This document shows positions 1-64,000 of a stretch of 64,000 nt of DNA, piece by piece (position 1 is the first letter of the stretch; each line of letters starts with the position of its first letter). Origin of the DNA: Eutreptiella sp. 'Long Island Sound 2002' (taxonomy: Eukaryota > Protista > Euglenida); contig OZ038379.1 of NCBI GenBank assembly GCA_964036045.1, forward strand, positions 74,958,001 through 75,022,000. Reading direction: 5' to 3'. The translations under genes were made by a program, and so were the position numbers. The notes beneath the pieces were generated by a model. The model saw only the letters and a list, made by a program, of their open reading frames with translations. It had not been told where the DNA came from and did not search any database.

Positions 1-689
1 CCTTACCGTTCCCGGTGCGCCGATGTGAGCTTGGTGCCTGCTGTTGAAGGCGTACCAATTCGGGCCGTGTGCCTATTGCTAAAACCCGACAATTGGAGCT
101 AGGCCCCTACTCCTGTTGCCGCGCGGACTAGGGCTCTCCCCCCAATATTGCAAGGGAGCCGCTTGGGGTCAGGCCCGTGTAGCTGCATATTGGAGGTGGG
201 CTCTTGGTGCCTTAGCCGCTCCAAATGGTGTTGGACCCCTACTACTGCAACTGTTGCGAGTGGGGCTAGACCCCTCCTGCTATAGCCGCCCTAGTGGTGA
301 ATGTGGAGGGGTAATAGTTATGGTGTTATAGTGTTATGGTATTATTGGCCATATTGCACTCCTGCAGGACAGTTGCCCACGGTCCCGACCAGGCTAGGGT
401 TACACAATGCCGCAGCAAGTGCAATGCCGTGCCGTGCTGTGCTCGCTTCTACCCCCCCTTTGTCGCACCGCGCCCAAGGCCGCATGGCATGGGCGGCTCT
501 CTAGCGGCCCACACGGCCCAGATTGTCTGCAGTCACTAGCAACGGGCATTGCAGGTGGCTGCACCACGCACCGTGCCGTTAGCCACACCTATGTGCGATG
601 TGTGCTGCCGCAGGGTACCACATTTTTGTGGCATCTACTGAAAACATCATAGTTGCCCACGCCTCAACACTAACGGCTGTTGCTGCTAC

Positions 690-1020
690 AATAGGGACTC
701 AGCCCCTTTCGGCGCGGCTACGGCAGCAGGGGCCCAGGCACGATCAGCACTGGCCTAGCCCCAATCGACGCAGCTTCAGAATCAGGGGCCTAGCCCCAAT
801 CGGCGCCGGTTCGGCAATTGGAGCCCAACCCCAATCGGTGTGGCTACAGTAGCTGTGGCCTGGCCAGAATTTGCGCAGCTACAGTAGCAAGGTCTAGCCC
901 CAATCATCGCGGCTTTTGTAGCACGCACGCAACACCAATCGCCACGGCTACAACAGCCGGGGCCTAGCATCCATAGGCGTGGCCGGAGCCACAAGCACCC
1001 AGCCCTAATCACGTGGCTTC
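690..1020. repeat. Degenerate ~35-bp minisatellite (core ggcctagccccaatcg)
   Basis: Recurring cctagccccaatcg / cccaaccccaatcg motifs, for example near 753 and 788. Confidence 0.5.
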
Positions 1021-1039
1021 AGCCGAGGGGGGCACCCTC

Positions 1040-2200
1040 ATTTTGGGCAAAATCCCCTATGCTACACGATTCCTTCCGAAATTGTCCACTTCAAAGCTTT
1101 TTTGGAGCTTGCATGTGATCGTCCGGGTCAAGGATGGACTGGCTCTAAACTACTTTTTTGATCACCCCACGTGGTACAGGGACAACTATGAAAAAAATTC
1201 ATTTTCAACCACTTTTGGACCCAAAGGTGACCCCGTAACCCTACCTTAGCACATGCACCGTGTGAGCTACACCACTCCGATAGGACAATGAAGGGTGTTG
1301 ACAACCTGAAAATAGCTTGCAAGCAGTCCCCCTCATCAATACATATCACCACAAGGGTCACAAACGCAATCCATGGCATTCAAACACAAGACCTTCCCAT
1401 TGGACCCCCCGTACACATTGCCGGTTCTAAATGTGCCCATTTCAAGGGTGTTGTGGAACTTGCATGGGCTCAAATATAACTCAAAATAGGTGACACCACT
1501 TGTTTGAGATCCGCAAGTGCCCTAGAAAGAATTCTGAAAAAATCGTTTTTTACCACTTTTGAACCCGTAGAAGACCCCCGTAACACTACCCTAGCATGTG
1601 CACCGCTCATGTTGGTGGTGCCAATAGGGCATTGAAGGGTGTTGACAGCATGTAGATATGTTGCAAGTAACACCCTTTATCATTGTCAACTATCATTGCA
1701 AGGGTGCCCCCCGCAATCCATAGCTTTCAAACACAGCAAAAGAACGTGGAACTTGAAAGACTATGCAAAATAGCCTTTTCGACGGTGATTTGGCGGTATT
1801 TTGGGCGTGAAAGAAGGTAATGGGGTGCGAAAGACACTAGAGGGTGACCAACTATGTTTGTTCATCGGCCAAATTGGTTGCAATGCAAAGGGACGCCTCC
1901 ATGAACACCCTAGCCACCCATATTGCCCCCAAAAGGGCTTTTTTTTTGGTCATTTTTGCTAGATTTTGAAACTAAAGTTCGCCACTAGCAACACCCATTC
2001 CAACCAACCATTGTTGAGTTCCATGCTCAAACTTTGTGCGATTGTCCCTCACGCCATAGGTAGCATCGACCGAAATTTCTACCGAATCCGGAGTACCATG
2101 ACAGACTTGCGATTTTTGCCCACTTTGCGCATGCTTGCTTGTTGTTATAAAACCAACATTGGTTCCACCAGCTTGGTCATCTGGACCCTAACTCTAACCC
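1040..2200. mobile_element. Dispersed non-coding repeat family with an internal ~345-bp duplication; homologous to 16300-17450
   Basis: The motif (c)taccc/ttagcacatgcac... followed by ...gaagggtgttgaca occurs at ~1236 and ~1584. Related sequence occurs at ~16757 and ~17335. Ends not defined. Confidence 0.45.
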
Positions 2201-3964
2201 TTGGGTAACAAGGGTACATGCACACGTGCTGCTTTATGCATATACCATGGTAAGAACCACCATTCCAGCAACAACTAGCAACAACTAGGGGAAATGCACT
2301 AGGGGGAATACACGTGTCACGCTTTTTACCTAGACCATCGTTCAGAAATCGTTCTATCAATGCCCTTGGTGCCAACAAAAATAACCCTCCTTGTCATGGA
2401 AGCCCTTTTCTAAAGCCCCCCCCCCCCCCTACACACACAGTATTTGGGAGGCTGCAATGACCTGCCCCCCTTTGGAGCGAAAATTTGACTACCCCACTTT
2501 TTTTGTTTCTTGAGAAGCACGTCCATGGACAATGTGTTGCAACTGCAACTCCTCATTCGATTCTTTCAAACGCATTTCATTTTGCAGCAACCACAATCAA
2601 CCACAACGTGGTTTCCACCTTCACAATGCCCCACTCCGATGGCAGTGCATCATGTGGGTCCTTTCGAGGGCTCACCAAAGATGCAGTGAAGTCAAATGGC
2701 ACCTCCAGCTATTGCAAAGTGGTCTACTTTTATGTCTCCACCACCCAGAGGAAGTGGGTCAGAGCACCTTGAGCACCCTCTTTCTTGGCATCTACCCAGT
2801 GCATCTGCCTCTGGTGGTAGCAGTTCTGTGGTGTTGGGGCCCTCAATGCTGTGCCACTGCAGATGCACTTTGCAAAACGTTGCAAAACCATGGGCCACTG
2901 CTCAGTGCAATCACTGCCTGCGGCCTTGGCTGTGGTGGTGGTGGTGGTGGTGGTGGTGCTACTTCCACTGCATTGCGCAGGCTGCTGTTGAGCCTGGGGC
3001 TGAAATTCCCTAGCAGCAAATTGTGGTTGGATTCCTGCAAATGCACATGCAACAACATAGTTTGCTTTGGGAGTGCTGCAAACAAGTTTGTGTGCACAAG
3101 GTTTCGAATTGCATGCAGATTATATGGATTATGCAGAACATACCTTCTTCTGTTCCCCGTTGTGCAGCACTGCACAGTGCCCTATGCTGCGAAGCTCATA
3201 CGCAGCAGCCGTTTGGGCCTCATTGTATGCCTCTGCCTTTCGCTTCCCATGGAAAGTGTGCCCATTTGATTGCATATTAGAAGGGTAGGAGAGGGGGGGG
3301 CAGGGGGTGCAGAGGGAGTGTAGGGGGTGGGGGGTTACTGCCCCTCATCCTATGGTATACGGCCATTGTAATCCTTCCCTGGAGGGCTTCCACAATGCAG
3401 ACTGCAGAGCACAGCGAACATTCCCTGGAGCTGGGCTGGGCTGGAACGAGCTGCCAAGGCCGAGAAAAGGCTGCAACAGGGCCACTGTCTGTAGTCCTCT
3501 GTGGCCCTCTACAGCACTGGACCCCGCTACCACCGCAACGCACAGCTACACCACATTGAACTTCCCACGACCGTCTGGAACAAAGGAAGTGGATGCGTAT
3601 GCTTTGGCCCACAACCCTCCGTTTGGGGACATGCTTCCAGAATGGTCTGGACTTTCTGAGCCCTAAAGGCCCAAAGCACCCCCGGCCTGCCCCTGTCATC
3701 CTCCTCCAGGTCGTGGGGGTTTGCTGACGGAGAATCAACAAAATGCATCGTATGTCGGAACATTGAGAGCAAACGAGACCTGATCTTTGGACTTTTGAGC
3801 CCTTTCTTATCTGCCCCCACCACCACTACAGAAACAGGGGAACGGGCTGAAAAGGGCACCCCGGTGCCCAATGCACTTTTTGCCATGCCCTTTCAATAGC
3901 CTGCTGCAGCCCCTCCACAGCTTTCACACCAAGTGCCCACAATAGTCTCCAACCCTCAGCCTAC

Positions 3965-4393
3965 CTCCACGTCGGCATCATCGTCACTGTCAACACGCCG
4001 CCGCAGCCGCATGCCCTCGCCTTCACCCTCGTCGCCCTCGTTGTCATCGTCATCATCCTCCTCGTCCTCTGCCTCGATACCATCTTCTTTGCCCACGCCG
4101 GACAGCCGAAGCACTGGCCAGATCTTGTTAGGACCGGCCCCTGCTGTCCGGGGTGGCATTTGATTTCCCTCCAAGGCAGCCTGCAGCGCTGCAGCGGAAT
4201 CAGGTGCCCCCACAATTTTCTGCTGCAGCTGCTGTGCCTGCTCGGTGCTGTACCGCAGGTGATATATGTAGACCACTGTAGCAGCTCCACTCCGACCCTG
4301 CGACTGATTGCGTGAGTTGTGCCACAACAGCTTCGACTCCAGCTCAGCAATGGTCTGGTTGATGGTGGCGATGGACTCAGGGAACTTCAGCAT
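3965..4393 (-). CDS. UPF2: UPF2 coding exon (post-MIF4G3 helix and acidic linker), 143 codons
   Basis: MLKFPESIATINQTIAELESKLL...EDGIEAEDEEDDDDDNEGDEGEGEG...DSDDDADVE. UPF2 has an amphipathic helix followed by an acidic tract at this position. Acceptor ttgcag|ATG, donor GAG|gtaggc, in frame with the previous exon. Length 429 nt. Confidence 0.8.
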
Positions 4394-4819
4394 CTGCAAC
4401 GCAGTGGGAGTACCAAACTCAAAATACCAAACAAAATGAGAAATATGAGGGAGTGAGGGAGGGAGGGATGGAGAAAACTGCATGCGTTACAGGGAAGGGA
4501 AAGGGGGCAGCCTGACACCAGGGTTTCTCTTCATTGGTGATTGAGGTTGCAAATTACTGTTATGAACTTCCATGACATTTCCCTGGAGAAAAAAGTTTCC
4601 AAATAGACTGTATTATGGGGAAAAAATTCAGCTTACTGGCACATGCCATATGTGCTGATTGGTGCCACGATTTTCCTGTTTTAAGCCTTTTTACTCCCTG
4701 CTGGATCCTCGTGAACCAATCCGCTTGGGGCTCAGCCCCCGGGGGGAGGGGGGGTCACAGTTTCCTGTTGTACGTGAACTCAGCGAAAGGTCGACAAAGA
4801 AGATCCAATATAGGGGGGC

Positions 4820-5062
4820 GGGGGGGGATTTAGTACGGGAAAATTTTTGTCCGGAAAAATTGAGTGCGGGAAACATTCCGCCACAGTCGTTAAAAGTGAT
4901 GGGAAAAATTGCGCCACATTTTTCCATGGTGAAGGGCAAGGCCTAAGGTCGGCTATGGGGAAAATTGCGCCACAATCGTTAAAAGTGATGGGGAAAATTG
5001 CGCCAGAATTGGGCATACTAAATTTTTCCAGACAGGTTTCTTCAGCTACTAAATTCCCCCCC
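4820..5062. mobile_element. MITE-like element
   Basis: Terminal inverted repeats gggggggatttagta (4821) and tactaaattccccccc (to 5062). Internal direct repeat gccacaRtcgttaaaagtgatgggRaaaattgcgcca at ~4880 and ~4969. No TSD could be identified. Confidence 0.55.
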
Positions 5063-5299
5063 GTAGTTGTTGCATGGCGGCAATCTGTACCGTTGCACCC
5101 TATTGCCTTACTGTGCATGTTTGTGCTCAGCCCACTGGCATCTGTATGTCCCTCTTGTGACAGAAAGGTACCTATGGTGTTTTAGGCCATTGACGAGCCA
5201 ATTTTCTTTCTGCCCTTTTGTGTTGGCCGCGTCTTGTGCCCACGTGCAATAGCTCAGCGTTCCTTTGGGGGGGGGGGTTGGCACAAGGTCAGAGGTTTC

Positions 5300-6570
5300 G
5301 TGCAAGGAGGGGGGTTGTTGCACATAAGGCACACCGGGTGTGGCGTGCAAGAGGCACGGGCCCATGGTCAGTTTGCGCCTCGAGTAACGAGGTGCACATT
5401 TCTACTGAAAAACTCCAAACGTCCACACTGCGCGAGTGATGATCCACCGGCGTAATCGAAAAAAGATGGTGTTGCGAGTGGCTTGTAGCACGTACGTAAT
5501 GTGCTGGCTCCATTGAAGTGTGCCGTCGACTTCCCAAGATGTCCTGCTAATGAGCCTGGGCAGTGCAACGCACGCAAAACTGTGGGTCGGGTGTACCTTG
5601 ATAGACAAGCCAATTGCGCGTAGGAGGCAATGCTGAGCCAGCCCGTTTCCACAGGGATTAAGAAATGGTTGAACATTCAAAGGCACTGACAATGATACTC
5701 AATATATGCTTGTGTGCATATGCTAGTGGGGACTGTAGGGTGACGGTGTATTTGAGTCGCCACTCTGCTGTCAAACCCGAGGGCTGGGCATAAACCAATG
5801 GCGGGTGCTGTCCATGGACATGCACTGTGAAGCCCATGGCCGTCATATTGTGGGTCATGCATGTTCCTTGGTATACCTATTTTTGTTCAGGTCTGTGACT
5901 CCATGAGTGCCTCACATTAGAGTGATGCATGAGCATCATTCGTATCCACAGTTTCCAAGGCTCGCTTTGGTGCTGGGGTGACAGTTTTTGCAATTTCAGC
6001 ACTGTGACCTTCATCAATGTCATCTTCACTCTCATTCGCATCACCTTCTCGGGTCTCACTTTTTGTAGGGTCATTCTTTGCCTCGTCCAGATCATCAGGG
6101 TCTTGAGGGCAAAATCTAGTCACCAAGGAATTCACTGTTTCACCAGCAATCGAATCAACAGGCTCTATTTTAGGAGCGATTGGGGTTGCCTCACACAGCA
6201 CTAGCAACGCCCAAACCTTGGACAAAGTGTGGCAAAATGTGGCATTTCAGAATGAGCCGTGGGTCCTTTTCTCCTGCTAAAGCATTATCCCGAAACTACG
6301 CCATGGACAAGACATTACCTCGCGGGGTTGTCCAAAGGGGGTGCCCTCGAGGCGAAAATGTTAAAGTGCCGAGGCATTGCATCAAATCTGTCTGTTGCTT
6401 CGCTCCCCAGATAGACCGGAGGTTAGTGCTCTGAGCGCTAAACGGGCCCCCCATAGGGATAGCTCTTGTTCTGGACCACATCTCCTCACGCTTGACTCTA
6501 TGTGTCCGTCAACAACGGGATGCCGTATGACATGCTAGCCTATAACTAGCATGGCGGTGTTCAAGGGACC
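5300..6570 (-). pseudogene. Decayed Penelope-like reverse transcriptase
   Basis: Minus strand gives RAIPMGGPFSAQS (motif-B-like GxPMG, ~6428-6467) followed in frame by MA*FRDNAL (motif C region, FRDN at 6284-6295). Further on are thumb-like EWRLKY...KHILSIIVSAF...SRYTRPTVLRAL segments. Many stops and frameshifts. Confidence 0.55.
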
Positions 6571-8199
6571 TCCAAGCAGGATTACCCATGGCAACCCTAC
6601 TTGAAGGTCCCACACACACTACCATGCCGATTACAGGGTAATCAATGATGACCAACGGCGCTGGGCTGTTGACAGGTGCACCGCAACCCTCAATGTGTCA
6701 CTCTATTGATTGGATGACCGGTGTGCAATTGTCTGCAAATGAGGCCGAACTCTTGGTGGCCGTAACTCAACTGCTAGCGGTTACAGCCTGAACTTTGGTG
6801 GATGTTATTCAACTTTTGGGAGGTGCACTACAACCACAACCCCACTACCCTGTCCTTCATTGTGCATGCCAATGATCCGCCCCCCATGAGGAAAGCGTAG
6901 CTCGATTGTGGAAATAAGCGTAAGTCGCTCTTTTTATCTTTTTTTTGGCGTAAATCGCGTTTTTTTTCGACGGAAAATTTTTTTGGTGTAAGTCGCGTAA
7001 ATTTTTTTTGGCGTAAGTCGCGTATTGGAAAAAAAAACCCATTTTTCCAAAAAAAAACAAAAAGGCGGGGAAACACAAGAACCACCCAACAACCGCCATT
7101 GCTACCGGAGGAGGTGAAGCATAAAGCCCCCACGGACATTTTGGGTACCTACGGCACGGGTAAAGGAATGGAGCCCTGGCGTGAAGGGTGGTTTTTATAC
7201 TCATCGCCGGCAAATGGCGGAAATAACGTGCGGCAGATGGCGGAAATAACGTGGCGCACACTCATCATGACCGCAAACAAAAAATGCAATTTGCCCTTCG
7301 GCCTTTGGCAAGCGGTATCAAAATGACTATATTGCTGCCAGCTACAAAGCTCAAGCCAGCGATACCACCTGAGTCCGGTCACCTGGGGCCAACTACATTC
7401 TTCGCATGCAACCATAATGGCGTGGGGCCAACTACAAGAAGTCAGCAAACACACGCTTGTAGATCAAATCAGACTTTGTGTACGATGCCTTCGGCTTTGC
7501 ACGCGGATTCGTGTTCCGCGCACAAGCGTTACAGATGTCCTTCACAAGCAACTCTTCTAGCTCTCGAATAAATTGTTTGTCGTTCACCAACCAACCCTTT
7601 GCGCCCTTTGGGTACGCCTCGGGCACCTCAAAAAGGTTCCCACGGATGAACACGTATGGACGGGCATCATCACTTGTGGGGGGGTTAGAAGAGGAAGCGG
7701 ACTGCGGGGTTTGTGGAGGGGCCTTAGCATTGCCCTTCACTGACTTCCCATCTTGGGGCACGTCCTTGGAGTTGGAGGCCGGGAAGGCAGGGAATTCTCC
7801 CACCGTTGGCTCCGAGGAGGAGGCAGCAATGTTGCCCTCGGGTTCTGAAAGAGGATCCTCTTCATCAAAAAGGAGGGGGGAAGTAGATGGGGGCTGGGAC
7901 TCAGGGTTGGAGGCTGGGGCAGCAGGAGATTTTCTAGGCTTCCAGCAAGTCACCTCCTTTCCCCACCAATTCTCCGGATGGTGCCGTTGCGTGTTAGGTG
8001 CCAGTGGGGTTTGTGTGGAAGAGTGTTGTACCAGTTCTTGTATTGTTGTGTGTTGCATGGCATGTGACGGGGCCCATCCACCTCGTGGCAGTGTGCCGAT
8101 TAGACAACCATTTTTTCGTCCATCGGCACTTTGTATTGTGTATCTCATCTTTTCCATCCACATCATGGAAGATTGCGCAAGACAAAACTGACGTTTCAC

Positions 8200-8800
8200 C
8201 GGCAATGGAGCTGACTTCGTGCAATCAAAGATGCACCGATTGATAGCCAGATGACCAACCATCCTCTTGAAAACCCAAAGCCCGAGCATGTGCGGCAACA
8301 CCCTTTGACTGGAGGCGTCTCAACATTGGCCGGACCAAAGAAATACCACAAAGTGGCTCCCAAACGTGGACTTTGAAGGCCCATACTGGGATCCTGGGAT
8401 GCAGTCGATGGCACAGAAAAACCATTGGAGCCCTTCGCAATCGTCACTATTAACAATAGATATGTGGCACCGCCTCCAGGCCAAACGAACAGTTTTATGG
8501 TTGTTGCCCTTACTGTCTTCATACTTCCTCATCCTCTGCACACAGAACACAATCTATGTCACCGCCATAGTCCATGCCCGTGGCTCCTCGACCTCATTGT
8601 GCTTCATTTCGGCATTTGGGTTGTTGTAAAAGGCCTCCATTCAGCCGACAACAAGATGACCCTTGGCTACCTGTTGCCCCCTCCCGAGTCATCAATTTTC
8701 TACGGCCACCGCCACGGCATCCTCAAACACCATGGACTTCTGAATAAAGTACCGGCGGTCAACAAGAAACTACACGGTGTGAATATGCAATTCCCCTAGC
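8200..8800 (-). pseudogene. Decayed Ulp1/C48-like (clan CE) cysteine protease inside the TIR element
   Basis: HISIVNSDDCEGL(Q)WFFCAIDC, frameshift, RIPVWAFKVHVWEPL...FQEDGWS(S)GYQS. This follows the HW...D/E...Q-x-x-G-x-x-CG layout, with the catalytic His (CAA at 8425-8427) and Cys (TCT at 8249-8251) each one base from His/Cys codons. In-frame stops lie upstream. Confidence 0.6.
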
Positions 8801-9289
8801 CAAAGCGACAGCACACATGCATTGTGTACCCATCACACCATGGCACACTTTTATAAGTGCCAATGAGCGAAGACCACTACTCGTGGCACTGCCTGGATAT
8901 GTTATTTGCCATTTGTGGGCACCATCAAGTGTGTTGCCTGCGGCCATAGCAACTCGAGGTGGTGGGCGCCGACCACAGCCCACAAGCGTACATCACCTCT
9001 CCCCGCTTACACGGGTGCAACACACAAGCCTCGGCCCATTGGAAGAGAAATAGAAGAAATGCCAACATAAAATGGGTATGTCCGGCACGGCCCCTCTGCA
9101 AAGCAAAGGGGGGCACAACACCGCAAACCTAATGGTGCGAGGAGCCGTTACCCGCCAACCAGCAAGCTCAAGGCACCGTAGCGTGCCTGTGCAAAGGACA
9201 AAAAGCGGAGGTACTTAGTCCTAGACCCGAACTAGAGGGGCCAACTCAAGGGGCCACACAACAACAACAACAACAACCTAACCCCAATT

Positions 9290-11147
9290 CGAGGGGGCCA
9301 CGCAACAAAGCATGGATTGTGAGTCCCTAACCCCAACTCGAGGGGCCGCACAAAAAAGCGTGGATTGTGAGTCTCTAACCCCAACTCAACGGGGCAACGC
9401 AAAAAAGCGTGGATTGTGAGTCCCTTACCCCAACTCGAGGGGCCACGCAAAAAAGCGTGCATTGTGAGTCCCTAACCCCAACTGGAGGGGCCTCGCAAAA
9501 AAGCGTGGATTGTGAGTCCCTAACCCCTACTCCAGAGCCACGCAAAAAAGCGTGGATTGTGAGTCCCTATCCCCAACTCAAGGGGGCCACACAAACAAGC
9601 ATGGATTGTGAGTCCCGAACCCCAACTTGAGTCGCCACGCAAAAAAGCGTGGATTGTGAGTCCCTAACCCCAACTCGAGGGGCCACACAACAAAGCGTGG
9701 ATTGTGAGTCCCTAACCCCAACTCGAGGGGCCACGCAAAAAAGCGTGGATTGTGAGTCCCTAACCCCAACTCGAGGGGCCACGCAAAAAAGCGTGGATTG
9801 TGAGTCCCTAACCCCAACTCAAGGAGGCACGCAAAAAAGCGTGGATTGTGAGTCCCTAACCCCAACTCGAGGGGCCAAGCAAGAAAGCGTGGATTGTGAG
9901 TCCCTAACCCCAACTCGAGGGGCCACACAAAAAAAAGTGGATTGTGAGTCCCTAACCCCAACTCAAGGGGCCACGCAAAAAAGCGTGGATTGTGAGTCCC
10001 TAACCACAACTACAGGGGCCACGCAAAAAAGCGTGGATTGTGAGTCCCTAGCCCCAACTTGAGGGGCCACGCCAAAAAAGCGAGGATTGTGAGTCCCTAA
10101 CCCCAACTCGAGGGGCCACGCAAAAAAGCGTGGATTGTGAGTCCCTAACCCCAACTCAAGGAGGCACGCAAAAAAGCGTGGATTGTGAGTCCCTAACCCC
10201 AACTCGAGGGGCCAAGCAAGCAAGCGTGGATTGTGAGTCCCTAACCCCAACTCGAGGGGCCACACAAAAAAAAGTGGATTGTGAGTCCCTAACCCCAACT
10301 CAAGGGGCCACGCAAAAAAGCGTGGATTGTGAGTCCCTAACCACAACTACAGGGGCCACGCAACAAAGCGTGGATTGTGAGTCCCTAGCCCCAACTTGAG
10401 GGGCCACGCCAAAAAAGCGTGGATTGTGAGTCCCTAACCCCAACTGGAAAGGCCACGCAATAAAAGCGTGGATTGTGAGTCCCTAACCCCAACTCGAGGG
10501 GCCACGCAACAAAGCGTGGATCGTGAGTCCCTAACCCCAACTGGAGGGGCCACGCAAAAAAGCGTGGATTGTGAGTCCCTAACCCCTACTCGAGGGGCCA
10601 TGCAAAAAAGCATGGATTGTGAGTACCTAACCCCAACTCGTGGGGCCACGCAAAAAAGTGTGGAGGGTGAGTCCCTAATCCCAACTCGAGGGGCAATGCA
10701 GGAAAGCGTGGATTGTGAGTCCCTAACCCCAACTCAAGGGGGCCACGCAAACAAGCGTGGATTGTGAGTCCCTAACCCCAACTCGAGGGGCCACGCAAAA
10801 AAGCGGGGATTGTGAGTCCCGAACCCCAACTCGAGGGGCCACGCAAAAAAGCGTGGATTGTGAGTCCCTAACCCCAACTACAGGGGCCACGCAACAAAAC
10901 GTGGATTGTGAGTCCCTAACCCCAACTCGAGGGGCCACGCAAAAAAGCGTGAATTGTGAGTCCCTAACCCCAACTCGAGGGGCCACGCAAAAAAGCGTGG
11001 ATTGTGAGTCCCTAACCCCAACTCCAGGGGCCACGTAAAAAAGCGTGGATTGTGAGTCCCTAACCCCAACTCAAGGGGCCACGCAAAAAAAAGTGCATTG
11101 TGAGTCCCTAACCCCAACTCGAGGGGCCACGCAAAAAAAGCGTGGAT
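9290..11147. repeat. 48-bp minisatellite, ~38 copies
   Basis: Unit gcgtggattgtgagtccctaaccccaactcgaggggccacgcaaaaaa; translates as a 16-aa repeat in the ORF track. Confidence 0.97.
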
Positions 11148-13246
11148 TTAGAGTCCTTCTCCTTATTTCTACTCTTTCTGGCCGTAGGTTGCGTATCGAA
11201 ATAAGCGTAGGTCGCCTAACCAAAAAAGCGTATCTCGCTGTATTTTTGACAGAAAAAAAAGCGTAACTCCTTTATTTATTTTTTTGTGCTGTAGGTCGCG
11301 TATAAAAAAAAAATAGGTCGCGTAACGAAAAAAGCGTACCTCGCTTTTTTTATCAAAAAAAAAAGCGCAACTCGCTTTTTTATAAAAAAAAAGCGTAACT
11401 GGCTTATTTATTTTTTTGCCGTAGGTCGAGTATCAAAAAAGGCGTAAGTCGCGCAACTTTTTTTTTTTAGGTGTAGGTCGCGTCACAAAAAAAGCGCAAG
11501 TCGCGTACCATACATTTTCGAGTTTCTTTTTTCCACACTCGACTTACGCCTAAAAAAAAATTAAATAAGCGACTTACGCCAAATAAAAAAAATAAGCGAC
11601 TTACGCTTGACACCGCCCCCCATGTGCGCCTCAGGCTTGCCAACCCCCACTGCTCTCGGGTTTCCCTTTTGTGTGCCAAATCCCACCCCACATGCGTTGA
11701 CAAGTGGTGGCGTCACCATTAGCAAGGCAATGGGAGCGTCAAAGAGCACAGCCAGAAGAAAAGAGATGAAGGCTGATCGAAAGCGGTGAGACAGCCTTAG
11801 GCGTGTTTTGCTAATGTCTGTGGAGAAAGGGCAGTGTCTTGTGGAGAAAGGGGCAGGAGTACAATGGTTGCTTCTCCTGAACTTGGATCACCGGACCTGG
11901 AGAAATGTGTTTCAATGTAGATGTGGGTTTCAGACCATGTATGATGGATGTGGTCTCTGCTGTTCCAAACTGCCTATAGCATTGTTGAAAACATCATGAC
12001 AATTCCATGGACACTGATGGCCGCCAGTGCGCTATTCAGGCAACTGGCCTCCCGTGCACAAATACCATTTTGTTCATTCGTGCAGTCTCGTGTGGGCTGT
12101 GGGCTGTCCATTTTGTCTATTTGAGGGCACTGCTGTACATTGATGAAAATGGACTGCATGGTATGTGGTGTGCAGCGAGCAATTGATATGTGGCTGGTAT
12201 GGTATGAAGAATGGGTCGCATTGGCACAAAACAGCTTTGCAGGAAGGCGGTTTTGGATTGACAAAAAAAAGAGTATAAATCCAGCATAATCCAGCACCCA
12301 TGGCTTCCCAGGCTTCAGACAGGCTTCAAATGTAGCACTCTGTGCATGGCTTCAGCTCTTGGGGAAAAAAGTTGTTGTCCGAGGGTATGAGTGGCACCTC
12401 TCGTGCCCATTTTGCAGATGAGATTGAGGCACCCGGACGCATTTTTTTGGGGGGACAAGAAACTGTGCTAAAACATTTGGTAACACACTCTCCAGTCCAC
12501 GAGAGTGGCAGTGGTCGTGCCAAAACCAGACCCAAAGCATTTATCATTGCAATGGCTTGAGAATTCAAATCTCCTGATTTGACGCTGCAGAATGATCCCT
12601 TGCAACTTCCATGAGTGCAATGGGCATCTTCAGGTCCAAATGCTGGAACCTGCATTCATGGATTCATGATAACCTTGCAAAAATTTTTGGTGGTATGTTG
12701 TGGTGGGGGGGGGGGGGGTTGAACCACGGTTGAGAGCTTTCAAGAATAGCGCCTGAAGCCCCCTCCATGCCCTGTTTCAGTCCGGCGGAGTTGGGTGGGA
12801 GCTCCAGCTCAATCAATTGTAAGTCCGGGAGATTCATAAGATGTCCCACACTATGTGGTACCTAAGGAAACTCGGGCTATCCAGGACTTCAACCACCCCT
12901 GCCACTAGGATGGTATCATTAGTCATGGAGGGTTCACACCTCTTGTGTGCTCGTTCAGATCCTCCTGGGTTGCAGATACTGAAAAGGGGTTCACTTAGGT
13001 TGACTTAAATGAATTTTTGACGTTGGCCCTTACAAGTTGGTGCTGGTCACCAAGATGGAAATTTCCCCATTTTTTCCCTGGTTCCCCTATACCCCCCTGT
13101 TTCCTTGGTTTTCCTGGCCTTTGCAAAAATTGAGTGACCTTTGGTGTCCAGGAACCAAAGGGATCACTTCTGCGACATCGTTTATATGCTTCATCTCTGA
13201 GGATCATGGAAGTGTCCAGAGCCTTACATGGGCCTGACAGTGTTAC

Positions 13247-13516
13247 CTGTGACACAACGTCAGAAGCTGGGAGCAGTGACTGCAGCAGCTCCAGTGTTTC
13301 AGCGAATGCAAAATCCAAATCCACGGGGAACGGCTTGTTTTTGGTCATGACGTAGCGGTAGAAGTACGGCATGAATCGCAGCAGCTTCTTACGCGCCGCC
13401 ACGCTGTCCAAGAAGTATGGCGCCGTGTGCTCCAGCAGCGCGCACGCCATGCGCACCCGGAACGTCTCATATGGTGGGTCGTTGTAGCTGGCGTAGAAAA
13501 GAATCTGGTACAGCAC
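13247..13516 (-). CDS. UPF2: UPF2 coding exon (C-terminal part of MIF4G domain 3), 90 codons
   Basis: VLYQILFY...DPPYETFRVRMACALLEHTAPYF....ARKKLLRFMPYFYRYVMTKNKPFPVDLDFAFAETLELL matches UPF2 (D.P...FRIR..C..L.TCG.YF; KLD.F..YFQRY...K...FP.D.D). Acceptor ctgcag|GTG, donor CAG|gtaaca. Length 270 nt, phase 0-0. Confidence 0.9.
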
Positions 13517-14191
13517 CTGCAGACATATTGTGGAGTGGGAGAGATTGATGATGAGATGAACAGGGCTGGAGAGGATTGGGATACGCTTCTGCAGGGGCTG
13601 AGAGCTGGATAGGATTGGAAAAAGTTGAAGCATTTCGGGTTTAGTAAGAGAACCCAAAAACATTAAAACCTGCAATAAAAAGAAACACCCATCATTCGAT
13701 GGCCATATATAAGGTATTAATTTGCAAAAATGGAACAAAAGGGGGTGCAAAGTGATCTGTTGCAATAACCATGTCAACGGATCACTGTGTCAACAGATGT
13801 ACAGAAGAGAACCTATGGCCCCGACTCATTGTGCAAAGTGTGGTTAGGGACCGCACCCTAGGTGCCTTATTGCAACGGTATCACACAGCCTCACCAACTA
13901 GCACTCCACACACACCGTAGGTGCCGCAGGGTTGGTCCCCCACCAGGGGGCTTGGACAAGATGGGAGTTGCACGCAACACAAAAAAAAAATGGCGTGCAT
14001 AAAGTAGAGGATCCACCCAAAAGTCCGTTCGATGCCTTTGATGGTGATGGTGATGATGGTTATCATGGTGAGGAGGGTGCAGTGAGGGAGATCGAATGGG
14101 AAGTTTAATTCTTCCCATAGGAACAAATGGATCACCAACTTGTTGCCCTGTAAAAACTCAATACTGGGAAACATACCCCCCTTCTCTGATG

Positions 14192-16290
14192 GTGAAAAAT
14201 GTAAGTCGTGTACGAAAAAATCGTCTAGTCGTGTAATTTTTTTTTTGCGGTAAATGCGTGTAATTTTTTTTTTGCGGTAAGCCGTGTAAATTATAAAAAA
14301 AATTGAATTATTTTTTTTTCGGTAAGGGCGCGAAATTTTTTTTTGCGGTAAATCGTGTAAATTATAAAAAAAATTGAAAAATAGAAAGAAATGCAACCTT
14401 TGCAATACATGCACAATATGTACAGCTGCCGGTTCCGTATGGCACCCCATAGCGACATTAACGATGGGACGCCGGGTCCACAAAGCACATAGTACTCTGC
14501 GCGGCCACCAATTAGTTTGGGACTTGGCCAATTTAACATAGTTTCACATGGAGTCATTGGCACTAGACACAAAATCAGGCCCAAGAAAAGAGTCATGACA
14601 GGGCCATGGCACGATTGTGTATAAAGTCTGATGTCTGATGTGGCATGTTGTTTTTGCAGTGTATACAACAAGATGTGTGATATGTCTGATATAGATCTGA
14701 TGCTTGGAGGAAAGGGGGGGGGGGGTTGGTGTCCAAATGGGTGTGCAAAAAGTTGATGCCCCCCACCCCATAGGTCCCCATAGGCCCCGATAGGTCCCCA
14801 TAGGTGCCAATGGGTCCCCAAAGGTCCCCATAGGCCCCCATAGGTCCCCATAGGGGCCGATAGGTCCCCATAGGCCCCCATAGGTGCCCATAGGCCCCAG
14901 AGGTCCCCATAGGTGCCAATGGTTCCCCAAATATCCCCATAGATGCCAATGAGTCCCCACAAGCCCCCATAGGTCCCCATAGGCCCCCATAGGTCCCCAC
15001 AGGCCCCCATAGGTCCCCATAGGCCCCCATAGGTCCCCATAGGCCCCGATAGGTCCCCATAGGCCCCCATAGGTCCCCATAGGCCCCCATAGGTCCCCAT
15101 AGGCCCCCACAGGCCCCCATAGGTCACCATAGGCCCCCACAGGCCCCCATAGGTCACCATAGGCCCCCACAGGCCCCCATAGGCCCCCATAGGCCCCCAT
15201 AGGCCCCCATAGGTCCCCATAGGCCCCCATAGGTCCCCATAGGCCCCCATAGGTCCCCATAGGCCCCATAGGTCCCCATAGGTCCACATAGGTCCCCATA
15301 GGCCCCCATAGGTTCCCATAGGCCCCCATAGGTCCCCACAGGCCCCCATAGGTCCCCACAGGCCCCCATAGGTCCCCATAGGCCCCCATAGGTCCCCACA
15401 GGCCCCCATAGGTCCCCATAGGCCCCCATAGGTCCCCATAGGCCCCGATAGGTCCCCATAGGCCCCCATAGGTCCCCATAGGCCCCCATAGGTCCCCATA
15501 GGCCCCCACAGGCCCCCATAGGTCCCCATAGGCCCCCATAGGTCACCATAGGCCCCCACAGGCCCCCATAGGCCCCCATAGGCCCCCATGGGTCCCCATA
15601 GGCCCCCATAGGTCCCCATAGGCCCCCATAGGTCCCCATAGGCCCCCATAGGTCCCCATAGGTCCACATAGGTCCCCATAGGCCCCCATAGGTCCCCATA
15701 GGCCCCCATAGGTCCCCATAGGCCCCCATAGGCCCCCACAGGTGCCCACGGCCCCCTTAGGTCCCCATAGGCCCCCACAAGTCCCCATAGGGTGCCCACG
15801 GCCCCCTTAGGTCCCCATAGGCCCCCACAAGTCCCCATAGGTCCCCATAGGCCCCCACAGGTCCCCATAGACCCCAATAGGTCCCCATAGGTCCCCATAG
15901 GCCCCCATAGGCCCCCATAGGTCCCCATAGGCCCCCATAGGTCCCCATAGGTCCCCATAGGCCCCCATAGGTCCCACACATAAAGAGGGGCCAAAGCATG
16001 CTTCACATAGGATATTTGATCATTTTGGATGGTAAGAATATTAAAAAAAATCAGTCTTGGAAATTTCCATTTTCGAGTTGCGGAGGCTGGTAAACTACAT
16101 AAGCAGGTTGTGCCCCAGACCCCTTGGGAGCCCCCCCCCCCCAACACCCAAATAGGGTGAAAAACACATAAAGAGGGGGCAAAACATGGCTTACACCACT
16201 TACCGCAAAAAAAAAATTACACGACTAGACGATTTTTTTGTTACACACATTTACCGCAAAAAAAAAACATACACGACTTACAACATACAC
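14192..16290. mobile_element. Non-autonomous foldback-type TIR element (2.1 kb)
   Basis: 8-bp direct repeat ctctgatg at 14184-14191 and 16291-16298. Termini GTGAAAAATGTAAGTCGTGTA and (reverse complement) GTGTATGTTGTAAGTCGTGTA. ~100-bp modular TIRs with tttttgcggtaa units. Confidence 0.8.
14767..15978. repeat. ~10-bp tandem satellite (ataggtcccc / ataggccccc)
   Basis: Over 100 tandem, largely alternating units. Source of the spurious 618-aa GPMGTYGDLW ORF. Confidence 0.97.
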
Positions 16291-16299
16291 CTCTGATGC

Positions 16300-17450
16300 A
16301 CCCTTGTGGCAGGGCACACCGCAAGTGCTGCAGGGGAGTACCTCCAATTTTCAGCCTTGAAATGCGTCATTTTGAGCATATTTTGAAATGTGGCAGCTTT
16401 AGGGTAGTATGTGCACAATCTGCCATCCCCCGAGCCCGTTGAAGCATACTTTGGGCCTTCGTGGACAATATGGTCACAATTTGGGTTTTCACAGTCCGAA
16501 AGCACTAGTTTTGGGTCCCAAAAGGCTCTTGAATCGTTTTGCAAAAAGACAATTTTAAACTGTTGTTGTCCCATTTTCAACACCAAAATGGGCCCTTTTC
16601 AAGGCTTTTGGGGACTGCACAAGGACACACCAACAGACGAAAAGGGGCTAGTGAACCCCCTACCCAATGCTAGTTGGACCATCCTAGAAGTCCCCATCAC
16701 TTCTGAAGAAATCACTTTTGACCCATTTTTGATCCCTTTACCCCCCCCCCATTTACCTTACCCTAGCACATGCACAGTGAGCCATTATCCAGTGCCAATA
16801 GCGTGTTGAAGCGCATTTCATGGTGCGAGACACACTTGCAAACATCATGACTCATCCTTGTTCATCACCATGAGGCCTAGAGGCAATCTGTGGCCTTCAA
16901 AGCAGTCAACAGCAGTGAAACCTTTGAAATTATGGTCATCTGGGGTTTGTTGGGTCTTTGTGGGCCATTTTGGGGAATACACACGGCCACCAAAGGTGCT
17001 AATGGGGTGAAACGGGTGATGAAAGGGGACACACAGTGTTCAACCATCCTCTAGGTTGGTTTGACTTGGCCCGGTACACTTCACCGGTCTCTTCCATGCC
17101 CAAAATGGTAAAAAAAGGCGACCTTTTGGCATTTTTGATGGGTTTTGGAACAAGCAAGAACCATGCAGTATCCGTTGCCTGCTGCCACCATTGAGTTTTT
17201 GCTCAACCTTGGTGGGAAAATACTTCATATACCAATGCATAATTGATCCAAATTTGGCAAGAAACGAGCCTGCTAGGGCTGAATTCTGGTTTTTTTGCCA
17301 TTTCATGGGTGCTGCAACAGGTGACTCCTGGTATCCCTACCCTAGAACGCGCAGAAGTGCACCACTCCTTGGTGCCCATGGGGCGTTGAAGGGTGCTAGT
17401 GGTGCACAATGGGCCCATCAGTGCACCCATTTATCATTTTTCAAGCCACA
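16300..17450. mobile_element. Second diverged copy of the dispersed family at 1040-2200
   Basis: ttaccctagcacatgcacagtgag (~16757) and ctaccctagaacgcgc...gttgaagggtgctag (~17335-17400) align to 1236-1400 and 1584-1650. Confidence 0.4.
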
Positions 17451-17489
17451 AGGGTCGCCAAGGCAATACACACTACTCAAAGGGCAAAG

Positions 17490-17810
17490 GTGAGTCAGTG
17501 TGAGTGCTGTGGTGTGTTGTGCAGTATTGTGCAGTGCTATGGAGTGTTGTGCAGTGCTATGGAGTGTTGTGAAGTGTTCTGTAGAATGCTGTGAAGGGCT
17601 GTGGAGGCTGTGGAGTGTAGTGGAGTGCTGTGGAGTGCTGTGGAGTTTTGTGGAGTGTTGTGGGGTGTTGTGGGGTGTTGTGGAGCGCTGTGGACAGTTG
17701 TGGAGTTGTGTGGAAGCGTGGAGGATTGTGCAGCGTTGTGGAAAATTGTGGAGTGTTGTGCACAATTGCGAAGCATTGTAGGGTATAGTGGAGCTGTGTC
17801 GTGCTGTGGA
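17490..17810. repeat. Degenerate pentanucleotide microsatellite (gtgYt/gtgga) starting at the UPF2 donor site
   Basis: gtgttgtgcagtgctatggagtgttgtg... pattern throughout. Confidence 0.85.
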
Positions 17811-17811
17811 C

Positions 17812-18207
17812 CTCAAAAATCAGACTGGCGTCAAACAGGCGGTAATTGTACAGTTCCCCGAAGAACTTCAGGTCCAGCAGCCGCCGTTGGGCCGGAAGAG
17901 CACTGAGCTCCCCGGGCACATCGGTCTCCATTCCGTAGCGGATGTCCTCCAACACCGAGTCCACCACTTGAACGCTGACGTGTGGGTAGTATCCGCCGAG
18001 GGAAGCAGTGATCGACGCCACCAGATGGATGCAGCTAAACTTGGTGCGCCCAGTCTTGCGCAGCACCTTCAGAACGTTTGTGGTCGTGTTGGAGTCATCC
18101 CAATCCAACTTGCGCAGCTGCTTCAGCACTCGCTTCAGCGTGTGCCGATTCAGCTCATTTTGCACCAGATGGCGCACGTACTGCTGCACTGGCGTCAGCA
18201 CCTTCTC
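17812..18207 (-). CDS. UPF2: UPF2 coding exon (N-terminal part of MIF4G domain 3), 132 codons
   Basis: EKVLTPVQQYVRHLVQNEL...KRVLKQLRKLDWDD...VVDSVLEDIRYGME...QRRLLDLKFFGELYNYRLFD matches UPF2 MIF4G-3 (VLRQMRKL.W, VVD.VLEDIR.GME, RR....KFLGELYNY). Acceptor ttcag|GAG, donor GAG|gtccac. Length 396 nt, phase 0-0. Confidence 0.93.
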
Positions 18208-18837
18208 CTGAATTGGAGCACCGTACAGGGGCAGGCGATACACACACATTACCAATGGTGGGTGCATTGTTTTGGACCCCCTCTTTTTTTGCACGGTTGG
18301 CAGGCCCCAAGGCAACGTGGGCAAAATGCGAAATTTATGCTTCACCGCGAGGTTTGCAGAAGAGCAGCCGCACTATTTACAGTGTTCCCTGTGTAAATAC
18401 TACGGCACCATAGGCTGGGCCCACTGAAATACAGGCACCCAACAAAATTGGACAATTCCTCGCACAGACAAGCACGGTGCATGGCAAAGAGCCAAACGCA
18501 ATAAAACAAAACCAGCAGAGAATTTCTGCAGGTCAAAAGGCAATGAGGGCTGCCACCTGCCCTGGCCACTCCTATGGAACCAGCTCAAAAGCTGGGCCGC
18601 ACCTGCGAACAGTAAATTAACTCCATCGAAAATTGGGCCACACGCATGAAAAGCGGAATGATGTCAATCGAAAGCTAAGCAGCACCTTTGATAAGTTGAG
18701 TGGTGTCCACCAACACTCAGGCCTTGCCCACAAACAGCTGCACACCGGGCACCCAGTGATCAAGGCAACCCATTTAGGATTATTGTACAGCTGCCAGCAC
18801 TTGAGTGAGGCCTGCCATTGCTGACTACCCTGCAGTC

Positions 18838-18968
18838 TGCATGGCACTGTCTGTGCGACGTCCAAGTCGGGTTACCATGGGGGACCCGAGCGACCACTGA
18901 GGGGCAAGGTGCCCACTGGGGTCTCCCATGGCAACCATATGTGGAGGTCCCACAAACAGGGCCATGCA
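18838..18968. repeat. Imperfect inverted repeat (~48-bp arms) in a decayed element related to 6575-6830
   Basis: 18840-18881 pairs with 18925-18966 at 33 of 42 positions, extending about 6 bp inward. Confidence 0.7.
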
Positions 18969-19569
18969 AGTCACAGGCCATCATACCATAGGTAAGAGGG
19001 AGGTACAAGGCGGGTTGCTGTTACTAGGGGGTGCGGGGGAATGCAGAGGGGAACGGGGGGGGGGGGTTGCCATTTGGCTGTACAGGGGAGAGCAGAGCGG
19101 GGAGCGTGGGGGGGGTTCACCCTGACTATCTCAAACAACCCCAAAATCGACCCTGCCATCAGGCTCTCCACTGTGGTCCTGGTTCAAAATATCCACTGCA
19201 GCATCACTGTGGCTCCCACTACCCCTTAAAGATTCTAACCTGCCAAAATTCATGGTATGATTATTCCATTTGAATAACCCGACCTTTGCCCTCTCCCCCA
19301 GCCCTCAACGTTCACCATTGACAAGCTTCTCACATGTATCACCATAAAATCGTCAAACAACACTTCCCCATTACCTATTCTACCAACATGTAGTCCACTT
19401 GGGACTGTCTTATGTGGAACCTTCTGAACAATTCCAGTGCAGAAACCCACTTCACCTCGACCAACAAACCCGCAAGTTCCCCGGAAATGAAGCAGCTGAA
19501 ACCCTTTCCTCATTGACAACCCACAACAGCAATGCACATCAATCAAATCAATTTATCCCCTTCTCAGGG

Positions 19570-19910
19570 TTCTTTAAACCAAAGGGGGGGGGGGGGGCAG
19601 GGGGCGATTTGAGGGACCCATCCACCCAGATTTTTGGCAAACCCACAGACCCACAAATGTCCCACCCCCACCTGGGGGGGGGGGGGGGGCTATTGGACAC
19701 CAACCCACCCACCCATCCACCCAACTACCACAGGCAAAATGCCTTACCACAGGCAAAATGCCTTGACCAGCGCCTTCGGCGCTGACCCACAGTCCCTCAC
19801 AATGGCCTACGCTACGGGGGGAGGGGGGGGGGGGGCGGTTGGAAACCCACCCACCCAGAAATTCTGACAACCCCCCCCACCGTGGGGTAGGACACACACT
19901 AAGAAAACCC
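19570..19910. mobile_element. Short GC-rich interspersed repeat (MITE/SINE-like, unclassified)
   Basis: Poly-G/C tracts, repeated cccacccacccaga units, tandem accacaggcaaaatgcctt, and hairpin cagcgc-cttcg-gcgctg (19768-19784). Confidence 0.35.
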
Positions 19911-21090
19911 CGCCCCTTCTCTACCACCACAATTGGCAAACTTCGTCCCTCTCACTCTGAAGCCAACCTCACCCTTATACCCACCCATTGACTGAGCTGC
20001 AAAATACACACTGCATACCCTCCCCCCACCACCATCAGCACCACCTGGTGGACCACAGCCTCTAAAAGAGACAACAGCAATGACAACTCTCTCAAATCTC
20101 CTTGGTTTATCATCGCCTGATACAAACACTTTCTTCAACAAACCCAGAAAAAGTGCCTGTCCTTGACTTAACACAGCACTCAACAATATCCAAGATTGGT
20201 TGCTTCAGAACACAATCCTCTCAACCAACACATCACACCCCATCTCCCCACACAGTCATTGGTAGGTACACCTGTCTGAATACAGTACCTCCTCCCTCAG
20301 TCCAACCGAACTTGCCAACCCAGCTTTCCATTCAACACACTAAAAGCCTCCATCGGTACTCTTTCCACCAAAATTCACTCAAACACCTGTAACATCCCCC
20401 CCCCCAAAAAGGAATTCTAGGATTACTTCATGCCAGTCCACCGTGTCCACTGCCTTTTTTTACGTGCGTTCATCTTCCATTGATTGATGGACAGTAATTG
20501 GGCATGGCATTGGTAGAGAGCCATACCCAAGGTATTCTGTCAAAAAGTGCGGGACTGTTGGGGTCAGAGCGCCCCACGTTATGGCACTTCCCATCATTTG
20601 CACCACTGTGTCCTTCGCAGGACTCGCTGGCGCTGCAACATGTCGGCGCAGCAATCTGGATATGGAACACCTCCTGAAAGGGCCCAGCACCAAAGCCCCT
20701 GAGGCCTGCCTGATGGGACAACTCTGATGCTTGCATCCGCTGTGCCCACCCTCCTTTTCCACAGTGCAAGGAAGAGGGAGTTGTGAAGGGCCCAAGAGGA
20801 TTCATGACAATGAGACCAGAGAGCACAACGGCACCCAATGAATCAGGTCTGTCCAACACTTTCACCCCAACGGCGGAGGGTCTCCTGATGCAACTGTGCA
20901 CTGCACGCCTATGCCTGCCTCTTGGGGTTTGAGCAGTGCTCATGCCTTACCACAGTTACAATACATCCGCACACCCCAGGCCCTTTCCCAGTGTGCCCCT
21001 CAGTCAATGGTCTACGAGAATGCAGCAGAACGACGGAGAGACTGCGCCATTTCTGACACACTCTCCTCCGAGGCCCTGACACAGTCACAC

Positions 21091-21420
21091 CTTCCTGAAT
21101 TGCTTATGTCGGCTTTCGTTGGGCCTTGTGCTGAAGAAAGCCCCGTCGACCAGCGTCTCATGCCGGGGGTCCAGCGTCTTAATGGAGCGCAGCCGCATCA
21201 TCTGCGACAGCAGGTTATTGGTACGTGTGTGCGACGCCGGGTTGCGGTACAGGAATTTGCCGCACGTGTCCAGCAGCGTGCAGGCCACGTCGATGTTGTG
21301 ATGTGTGAAATCGTCCAAGCACTTGGACAGGTATCGCAGAATGACCGGCTCGGGGCACACGCGAAACTTGACCAGCTCACCCATGAAGCGAATGTTGCGG
21401 ATTTTCTCTTCGATGTTGAT
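21091..21420 (-). CDS. UPF2: UPF2 coding exon (C-terminal half of MIF4G domain 2), 110 codons
   Basis: Translates INIEEKIRNIRFMGELVKFR...DFTHHNIDVACTLLDTCGKFLYRNPASHTRTNNLLSQMMRLR, matching the recognisable UPF2 MIF4G-2 motifs (QINIE..K..RFIGEL.KF; DF.HH.IE.AC.LLE.CGRFL.R.P.SH.R). Acceptor tgcag|ATC at 21421/21420, donor AAG|gtgtga at 21091/21090. Length 330 nt, phase 0-0. Confidence 0.93.
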
Positions 21421-21848
21421 CTGCATCGCAAAGAGGCGGTATGGACGGGCGGTGCAGAGGGGTGTTTGCTGCACGGATGCCAATGGCAATATCCTGCGCC
21501 TGCTGCAGCCACTGTGCCCCGGTGACCATATGTCGCTGTACCGCTCTGCCCCTTTGCTCCTGTGTCTATGTGCCCCTGTGCACCTGTGCTCATGTGCCAG
21601 GCATGTGCTTGAGTGGAGGCAAGTAGGGGCTGGGATTGGAGGGGTAGGGTGATTCTTTCAGCGTGCTCTGAAGTACCTGCAACACGGTTTTGCACCCACG
21701 GGAGGGAGGGGGATTAAATTGAGCTAAGCGAACCTTCAATAGACGTACCTGTTTGACACAGCCACCTACCAAGAGCTACTAGATTGAAACCACTCAACGG
21801 CATATAACTTCACAAAGAAGTGGAAATGAGGGAGGATACAAATTGGTT

Positions 21849-21868
21849 TGTGTGTGTGTGTGTGTGTG
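21849..21868. repeat. (TG)10 microsatellite
   Basis: Direct reading. Confidence 0.95.
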
Positions 21869-22140
21869 ACACCCAAGACAATTAAATCATGCTCAAACTG
21901 CGAGGTTCAACATACCTACGTCCTACCATCATCAGCTAAACCATGAGTTCTGAGTTCGGGTGCCTCGCTGGCAGGCCACTGTTGACTAGCACACTGATTC
22001 ACAGCTTCCTTCCCTCCGCTCCTCTTATGCAAGCACTGGCCTCCGCTCCCCCCAAACGCCCCTCAACAGGGTCAGGTGCGGAAACACGTCAATGAACAAA
22101 CCGAGCCAGGTCCCCGATTAGTCGAACAAGCGTCGGGCCC

Positions 22141-22141
<1 letters not shown>

Positions 22142-22173
<32 letters not shown>
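22142..22173. repeat. (TG)16 microsatellite
   Basis: Direct reading. Confidence 0.95.
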
Positions 22174-22176
<3 letters not shown>

Positions 22177-22884
22177 CCCAATTTCCAAAACAGGACCATA
22201 GTGTTTGCTATCATACACTACATCTTAGGAGGCCTTAATTGCCCTGGGGGTGGGGGGGGGGGGGTTTGCGAAATGAAGGCCATTCATGGGGTGAAAAAAA
22301 ATGGTGAATTACTAACCCCTAATAACCACTGAAATCATGCCCCATATTGTCCACTTGGACCCTTTTGCCTGCAATTGAGGACACTTGTAAACCATCCAAA
22401 ACAAGCATCCAAATTCAAAGAAATAGCACTGAAGGACAAATTGCATTGTCCACTGAAGGGTTTCGGTTGTGTACAGGTGACACTCTGTGAAACAGTACAC
22501 TGATGCATGGTGAAACAGACCCCCATTTTCAAGGAATTTCAATGAGACGCGAAATTTTGCCACATTTGGCAAAATGCAGTATAATGAGGCATAAAATACT
22601 GACGGTGCATTGCCTGCTTGCCACAGTACAAGATTGATACAGAATATCACAGACATACAATTCGAACCATAAGGAATTCTGTATAATCAATCAAGACACA
22701 AACATACATCACAGAAACTACCAAATGTTGCCTACAAAAGGCAATTCCATGTGCCAACACCCACAAAGGCGGACTCAGAATAACAAATCAAATAAAGTCG
22801 GACACAAATTAAAATTCAAGTCAACTGCTTAGAGGATGGTGATTCTGTAGTCACCAATGTCTCATCATAGCAGTCAACACTAAA

Positions 22885-23574
22885 TCACTGTCGTCGTTTG
22901 TTCCCCAAACGCGTTCCTTTTTGAGGTTGCTGCTGTGGCTGGGCTGCTGGCGCAGTCCCACCACTCACCAAATTCGCAAAGTTCTCCAATCCCTCTGGTG
23001 ACGGTGACTGTCCTTTCGGCTCAAACTGTGGATGCGTATTGCCTTTGTGTGGCGTGACCAAGTACTGACTCTGCTGTTGCGTCCGCTCCTCATCATCCTG
23101 CGCCGCTGGAGCCTCAACAGAGGGAGATCGAGCCCTTTTGGTAGGCGTTGCTTGGGGTTCGGCACTGCCACCTGCATCGACACCGGGGGGATTGCTGGCA
23201 GTCCCTTTCTTGGGCTTTGGCTTAGATGCCTTCGGCTTTGGGGTTCCCTTGGGCTTGGCATCCACATTCACATCCGGCATACTATCCATGCAGTCCTGTT
23301 CATCAGGGTCATCAGGTACATAAGCCATTCCAGTCCTGTCGACAGGCACACCCTTGTCCAGTTGTGGCAACACAAACTCCCAGTAGATTGGGGCCAGAGA
23401 GTCAGCCTCTCTTAAAGTACCAATTGTGAGCTCAATAGTTTCCTTTGGTAGTTCGTCAACCGCAGCTTTGAGGAAACCAAATACAACCAAAATTTCCGAC
23501 TTGAGACGAATGTGCAGCTGAACACCCAGATTTGGGGAGGAGGAAGTCACCAGCACCCAGTTTGTAAGATTCAT
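22885..23574 (-). CDS. 229-aa ORF inside the TIR element (Lys/Pro-rich, probably disordered); possibly the frameshifted transposase C-terminus
   Basis: Uninterrupted ORF within the element, with basic PKGTPKPKASKPKPKK and acidic PDDPDEQD segments. No recognisable domain. Confidence 0.35.
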   Translation of the reverse strand: MNLTNWVLVTSSSPNLGVQLHIRLKSEILVVFGFLKAAVDELPKETIELTIGTLREADSLAPIYWEFVLPQLDKGVPVDRTGMAYVPDDPDEQDCMDSMPDVNVDAKPKGTPKPKASKPKPKKGTASNPPGVDAGGSAEPQATPTKRARSPSVEAPAAQDDEERTQQQSQYLVTPHKGNTHPQFEPKGQSPSPEGLENFANLVSGGTAPAAQPQQQPQKGTRLGNKRRQ

Positions 23575-24733
23575 AGTGCCGCCACAGCAAATGCATCAAG
23601 TTTTGCCCGAACTCTTGGTAGGTAAGTGCCAGCATTCACACAAAGCGCCAATATTGTCTTCTCCACATTCTCCATATCTTCACCTTTGTTGGTACTGCGC
23701 CCCCTTCCTTGAAATCGGTGTGTACTCTCTCGATCAGACAGATAATGGGCATAAAGTTGCGGTAAGGCAGAGTGATCATATGCTTGTACGGGTGCCAAAC
23801 CCCCTAGATGAGGGGGAGGCTTGACCAGTGCAACTGGAAGTTCCATGAAGTGTAACTCTGCCCATACAGGTATTTCAAGAGCTCATAGTGAATCTTCATA
23901 TCCACGCACAGAGGTCAATCATGACGGGTTGCCTGCTGCACATGTCGAATTGCATTTAAAAGTTTCAAGTGATCTAGTTTGGTTCCACACCGTAGTTGAG
24001 ACTGCATCATTGGTTGCCAACGGAGAGATAGCACATTCTGCCGCACAATGCCCAGGGGGACTCTAACAAAGGTACGCTGAATCATGTCAGGAAGAGCATA
24101 AACCCGCCGAAACAGATCCGCATGACGAAGTTGTAAAGCATCAACTCGTGCCCCAATTGTCTGGACGGCATGAATTAGTGAGACATGACCCGGAAATGGT
24201 GGTAGGGCTGGCAAATGTAACACGGCCACAGCTGTGCAATTTATGGAGTGGTCAGGATGCAGCGGGTCCACCCCATAATTCTTTTTCACCCGGTTGTCAT
24301 ACCGGAGCGCCATCTGGTGGTTTTGCATGCTTTGCCAAAGCCAAGTTGCTTGTTGTCGTGCATTGGCAGTAAGTGAGGGCATAGCTGCATGCACAAGTCC
24401 TGTGGGAGCCAACAATCGGCGTGTCCCCCGGCTCAATGAAATAGGCATTGGTACATCCTGGGACTGTGCATGAGGGGCTGCCATCTTTCTCAGAAATCGC
24501 CACAAGCGTATCAATTGATTTGAGAAAACAGTGTACCAACGGGGCTTCTTCCGTATTCCATGGGCAAACAGCAACCGCGTAAGATCCTTCCGTGAGTGTC
24601 GATTTGTTCGCATTGCCAGAGCCCAGACAGCCAATGACCTTGCAAAGCCCCCATTGGCAACATCCGTCATGAGGTCATCAATGTTCTGAAACTCACGACT
24701 TGCCACAACCACCCTTAGCAGTGCCGGATCCAT
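23460..24733 (-). pseudogene. Transposase pseudogene, Academ/DUF6589-like (putative DDE fold)
   Basis: The frame of ORF 24733-23915 continues through stops at 23915-23917, 23804-23806 and 23636-23638. It gives ...ALRYDNRVKK...SINCTAVAVL...HD*PLCVDMKIHYELLK...PLI*GVWHPYKHM..., i.e. xDN, a second Asp and a GxW/FH motif in the order expected for Academ-type transposases. The third acidic residue was not identified. Confidence 0.55.
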
Positions 24734-26199
24734 GTCCTGTGGTCACCTCACAGCAAATACTCACATATTTACCTCAGAACAGGGAACATATTGCATACCA
24801 AGATTGTCAGAATGTTCATAAAATTCATCAAAGGCACGAATTTCGGTACAAATCAAATGAAATTAACACACACAAATACAAATACACAATAAGGGCATCA
24901 ATTCATCAAACAATGAAGGAGTGGCGAAATTTCGCGTCGCATGAGTGAAAAAATGCATGAAAAAAGGGTATGATATCGGCCAATTTCAAAGGAGTGGCGA
25001 AAGTTCGCTTCATTTTTGGAATGTGGCTGATTTGGGGGTTGAAATTGACTATTCCGAATTGGAACATTGGTATGGTTCAAAAAATGGCTTTTAAAACACA
25101 AATTGAAACAGTGACTCGCCCCCCCCTGCATTCCATACCCTAAAAAAACACCCCAGTTCGGGGTAACAAATTCAACTTCTTGAGGGTCACCACGGCGGGC
25201 AATTAAGGCCTCCTAAGTACATCTACAGCTTTGTTTGCAGTTCAACCATGGCCGATGCGGATTCCCATCGATGCCTAGCCTCTTTGAGTCCACCTCCGCA
25301 TCATCCCTCCCCCCTGGGGGGTGGGGGGCGCATACTCCTCCTCTCCCAAACAACGTGCGGTGTCGCGCACCCCGCACCACAGGCGCCAATTGAGGGTGTC
25401 CCTTGTGGTGCCGCGAGCAACAATGCCGCAGTCCCCTTGCCCCCGGCATGAGTTGCACGCGGGAGCTTTGTGCACGATGCACAGAGTCTGCATGGGGCAT
25501 CGCAGCCCCAGCCTCCTCGATCCCACTTGCTGCGCCTTGGGGGCCGGGGGGGGGTCATCACCGGTGGCCTTTTGAAGCTCGCTGTCTCCTCCGTTGCCGC
25601 CTCTTGCAGCGGCGGGGGTACGAGTGAGGGAGGTGGTGGGGGAAAGTTAGGGAAGCCCCCTGGCGCTTGCCGTGTGGCCGCCAAGTCCACCGAAATGCGG
25701 CTAAAACCCGCCATTGTGGAGGGGGGCAAGGGCGGGGTGGCGGATCCCTTCCCCGTAATTTTCCGTAGGAGCTCAGCTCCCCAACCCATTTACGCATGCC
25801 CCCGCCGAGGGTAGGGGGGGGAGGGGCGCCCTGCAATTGTCCGTCCACCCCCAGCAATCCGCAACCGCTCAGCCCGCTCAACCCGCAACCGCTGTGCGTC
25901 CTCTCCCGGGAGCTGGGGGGGGGGGGTGGACCCGGGCCGTGGCGCACACGGTGAGCACCTGCACCCGCGCAATGCCAGCGCGTGGCGTGCCACACGCTCC
26001 GGCGTTGATGACAGCCCGCGTACCCGCTTGCCTAGCAGCCCCGGTAGCCGGTGATAGGGCCGTGCTCTCGGCGGCTCGTCAGCCGTGTTGCCGCCTACCG
26101 GCGCTTGCGCTCGAGCGAGCATGTACCAATGCCGCTGCGGCGGCGGCTGCGCCAAGATCAGTGGTTCGGCCTCCTTGCGGGCTGGTGCTGCTCCGGTGC

Positions 26200-29100
26200 T
26201 CCGGTGCCTCCGGCGGCCAGACATCCCCCCTTACCCCTGATAGGGGGGGCTGCAACAACACCCATAAGGCACGTGCCGACACCCGCACTTAAGGCGCGCA
26301 CCGGGGGTGCCCTTCGTGGCAGCAATGCAGCGCGCCCCGCTGTCTGCAAGCCAAGCACCATGGGGCTTGGTGCCGGGCAGAGTGCGCCGCGCCAAGTTGC
26401 ACTGCGGCTCCTTCCTAAGGGGCCGCGCTCTCCTTTCGCGGCGGCGCCTTGCCACGTGCTTGCAGGGTAGGTGACCGTAGGGGCGCAACAGCGGCATGAC
26501 CCGGCCGGCCGGCGGGAAGTACTCCAGCAAGATGTATTCGTGCCCACCCCTCCACTAGGCGCTGGGTCCACAACCTACTTTGCCATCCACACCTCTTATC
26601 CCTAGAGGAGAGTGCCTGTCTACATGTGGGGCTGCAGCCGGTCCAAGGCTTGCCTCAATAGGTGACTCCTCATGCGTAGGGGAAGTGTGACCCCACGCAG
26701 TCGGTGGTCCCCGCGCGCCAATAGCGCTTTGCCCATGTGAACCTCAAAGTCCAAGGCCAATTTCACGTACGAGACGTGCCCCCCCACGTGAGGCTCACCG
26801 CCTAGCGTAGAGTGGCCGCCATGAAGGGGGGCTTCCACGGCCATCCGGGCGGCGTCTTGACGCGGGGCACAAGCAGCGGCAGTAGCGCCCTAGGCAACGG
26901 CCCATCTCCGAGCTGCAATCACGGATAGCGTCAGCGCGCATCCGGCGGACGTGTATGCGAAGACCGAGGGGCTCGCGCCAACGTCCCGACGTGCCGCGAC
27001 TTTTGCATGCACGCCGAGAGCAACGTTGGATACATGCCGTACAAGAGGTACATCACCCAGCAGGCTTAGTCTAGGTCCGAAGGGGTGACCAAAGCCGCTG
27101 GCAAGAGACCCGTAGCCTAGAGGTACACTAGCCATGGGGATGGCAGCTTTAGCATGGGGAGGTGTGCTACCTGTGCTAGCACTAGCGGTAGCCATGGCGC
27201 CCGCTGTGCCTGTAAGCACGGGCAGCCCTAGAGTTGATGCACCTCTTTTACGGGGGTCTTGCACGCTACGAGCAAGTGCCCCGGACCACGATGCTATGAA
27301 CCCGTGCGCACTCACCCATCCGCGCCGCGCACCCACATCAGGTCTAGCTCCTCGGCCTGCCCCTTTATTTGCCATATCCACGAGCTATGCCGGGGTTTGA
27401 AGCATAAGTGCTGTACCGCTTGCATGGAGCGCCCCACGGGCCCCGTCTTGGGCGGCCAGGGTGTCTCCTCTAGGACCGCCCGCAGCAGCACCTACCCGGG
27501 TCCTAGCGTGCGCGCTAGTTGCGCAAGCCACAACATGCGTGCATACCACGGGCGCCTTACCAACAAGACGCGCTTTCCGAAGACTAGCACTGGCTAGAGT
27601 ACTTCCCTTGCCTGCGAGATCCGCGTGGGACCCCACAGTGCCCGCAAAGCCGTCTGCTCGAGAGCATGATATCATTCTCCCCCAGCGTGGCCAGCTCCAC
27701 AGCGTACAGGGCGTTGGCTAGGGCCAAAATACCGATGGGCCCCTCCCGCATGTGGAAGGTGGGCAAGCATCCCACTCGCCGCAGGATGGCCCGTCCCCGC
27801 TCAAATCATGCCTACAATATCGCATTTGTCCCATGCTCGGCATCGAGACGGATTTCCACTGCTATGTGTTGGGGCTCATGCGCCAGCGGAACGGGTGCAT
27901 CTTGCAAGGCACCGATCGCCGAGAAGTCCAAACAAGTTGGACTTGCTGGTGTGGGTGCCATAGCCAGTATGTGCAAGCCAAACTACGTGGGATCCACGAC
28001 CGCTTGGGCGTCACTGTGCCTGCCCCCCCCCCTTTGGCTCCGGGGTGAGGGTTTGGGTGTCGTCTGCGCAACCTAGCGGGCACACATCCTCAGTGCCCGG
28101 GCCTTGCTCCTTCAACCGCCGGGGGGGGGGGGGGCAGTGCCCTTGGTGCCGCCGCCATGTATTTGCGGAGTGGTGGTGTTATGATGACTACATGCCGCCG
28201 CATCCCATCAGTCTACATCTTCCAGATTGTGGTCGGGGGATTCACCAGGATGACCCTACGTGGGCAAGCCTGCAAGATGTTGTCAGTGGCCTGCCACCAC
28301 CTACCCAAGGCCATTGCAATGCGGAATGCCCGGCGGAGCTGGGGGTATATGGCCGGGAGGGCGCACAACACCCCTACGGCCATGCAACCATGCCCATCTT
28401 GTGGGCGATCTTCAAGAGCAGAGCTTGGGGATGAGGTCAAAGCACGTGACATAGTCAAGGCTCAAACCCGCCACTTGCTCGTCCTTGAGGCCACCTGAAG
28501 GAGGAGTCGGGTCACTGTGGCCGCGTCCACGGCTCCCGCGCAAAGTAGAAACTGTGGGCCCAAGTCTCTTGCCACCGCATGACCTCCTACAACGTGGTTC
28601 TTGCCCACAATCAATGGACCATGGACACAACCGCTAGCGGGCGTGTGCCTAGGGGTCCCTCTCCCTCGGGTTGGGGATGAGGGAGATGGTCCCATGTAAG
28701 GGCCGCTGGCCCCTACCCATGCGCCTCGACCAACGTGTAGTGGGCAAGGCAGTCGAGGACTTGATGCTGGAGTGCTCGCAAGTTTCGCAAGCTCCATCCG
28801 TTGAGGCCCATAGCCGACCCCCGTTGAGGCCCCATGGCCCTCAGGCGGCGCCGTAGGTAGTCCCCTACTAGTGAGTTGGCCACTATGGGTAGCCGGTGTA
28901 GCAAGTGTAGCACCTTCATGCCCGAACTTGGCCATGAAGGCCTGCGGGGAGGGGTGGGAGGCTGTGCAAACTTGCGATTGATGGGCCACCATAGGCATCC
29001 CGTGACAGCTCCTCCAATTCCTAGACGTTGACTATGAACGACCTATCTGAACGTACCATGAACAACACTGCCGGCGGGAAGCCTTCCTCCTTCGGCCATC

Positions 29101-30080
29101 GGTACACAGCCCCCGGCTATGTCGCCCCCTCCTCTAGCAGCCACGCCCTCCACGTAGCGACCCAGTCACTCTTCTCGTGCTAGAGGCAAACCACCGCCGG
29201 CCGGTTGAGGTGCAACAAACACTCATCTAGCTCCGTGGTCCCCGGAACAGATGCGCCTGCCCGCGCCACACCCGTGCCACACGCGCAAGCCCCTGAGGAA
29301 CCCGTGCAGCACCGGCAACCAAACAGTGTGCAGCCTTTGTAGTGGTAGTCTCAAGGAGGTGCACGTGCCCGTTGTGCCCCTAGACGCCCCTTGTCACGGT
29401 AATGCAGGAGGGCACAGTAGCAGCAGGAAGGATCAAACGGCGCCCCGCGCCTCGTGCACCAAGGCCAGCACGGATGTCTTGGGCTTGCAGGCGGAGCGGC
29501 CCTGCCGCAGGCACTTCCGGACCTCCTTCAGCACTGCCCCGTGCATGTGCCACGTTGGGGGATCGGGTTCCTACGGTTGCAGGGTGGGGGACGTTCCCGC
29601 GAGGAGAGACCCCTCGGAGGCCTAGGTCCACACCGCCCAAAGGGAGTCCACTTCCCCTCCTTACCGCATGTGCTCCGACTTGGGCTAGAGGGGCGCCCTC
29701 GTATTCGTAGTCGTAGCGGGCCCTCCCTCCGTCGGGGCGCAGTCATATTGCCTTGATGAGGCACCGCAGTGCCGCCTCCATTGACACCATGAATAGCACC
29801 GGGAGATACCCCGGTTTCCCGTGTCCCGGAGTGCCGCCATCGCGTCACCATGCCTGCAACCCACGGGTGTGCCAGGTATCCATTGCGGTGGGTGCCTAGG
29901 TGCGCACTGTGGAGGTCGTACGAGCAGTAGCCCCACGTTGGACCTCGCGCAACCGTGGTGTCCATGTCAACGAGACAGTGCGTTACAAGGTACCTGAGCA
30001 CTGTCAGCGGGGCCCGCCACAGATCCCAAAGCAAGAGCTGAAAATCGCCGCCGAAGAGGGACGGCTAGTTCCCCCGTAGC
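26200..30080 (-). mobile_element. Decayed non-LTR retrotransposon (APE endonuclease + RT)
   Basis: Minus strand gives LFGGDFQ (APE GDFN-like, 30041-30052) and GPT...GTHRNGYLAHP..AGMVT. It then gives RT motif A AGLSLDYVTCFDLIP (~28428-28470), motif B WWQATDNILQACP (~28261-28300) and motif C PLGCADDTQ (28059-28070). The 3' boundary is uncertain. Confidence 0.8.
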
Positions 30081-30784
30081 GCCATGTACTACACGATTGA
30101 ATGCCATAACTCAGCATTCAACGCCAAGTTTCCCTATGCACTCCCCAGAGACCTACGTTAAAACCAATATGGTTATTTTCAAGTTTTCAATATATGAATA
30201 CTCTTAGAAATTATCACACCAAAAATTAACGCGTTAACGCACTTTCGGCTCATTTGCACGGATGTGTTTGTGCGTGCATTGCGCCCCCTTCAAGTGTTTG
30301 GGATGTCAAAGAGTGCCCAACAACATACTACAAGGGTTGTTTTGTGCATGCGTTGTGTGTGAGTGTGTTGACACGGTTGGGGTGCGGGTGCGGGGCACCA
30401 CGACTTGGAGGCTTCTAACAAGGCTGTTGTGGTCAGCCTAGGAGCTCCTGAGGGACCGCCTCCCATTGTTCCCGTTGGTGCAAGCTTACGTCCTCCAACG
30501 CTCGCGCCATGGCGCTTTGCGTGCCCTGTTGGGCCTTCGGCAGCGTGGCACGCACCTTGGCGTGGGAATGTGCACCCGCCCCAGCTCTTGCGAACCTGCA
30601 GCCGAGGCCTATCCCTCTCCTAGGCGCCGGGCGGCTGTTGCGCTAGGCTGCCGTGGGGACAACCCGCCGCACTTCCGAATGGTGCTTATGAAGGTCTCGC
30701 TAGGCGCAAGCCTTGCCGCCTCCATGCCGGGGTTGAGCTATGACAGGGACGGTACTCGGGCAGACGAGATCCTTCCAATGCCTG

Positions 30785-33200
30785 CCACATTGCGCACCGC
30801 GCCGTGGGACTCATTGGGCCTCATTGAGATCTTGGCCGCCGTGCGGGAGCACATGAGGGCCTTATTGTACTCATGGCCCTTCTGCATGAGCGCACTGGGG
30901 CCTCGTTGAAACCCTGGCCCTTGTGCGGGATCTTTCTAATGCCTCTGTGAACTCCTCGCCCCTGTACGGGAGCGGACTGCAGCCTCGTTGCACTCCTGTC
31001 AACCCGCTAGGGCTTCATTGTACCCGTGGCTCCTATGCCGGTTCGCACTGGGGCGGTATTGAATTCCTGTGCCGCGTGCGGGTTGGCACTGGGGCCTTAT
31101 TGAACTCATGGCCTCTGTGCAGGAGCATACTAGGGCTGGATTGAAATCATGGCCCCTATGTGTGAGCGCACTGGGGCCTCATTTACCTCTTGACCCTTGC
31201 TTGGGAGCGCAATGGGGCCTCATTGACCTCATCGCCCGTGTGCGCGACCACGTCGGGGCGTGATTGAACCCCTGGCCCATGCGTGGGAGTGCATTGGGGC
31301 CTCATTGAACTCTTGGCCCTTGCCGGGGAGCAGTGGGTAGCGGCAGTCCTGTGCATTGCCCCGTTGAGGGGGGGCAGTGGGCAGTGAAAGCCGTGATGTG
31401 CAGTGCCTCCTTGCTGGGCAGCGGTGGGCAGTGAGATTTCTTCAGTACACTGCTCCACTGTTGGGGGGCAGTGGGCAGTGGGACTCCTTCAGTGCATCGC
31501 CACACCGCTAATGAGCACACTGGAGCCTCTTTGAAGTCATGGCTCGTGTGCAGGACCGTATTGGGGGCCGTGTGTACTAATGCCCCTTGTGCATGATCAC
31601 ATTGGGGCCCCTGTGAATTCATGGCCCCTCTCCGGGAGCGCCTAATTGAAATTATGGCCCCCGTGTGTGGGCGCACTGGGGCCTCATTGAAACGCTGGTC
31701 CCCGTGCGAGAGCGCACTGCGGCCTCCTTGTAATTATGGCCCCTGTGCAAGACCGCAACGGGGCCTTAGTGAAATCTTGGCCCCTGTGCGGGAGCGCACT
31801 ATGGCTTCCTTGAAGTCACGGCCCCTATGCGAGACCGCAGTGGGGCCTCGTTGAAGCCATGGCTCTTATGCGAGACCGCACTCGGGGCCGTTTGTACTTA
31901 CGGCCCCTAAGCGGGGTCACACTGGGACCTCTTTGCAGTCATGGGTCCTATGCAGAAGCACACTGGGGCCTCATTGAAATCTTGGCTCCTACGCGGGATC
32001 GCACTGGGGCTTCTGTGAAATCATGGCCCCTGTGCAAAATTGTACTGGGACCTCTTGTAAAGTGTGGCCCCCGTGTGTGAGTGCACTAGGGCCTCATTGA
32101 AATACTGGCCCATGTGTGGGATCACATTGGGGCCTCTTTGAAATCATGGCTCCTCTGCAGGAGCGCACTAGGGCCTCACTGAAATCATGGCCCCCGTGTC
32201 TCAGCTCACTGGCTCTCGTTGAAGACATGGCCCCCGTGTGTGAGCGCACTGGCGCCTCATAGAAATCCAGGCCCTGGTGTGGGATCACACGAGGGCCTCT
32301 TTGAAATCATGGCCCCTCGGTAGGAGCGCACTAGGGCCTCTTTGAAATCACGGCCCCTTTGCGGGAGCAAACTAGGGTTGCGTTGCAGACATGGCCCCTA
32401 TGTGTGAGCGCAATGGGGCCTCGTTGAAATCTTGGCCCCTGTGCGTGAGGGCACTAGGGCCTCTTTGTACTTATGGCCCTTGTGTGGGACCGTAGTGGGC
32501 CCGCTTGGAAATCATGGCTGGGGGCTCATTGAAATCTTGGCCCCTGTCCGGGGTCGCATTGGAGCCCCTTGGAACTCATGGCCCCTATGCGGCAGCGCAG
32601 CGGGGCCTCATAGAAGCCATGGGTCTTATGCGCGAGCGCAATGGGACCCTTTGTACTTATGGCTCTTGTGCGGGATCGCGCCAGGGCCTCACAGAAATCA
32701 TGGCCCCCGTGACAGAGCGCAAAACCGCTTCATTGAACTCCTGCCATCTGTGCGGGAGGGCACTAGGGCCTCTTTGTACGTATGGCCCCCATGCAGAATT
32801 GCATTGGGACGTCATGGACCTTATGGCCCCTGTGGGGGAGCGCATTGGGACTTCTCTGAGGTCCTCGCCCCTGTGTGGGATTGCACTAGGGCCTCATTGA
32901 CGTCCTAGCCCGTGTGCGGGATCGCAGTGGGTTCTCATAGATCTCATGTCCCTTTGTATGAGCGCATTGGGTCTGGATTGTCATCTTGGCCCTTGTGCGG
33001 GATCACAGTGGGGCCTCTTTGATGTCATGGCCTCTACATGGGAGGGCATTGGGGCCTCATTGAACTCCTAGCCCTTGTGTGAGTGCACCGGGGCCCCTTT
33101 AAAATCATGGCCCCTATGTGGGGCCGCACTAGAGCCTATTTGAATTCATGACCCCTGCGCGGGAGATCACTGGGGCGTCATTGAACTCATGGCCCTTGGG
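30785..33200. repeat. 41-bp satellite, ~55-60 diverged copies
   Basis: Consensus ggggcctcattgaaatcatggcccctgtgcgggagcgcact. The landmark gcgcact occurs at 31671, 31712 and 31794 (41-bp multiples). Confidence 0.9.
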
Positions 33201-33204
33201 GGGA

Positions 33205-34260
33205 TGGGGAGTCCAGCCCAGCTAGTGGTCGCAGCTCACGGTTCGCCTCTGGGGTATGGCCTCCCCAAATAGCGAAGGCTCATAGGATAGGCGGACACAG
33301 AGTCCAGCCTAGACGGTGGTCGCAGCTCACGGTGCGCCTCAAGGGGATGGCCGCCCCTTATGGCGCAAGGTCAAAGGCCGGGGGGGGGGGAGGCCAGCCC
33401 GGCCAGTGCTTGCACCTCAAGGTGCACCGGTGGGGCATGGCTGCCACTAATGGCGCAGGCTCACAGTCTGGGGGGACGGGGAGTCCAGCCCAGCCAAAGG
33501 TCACAGCTCACGGTCCGTCCGTGGGGTATGGCTGCCCAAAATGGCGCAAGGTGATAGGCTTGGGGGGGGGGGGGGGGGTCAAGCCCAGGTGGCCGTTGGA
33601 CGCAGCTCGCGGTGCGCCTGAAGGGGACGGCGGCCCCTTATGGCGAGGGCTCACATGCCGGGGGGCTGGGGAGGGCTCACATGCCGGGGGGGTGGCGGGG
33701 CCGTACATTGCTCCTGAAGGGCAATGTAGCTCGTGATGGCGCGGGCTCACCAGCATGGGGGGCGCGGAGTCTACCCTAGCTAGTGGTCGCAGGCTACGGT
33801 GCACCTCAAGGAGATGGCTGCCCTTGATGGCGCGGGCTCGCAGGCTGTGGGAACGGGGAGTCTAGCCAAGTTGGTGGTTGCAGCTCACGGTGCGCCTGTG
33901 ACAGTGGGAAGGATCTGTCTGTGATGGCGCGGGCTCATAGGTTGGGGGGACGGGGAGTCGGGCCTAGCCGGTGGTTGCAGCCTATGGTGGGCCTGTGGTG
34001 GATGGTTCCACTTGATGGCGCGGGCTCATAGGCGGGGGGGACGAGGAATCCAGCCTAGCCGGTGGTCACATGTCACGGTGCGCTTGTTGGGGATGGGACC
34101 ATGGGATGGGGCGGTCTCAGACGCAGGGGGACGGGGTGTCTAGCATAGCCAGTGGTCGCAGCTAACCGTGAACCTGTGGATGATGGCAGCCCCTAATTGG
34201 AAAGATTCACAGGCTCGAGGGACCAGGAGTCCAGCCCTGTTGATGGTCGGAGCTCACGAT
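33205..34260. repeat. ~91-bp GC-rich tandem repeat, ~12 copies
   Basis: The landmark gagtccagcc...gtggtcgcagctcacgg occurs at ~33209, 33300, 33391 and 33481. Confidence 0.85.
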
Positions 34261-35149
34261 GCACCCTGCCACCCCCATGGTGCAGCTCTTGAAAGCACGG
34301 GGCGCGCGATGGGGAACGTGAGGGGTCCCCACACGCACACCCCAAGACCCGACTCACCATGTGCAACGCGAGGCTTGATTCCTTGCCCAATGAACGGGTA
34401 GCGAGGGGGAGGGTGACTGGCGGCGTCCACGCGGCCTCATCATGCCCAGCAACGCACCACCCGGGTGCCCTTATGCCACCGCCATGGTGTACAACGTCCA
34501 ACAGAACGGAGCACACTCTATGGGGACTTGATGGCCCCCCACGCCCGCATGCCCCGCGCCCACTATCCATCGGCAACGTGAGCCCTGACTGCTCGCCCAC
34601 TCGACGGGCAACCACGAGAACGTGTGTGCCCGTGTCCAGGCACCCCTCACAAGGATAGGACACACTCTCGCGTGTACCCTCTTGCTACCCCCACCGTGTG
34701 CAACGTTCCGAAGGACCTAGGGCGCAGCGGGAGACGCAACGGGTGCTCATGCTCGCACATGTTGTGCCCACCAACCGCCGGCAACGCAACGCGAGCCCTC
34801 ACTGCCCACCCAGCGGACGGGCAACCGGCGAGCGGCGAGTGCCTATGTCCAGGCGCCCCTCATCAAGGCAGCAAACGCCCCCCACCACAGTCCTTTCTGC
34901 CAGCCCTACCGCGCGCAGCGTCGTGAGTGACGGAGCACGCGATGGGAGACGTGTCGAGCCCCCCGTGCCCGCACGCCACGTGCCCACTGAACAGAAGCAA
35001 GGCGGGCTTTGAGCACTCGCCTCGTACTCACGCAGCTAGGGCAGGGTAAATGCCTTGGGAGGCGCGAGACAACCCCCCGCCCCCCGCTACCAGTCTGCCA
35101 TACCCGTGGTGAGCAACGTTCCGAAGGTAGCAGTACACGATGGGGGGGG

Positions 35150-38100
35150 CAGCTCCACTGGCGATTGCCTCGATAGTGAGCGGGTGACTTGTAGGAGTTC
35201 CATTTCCCACCGCCCACAGGCACTATGGGGCTGCATGGCACGAATTCCACTACCCACTGCCTACGGGCACTATGCCGGTGCATTGCAATAGTTTCAATGC
35301 CCCTGCCCCTAGGCAGTGTGGCAGTGCATTACAAGAGTTGCACTACCCACTGCCCCCGTGTCGTACGGTACTGCATTACAGGAGTTCTAAGGCCGAGTGC
35401 CCCGGCGCATTTGAGCACTTCTACTGCTCACTACGCACGAGGACCGTGGCCGTGCATTGCAGTAGTTCTACTCCCCTAAGCCTTTACGCAGTGCGGCACT
35501 GCATTGCAGGAGTTTTCGTGCCCGCTGCCCACGGGCACGGTGGCGGTGCATTGCGGAAGTTCCACTGCTCATTGCCCAAGGCACCGTGGTAGTGCATTGC
35601 GGGCGTGTGAACGCCCATTGCCCGCAAGCACGCTAGCACTGCATTGCAAGAGTTCCCCTACCGATTGCCCGCAGGCAGTGTGGCAGTGCATTGCAAGAGT
35701 TCCCCGACCCACTGCCGGGAGGCAATGTGGCAGTGCATTGCGGGAGTCCCCTTGGTCACTTCCCAGAGGCAGTGTGGCAGTGCATAGCACCACAGTCACG
35801 GCCTACTGCCCGCAAGTTGGGGCGGTGCATTGCAGTAATTCCACCACCCACTACCCCCAAGTAGTGCAGCGGTGCATTACAAGAGTCCCGCCCCCGAGTG
35901 CCCCGAGGTAGTGTGGCGGTGCATTGCACGAGTTCCACTCCCCACTACCCCCACGCATTGCGGCACTGCATTACATTAGTTTCACTGCCCACTGCCCCGA
36001 GGTAATGTGGCGGTGCATTGCAGGAGTTCCGCTAACCCACTGCCCCCAGGCAGTTCGGCGGCGCATTACAAGAGATCCACCAAGCAGTGCCCTTAGACAC
36101 TGTGGCAATCAATTGCAAGTCTTCTAGTGCCCACTGCCCATGGGCAATGTGGCGCTCCATTGCAAGAGTTCGCCTGCATACTGCCCCCGGACAATGCAGC
36201 AGTGGATTACAAGAGTTCCACTACCTGATGCCCCCAAGCACTGCGGCAGCGAATTGCACGCGTTCCACGGCCCATTACCCTCAGGCAGTGTGGCATGCAT
36301 TACATGAGTTTCACTGCCAATTATCCCGAGGCACTGTGGCAGTGCATTGCAAGATTTCCACTGCGCATTGCCCCCAGGAGCGTGGTAGTGCATTACCAGA
36401 GTTCCACTGCCCAATGCCCCTAGGCAATGTGGCAGTGCATTGCAGAAGTTCCAGTGCCCATAGCTCACAAACAACGTAGCAGTGCGTTCCAAGATTTCCA
36501 TTTCCCGTTGCCCCCAGGCAAAGTGATAGTGCATTGCAAGAGCTCCAAAGCCCGCTGCCTCCCGGCGGTGTGGAAGTGTGTTCCACCAGTTCCCCCTCCA
36601 CTAAGCACAGGCAGTGTGGCGTTGCGTTGCACGAACTCCACTGCCTGCTGCCAAACGGCGGTGTGGCAGTGTATTGCGGGAGTTGCACTACACACTGCCC
36701 CCAAGCAGTGTGGTGGTACATTCCAGGAGTTCCATTGCCCAGTGCCTCCAGGCACTCTGGCAGTGCATTGCAGGACTTCCAGTGCTCGCAACCCACAGCA
36801 AATGTGGCGGTGCATTGCAGGTATTCCACTGCCCGTTGCCCCCAAGCAGTGTGGTAGTGCATTGCGGGAGTTGGATTGCCCGCTGCCCGATGCCGCTGCG
36901 GCAATGTGGCAGGGCGTTCAAGAAGACCCCTGCCAACTGAACAGAGGCAATGTGGCACGTGTTCCATTGACCACTGCCCGCCGATTGGTGTGGTAACGCA
37001 GTGGAGGGTCCGCTGCCCAGTGCTTTCAGGCACTGAGGTAGTGCATTGCAGGGTTTCACGGCAGGCAGTGTGGCACTGCATTGCAGGATTTCCACTGCGC
37101 ACAATTCCCACGTAGTGTGGTACTTCATTGCAGGCGTTCCACAGCCCACAGCCCCCTGTAGTGTGACAGTGCATTGCAGGAGTTCCAGCGCCAAGTGGCA
37201 CCATTGAGTGTGGCATTGCATTGTAGGAGTTTTAGTGCCTATGCCCGCAGGCACTGTGGCGGTGCATTGCACGAGTTACACTGCTCATTGCCCAAGGCAC
37301 TGTGGTAGTGCATTGCAGGAGTTTGAACGGCCGTTGCCCGCAGTGCATTGCAAGAGTCCCCTTGGTTGTTTCCCATAGGCAGTGTGGCACTGCATAGCAG
37401 GACTTCCACGGCCCACTGCCCGCAGGCAATGTGGCGCTGCATTGCAAGAATTCCACCGCCCACTGTCCCCAGGCACTGCGGCGGTGCATTACAAGACTTC
37501 CGCTCCCCGGTGCCCCGAGGTCCTGTGGCGGTGCATCGCACGAGTTCCACGCGCCACTACCCCAAAGCACTGCGGCAGTGCCTTGCATTAGTTTCCCTAC
37601 CCACTACCCCCAGGTAATGTGGCGGTGCATTGCACGAGTTCCCCTAAGCCAGTGCCCCCAGGCAGTTCGGCGGCGCATTACATGAGATCCACTAAGCAGT
37701 GCCCTTAGACACTGGGGCAATCAATTGCAAGATTTCTAGTGCCCACTGCCCATGGGCAATGTGGCGCTCCATTGCATGAGTTCGACTGCACACTCCCCCC
37801 GGACAATGCATCAGTGCATTACAAGAGTGCCACTCCCCAATGCCCCCAAGCACTACGGCAGCAAATTGCACGAGTCCCACGGCCCATTACCCCCACGCAA
37901 TGCGGCATGCATTACATGAGTTTCAGTGCCCATTATCCCCAGGCAATGTGGCAGTGCATTGCAAGATTTCCACTGCGCATTGCCCCCGAGAGCGTGGCAG
38001 TGCATTACCAGAGTTCCACTGCCCAATGCCCCTAGGCAATGTGGCAGTGCATTGCAGAAGTTCCAGTGCCCATAACTCACAAACAATGTGGCAGTGCTTT

Positions 38101-41100
38101 GCAGTATTTCCACCGCCCATTGCCCCCAAGCACAGTGGTAGTGCATTGCAAGAGCTCGAACGCGCGCTGCCTCCCGGCAGTGTGGAAGTGTGTTCTAGGA
38201 GTTTCCCCTCCACTAACCACAAGCAGTGTGGCGTTGCGTTGCACAAACTCCACTCCCTACTGCCAAACGGCATGTGGCAGTGTATTGCGCGAGTTCCACT
38301 ACCCACTCCCCCCAAGCAGTTTAGTAGTACATTGCAGGAGTTCCACTGCCCAATGCCCCCGGGGACCGTGGCAATGCATTGCAGGAGTTCCAGTGCTCAC
38401 AACCCACGGCAAATGTGGCGCTTGATTGCACGTGTTCCATGGCCCATTGCCACCAAGAAGTGTGGCAGTGCATTGCACAAAATGGAACGCCCGCTGCTTG
38501 ATGCCGCTGCGGCAACGTGGCAGTGCGTTCAAGAAAACCCCTGCCCACTGAACACAGGCCCTGTGGCGGTTGCTTGCAGGATCTCCATTGCCCACTACCA
38601 AACGGCAGTGTGGCACTGTATTGCGGGACTTCCACTACCAACTGCCCCAAGGCAGTGTGGTACTACATTCAAGGAGTGCCATGGCCCATTGTGCACACAC
38701 ATTGTGGCAGTGTGTTGCAGGAATTCCACTGCCCACTGCCAACCGGCAGTGTGGAAGTGCATTGCAGGAGTTCCACTTCCCACTCCCCCAGCTAGTGTGG
38801 CACTGCTTGCGGGAGTTTGAACGCCCACTGCCCCAACGCCGTGGGGCGGCACATTGTAGGAGCTCCATTTCCCACTGCCCGTAGGCAATGTGGCAGTGCA
38901 TTGCACAAAGTCCGTTGCCCGTTGCCCACGGGCTGTGCGGAATTGCATTGCAGCAGTTCCACAGCCCGCTGCCCGCGGGCAGTGTGGCAGTGCATTGGAG
39001 GTGTTCCGCTGCCTACTGCCTGCACAAAGTGCGGCAATGCATTCCAAGAGTTCGACTGCACACTCCCCCCGGACAATGCAGCAGTGCATTACAAGAGTGC
39101 CACTCCCCAATGCCCCCAAGCATTACGGCAGCGAATTGCACGAGTCCCACGGCCCATTACCCCCAGGCGATGCGGCATGCATTACATGAGTTTCAGTGCC
39201 CATTATCCCCAGGCACTGTGGCAGTGCATTGCAAGATTTCCACTGCGCATTGCCCCCGAGAGCGTGGCAGTGCATTACCACAGTTCCACTGCCCAATGCC
39301 CCTAGGCAATGTGGCAGTGCATTGCAGAAGTTCCAGTGCCCATAACTCACAAACAATGTGGCAGTGCTTTGCAGTATTTCCACTGCCCATTGCCCCCAAG
39401 CACAGTGGTAGTGCATTGCAAGAGCTCGAACGCGCGCTGCCTCCCGGCAGTGTGGAAGTGTGTTTTAGGAGTTCCCCCTCAGCTAACCACAAGCAGTGTG
39501 GCGTTGCGTTGCACAAACTCCACTCCCTACTGCCAAGCGGCATGTGGCAGTGTATTGCGCGAGTTCCACTACCCACTCCCCCCAAGCAGTGTGGTAGTAC
39601 ATTGCAGGAGTTCCACTGCCCAATGCCCCTGGGGACCGTGGCAATGCATGGCAGGAGTTCCAGTGCTCACAACCCACGGCAAATGTGGCGCTTCATTGCA
39701 CGTGTTCCATGGCCCATTGCCACCAAGAAGTGTGGCAGTGCATTGCACAAAATGGAACGCCCGCTACTTGATGCCACTGCGGCAACGTGGCAGTGCGTTC
39801 AAGAAAACCCCTGCCCACTGAACACAGGCCCTGTGGCGGTTGCTTGCAGGATCTCCATTGCCCACTACCAAACGGCAGTGTGGCACTGTATTGCGGGACT
39901 TCCACTACCAACTGCCCCAAGGCAGTGTGGTACTACATTCAAGGAGTTCCATGGCCCATTGTGCACACACATTGTGGCAGTGTGTTGCAGGAATTCCACT
40001 GCCCACTGCCAACCGGCAGTGTGGAAGTGCATTGCAGGAGTTCCACTTCCCACTCCCCCAGCTAGTGTGGCATTGCTTGCGGGAGTTTGAACGCCCACTG
40101 CCCCAACGCCGTGGGGCGGCACATTGTAGGAGCTCCATTTCCCACTGCCCGTAGGCAATGTGGCAGTGCATTGCACAAAGTCCGTTGCCCGTTGCCCACG
40201 GGCTGTGCGGAATTGCATTGCAGCAGATCCACAGCCCGCTGCCCGCGGGCAGTGTGGCAGTGCATTGGAGGTGTTCCGCTGCCTACTGCCTGCAAAAAGT
40301 GCGGCAATGCATTCCAAGAGTTCGATTGCACACTCCCCCCGGACAATGCAGCAGTGCATTACAAGAGTGCCACTCCCCAATGCGCCCAAGCACTACGGCA
40401 GCGAATTGCACGAGTCCCACGGCCCATTACCCCCAGGCGATGCGGCATGCATTACATGAGTTTCAGTGCCCATTATCCCCAGGCACTGTGGCAGTGCATT
40501 GCAAGATTTCCACTGCGCATTGCCCCCGAGAGCGTGGCAGTGCATTACCACAGTTCCACTGCCCAATGCCCCTAGGCAATGTGGCAGTGCATTGCAGAAG
40601 TTCCAGTGCCCATAACTCACAAACAATGTGGCAGTGCTTTGCAGTATTTCCACTGCCCATTGCCCCCAAGCACAGTGGTAGTGCATTGCAAGAGCTCGAA
40701 CGCGCGATGCCTCCCGGCAGTGTGGAAGTGTGTTTTAGGAGTTCTCCCTCAGCTAACCACAAGCAGTGTGGCGTTGCGTTGCACAAACTCCACTCCCTAC
40801 TGCCAAACGGCATGTGGCAGTGTATTGCGCGAGTTCCACTACCCACTCCCCCCAAGCAGTGTGGTAGTACATTGCAGGAGTTCCACTGCCCAATGCCCCT
40901 GGGGACCGTGGCAATGCATTGCAGGAGTTCCAGTGCTCACAACCCACGGCAAATGTGGCGCTTCATTGCACGTGTTCCATGGCCCATTGCCACCAAGAAG
41001 TGTGGCAGTGCATTGCACAAAATGGAACGCCTGCTGCTTGATGCCGCTGCGGCAACGTGGCAGTGCGTTCAAGAAAACCCCTGCCCACTGAACACAGGCC

Positions 41101-44100
41101 CTGTGGCGGTTGCTTGCAGGATCTCCATTGCCCACTACCAAACGGCAGTGTGGCACTGTATTGCGGGACTTCCACTACCAACTGCCCCAAGGCAGTGTGG
41201 TACTACATTCAAGGAGTTCCATGGCCCATTGTGCACACACATTGTGGCAGTGTGTTGCAGGAATTCCACTGCCCACTGCCAACCGGCAGTGTGGATGTGC
41301 ATTGCAGGAGTTCCACTTCCCACTCCCCCAGCTAGTGTGGCATTGCTTGCGGGAGTTTGAACGCCCACTGCCCCAACGCCGTGGGGCGGCACATTGTAGG
41401 AGCTCCATTTCCCACTGCCCGTAGGCAATGTGGCAGTGCATTGCACAAAGTCCGTTGCCCGTTGCCCACGGGCTGTGCGGAATTGCATTGCAGCAGTTCC
41501 TCAGCCCGCTGCCCGCGGGCAGTGTGGCAGTGCATTGGAGGTGTTCTGCTGCCTACTGCCTGCAAAAAGTGCGGCAATGCATTCCAAGAGTTCGACTGCA
41601 CACTCCCCCCGGACAATGCAGCAGTGCATTACAAGAGTGCCACTCCCCAATGCCCCCAAGCATTACGGCAGCGAATTGCACGAGTCCCACGGCCCATTAC
41701 CCCCAGGCGATGCGGCATGCATTACATGAGTTTCAGTGCCCATTATCCCCAGGCACTGTGGCAGTGCATTGCAAGATTTCCACTGCGCATTGCCCCCGAG
41801 AGCGTGGCAGTGCATTACCAGAGTTCCACTGCCCAATGCCCCTAGGCAATGTGGCAGTGCATTGCAGAAGTTACAGTGCCCATAACTCACAAACAATGTG
41901 GCAGTGCTTTGCAGTATTTCCACTGCCCATTGCCCCCAAGCACAGTGGTAGTGCATTGCAAGAGCTCGAACGCGCGCTGCCTCCCGGCAGTGTGGAAGTG
42001 TGTTCTAGGAGTTCCCCCTCAGCTAACCACAAGCAGTGTGGCGTTGCGTTGCACAAACTCCACTCCCTACTGCCAAACGGCATGTGGCAGTGTATTGCGC
42101 GAGTTCCACTACCCACTCCCCCCAAGCAGTGTGGTAGTACATTGCAGGAATTCCACTGCCCAATGCCCCTGGGGACCGTGGCAATGCATTGCAGGAGTTC
42201 CAGTGCTCACAACCCACGGCAAATGTGGCGCTTCATTGCACGTGTTCCATGGCCCATTGCCACCAAGAAGTGTGGCAGTGCATTGCACAAAATGGAACGC
42301 CCGCTGCTTGATGCCGCTGCGGCAACGTGGCAGTGCGTTCAAGAAAACCCCTGCCCACTGAACACAGGCCCTGTGGCGGTTGCTTGCAGGATCTCCATTG
42401 CCCACTACCAAACGGCAGTGTGGCACTGTATTGCGGGACTTCCACTACCAACTGCCCCAAGGCAGTGTGGTACTACATTCAAGGAGTTCCATGGCCCATT
42501 GTGCACACACATTGTGGCAGTGTGTTGCAGGAATTCCACTGCCCACTGCCAACCGGCAGTGTGGAAGTGCATTGCAGGAGTTCCACTTCCCACTCCCCCA
42601 GCTAGTGTGGCATTGCTTGCGGGAGTTTGAACGCCCACTGCCCCAACGCCGTGGGGCGGCACATTGTAGGAGCTCCATTTCCCACTGCCCGTAGGCAATG
42701 TGGCAGTGCATTGCACAAAGTCCGTTGCCCGTTGCCCACGGGCTGTGCGGAATTGCATTGCAGCAGATCCACAGCCCGCTGCCCGCGGGCAGTGTGGCAG
42801 TGCATTGGAGGTGTTCCGCTGCCTACTGCCTGCAAAAAGTGCGGCAATGCATTCCAAGAGTTCGATTGCACACTCCCCCCGGACAATGCAGCAGTGCATT
42901 ACAAGAGTGCCACTCCCCAATGCCCCCAAGCACTACGGCAGCGAATTGCACGAGTCCCACGGCCCATTACCCCCAGGCGATGCGGCATGCATTACATGAG
43001 TTTCAGTGCCCATTATCCCCAGGCACTGTGGCAGTGCATTGCAAGATTTGCACTGCGCATTGCCCCCGAGAGCGTGGCAGTGCATTACCACAGTTCCACT
43101 GCCCAATGCCCCTAGGCAATGTGGCAGTGCATTGCAGAAGTTCCAGTGCCCATAACTCACAAACAATGTGGCAGTGCTTTGCAGTATTTCCACTGCCCAT
43201 TGCCCCCAAGCACAGTGGTAGTGCATTGCAAGAGCTCGAACGCGCGCTGCCTCCCGGCAGTGTGGAAGTGTGTTTTAGGAGTTCTCCCTCAGCTAACCAC
43301 AAGCAGTGTGGCGTTGCGTTGCACAAACTCCACTCCCTACTGCCAAACGGCATGTGGCAGTGTATTGCGCGAGTTCCACTACCCACTCCCCCCAAGCAGT
43401 GTGGTAGTACATTGCAGGAATTCCACTGCCCAATGCCCCTGGGGACCGTGGCAATGCATTGCAGGAGTTCCAGTGCTCACAACCCACGGCAAATGTGGCG
43501 CTTCATTGCACGTGTTCCATGGCCCATTGCCACCAAGAAGTGTGGCAGTGCATTGCACAAAATGGAACGCCTGCTGCTTGATGCCGCTGCGGCAACGTGG
43601 CAGTGCGTTCAAGAAAACCCCTGCCCACTGAACACAGGCCCTGTGGCGGTTGCTTGCAGGATCTCCATTGCCCACTACCAAACGGCAGTGTGGCACTGTA
43701 TTGCGGGACTTCCACTACCAACTGCCCCAAGGCAGTGTGGTACTACATTCAAGGAGTTCCATGGCCCGTTGTGCACACACATTGTGGCAGTGTGTTGCAG
43801 GAATTCCACTGCCCACTGCCAACCGGCAGTGTGGAAGTGCATTGCAGGAGTTCCACTTCCCACTCCCCCAGCTAGTGTGGCATTGCTTGCGGGAGTTTGA
43901 ACGCCCACTGCCCCAACGCCGTGGGGCGGCACATTGTAGGAGCTCCATTTCCCACTGCCCGTAGGCAATGTGGCAGTGCATTGCACAAAGTCCGTTGCCC
44001 GTTGCCCACGGGCTGTGCGGAATTGCATTGCAGCAGTTCCACAGCCCGCTGCCCGCGGGCAGTGTGGCAGTGCATTGGAGGTGTTCTGCTGCCTACTGCC

Positions 44101-47100
44101 TGCAAAAAGTGCGGCAATGCATTCCAAGAGTTCGACTGCACACTCCCCCCGGACAATGCAGCAGTGCATTACAAGAGTGCCACTCCCCAATGCCCCCAAG
44201 CATTACGGCAGCGAATTGCACGAGTCCCACGGCCCATTACCCCCAGGCGATGCGGCATGCATTACATGAGTTTCAGTGCCCATTATCCCCAGGCACTGTG
44301 GCAGTGCATTGCAAGATTTCCACTGCGCATTGCCCCCGAGAGCGTGGCAGTGCATTACCAGAGTTCCACTGCCCAATGCCCCTAGGCAATGTGGCAGTGC
44401 ATTGCAGAAGTTACAGTGCCCATAACTCACAAACAATGTGGCAGTGCTTTGCAGTATTTCCACTGCCCATTGCCCCCAAGCACAGTGGTAGTGCATTGCA
44501 AGAGCTCGAACGCGCGCTGCCTCCCGGCAGTGTGGAAGTGTGTTCTAGGAGTTCCCCCTCAGCTAACCACAAGCAGTGTGGCGTTGCGTTGCACAAACTC
44601 CACTCCCTACTGCCAAACGGCATGTGGCAGTGTATTGCGCGAGTTCCACTACCCACTCCCCCCAAGCAGTGTGGTAGTACATTGCAGGAATTCCACTGCC
44701 CAATGCCCCTGGGGACCGTGGCAATGCATTGCAGGAGTTCCAGTGCTCACAACCCACGGCAAATGTGGCGCTTCATTGCACGTGTTCCATGGCCCATTGC
44801 CACCAAGAAGTGTGGCAGTGCATTGCACAAAATGGAACGCCCGCTGCTTGATGCCGCTGCGGCAACGTGGCAGTGCGTTCAAGAAAACCCCTGCCCACTG
44901 AACACAGGCCCTGTGGCGGTTGCTTGCAGGATCTCCATTGCCCACTACCAAACGGCAGTGTGGCACTGTATTGCGGGACTTCCACTACCAACTGCCCCAA
45001 GGCAGTGTGGTACTACATTCAAGGAGTTCCATGGCCCGTTGTGCACACACATTGTGGCAGTGTGTTGCAGGAATTCCACTGCCCACTGCCAACCGGCAGT
45101 GTGGAAGTGCATTGCAGGAGTTCCACTTCCCACTCCCCCAAATAGTGTGGCACTGCTTGCGGGAGTTTGAACGCCCACTGCCCCAATGCCGTGTGGCGGC
45201 ACATTGTAGGAGCTCCATTTCCCACTGCCCGTAGGCAATGTGGCAGTGCATTACACAAAGTCCGTTGCCCGTCGCCCACGGGCTGTGCGGAATTGCGTTG
45301 CAGCAGTTCCGCAGCCCGCTGCCCGCGGGCAGTGTGGCAGTGCATTGGAGGTGTTCCGCTGCCTACTGCCTGCAAGAAGTGCGGCAATGCATTCCAAGAG
45401 TTCCACTGCCTAGTGCCCCTGGGAATTGTGGCACTGCAATGCAGGAGTATTGCCCACTACACCCAAGAAGTGTGGCAGTGCATTGCAGGGGTTCCAATGC
45501 CAACTCTCCATGGCCCGTGTGGCAGTGCATTGCACGTGTTCCATTGACCGCTGCCCGCAGATTCATGTGGCAGTGCAGTGGAGGGTGTTCACTGCCAAGT
45601 GCTTCCAGGCACTGAGGTAGTGCATTGCGGGATTCCACGGCAGGCACTGTGGCACTGCATTGCAGGAGTTCCACTGCGCACGGCCCCCCTGTAGTGTGGT
45701 ACTGCATTGCAGGCGTTCCATAGCCCACAGCCCGCATGTAGTGTGACCGTGCATTGCAGGAGTTCCAACGCAAAGTGGCCCCATGCAGCATGGCATTGCA
45801 TTGTGGAATTTTTAGTGCCCACTGCCCACAGGCACTGTGGCGGTACATTGCACGAGTTACACTCCTCATTGCCCAAGGCAGTGTGGTAGTGCATTGTAGA
45901 AGTTTGAACGCCCACTGCCCGCAGGCAGCGTGGCCCTGCATTGCAAGAGTTCCCCCACCTGCCCACCGCCACCAAGCAGTGCGGCAATACAATATATGAG
46001 TTTTGGTCGCCATTATCGCCAGACACTGTGGCGGTGCATTGCAAGATTTCCACGGCGCATTGCACCCAGCAACGCAGCAGTGCATTACAAGAGTTCCACT
46101 GCCAAATGCCCCTAGGCACCGTGGCGAAGTTCATTGCAGAAGTTCCAGTGCCCACAGCTCATAAACAATGTGGCAGTGCGTTGCAGGATTTCCAATGCCC
46201 GATGCCCCCAACGAGTGTGGCAGTGCATTGCAGGAGTTCCCCTACCCACTGCCGGCAAGCCATGTGGCAGTGCATTGAAGGAGTGGCCGTGGTCACTTGC
46301 CATAGGGAGTGTGGCACTGCATAGCACGACTTCCACGGCCCGCTTCCGCAGGCAGTGTGGCGGTGCATTGCAAGAATTCCGGCGCCTACTGCCCCCAGGC
46401 AGTGTGGCGGTGCATTACAAGACTTCCGCTCCCAAGTGCCCCCACGTCCTGTGGCGGTGCATGGCAGGAGTTCCACGCCCCACTACCCTCAGGCACTGCG
46501 GCATTTCCTTGCATTAGTTTCCCTACCCACCAATCCCAGTTAATGTGGCGGTGCATAGCAGGAGGTCCCCCAACTCAGTGCCCCAAGGCAGTTCGGCAGC
46601 GCATTACAAGAGATCCACCAAGCAATGCCCTTGGGCATTGTGACAATCAATTGCAATATTCCTACTGCCCACTGCCCGTAGGCAATGTGGCGCTGCATTG
46701 CAAGAGTTCCACTGCACGTTGCCCCTGGACAATGCAGCAGTTCCACTCCCCCATACCTACGAGCACTATGGCGGTGCATTGCACGAGTTCCACTGCCCCT
46801 TGCCCCCAAGCAGTGCGGCCATGCATTACATGAGTTTCAGTGCCCATTGCCCCAAGGCACTGTGGCGGTGCATTCCAAGATTTCCACTGCGCATTGCGCC
46901 CATGACCGCGGCAGTGCATTACAACAGCTCCACTGCCCAATGCCCCAGGCACTGTTGCAGTGCATTGCAGAAGTTCCAGTGCCCATAGCTCACAACGAAA
47001 ATGGCGGTGCATTGCAGTATTTCCACTGCCCATTGCCCCCAAGAGCTGTGGCAGTGCATTGCAGGAGTTGGAACGCTGGCTGCCTCCCGGCAATGTGGCA

Positions 47101-48190
47101 GTGCGTTCGAGATATCCCCTACCCACTGAAGATAGGCAGTGCGGCGGTGCGTGGCAGCAACTCCATTGCCCGGTGCCACACAACAGTGTGGCACTAGATT
47201 GCGGGACTTACACTACCAACTGCCCCAAGGCAGTGTGCTACTACATTGCAGGAGTTGCATGGCCCATTGTGCACACAAATTGTGGCGGTGCGTTGCACGA
47301 ATTCCACTGCCCAATGCCGACAGGAAGTGTGGAAGTGCATAGCAGGAGTTCCACTTCCCACTGCCCCGAGGCAGTGTGGGAGTGCTTGCGGGAGTTTGAA
47401 CGCCCACTGCCCCAACGCCGTGCGGCGGGTCATTGTAGGAGCTCTATTTTCCACTCCCCGTAGGCAATGTGGCAGTGCATTTCACGAAGTCCGCGGCCCG
47501 TTGCCCACGGGCGGTGTGGCAGTGCACTGCAAGAGTTGCACAGCCCGCTGCCCGCGGGCAGTGTGGCAGTGCATTGCACGGGGTCCACTACCTACTTCCT
47601 CCAAGCAATGCGGCAATCCTTTCGAAGAGTTCCATTGCCTAGTGCCCCCGGGCATTGTGAGGGCGTATTGCAGGAGTTCAAGTGCCTACCGCCCACCTCA
47701 CTGTGGCAGGGCAATGCATTATTTCCACTGCCCACTGCACCCAAGCAGTGTGGCACTGCATTGGGGGGGTTCCAATGCCCACTCTCCATAGGCAGTGTGC
47801 CAGTGTATTGCACGAGTTCCATTGACCACTCCCGCAGATTGGTGTGGCACTGCACCGGAGAATTTCCACTGCCCAGTGCTCCCAGGCACTGAGGTGGTGC
47901 ATTGCAGGGTTCCACGGCAGGCACTGTCGCAATGCATTGCACGAGTTCCACTACCCACAGCCCCCATGTAGTGTGGCAGTGCATTGTAGGAGTCCCAACG
48001 CCAAGTTCCCCCATGCAGCGTCGCGGTGCTTTCTAAGCGACTGCCCGCACCGTGGCGGTGCATTGCACGAGCTGCACCGCCCAGTGCCCGCACGCAATGT
48101 GGCTAAGCATTGCAGGAGTTTCACTGCCTACCGCCCCTATGAAGTGTGGCGGTACATTACCGGAGTTCCACCGCGCACGGCCCGTGGGCT
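35150..48190 (+). repeat. 47-bp satellite with a homogeneous 1270-bp higher-order repeat core (~37780-45400, ~6 copies)
   Basis: Monomer approximately ggcagtgtggcagtgcattgcaggagttccactgcccactgccccca. Near-identical ORFs recur at 38888, 40158, 41428, 42698 and 43968 (period 1270, about 27 x 47). Confidence 0.97.
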
Positions 48191-48739
48191 TTGAGGCAGT
48201 ATGTTGTTGGTTAATCTAGTATAGCTCACACCATGCAATGCAGCATGCACACACAGTGCAGTGCAGTGCAGAGCACGAAGCAATGCAACTTACGACACAA
48301 AGTGTACTGAGCCCAATAGACCGTTCTATGACAGTGCGGAGGCGTTGGAAGAGCAGCACCGGCCAAGTTCAACTGTGCACTGGTCCCGACTATACAAGAA
48401 CGCACTAGCACACTGCGCGCACTCAGACACACCCCCTCGTGTGTACTTGTACTAGTTGATAGACATCCCAGCCATTGCCTTCTTGCAACACCGCCTTAGG
48501 CACAGCGCCACACACCATAGTGCCATGTCCCACACCCCCACATACCACGACCCCACACACCACAACCCCATACACCGTGACCTACGATCACCAACTGGGC
48601 TAGACTCCCTGCCCCTCCAGCGTGGGAGCATGTGCCACAAGGGGCTGCCATCCCGCAAAGTTGCACCGTGAGCTGCAACCGGCGGCTGAGCTGGACTCGC
48701 CGTTCCCCCGGGATGTGAGCCCACGCCATAGGGCGCTAT

Positions 48740-50420
48740 GCACTGCCACATTGACTGAGGGCAGTGGGCATTAGAATTCTTGCACTGCACTGCCACACTG
48801 CCCGTCGGCAGCGGGCACTGGAACTCCTTAAATGCATTGCCACACTACGTGGGGGCAGTGGGCAGTGGAACTCCCTCAATGGACAGCCCCACTGCCTGTG
48901 GGCAGTGGGCGTTGCGGCTCCTCCAATGCACCGCCAGACTGCCTTGGGGCACGAGGCATTGGAACTCATGTAATGCACCCGTGGGTAATGGGCAGTGGAA
49001 CTCCTGCAATGCACCGTCACACTACCTAGGGGCAGCAAGCAGTGAAATTCCCGCAATGCACCGGCGCACTGATTGTGGGCAGCAAGAAGCCGAACTCCCG
49101 CTAGTCACCGCCACACTTCTTGTGGGCAGTGGAACTCCTGCAATGCACCACCAATTTGCGTGTGGGCCGTGGGCAGTGGAATTGTTGCAATGTACCACCA
49201 CAATGCCTATGGGCAGTGGGCAGCACAATTTATGCAACGCACCGCCACACTGCTTGTGGGCAGTTGGAAGCCGAACTCTTGCAAGTCACCGCCATACATC
49301 TAAAGTCAGCAGGCAGTGGAACTGCTGAAATGCATTACCACACTCCCTGCGTGTAACGGGCTATGGAACTGCTGCAATGCACCGCCACACCGCCTGTGGA
49401 CAGTGGGGAGTGGAACTCCTGCACTGCACAGCCACACTGCATGGGGGCGGTGAGCGCTGCAACTAATGCAATGCACCTCCACACCGCCTGTGGGCGATGG
49501 GCACTGGAACTTCTGCAATGCAACGCCACACTGCTTGGGGGTTGTGGGCAGTGACACTCTTGCCATTAACTGCCCCACTCCCGGGGATAGTTGGCAGTGG
49601 AACTGTTGCAATGGAGTCCCGCACCACCTAGGGGTGGTGGGTAGTGGAACTGCTGCAATACACCGCCATAGCGCCGGTGGGTAGTGGGCAGCCGAACTTT
49701 TGCGATGCGCTGCCACACTGCATAGGGGCAAAGGGCACTGCAACTCCCGCAATGCACTGCCACACTGCCTAGGGGCCGTGGGCAGTGGAATGCTGCAACG
49801 CAATGCCACACTAATTGTTGGTAGTGCTGGGTAATGCATCTCCTACAATGCTCGGCCACAATGTCTTGGGGCACTGGGCAGTGGCACTCCTGCCATTCAT
49901 TGCCACATACCAGGGTGACAATTGGCAATGGAACTATTGCAATACACTGCAACACCGCCTAAGGGCCGTGGGCAGTGGAACTTGTGCAATACACCGTCAC
50001 ACTACCTGTGGGCTCTAGGTAGGCGACCTCCTGCCATTGGCCACCGCACCGCCTACGGGCAGCGGGTAGTAGAATCCCCGCAATGCACCGCCATACCGCT
50101 TGCGGGCAGAGGGCGGTGGAACTCTTGCAACGCACCTCCATACCGCCAGTGGGCGGTGGGTAGTGGAACTTCTGCAATGCACCTCCACAACGTGAGTGGG
50201 CGGTGGGCAGTGGAACTCGTGCAATGCACCGCCACAGTGCCTGGGGCTTGTGCGCAGTGGAACTCCTGCCATTCACCGCAACACTCCCCGGGGACAGCGG
50301 TGGAATTCTTGCAATGCACACCCGCACTGCATGCCGGCACTAGGGAGTGAAACTTGTGCAATGCACTAACACACTGCGGGTGGGCACTGGGCAGTTGAAC
50401 TCCCGCAATGCACAGCCACA
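48740..50420 (-). repeat. Same 47-bp satellite in the opposite orientation
   Basis: Units read gggcagtggaactcctgcaatgcaccgccacactgc, the reverse complement of the upstream monomer. Confidence 0.9.
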
Positions 50421-50624
50421 CAAGCTTGTGTACAAAGCTTCATGTCCCATGTCAGATGCGGCACGTTGTGTTTGCAGTGTATACAACAAGATGTGTGATA
50501 TGTCTGATGTAGGTATGAAGCTTGGAGGAAGGGGGGGGTTGGTGTCAAAATGGGTGTGCAAAAAGTTGATGCCCCCCCATCAAAGAAAAAAAATGATCAA
50601 GGGGTTGGGAAAGATGAAGCCACA

Positions 50625-53060
50625 ATGGGTCCCCAAAGGTCCCCATGGGTCCCCATAGGTGTGAATAGCACCCCATTGACGCCCAAAGGACCCCTACGTG
50701 CCAATAGGTTCACATAGGTTTCATTAGGTCCCCATAGGCCCCCATAGGTCCCCAAAGGTCACCATAGGTGCCCATGGTTCCCCAAAGATCCCCATAGATG
50801 ACATTAGGTCCCCATAGGCCCGCAGAGGTGCCCATAGATCCACATAGGTCCCCATAGGCCCCAAGAGGTGCCCATTCGTTCCCATAGGTTCCCGTAGGCC
50901 CCCACAGGTGCCCATAGGTTCCCATAGGTGCCCAGACGACCCCATAGGTGCCCATAGGTGTCAATAGGTGCCCACGGGCCCCAATAGCTCCCCGACGGTC
51001 CCCATAGGTCCACGTAGGTCCCCATAGGTCCCCGTGGGTCCCCACAGACCCCAACAAGTACCCATAGGCCCCCATAGGTGCCAATGGGTCCCCAAAGGTC
51101 CCCATGGGTCCCCATAGGTACCAATAGCTCCCCCTTGGTGCCCAAGGTCCTCATAGGTGCCAATAGGTTCACAAAGATCCCCATAGGTCCCCATAGGTCC
51201 CCAAAGGTCACCATAGGTGCCAATGGTTCCGCGAAGATCCCCATAGATGACATTAGGTCCACATCGGCCCCCATACGTCCCCAAAGGTCCCCATAGGTCC
51301 ACGTAGGTCCCCATCGGTCCCCATGGGTCCCTACAGACCCCAATAAGTCCCCATAGGCCCCCATAGGTGCCAATGGGTCCCCAAAGGTCCCCATGGGTCC
51401 CCATAGGTGCCAATAGCTCCCCCTTTGTGCCCAAGGGTCCCCATAGGTGCCAATAAGTTCACAAAGGTCCCCATAGGCCCCCATATGTCCCCAAAGGTCA
51501 CCATAGGTGCCAATGGTTCCCCAAAGATCCCCATAGGTGATATTAGGTCCCCATAGGCCCCATAGGCGCCCGTCCCCATAGGTCCCCATCGGCCCCCACA
51601 GGTGCCCATGAGTTCCCATAGGTTCCCATACGTTCCCACATGTGCCCATAGGTCCCCATAGGTGACAATAGGTCCCCACGGGCGCCAACAGGTCCCCATA
51701 GGTCCACGTAGATCCCCATAGGTCTCCAAAGGTCTCCATAGGTTCCCGGAGCTGTCCAAAGGACCCTATAGTTCCCGGGGCGCTATAGGGTCCTTTGGAG
51801 AGCTCCAAATATCCACCCAATAACATGCAAAGCAATTGAGTTACTCAATTTACACCCAATGTACAGAAAGTTACAGAAATTTACGGCAGTTTTTGAGAAA
51901 GATACAAAATTTTACGTAATTTAGAGCGGAAACTAAATTTGGCCTCTGCCCCCCCCCCATTATTTCCCGAGCAAAGATCCCCATAGGTCACCGGTGGTCC
52001 CCACAGTCCGCCATAGGTCCACATAGGCCCGCATACGTCCCCACAGGCCCCCGTAGGTCCCCATAGGTCCCCAGAGCGCCCCAAAGGAGCCAATGGGTCC
52101 CCATAGGCCCCAATAGGTCCCATAGGTCGCCATAGGTCCCCGTAGGTCCCTATAGGCCCCCGCGGGTGCCCATAGATTCGCATAGGTCCCCATAGGTGCC
52201 AATGGGTCCCTACAGGTCCGCATGGGTGCCAATGGGTCCCCATAGGTCCCCAAGGGCCCCCAAAGGTCCCCATAGGTCCCCATAGGTCCCAAAAAGATCC
52301 GCATAGGCCCCCAAAGAGCCCCATAGGTCCCCATAGGTGCCAATTGGTCGCCATAGGCCCCCATAGGTGCCAATAAGTCCCCATAGGCCGCCATAAGTCC
52401 CCATAGGTGCCAATGGGTCCCCATAGGTGCCCATAGGGCCCCGTAGGTCCCCAATAGTTCCCGTTAGGTCCCCATAGGTCCCCATAGGTCCTTACAGTAC
52501 CCCGTAGGCCCCCTTAGGTCCCCATAGGCCACTACAGGTGCCCATAGGTCCCCATAGGTGGCAATGGGTCCCCAAAGTTCCCCATAGGCCCCTAAAGGAT
52601 CCAAGAGGTCCCCATAGGTCCCCACACGGTCCCCATAGGCCCCGAAAGGGCCCCACACGTCCCCATAGGTGCCAATACGTCCCCATAGGCTCCCATAGGT
52701 GCCAACAGGTCCCCATAGGCCCCCATACATCCCCATAGGTCCCCAAATGCCCCCATAGGTGCCAATGGGTCCCTATAGGTGCCCATAGGCCCACGTAGGT
52801 CCCCAAGAGTTCCCCGTAGGTCCCCATAGGTCCCCATAAGCCCCCATAGGTGCCAATAGGCCCTCGGTCCCCCTAGGGCCTGATAGGTTCCCAGGGGTCT
52901 ACAAAGCACCTTATAGGTCCCCATAGGTCCCCAAGCGTCCCAATTGGTCCCCATAGGACCCCATAGGTCCGCAAAGGCCCCCATTGGTCCCCACATGACC
53001 CCATAGGTCCCCATAGGTCCCCACAGGCCCCGATAAGTCCGCATAGGTCCCCATAGGTTC
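50625..53060. repeat. Diverged ~10-bp ataggtcccc satellite, interrupted by an AT-rich insert at ~51780-51970
   Basis: Same unit as 14767-15978. It is preceded (50445-50580) by a leader homologous to 14630-14765. Confidence 0.93.
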
Positions 53061-53069
53061 CTAGAGGGC

Positions 53070-56000
53070 CCATATCTACACCCTCCAAGGTTTCACCGCA
53101 CCCCTTGTAGAATAGTGTAGACGACCTCATGGTGTGAATCGTTGAAGGGCCTACACCCTTCAAGGGTTCACCGCATCACGTGTACACTAGCGTAAACCTC
53201 ATGGAGTGAATCCTTGAGGAGTCTGAAGTCTCCAAGGATTCACCGCATCACCTATACACTAATGTATAACTCATGCCGTGAATCTTTGGGGGGTCTAAAC
53301 TCAAAGGATTCACCGCATCACCTGTGCGGTAGTGGAAACCTCATGGGGTGAATCCTTGGAGGGGCTATACCTCTCAAGGAATCACAACAGGCATTGTAGA
53401 CAAGGTGTATAGGGGCAGACAATGAACATTGGAAAGGTGTACGCCGCTCCAACATTCATCGCGAGGGGTATATGGCCCTCCACAAAGGTTATAGGGGCAT
53501 GCGATGAACATTGGAAGGATGTACACCCCAGTGTACAGCCCGTGCGGTGAATCCTTGACGAGTCTACATCCTCCAAGGGTTCACGGCATCCACTCTAGAC
53601 TAGTGTATAACCCACACAAGGAATGCTTGAAGGGTCTAAACCCTCCAAAGTTTCACCGCATCAACTCTAGGTTAGTGTACAACTTGTGCGATGATACCTT
53701 GTAGGGTCTACACCGTCTAAGGATTCATCGCATCCACTTTGGACTATTCTACAGCCCATGCGATGAATCCTTGAAACGTTTGCACCTGTCATGGATTCAT
53801 CGCATCCACTTTAGCCTAGTGTAGAACCCCCGCGATGAATCCTTCGAGGGTCTACACCCTCCAAGGATTCATCCCATCCCATGTACACTACTGTATAGTC
53901 CACGCGATGTGTCCTTGGAGGGTCTACACCAATCAAGGACTCATCGCATAGACTATACATCAGTGTGAAGCCCATGGGATGAATCCATGGAGGGTCTACA
54001 ACCATCAAGGTGCCATCGCCTCAACTCTACATCATTGTACAGCCCATGCTGTGAATCCTTGGAGGGTCTACACCCTCCAAACATTCATCGCATCCAGTCT
54101 ATATCAGTGTAGAGCCCATGGGATGAAGACTTGGAGGGTCTACACCCTCCAATGATTCCTCGCATCCACTCAAGACTAGTGTAGAGCCCATGCGATGAAT
54201 TGTTGAAGGGTCTACACCCCCGAAAAATTTATCGCATCCACTCTAGACTATTGTACAGTCCATGCGATGTGTCCTTGGACGGTCTACAGCAATCAAGGAT
54301 TGATCGCATACACTATACATCGGTTTACAGCCCATTGGATGAATCAGTGGAGGGTCTACACCCATCAAGGCGCCATCGCATCCACTCGACATCAATGTGC
54401 AGCCCATGGGATGAATACTTGACGGGTCTACACGGATCAAGGATTCATCCCATGCACCCTAGACTAGTGTGCAACCGATGCGATGAATCCTTGAAGGGTC
54501 TAAACTCTCCAAGGAATCATCTATTCCACTCTAGACTGACGTACAACCCATGCGTTGCATCCTTGGAGGGTCTATACCGTGGAAGGATTCATCGCATGCA
54601 CTCTACATCAATGTACAGCCCACGCGATCAATCCTTGAAGGGTCTACACCCTCCAACAATTCATCGAATCCACTTCCCACTATTGTACAACCCACGAGAT
54701 GAATCCTTCAAGAGTCTACACCCTCCAAGGATTCATCGCATCCACTCTACACTAGTGTACAACCCATGTGATGAATCCTTGAAGGGTCTACCCCCTCCAA
54801 AGATTCATCGCATCCCCTCTAGACTAGTGCACAGCCCATGCGGTGAATCCTTCAAGGGTCTACAACCTCCACGGATTCATCGCATCCACTGTAGACTAGT
54901 GTGCAAGCCCTCCGAAGATTCACCGCATGGGTTGTACATTACTCTAGAGTGGATGCAATGAATTCTTGGAGCGTGTGCACCCTTCAAGGATTCATCGCAT
55001 GGGCTGTACACTAGTCTAGACCAGATGCGATGAATCCTTGGACGGTGTGGACCCCTCAAGGACTCCTCGCATGGGTTCCACACTAGTCTCGAGGGAATGC
55101 GATGAATCCTAGATGGGTGTAGACCCTCCAAAGATTCACCGCATGGGCAGTATACTAGTCTAGAGTGGATGCGATGAATCCTTAGGGAGTATGGACCCTC
55201 CAAGGATTCACTGCATGGGCTGTACAGTAGTGTACAGTGCATGCCATGAATCCTTGGAGGGTGTGCAGCATTCAAGGATTCATTGCATCGGCATTACATT
55301 AGTCTACAGTGGATGCGATGTATCCTTGGGGAGTATAGACCCTCCAAGGATTCACGGCATGGGCTGTACACTAGTCTAGAGTGGATGCAATGACTCTTGG
55401 GAGGGTGTAGACCCTCCAAGGATTCAGAGCATGGGCTATACACTAGTCTAGAGTGGATGCGATGAATCCTTGGACGGTGTAGACTCTTCAAGGATTCATC
55501 ACAAGGTTTCTACATGAGTGTAGAGTGGATGCGATGACCCCTTGGAGGGTGTAGACCCTTCAAAGATTCCTCGCATGGGTTCTACACTAGTGTAGATTGC
55601 ATGCGATGAATGCTTGATGGGTGTAGACCCTCCAAGGATTCACCGCATGGGCCGTAAACTAGTCTAGGGTGGATGCAATGAATCCTTGCTTGGTGTAGTC
55701 CCTCAAACGATTTGTCGCATGCGTTGTTCAATAGTCTAGAGTGGATGCGATGAATCCCTGGAGGGTGTAGACTCTTCAAGGATTCATCGCATGGGCTGTA
55801 CACTAGTGTAGAGTGGATGCGATGAATCCTTGGAGGGTGTCGACCCTCCAAGGATTCATCGCATGGCTTGTACACTAGTCTTGAGTGGATGTGATGAATC
55901 CTTGATGGGTGTAGACCCTCCAAGGCCTCATCGCATGGCTTGTATACTTGTCTACAGGGGATGCGATGAATCCTTGATGCAAGTAAACCCTACAAGGATC

Positions 56001-59000
56001 CATCGCATAGGGTCTACTCTAGGCTGGAATGGATGCGATGAATACTTGGAGGGTGTAGACCCTTCAAGGAATCATTGCATGGGCTATACAACAATCTAGA
56101 GTGGAGGTGATGAATTCTTGGAGGGTTTAGACAGGTACAGGGGATACAGGGGATACAGGGGATGCGATGGATCCTTGATGCAAGTAGACCCTGCAAGGAT
56201 CCATCGCATAGGGTCTACACTAGTCTGGAATGAATGCGATGAATACCTGGAGGGTGTAGACCCTTCAAGGATTCATTGCATGGGCTATACAGCAATCTAG
56301 AGTGGATGTGATGACTTCTTGGAGGGTTTAGACCCTTGAATGATTCATCGCATGGACTAGACACCAGTCTAGAGTAGATGCAATGAATCCTTGGAGAGTG
56401 TAGACCCCCCATGGATTCAAAGCATGGGCTGTACACTAGTCTAGAGTGGATGCGATAAATCGTTGGACGGTGTAGACTCTTCAAGGATTCATCACAAGGG
56501 TTCTACCCGAGTGTAGAGTAGATGCGATGACTCCTTGGAGAGTGTAGACGCTTCAAAGATTCCTCGCATGGGTTCCACACTAGTCTAGATTGCATGCGAT
56601 GAATGCTTGATGGGTATAGACCCTCCATGGATTCATCACATGGGCCGTAAACTAGTCTAGGGTGGATGCAAGAATTCCTTGCTCCGTGTAGTCCCTCAAA
56701 CGATTCATCGCATGCGTTGTTCAATAGTCTAGAGTGGATGCGATGAATGCCTGAAGTGTGTAGACCCTTCAAGGATTCATCGCATGGGCTGTACACTAGT
56801 CTAGAGTGGATGCGATGAATCCTTGGAGGGTGTCGACCCTCCAAGGATGTATCGCATGGCGTGTACACTAGTCTGGAGTGGAAGTGATGAATCCTTGATG
56901 GGTGTGGACCCTCCAAAGCCTCATCGCAAGGGTTGTATACTTGTCTACAAGCGATGCCATGGATCCTTGATGCATGTAGACCCTGCAAGGATCCATCGCA
57001 TAGGGTCTACACTAGTCTGGAATGGATGCGATGAATACTTGGAGGGTGTAGACCCTTCAACGATTCATTGCATGGGCTATACAACAATCTAGGGTGGATG
57101 TGATGAATTCTTGGAGGGTTTAGACCCTTGAACGATTCATCGCATGGACTGGACACCAGTCTAGAGTAGATGCAATGAATCCTTGGAGAGTGTAGACCCT
57201 CCAAGGATTCAAAGCATGGGTGGTACACTAGTCTACAGTGGATGCGATGAATCCATAGATGCTGTATACCCTTCAATGATTCATCGCAACGGCTGTGCAC
57301 CAGTGTAGAGTGGATGCGATCAAATCTTGGAGAGTCTGGACCCTCCAAGGATTCACTGCATGGGTTGTACAGTAGTGTACAGTGGATGCGATGAATCCTT
57401 GGAGGGTGTGGACCATTCAAGAAGTCATCGCATGGGCTTTACATTAGTCTACAGTGGATGCGATGTATCCTTGGGGAGTATAGACCCTCGAAGGATTCAC
57501 GGCGTGGGCTGTACACTAGTCTACAGTGGATGCGATGAATCTTGGGAGGGTGTAGACCCTCCAAGGCTTCAAAGCATGGGCTGTACAGTAGTCTAGAGTG
57601 GATGCGATAAATCCTTGGACGGAAAGACTCTTCAAGGATTCATCACAAGGGTTCTGCACGAATGTAGAGTGTATGTGATGACTCCTTGGAGAGTGTAGAC
57701 CCTTCGAAGATTCCTTGCATGGGTTCTACACTAGTCTAGATTGCATGCGATGAATGCTTGATGGGTGTAGACCCTCCAAGGATTCACCCCATGGGCCGTA
57801 AACTAGTCTAGGGTGGATGCAATGAATCCTTGCTTGGTGTAGTCCCTCAAACGATTGATCGCATGCGTTGTTCAATGATCTAGAGTGGATGCGATGAATC
57901 CCTGGAGGGTGTAGACTCTTCAAGGATTCATCGCATGGGCTGTACACTATTCTAGAGTGGATGCGATGAATCATTGCAGGGTGTCGACCCTCCAAGGATG
58001 TATTACATGGCCTGTACACTAGTCTAGAGTGGACGCGATGAATCCTTGATGGGTGTAGACCCTCCAAGGCCTCATCGCATGGCTTGTATACTTGTCTACA
58101 GGGGATGCGATGGATCCTGGATGCATGTAGACCGTGCAAGGATCCATCGCATAGGGTCTACACTAGTCTGGAATGAATGCGATGAATACTTGGAGGGTGT
58201 AGACCCTTCAAGGATTCATTGCATGGGCTATACAGCAATCTAGAGTGGAGGTGACGACTTCTTGGAGGGTTTAGACCCTTGAATGATTCATCGCATGGAC
58301 TGGACACCAGTCTAGAGTAGATGCAATGAATCCTTGGAGAGTGTAGACCCTCAAAGGACTCAAAGCATGGGCTGTACACTAGTCTAGAGTGGATGCGATA
58401 AATCCTTGGACGGTGTAGACTCTTCAAGGATTCATCATAAGGGTTCTACATGAGTGTAGAGTGGATGCGATGACTCCTTGGAGAGTGTAGACCCTTCAAA
58501 GATTCCTCGCATGGGTTCTACACTAGTCTAGATTGCATGCGATGAATGCTTGATGGGTATAGACCCTCCAAGGATTCACCGCATGGGCCTTAAACTAGTC
58601 TAGGGTGCATGCAATGAATCCTTGCTTGGTGTAGTCCCTCAAACGATTCATCGCATGTGATGTTTAATAGTCTAGAGTGGATGCCATGAATCCCTTGAGG
58701 GTGCACACCCTTCAAGGATTCATCGCATGGGCTGTACACTAGTCTAGAGTGGACGTGATGAATCCTTGATGGGTGTAGACCCTCCAAGGCCTCATCGCAT
58801 GGCTTGTATACTTGTCTACAACGGATGCCATGGATCCTTGTTGCATGTAGACCCTGCAAGGATCAATCGCATAGGGTCTACACTAGTGTGGAATGGATGC
58901 AATGAATACTTGGAGGGTGTAGACCCTTCAAGAATTCATTGCATGGGCTATACAACAATCTAGGGTGGATGTGATGAATTCTTGGAGGGTTTAGACCCTT

Positions 59001-62000
59001 GAATGATTCATCGCATGGACTGGACACCAGTCTAGAGTAGATGCAATGAATCCTGGGAGAGTGTAGACCCTCCAAGGATTCAAAGCATGGGTGGTACACT
59101 AGTCTAGAGTGGATGCGATGAATCCTTGGATGGTGTATACCCTTCAAGGATTCATCGCAACGGCTGTGCACCAGTCTAGAGTGGATGCAATGAATCCTTG
59201 GAGGGTGTAGACCCTTCAAGGATCCAAGACATGGGCTGTACACCAGTCTGGAGTGGATGCGATGAATCCTTGGAGGGTGTAGACCAATAAAGGATTCATC
59301 GCATGGGCTCTACACCAGTTTAGAGTGGATGCAATAAATCCTTGATGGGTGTAGACCCTCCAAGGATTCAAGCCATTGTATGTACACTAGTCTATAGGGG
59401 ATGCGTTTAATCCTTGATGGATGTAGACCTTGCAAGGATCGGTCGTATGGGGTCTACACGAGGCTAGTGTGCATGCGATGATTCCTTGAAGGGTCTAGAC
59501 CCTCCAAGGATTCATCGCATGGGCTGTACAATAGTCTAGAGTGGATGCGATGAATGCTTGGAGGCTGTAGACCCTTCAACGACTCATTGCATGGGTTCTA
59601 CACTAGTTGTAGATTGGACGCCATGAAACCTTGGAGGTTGTGGACCGTTCAACGATTCGCTGCATGGGTTGTACACTAGTCTAGAGGGGATAGCATGAAT
59701 CCTTGATGGGTGTAGACCCTCCAAGGATTCATTGCATTGCCTGTACACTACTCTACAGGGCATGCGATTAATCCTTGATGGATGTAGACCCTCCAAGGAT
59801 CCATCGCATAGGGTCTACACTCGTCTGGAGTGGATGCGATGATTCGTTGAACGGTCTAGACCCTGGAAGGATTGATCACATGAGCTGTATACTAGTCTAG
59901 AGTGGGTGCGATGAATCCTTGGAGGTTGTAGACCATTCAAAGATTCATCGCATGGGTTCTACACTAGTTCTAGCGTGGATGCGATGAATCCTTGGAGGGT
60001 GTAAACTCTTCAAGGATTCAGCGCATGGGTTGTACACTAGTCTAGACTGGATGTGATGAATCCTTGATGGGTGTAGACCCTCCAAAGATCCATCGCACGG
60101 GTTATACACTAGTCTAGAGTGAATGCGATGAATCTTTGGAGAGTGTAGACCCCCCAAGCATTTACCGCATAGGCTGCAGAGGCTGTGTACTAGTCGATAG
60201 TGGATGCGATGAATCCTTGATGGGTGTAGACCCTCATGGGATTCATCACATGGCCTATACCCTAGGTTATAGGGTATGCGATAAATCCATGATGGATGTA
60301 GACCCTGCAAGGATCCATCACACGGGGTCTAAACTAGTCGAGAGTGGATGCGATGAATCATTGGAGGGTGTAGACCCTTCAAAGGGTTAATTGCATGAGC
60401 TGTACACCAGTCTACGGTGGATGCGATGAATCCTTGACGGATGTAGACCCTCCAAAAATCCATCAAACTGGTTCCGCAATAATCTACACTGGATGCGATG
60501 AATCCTTGGAGGGCGTAGACCCTTCCACAGTTCCTCCCATAGGTTCTAAACTAGTCTGGACTGGATGCGATGAATCCTTGATGGGTGTAGACCCTCCAAG
60601 GATTCACCGCATCGGCCGTACACTAGTCTACAGTGGATGCACTCAATCCTTGGAGGTTGTAGACCCTCCAAGGATTCACTGCATGGGCTGTACACTTATG
60701 TACAGGGGATGCACTGAATCTTCCGAGTGTGTAGATTCTTCAAGAATTCATCGCATGGGTTGTACACTAGTCCAGAGTGGATGCCATGAATCCTTGGAGG
60801 GTGTAGACCCTCCAAAGATTGACTTCATGGGCGTAGACTCTTCAAGAATTCATCGCATATGGGCATATCCATATGGGCCGTACACTAGTCTATAGGGGAT
60901 GCGATTAATCTTTGATGGATGTAGACCCTCCAAGGATCCATCACATAGGGTCTACACTAGTCTGGAGTGGATGCGATGATTCGTTGAAGGGTCTAGACCC
61001 TCCAAGGATTCATCCCGTGGGCTCTATACTAGTCTAGAGTGGGTGCGATGAATCCTTGGAGGCTGTAGACCATTCAAAGATTCATCGCATGGGTTCTACA
61101 CTAGTTCTAGAGTGGAGGCGATGAATCCTTGGAGGGTGTAAACCCTTCAAGGATTCACCGCATGGGTCGTAGACCAGTCTAGACTGGATGCGATGAATCC
61201 TTGATGGGTGTAGACCCTGCAAGGATCCATCGCACGGGTTCTACGATAGTCTAGAGTGGATGCGATGAATCTTTGAAGCGTGTAGACCCTCCAAGCATTT
61301 ACCGCATAGGCTGCATAGGCTGTGTACTAGTCTACAGTGGATGCGATGAATCCTTGATGGGTGTAGACCCTGCAAGATCCATCGCACTGGTTCTAAACTA
61401 GTCGAGAGTGGATGCAATGACTCATTGGGGGTTGTAGACCCTTCAAGGATTGATTGCATGAGCTGTACACTAGTCTAAAGTGGATGCGATGAATCCTTGG
61501 TGGATGTAGACCCTCCACGGATCCATCAAACTGGTTCCACACTAGTCTAGAGTGGATTCGATCAATCCTTGGAGAGAGTAGACCCTTCAAGAGTTCCTTG
61601 CATAGGTTCTACACTAGTCTAGAGTGGATGCGATGAATCCTTGATGGGTGTAGACCCTCCAAGGATTCACCGCATGGGCGGAACACTGATGTACAGGGGA
61701 TGCAATGAATCCTTGGAGGGCGTACATTCTTCAAGAATTCATCGCATGGGTTCTACACTAGTCCACAGTGGATGCCATGAATCTTTGGAGGGTGTAGACT
61801 CTTCAAGGATTCACCGCATGGGTTGTACACTAGTATGGAGTGGATGCCGTGAGTCAATGGAGGGTGTACACGCACCAAGGATTCATCGCATGGGCTGTAC
61901 AATAGTCTAGAGTTGATGCGATGAATCCTCGATGGGTGTAAACCCTCCATCAACTCTAGACTACTGTACAGCCATTGCGATGAATCCTTCGAGGGTCTTC

Positions 62001-64000
62001 ATGGATGAATGATTTGTCGCATCCCGTGTGGAGCAGCGTAGAATGTGTGGATGCGAGGGGATGCATCCTCCAAGGAGTCATCCACTGGCATCCACTCTAG
62101 ACTAGTGTACAGCCCATGCGATCAATTCTTGGAGGGTCTACACCCATCAACGATTTATCACATCCACTCCATACTAGTGTACAGCCCATGCGGTGAATCC
62201 TTGGAGGGTGTACACCCTCCAAGCATTCATCGCATGCACTCTAGACTAGTGTACAGCCTAGGCGATGAATTCTTGAAGGGTCTACACCCTCCAAGGAGTC
62301 ATTGCATCCACTGTAGACTCGTATACAGCCCATGCGATGACTCCTTGAAGGGCCAGAACCCTCCAAGCATTCATTGAATCCACTCTACATCAATGTACAG
62401 CCCATGCGGTGAATCCTCGGAGGGTCTACACCCTCCAAAGATTTATCGCATCTACTGCAGACTAGTGTAGAACCCATGCGATGAATCCTTGAAGGGTCTA
62501 CAACCTCCAAGGATTCATCCCATCCCCTGTATATTAGTGTGCAACCCATGCGGTGAATCCTTGGAGGGTCTACACCCATCAAGGATTCATTGCATCCACA
62601 CTATACTAGTGTACAGCCCATGCTGTGAACGCTTGAGAAGTCCAGGCCCTCAAAGGATTCATCGCATCCACTTTAAATGAGTGCACCGCCCATGCGGTGA
62701 ATCGTGGGAGGGTCTACACCCTCCAAGCATTTATGGCATCCACTGTAGACTAGTGTAAAACCCATGCGATGAATCCTTGAAGGGTCTACAACCTCCAAAG
62801 ATTCATTCCATCCCGTGTAGACTAGTCATCAGTGAATGCGGTGAATCCTTGGGGTTTACGGCCTCCTAGGAGTCATCGCATCCGTCGTAGACTAGTGTAC
62901 ATCGCATGCGATGAATCCTTGAAGGGTCTACACCCACCAAGTATTCATGGTACCCATTCTAGATTGGTGTAGAACCCATGCGATGCATCCTTGAAGGGTC
63001 TACACCCTCCAAAGATGCATCACTTCCACTCTAGACTGGTGTACAGCCCATGCGATCAATTCTTGGAGGGTCTACATCTATCAACGATTCATCACATCAA
63101 CTCTAGACTAGTGTACGGCCCATGCGGTGAATCCATGGAGGGTCTACATCCTCCAAGCATTTCTCGCATCCACTCCAGACTGGTGTACAATCTATGCGAT
63201 GAATCCTTGAAGGGTCTACACTCTCCATGGTTTCATCGCATCCACTCTAGAATGGTATACAGCCCATGCGATGAATCCTTCAAGGGTCTGCACCCTCCAA
63301 AGATTCATCGCATCCACTCTGGACTGGTGTGGACCCCATGCGATGGTTTCCTTGGAGGATCTACACCCATCAATGATTCATGCCATCCCCTATAGACTAG
63401 TGTACAGCCCATGCGATGAATCCTTGGAGGATCTACACCCATGAAGGTTTCACCGCAACCGATCTAGACTAGTGTACAGCCCGTTTGATGAATCCTTGCA
63501 GGGTCTATACCTTCCAAGGCTTCATCCCATCGACTCTACACTAGTGTAGAACCCATGCAATGAATCTTTGAAGGGTCTGCACCCTTCAAAAATTCATCAC
63601 ATCCACTCTACATCAGTGTACAAAGCATGTGGTGAATCCTTGGAGGGTCTACAACCCCCAAGGATTCATCGCATTCACTCTACAGTAGTGTGCCACCCGT
63701 GCGATGAATGCTTGGAGGGTGCACACCCATGAAGGATTCATCGCATCCACTCTACACTAGTGTACAACCCATGCGATGAATCATGGAAGGGTCTACACCC
63801 TCCAACGATTCATTGCATCCACTCTAGACTAGTGTACAGCCCATGCGATGAATCGTTGAAGGGAGTACACCCTCAAAGGATTCATTGAATCAACTTTAGA
63901 TTAGTGTACAGCCCATACGATGAATCATTGGAGGGTATAAACACATCAAGGATTCATGTCATGCCCTCTAGACTAGTGTACAGCCCATGCGGTGAAACCG
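53070..64000. repeat. 72-bp palindromic satellite, ~150 monomers, running off the window end
   Basis: Consensus atgcgatgaatccttggagggt-gtag-accctccaaggattcatcgcat-gggctgtacactagtctagagtgg. It translates as a 24-aa repeat. Orientation flips at ~54930 and ~61950. Confidence 0.97.

Follow-up and report, generated by a model that had tools for sequence, protein, structure and literature searches.

An apparently old, dispersed 72-bp satellite with palindromic founders in a predicted 53-kb intron of a UPF2-like gene of Eutreptiella

A satellite whose monomer can fold back on itself raises the question of whether the hairpin does anything in the array where it is found today, or whether it was a property of the monomers from which the array was built. 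The window analyzed here (64,000 nucleotides of contig OZ038379.1 from Eutreptiella sp. 'Long Island Sound 2002') ends in such an array, and an original prediction, made from the sequence alone, had proposed for it either a structural (cruciform or centromere-like) role or a role as a source of hairpin RNA or siRNA. Tandem Repeats Finder reported period-72 arrays from 53083 to 63996 within the window, and the whole satellite array extends from 53083 to 212 bases beyond the window end, giving ~11.1 kb and ~150 units of period 72, in line with the at least 11 kb and about 150 monomers of 72 bp that had been claimed. Hairpin units were located by ungapped matches to the arms (n = 143 in the window), and 125 of the 142 spacings between them were exactly 72; adding the units of the diverged left edge and of the 212 bases beyond the window to these 143 gives ~150. 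The consensus monomer (72 bp) reads as a 22-bp arm, then GTAG, then the complementary arm, and lastly a 24-bp spacer, i.e., the stem, 4-nt loop, and spacer of the prediction, so that the 22-bp arms are separated by loop and spacer in alternation. When the whole consensus monomer was compared with its own reverse complement, 60 of 72 positions were identical. The copies run head-to-tail over kilobases, as expected of satellite DNA, and the presence of several arrays of the same monomer across the genome makes this a satellite family.

The prediction had further placed the array upstream of the UPF2 MIF4G-2 exon, and hence probably in an intron. The first half of the MIF4G domain was found 10.5 kb past the window end, followed by GT, and the reading frame continues from one MIF4G half-domain exon to the other once a 53,062-nt intron is removed; its donor GT lies at L010:482-481 (beyond the window) and its acceptor AG at 21422-21421 on the minus strand. 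This in-frame join over a GT-AG intron supports the predicted intronic location of the array inside a UPF2-like gene (Table 1). On this gene model, a 53-kb GT-AG intron full of satellites is documented in a core mRNA-surveillance gene. The Euglena spliced leader is present in the host genome. Nonconventional introns of Euglena carry the signature 5'-N3CDG ... CH'GN5-6|R with base-paired ends (PMC12501133). The monomer consensus, read in either orientation and in every rotation, has no complementary CDG/CHG pair with the spacing that this signature demands, and the intron hosting the array is of the GT-AG and not the nonconventional type.

Within the array, the hairpin units fall into three orientation blocks (A, 53129 to 54838; B, 54953 to 61844; and A again, from 61916 onward), and A and B blocks are only ~73-75% alike. 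The first inversion junction lacks 3 nt as well as the loop and the other arm, and the spacing between units there is 115. Block A2, in which the first ~110 bases are disturbed, continues to L009:212, and the 82-bp-type variant that precedes block A1 also flanks the far side of the array (L009:219-565, beyond the window end). At stem position 6, the left-edge subfamily has exchanged an A:T for a G:C pair by a compensated change, its arms reading GTG/CAC in place of ATG/CAT. No high-identity mirror blocks were detected around either junction; therefore, either the inversion happened long ago or the inverted units had diverged beforehand. The array displayed no higher-order period, as identity between units was flat at ~0.755 over lags 1-12, with a slight rise at lags 10-11. 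The 10-bp satellite adjoining the array was also observed next to arrays of the 72-bp family at L011 and L018.

Table 1. Features of the satellite array and of the predicted host intron (window coordinates).
Feature	Position	Strand	Details
UPF2-like exon	21145..21420	-	MIF4G profile positions 93-194, E 1.4e-17
Predicted intron of UPF2-like gene	21421..64000	-	in-window part of 53,062-nt GT-AG intron
10-bp satellite	50628..53058	.	GGTCCCCATA; adjoins 72-bp array
Left edge	53083..53385	.	~4 units of diverged 72-bp subfamily
Related longer variant (82-bp type)	53386..53530	.	~2 units; arms GATGAA(C/T)ATTGGAAGG
Block A1	53530..54909	.	~19 units; orientation A; loop CTAC; spacer CCACTCTAGACTAGTGTACAGCCC
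Inversion junction 1	54910..54928	.	lone truncated arm (19 nt) between A-type and B-type spacers
Block B	54929..61949	.	~95 units; opposite orientation; loop GTAG; spacer GGGCTGTACACTAGTCTAGAGTGG
Sole perfect 22-bp stem unit in window	55817..55864	.	loop GTCG
Inversion junction 2	61916..61973	.	left arm, loop GTAA, 8 nt of right arm, then A-type spacer
Block A2	61974..64000	.	~27 units in window; orientation A again

The units had been described as near-perfect hairpins, which overstates their pairing. The stems in the window have on average 16.4 of 22 Watson-Crick pairs, i.e., 5 to 6 mismatches, and a perfect stem was found in 1 of the 143 units. This is the unit for which a perfect stem had been reported, and its sequence was as stated, with 22/22 pairs and RNA folding energies of -43.4 and -41.0 kcal/mol for the two strands. 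The original prediction had also proposed to look for compensatory mutations in the two arms, and had named independent arm mutations among the outcomes that would count against it; within arrays, this is the outcome obtained. In the window, 25 compensated double changes were observed compared to 46.9 expected, and pairing in cis was 16.40 compared to 16.73 +/- 0.08 for random arm pairs. For 995 units from 24 loci, the arms of the same unit made 16.7 pairs compared to 17.0-17.1 with the arms of neighbors (paired difference of 0.05 +/- 0.06), and perfect stems were equally rare in cis and with a neighbor's arm (1.0% in both). Since pairing in cis is no better than pairing with neighbors, and perfect stems are no more common, we conclude that the stems are not maintained within arrays, where the arms mutate independently. 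In several arrays, pairing in cis did exceed that of random arm pairs (z of 4 to 5.6), which we attribute to mixed subfamilies within these arrays.

These results bear directly on the proposal that hairpin RNA or siRNA arises from the array. On that reading, transcription of UPF2 would include the array in the pre-mRNA, each unit would present Dicer with a stem of ~22 bp, and long duplexes might arise between the A and B blocks, which are opposed in orientation. The array is probably transcribed, given its predicted intronic position, and RNAi works in Euglena gracilis. The tendency to form hairpins is also far above chance, because the 56-nt hairpin stretch folded as RNA with a mean energy of -22 kcal/mol, compared to -10.4 kcal/mol for shuffles. 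However, most stems are broken, with an unbroken helix of at least 19 bp in only 3 of the 143 window units, and individual copies showed no preservation of the stem by compensated changes. The limited likeness of the A and B blocks would make for poor long duplexes, and the family is tied to no single gene or strand. A permissive Rfam scan of positions 50000-64000 gave 76 matches, all far below the gathering score (the best reached 43.1 bits against a gathering score of 500, so that no match to a curated family of structured RNAs or microRNA-type genes was obtained); these sub-threshold matches were to generic microRNA hairpin models, with no ribozyme among them. The hairpin-RNA reading is not supported, and we give it a very slim chance.

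How the family is distributed speaks to the other proposed role. In the genome, 6,647 arms were found within 3 mismatches of the consensus, compared to 2 in the control, from which we estimate ~5,500 units occupying ~0.4 Mb of the 2.28-Gb genome (~0.017%). At least 37 places carry the family; they are distributed among 8 large contigs, with several arrays to a contig. Pairwise identity of units was 0.72 within arrays and 0.70 between arrays, so units are hardly more alike within than between arrays and no concerted evolution was apparent, a process that is usual for satellites, although not required. Judged from its sequence, the family is old, not homogenized, low-copy, and dispersed. Beyond the host genome, an exact 18-mer of the arm gave 23 single chance matches in metagenome contigs and no array. 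In the papers searched, Euglena satellites are not described, and neither is the 72-bp family; the chromosome-level Euglena genome paper puts the tandem-repeat content at 9.85% and nowhere uses the word 'satellite' (PMC11252322).

A structural satellite that extrudes cruciforms, or acts in the centromere or pericentromere, would be in keeping with the dyad symmetry reported in many centromeric satellites (PMC5889037). Against this, the family makes up a minute share of the genome, occurs repeatedly on each large contig, and lacks both homogenization and higher-order repeats; no major homogenized array at one locus per chromosome was found, the family amounting to 0.4 Mb at ~72% identity. The small size, age, and scattering of the family over so many places argue against a centromere role, the present array sits in a gene's intron, and extrusion would be unlikely from stems with that many mismatches. 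We consider the cruciform or centromere reading very unlikely.

Although the arms do not covary within arrays, they do so between subfamilies, and it is only at the level of the subfamily founders that covariation was seen. Of ten subfamily consensuses, eight retain 19-21 of the 22 pairs, and the full range is 17-21. Double changes that preserve pairing between subfamilies were seen at stem positions 2, 7, 10, 13, 15, and 17, whereas at position 12 pairing is preserved in one subfamily and lost in another, and one of the double changes is a mirrored CC>A / GG>T that also shifts the length. Among 28 representative units, 45 cells were changed on both sides compared to 19.4 +/- 4.2 in shuffles (0/500), and the covariation score was 0.238 compared to 0.134 (0/500), although this covariation rests on ~7 separate events and the shuffle control ignores relatedness; the number of pairs with a double change (9 compared to 6.8 +/- 1.5; 62/500) was not significant alone. 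Furthermore, the loop was flipped relative to the spacers in 10 of the 995 units, and a flipped mismatch at position 17 was present in 9 of these 10 compared to 22% of concordant units. Homogenized arms together with an inverted spacer have been described as the hallmark of template switching between short inverted repeats (PMC8604942). The mirrored founder changes and inverted loops are consistent with occasional arm-to-arm template switching before amplification.

The same pattern could result from selection on the founders, e.g., if a protein such as a transposase bound both arms. A rival explanation is a mobile-element origin. In this case, a MITE, foldback, hAT, or Helitron-type element would have carried the arms as terminal or subterminal repeats, and the arrays would be its tandemized or internal repeats; the arms would covary because one transposase must bind both ends, and covariation at the founder level is what shared protein recognition would be expected to leave. 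Both hAT elements (1,760 candidates) and Helitrons (863 candidates, many with open frames of ~1,900 aa) are abundant in the genome, and arrays of the 72-bp family recur beside the same two other satellites, as though moved as a composite block. However, the flanks shared among 20 fetched 10-kb loci consisted of other satellites and not of a transposon, and Pfam gave no significant domain in the ten longest flanking open frames of these loci. In five short arrays, the ends fell at arbitrary points of the monomer and lacked a target-site duplication. Arm-like sequence, with up to 6 mismatches allowed, was absent from the first 53 kb of the window, where no solo copy was found, and none of the 150 scored hAT matches lay within ~80 kb of a known array. 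The searches for Helitrons and hAT elements showed no tie to the arrays and yielded no parent transposon. We regard a mobile-element origin as unlikely, with a small chance of being right. The recent amplification of a known MITE, named as an alternative in the original prediction, fits poorly with a family that appears old and for which neither element boundaries nor target-site duplications were found.

Taken together, the array is probably a passive passenger, namely, one of the larger arrays of an old, low-copy, dispersed satellite family that lies in the 53-kb intron of the UPF2-like gene and whose palindrome was a property of the founders, the units having decayed since. The founder monomers would have been palindromic because their arms were made alike before or during each amplification, most likely through template switching between the arms during replication, or through gene conversion between them; such a process would transfer substitutions, and even small indels, between the arms, and it could also turn the loop around. 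After amplification and dispersal, the units would have decayed by independent point mutation, with neither selection nor repair acting on individual stems and no homogenization across the array. The central 7 kb of the present array would have been inverted later, with breakpoints in hairpins, both junction hairpins losing part of one arm. On this account, the array would be neutral today. We see only a slim chance that the palindrome was needed for amplification itself, with only monomers whose arms were freshly identical being copied into new arrays. Such copying might run by hairpin-primed or rolling-circle synthesis, e.g., by one of the numerous Helitron-type or other hairpin-recognizing enzymes that this genome encodes, and would make this a self-propagating hairpin satellite. 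In an otherwise ordinary-looking satellite array at a UPF2-like intron, arms that covary between founders and decay independently within arrays separate the process that makes a palindrome from selection that keeps a stem, and they caution that a palindromic consensus alone is no ground for inferring function.

In our searches, the family matched no Rfam family, parent transposon, or published description, and it appears to share features with three known systems. Transposon-derived satellites (MITE, foldback, or Helentron-carried; PMC5932611, PMC7492417, PMC12628747) resemble it in their short arrays scattered on chromosome arms, their inverted-repeat arms, and their recurrent neighboring repeats; for the 72-bp family, in contrast, our searches turned up neither a parent element nor a target-site duplication or coding partner, and the array ends are arbitrary. 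Template switching, or quasipalindrome correction, produces mirrored multi-base changes like those between the 72-bp subfamilies, and an inverted loop and inner stem like those of some units (PMC7202029, PMC8604942). It has been described there for single inverted repeats in yeast and Escherichia coli genes, whereas here we infer it for the founders of a satellite, and it would be too rare to show within the 72-bp arrays. Dyad-symmetric satellites (PMC5889037), including the macro-dyad regions of Tribolium madens (PMC13081366), likewise have an inverted repeat in the monomer that can form a hairpin or cruciform, and blocks of opposite orientation within arrays. The dyads surveyed (PMC5889037) are shorter than 10 bp and centromeric, whereas the 72-bp family has a 22-bp stem and is tiny, dispersed, unhomogenized, and, at this locus, apparently intronic.

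Period-72 arrays were found by Tandem Repeats Finder from position 53083 to the window end, and the array ran on for only 212 bases into L009, the 10-kb stretch that follows on the contig, giving a total of about 11.1 kb that is not open-ended. An ungapped two-arm scan placed 143 units, with 125 of the 142 spacings being exactly 72, and the number rises to about 150 with the diverged left edge and the 212 bases past the window end added. The original prediction, a 72-bp hairpin satellite with about 150 monomers over at least 11 kb, was thus borne out, and the perfect 22-bp stem that it had placed at 55817-55864 was present. The consensus monomer consists of the arm ATGCGATGAATCCTTGGAGGGT, the loop GTAG, the reverse complement of the arm and a 24-bp spacer, and 60 of its 72 positions agree with its reverse complement. 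Units occur in two orientations (A, loop CTAC; B, loop GTAG) arranged in three blocks, and both orientation junctions fall within a hairpin missing part of one arm. No mirror blocks of high identity were found around the two junctions, where everything aligned at about 73 to 75%. A related 82-bp variant borders the array on either side; the next repeat outward is a 10-bp satellite to the left and, to the right, a 23-bp satellite rich in G.

Features of the array, its host gene and the neighboring satellite (plain numbers, window positions; L-numbers, further loci fetched, of which L009 and L010 continue the contig beyond the window end)
Feature	Position	Strand	Remark
UPF2-like coding segment	21145-21423	-	MIF4G profile positions 93-194
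Upstream UPF2-like coding segment	L010:504-692	-	MIF4G profile positions 30-84
Block A	53129 to 54838		first of three orientation blocks
Junction 1	54910-54928		lone 19-nt arm flanked by opposed spacers
Block B	54953 to 61844		second block, opposite orientation
Block A again	61916 onward		third block
Junction 2	61916-61973		left arm, loop, 8 nt of right arm, then directly A-type spacer
82-bp variant	53386-53530 and L009:219-565		borders array on either side
23-bp satellite	L009:629-1197; left flanks of L011, L016, L027; right flanks of L022, L024		six places, several contigs

The array is intronic, as had been proposed, and its host is a UPF2-like gene on the minus strand; UPF2 belongs to the core machinery of nonsense-mediated decay. 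The two MIF4G halves join in frame across a GT-AG intron of 53,062 nt: the upstream exon ends in ...AACCAG with the donor GT at L010:482, the intron ends in ...GATGCAG at 21421, and the frame runs across the exon join as ...SNKNQ/INIEEKIRNIRF... The intron (window 21421-64000 to L010:482) consists largely of satellites, of 47-bp, 10-bp, 72-bp and 23-bp families, with the 72-bp array accounting for 21%. Judged from its sequence decay, the likeliest status of the window copy of the satellite is that of a neutral passenger carried by this very large intron.

The description of the monomers as near-perfect hairpins did not hold. Window units averaged 16.4 of 22 Watson-Crick pairs, and an unbroken helix of at least 19 bp was present in only 3 of 143; folded as RNA, the units remained more stable (-22 kcal/mol) than shuffles (-10.4). 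Nor did the suggested check for compensatory arm mutations indicate that stems are kept in this way: 25 compensated double changes were observed in the window against 46.9 expected under independent arms, and pairing in cis, i.e., of an arm with its own partner in the same hairpin, was slightly lower (16.40) than random arm pairing (16.73 ± 0.08), a deficit due to stem position 17, where most window units carry a G-T or A-C mismatch. Cis pairing was no better among 995 pooled units (24 loci, 6 contigs), with 16.7 of 22 pairs for the own partner and 17.0 to 17.1 for the arm of a neighboring unit (paired difference 0.05 ± 0.06). Perfect stems made up 1.0% both in cis and with the neighbor's arm, so that the one at 55817 has survived by chance. 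Individual hairpin stems are not kept inside arrays.

The loop was flipped relative to the spacers in 10 of the 995 units, nine of which also had the position-17 mismatch in flipped form (22% among ordinary units). These are not independent events, since eight share one locus, within a duplicated 1,725-bp segment. Loop and inner stem were inverted relative to the spacers in some units at L030:3941-7523 (contig 4, ~100.807 Mb) and L011:5050-5255, and recurrence of the L030 pattern at a 1,725-bp offset points to local segmental duplication within the array.

Covariation of the arms does exist at the level of subfamilies, not inside arrays. Clustering of the 995 units (at least 8 members per cluster) gave ten subfamilies; eight of the consensuses retain 19 to 21 of 22 pairs, and one subfamily, confined to the window, retains 17. 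Compared to the global consensus, pairing-preserving double changes were seen at stem positions 2, 7, 10, 13, 15, and 17; those at position 12 kept the pairing in one subfamily out of two. Among the pairing-preserving changes was a CC>A mirrored by GG>T, accompanied by an equivalent shift in length. When each subfamily was represented in the alignment by three real units, both-sided changed cells numbered 45, compared to 19.4 ± 4.2 in 500 shuffles (reached in 0/500), and the covariation score was 0.238 compared to 0.134 (0/500), both values being inflated by relatedness. Slid structures scored much lower. Taken alone, the number of pairs with a double change was not significant against the shuffles; about 7 separate covariation events were counted.

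The palindrome is made at the founder stage, in the monomer giving rise to a subfamily, and then left to decay, a contrast between founders and arrays that deserves to be retained. The likeliest symmetrising step is template switching between the arms, which would make both alike, acting on founders and too rarely to be visible inside arrays. One study (PMC8604942) describes arm homogenisation combined with spacer inversion as what results when a polymerase switches templates between inverted repeats that are short, and quasipalindrome mutations are a related outcome (PMC7202029). Gene conversion between the two arms could also have been the symmetrising step, and selection on founders by a protein binding both arms is another possibility; template switching is favored because arm homogenisation together with spacer inversion matches its described outcome.

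Genome-wide, 6,647 arm matches within 3 mismatches were found, compared to 2 for the reversed control; as 60% of known arms pass this filter, the family is put at about 5,500 units, which amount to 0.4 Mb in a genome of 2.28 Gb. Arrays were present at no fewer than 37 places, on contigs 1, 2, 3, 4, 5, 7, 10, and 12, with several per contig. Pairwise unit identity was 0.72 within and 0.70 between arrays (window units: 0.74 among themselves, 0.67 to 0.78 to units of other contigs), and no higher-order period was found in the array. The ends of five short arrays fell at arbitrary monomer positions, with no duplication. The flanks of two contig 1 arrays (L014 and L015, 25.29 and 31.95 Mb) were 98 to 99% identical in inverted orientation, which indicates that a large segmental duplication recently copied the two. 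On contig 12, near-identical unit statistics and type strings were shared by a pair of arrays (L005 and L008, 60.297 and 60.351 Mb). An array of at least 10 kb occupies contig 2, 76,808,000-76,817,999 (L021), and in the region that begins about 2 kb past its end, no exact consensus arm was among the matches listed.

Besides the window, the 23-bp satellite lay beside the array in five of 20 fetched 10-kb loci and the 10-bp satellite in two. The recurrence of the same two satellites next to arrays suggests that 72-bp arrays were dispersed together with their neighbors as composite blocks. The 23-bp unit (G9 CTATGAAATTGAT) is G-rich and itself partly palindromic, and had the same orientation relative to the array at four of the six places. 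An interstitial run of 13 AACCCT, a telomere-type hexamer, was observed at L016:5459-5538 (contig 2, ~27.175 Mb), with a 72-bp array ending about 320 bp away.

Mobile elements are plentiful in the genome, with 1,760 hAT candidates and, across the whole genome, 863 candidate Helitron Rep domains. Dozens of the latter have uninterrupted frames of 1,400 to 2,000 aa, and some are clustered within tens of kilobases (e.g., contig 11 at 29.05-29.24 Mb); recent Helitron activity is suggested. No link of hAT elements or Helitrons to the arrays was found in the rest of the window, the scored hAT hits or the open frames in array flanks. The 21-nt 3' part of the Euglena gracilis spliced leader had 5,817 genome matches, compared to 0 for the control. 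Its copies lay on both strands, scattered singly along contig 1 and not solely in tandem gene clusters, and may represent either SL-RNA genes that have dispersed or retrocopies derived from trans-spliced mRNAs.

An Rfam scan of 50000-64000 gave no match near threshold, an arm search of metagenome contigs returned chance matches only, and no description of Euglena satellites was found in the literature searched. The 72-bp repeat is a real satellite, undescribed in that literature, and the closest known kinds are dyad-symmetric satellites (PMC5889037, PMC13081366) and transposon-derived dispersed satellites (PMC5932611, PMC7492417, PMC12628747).
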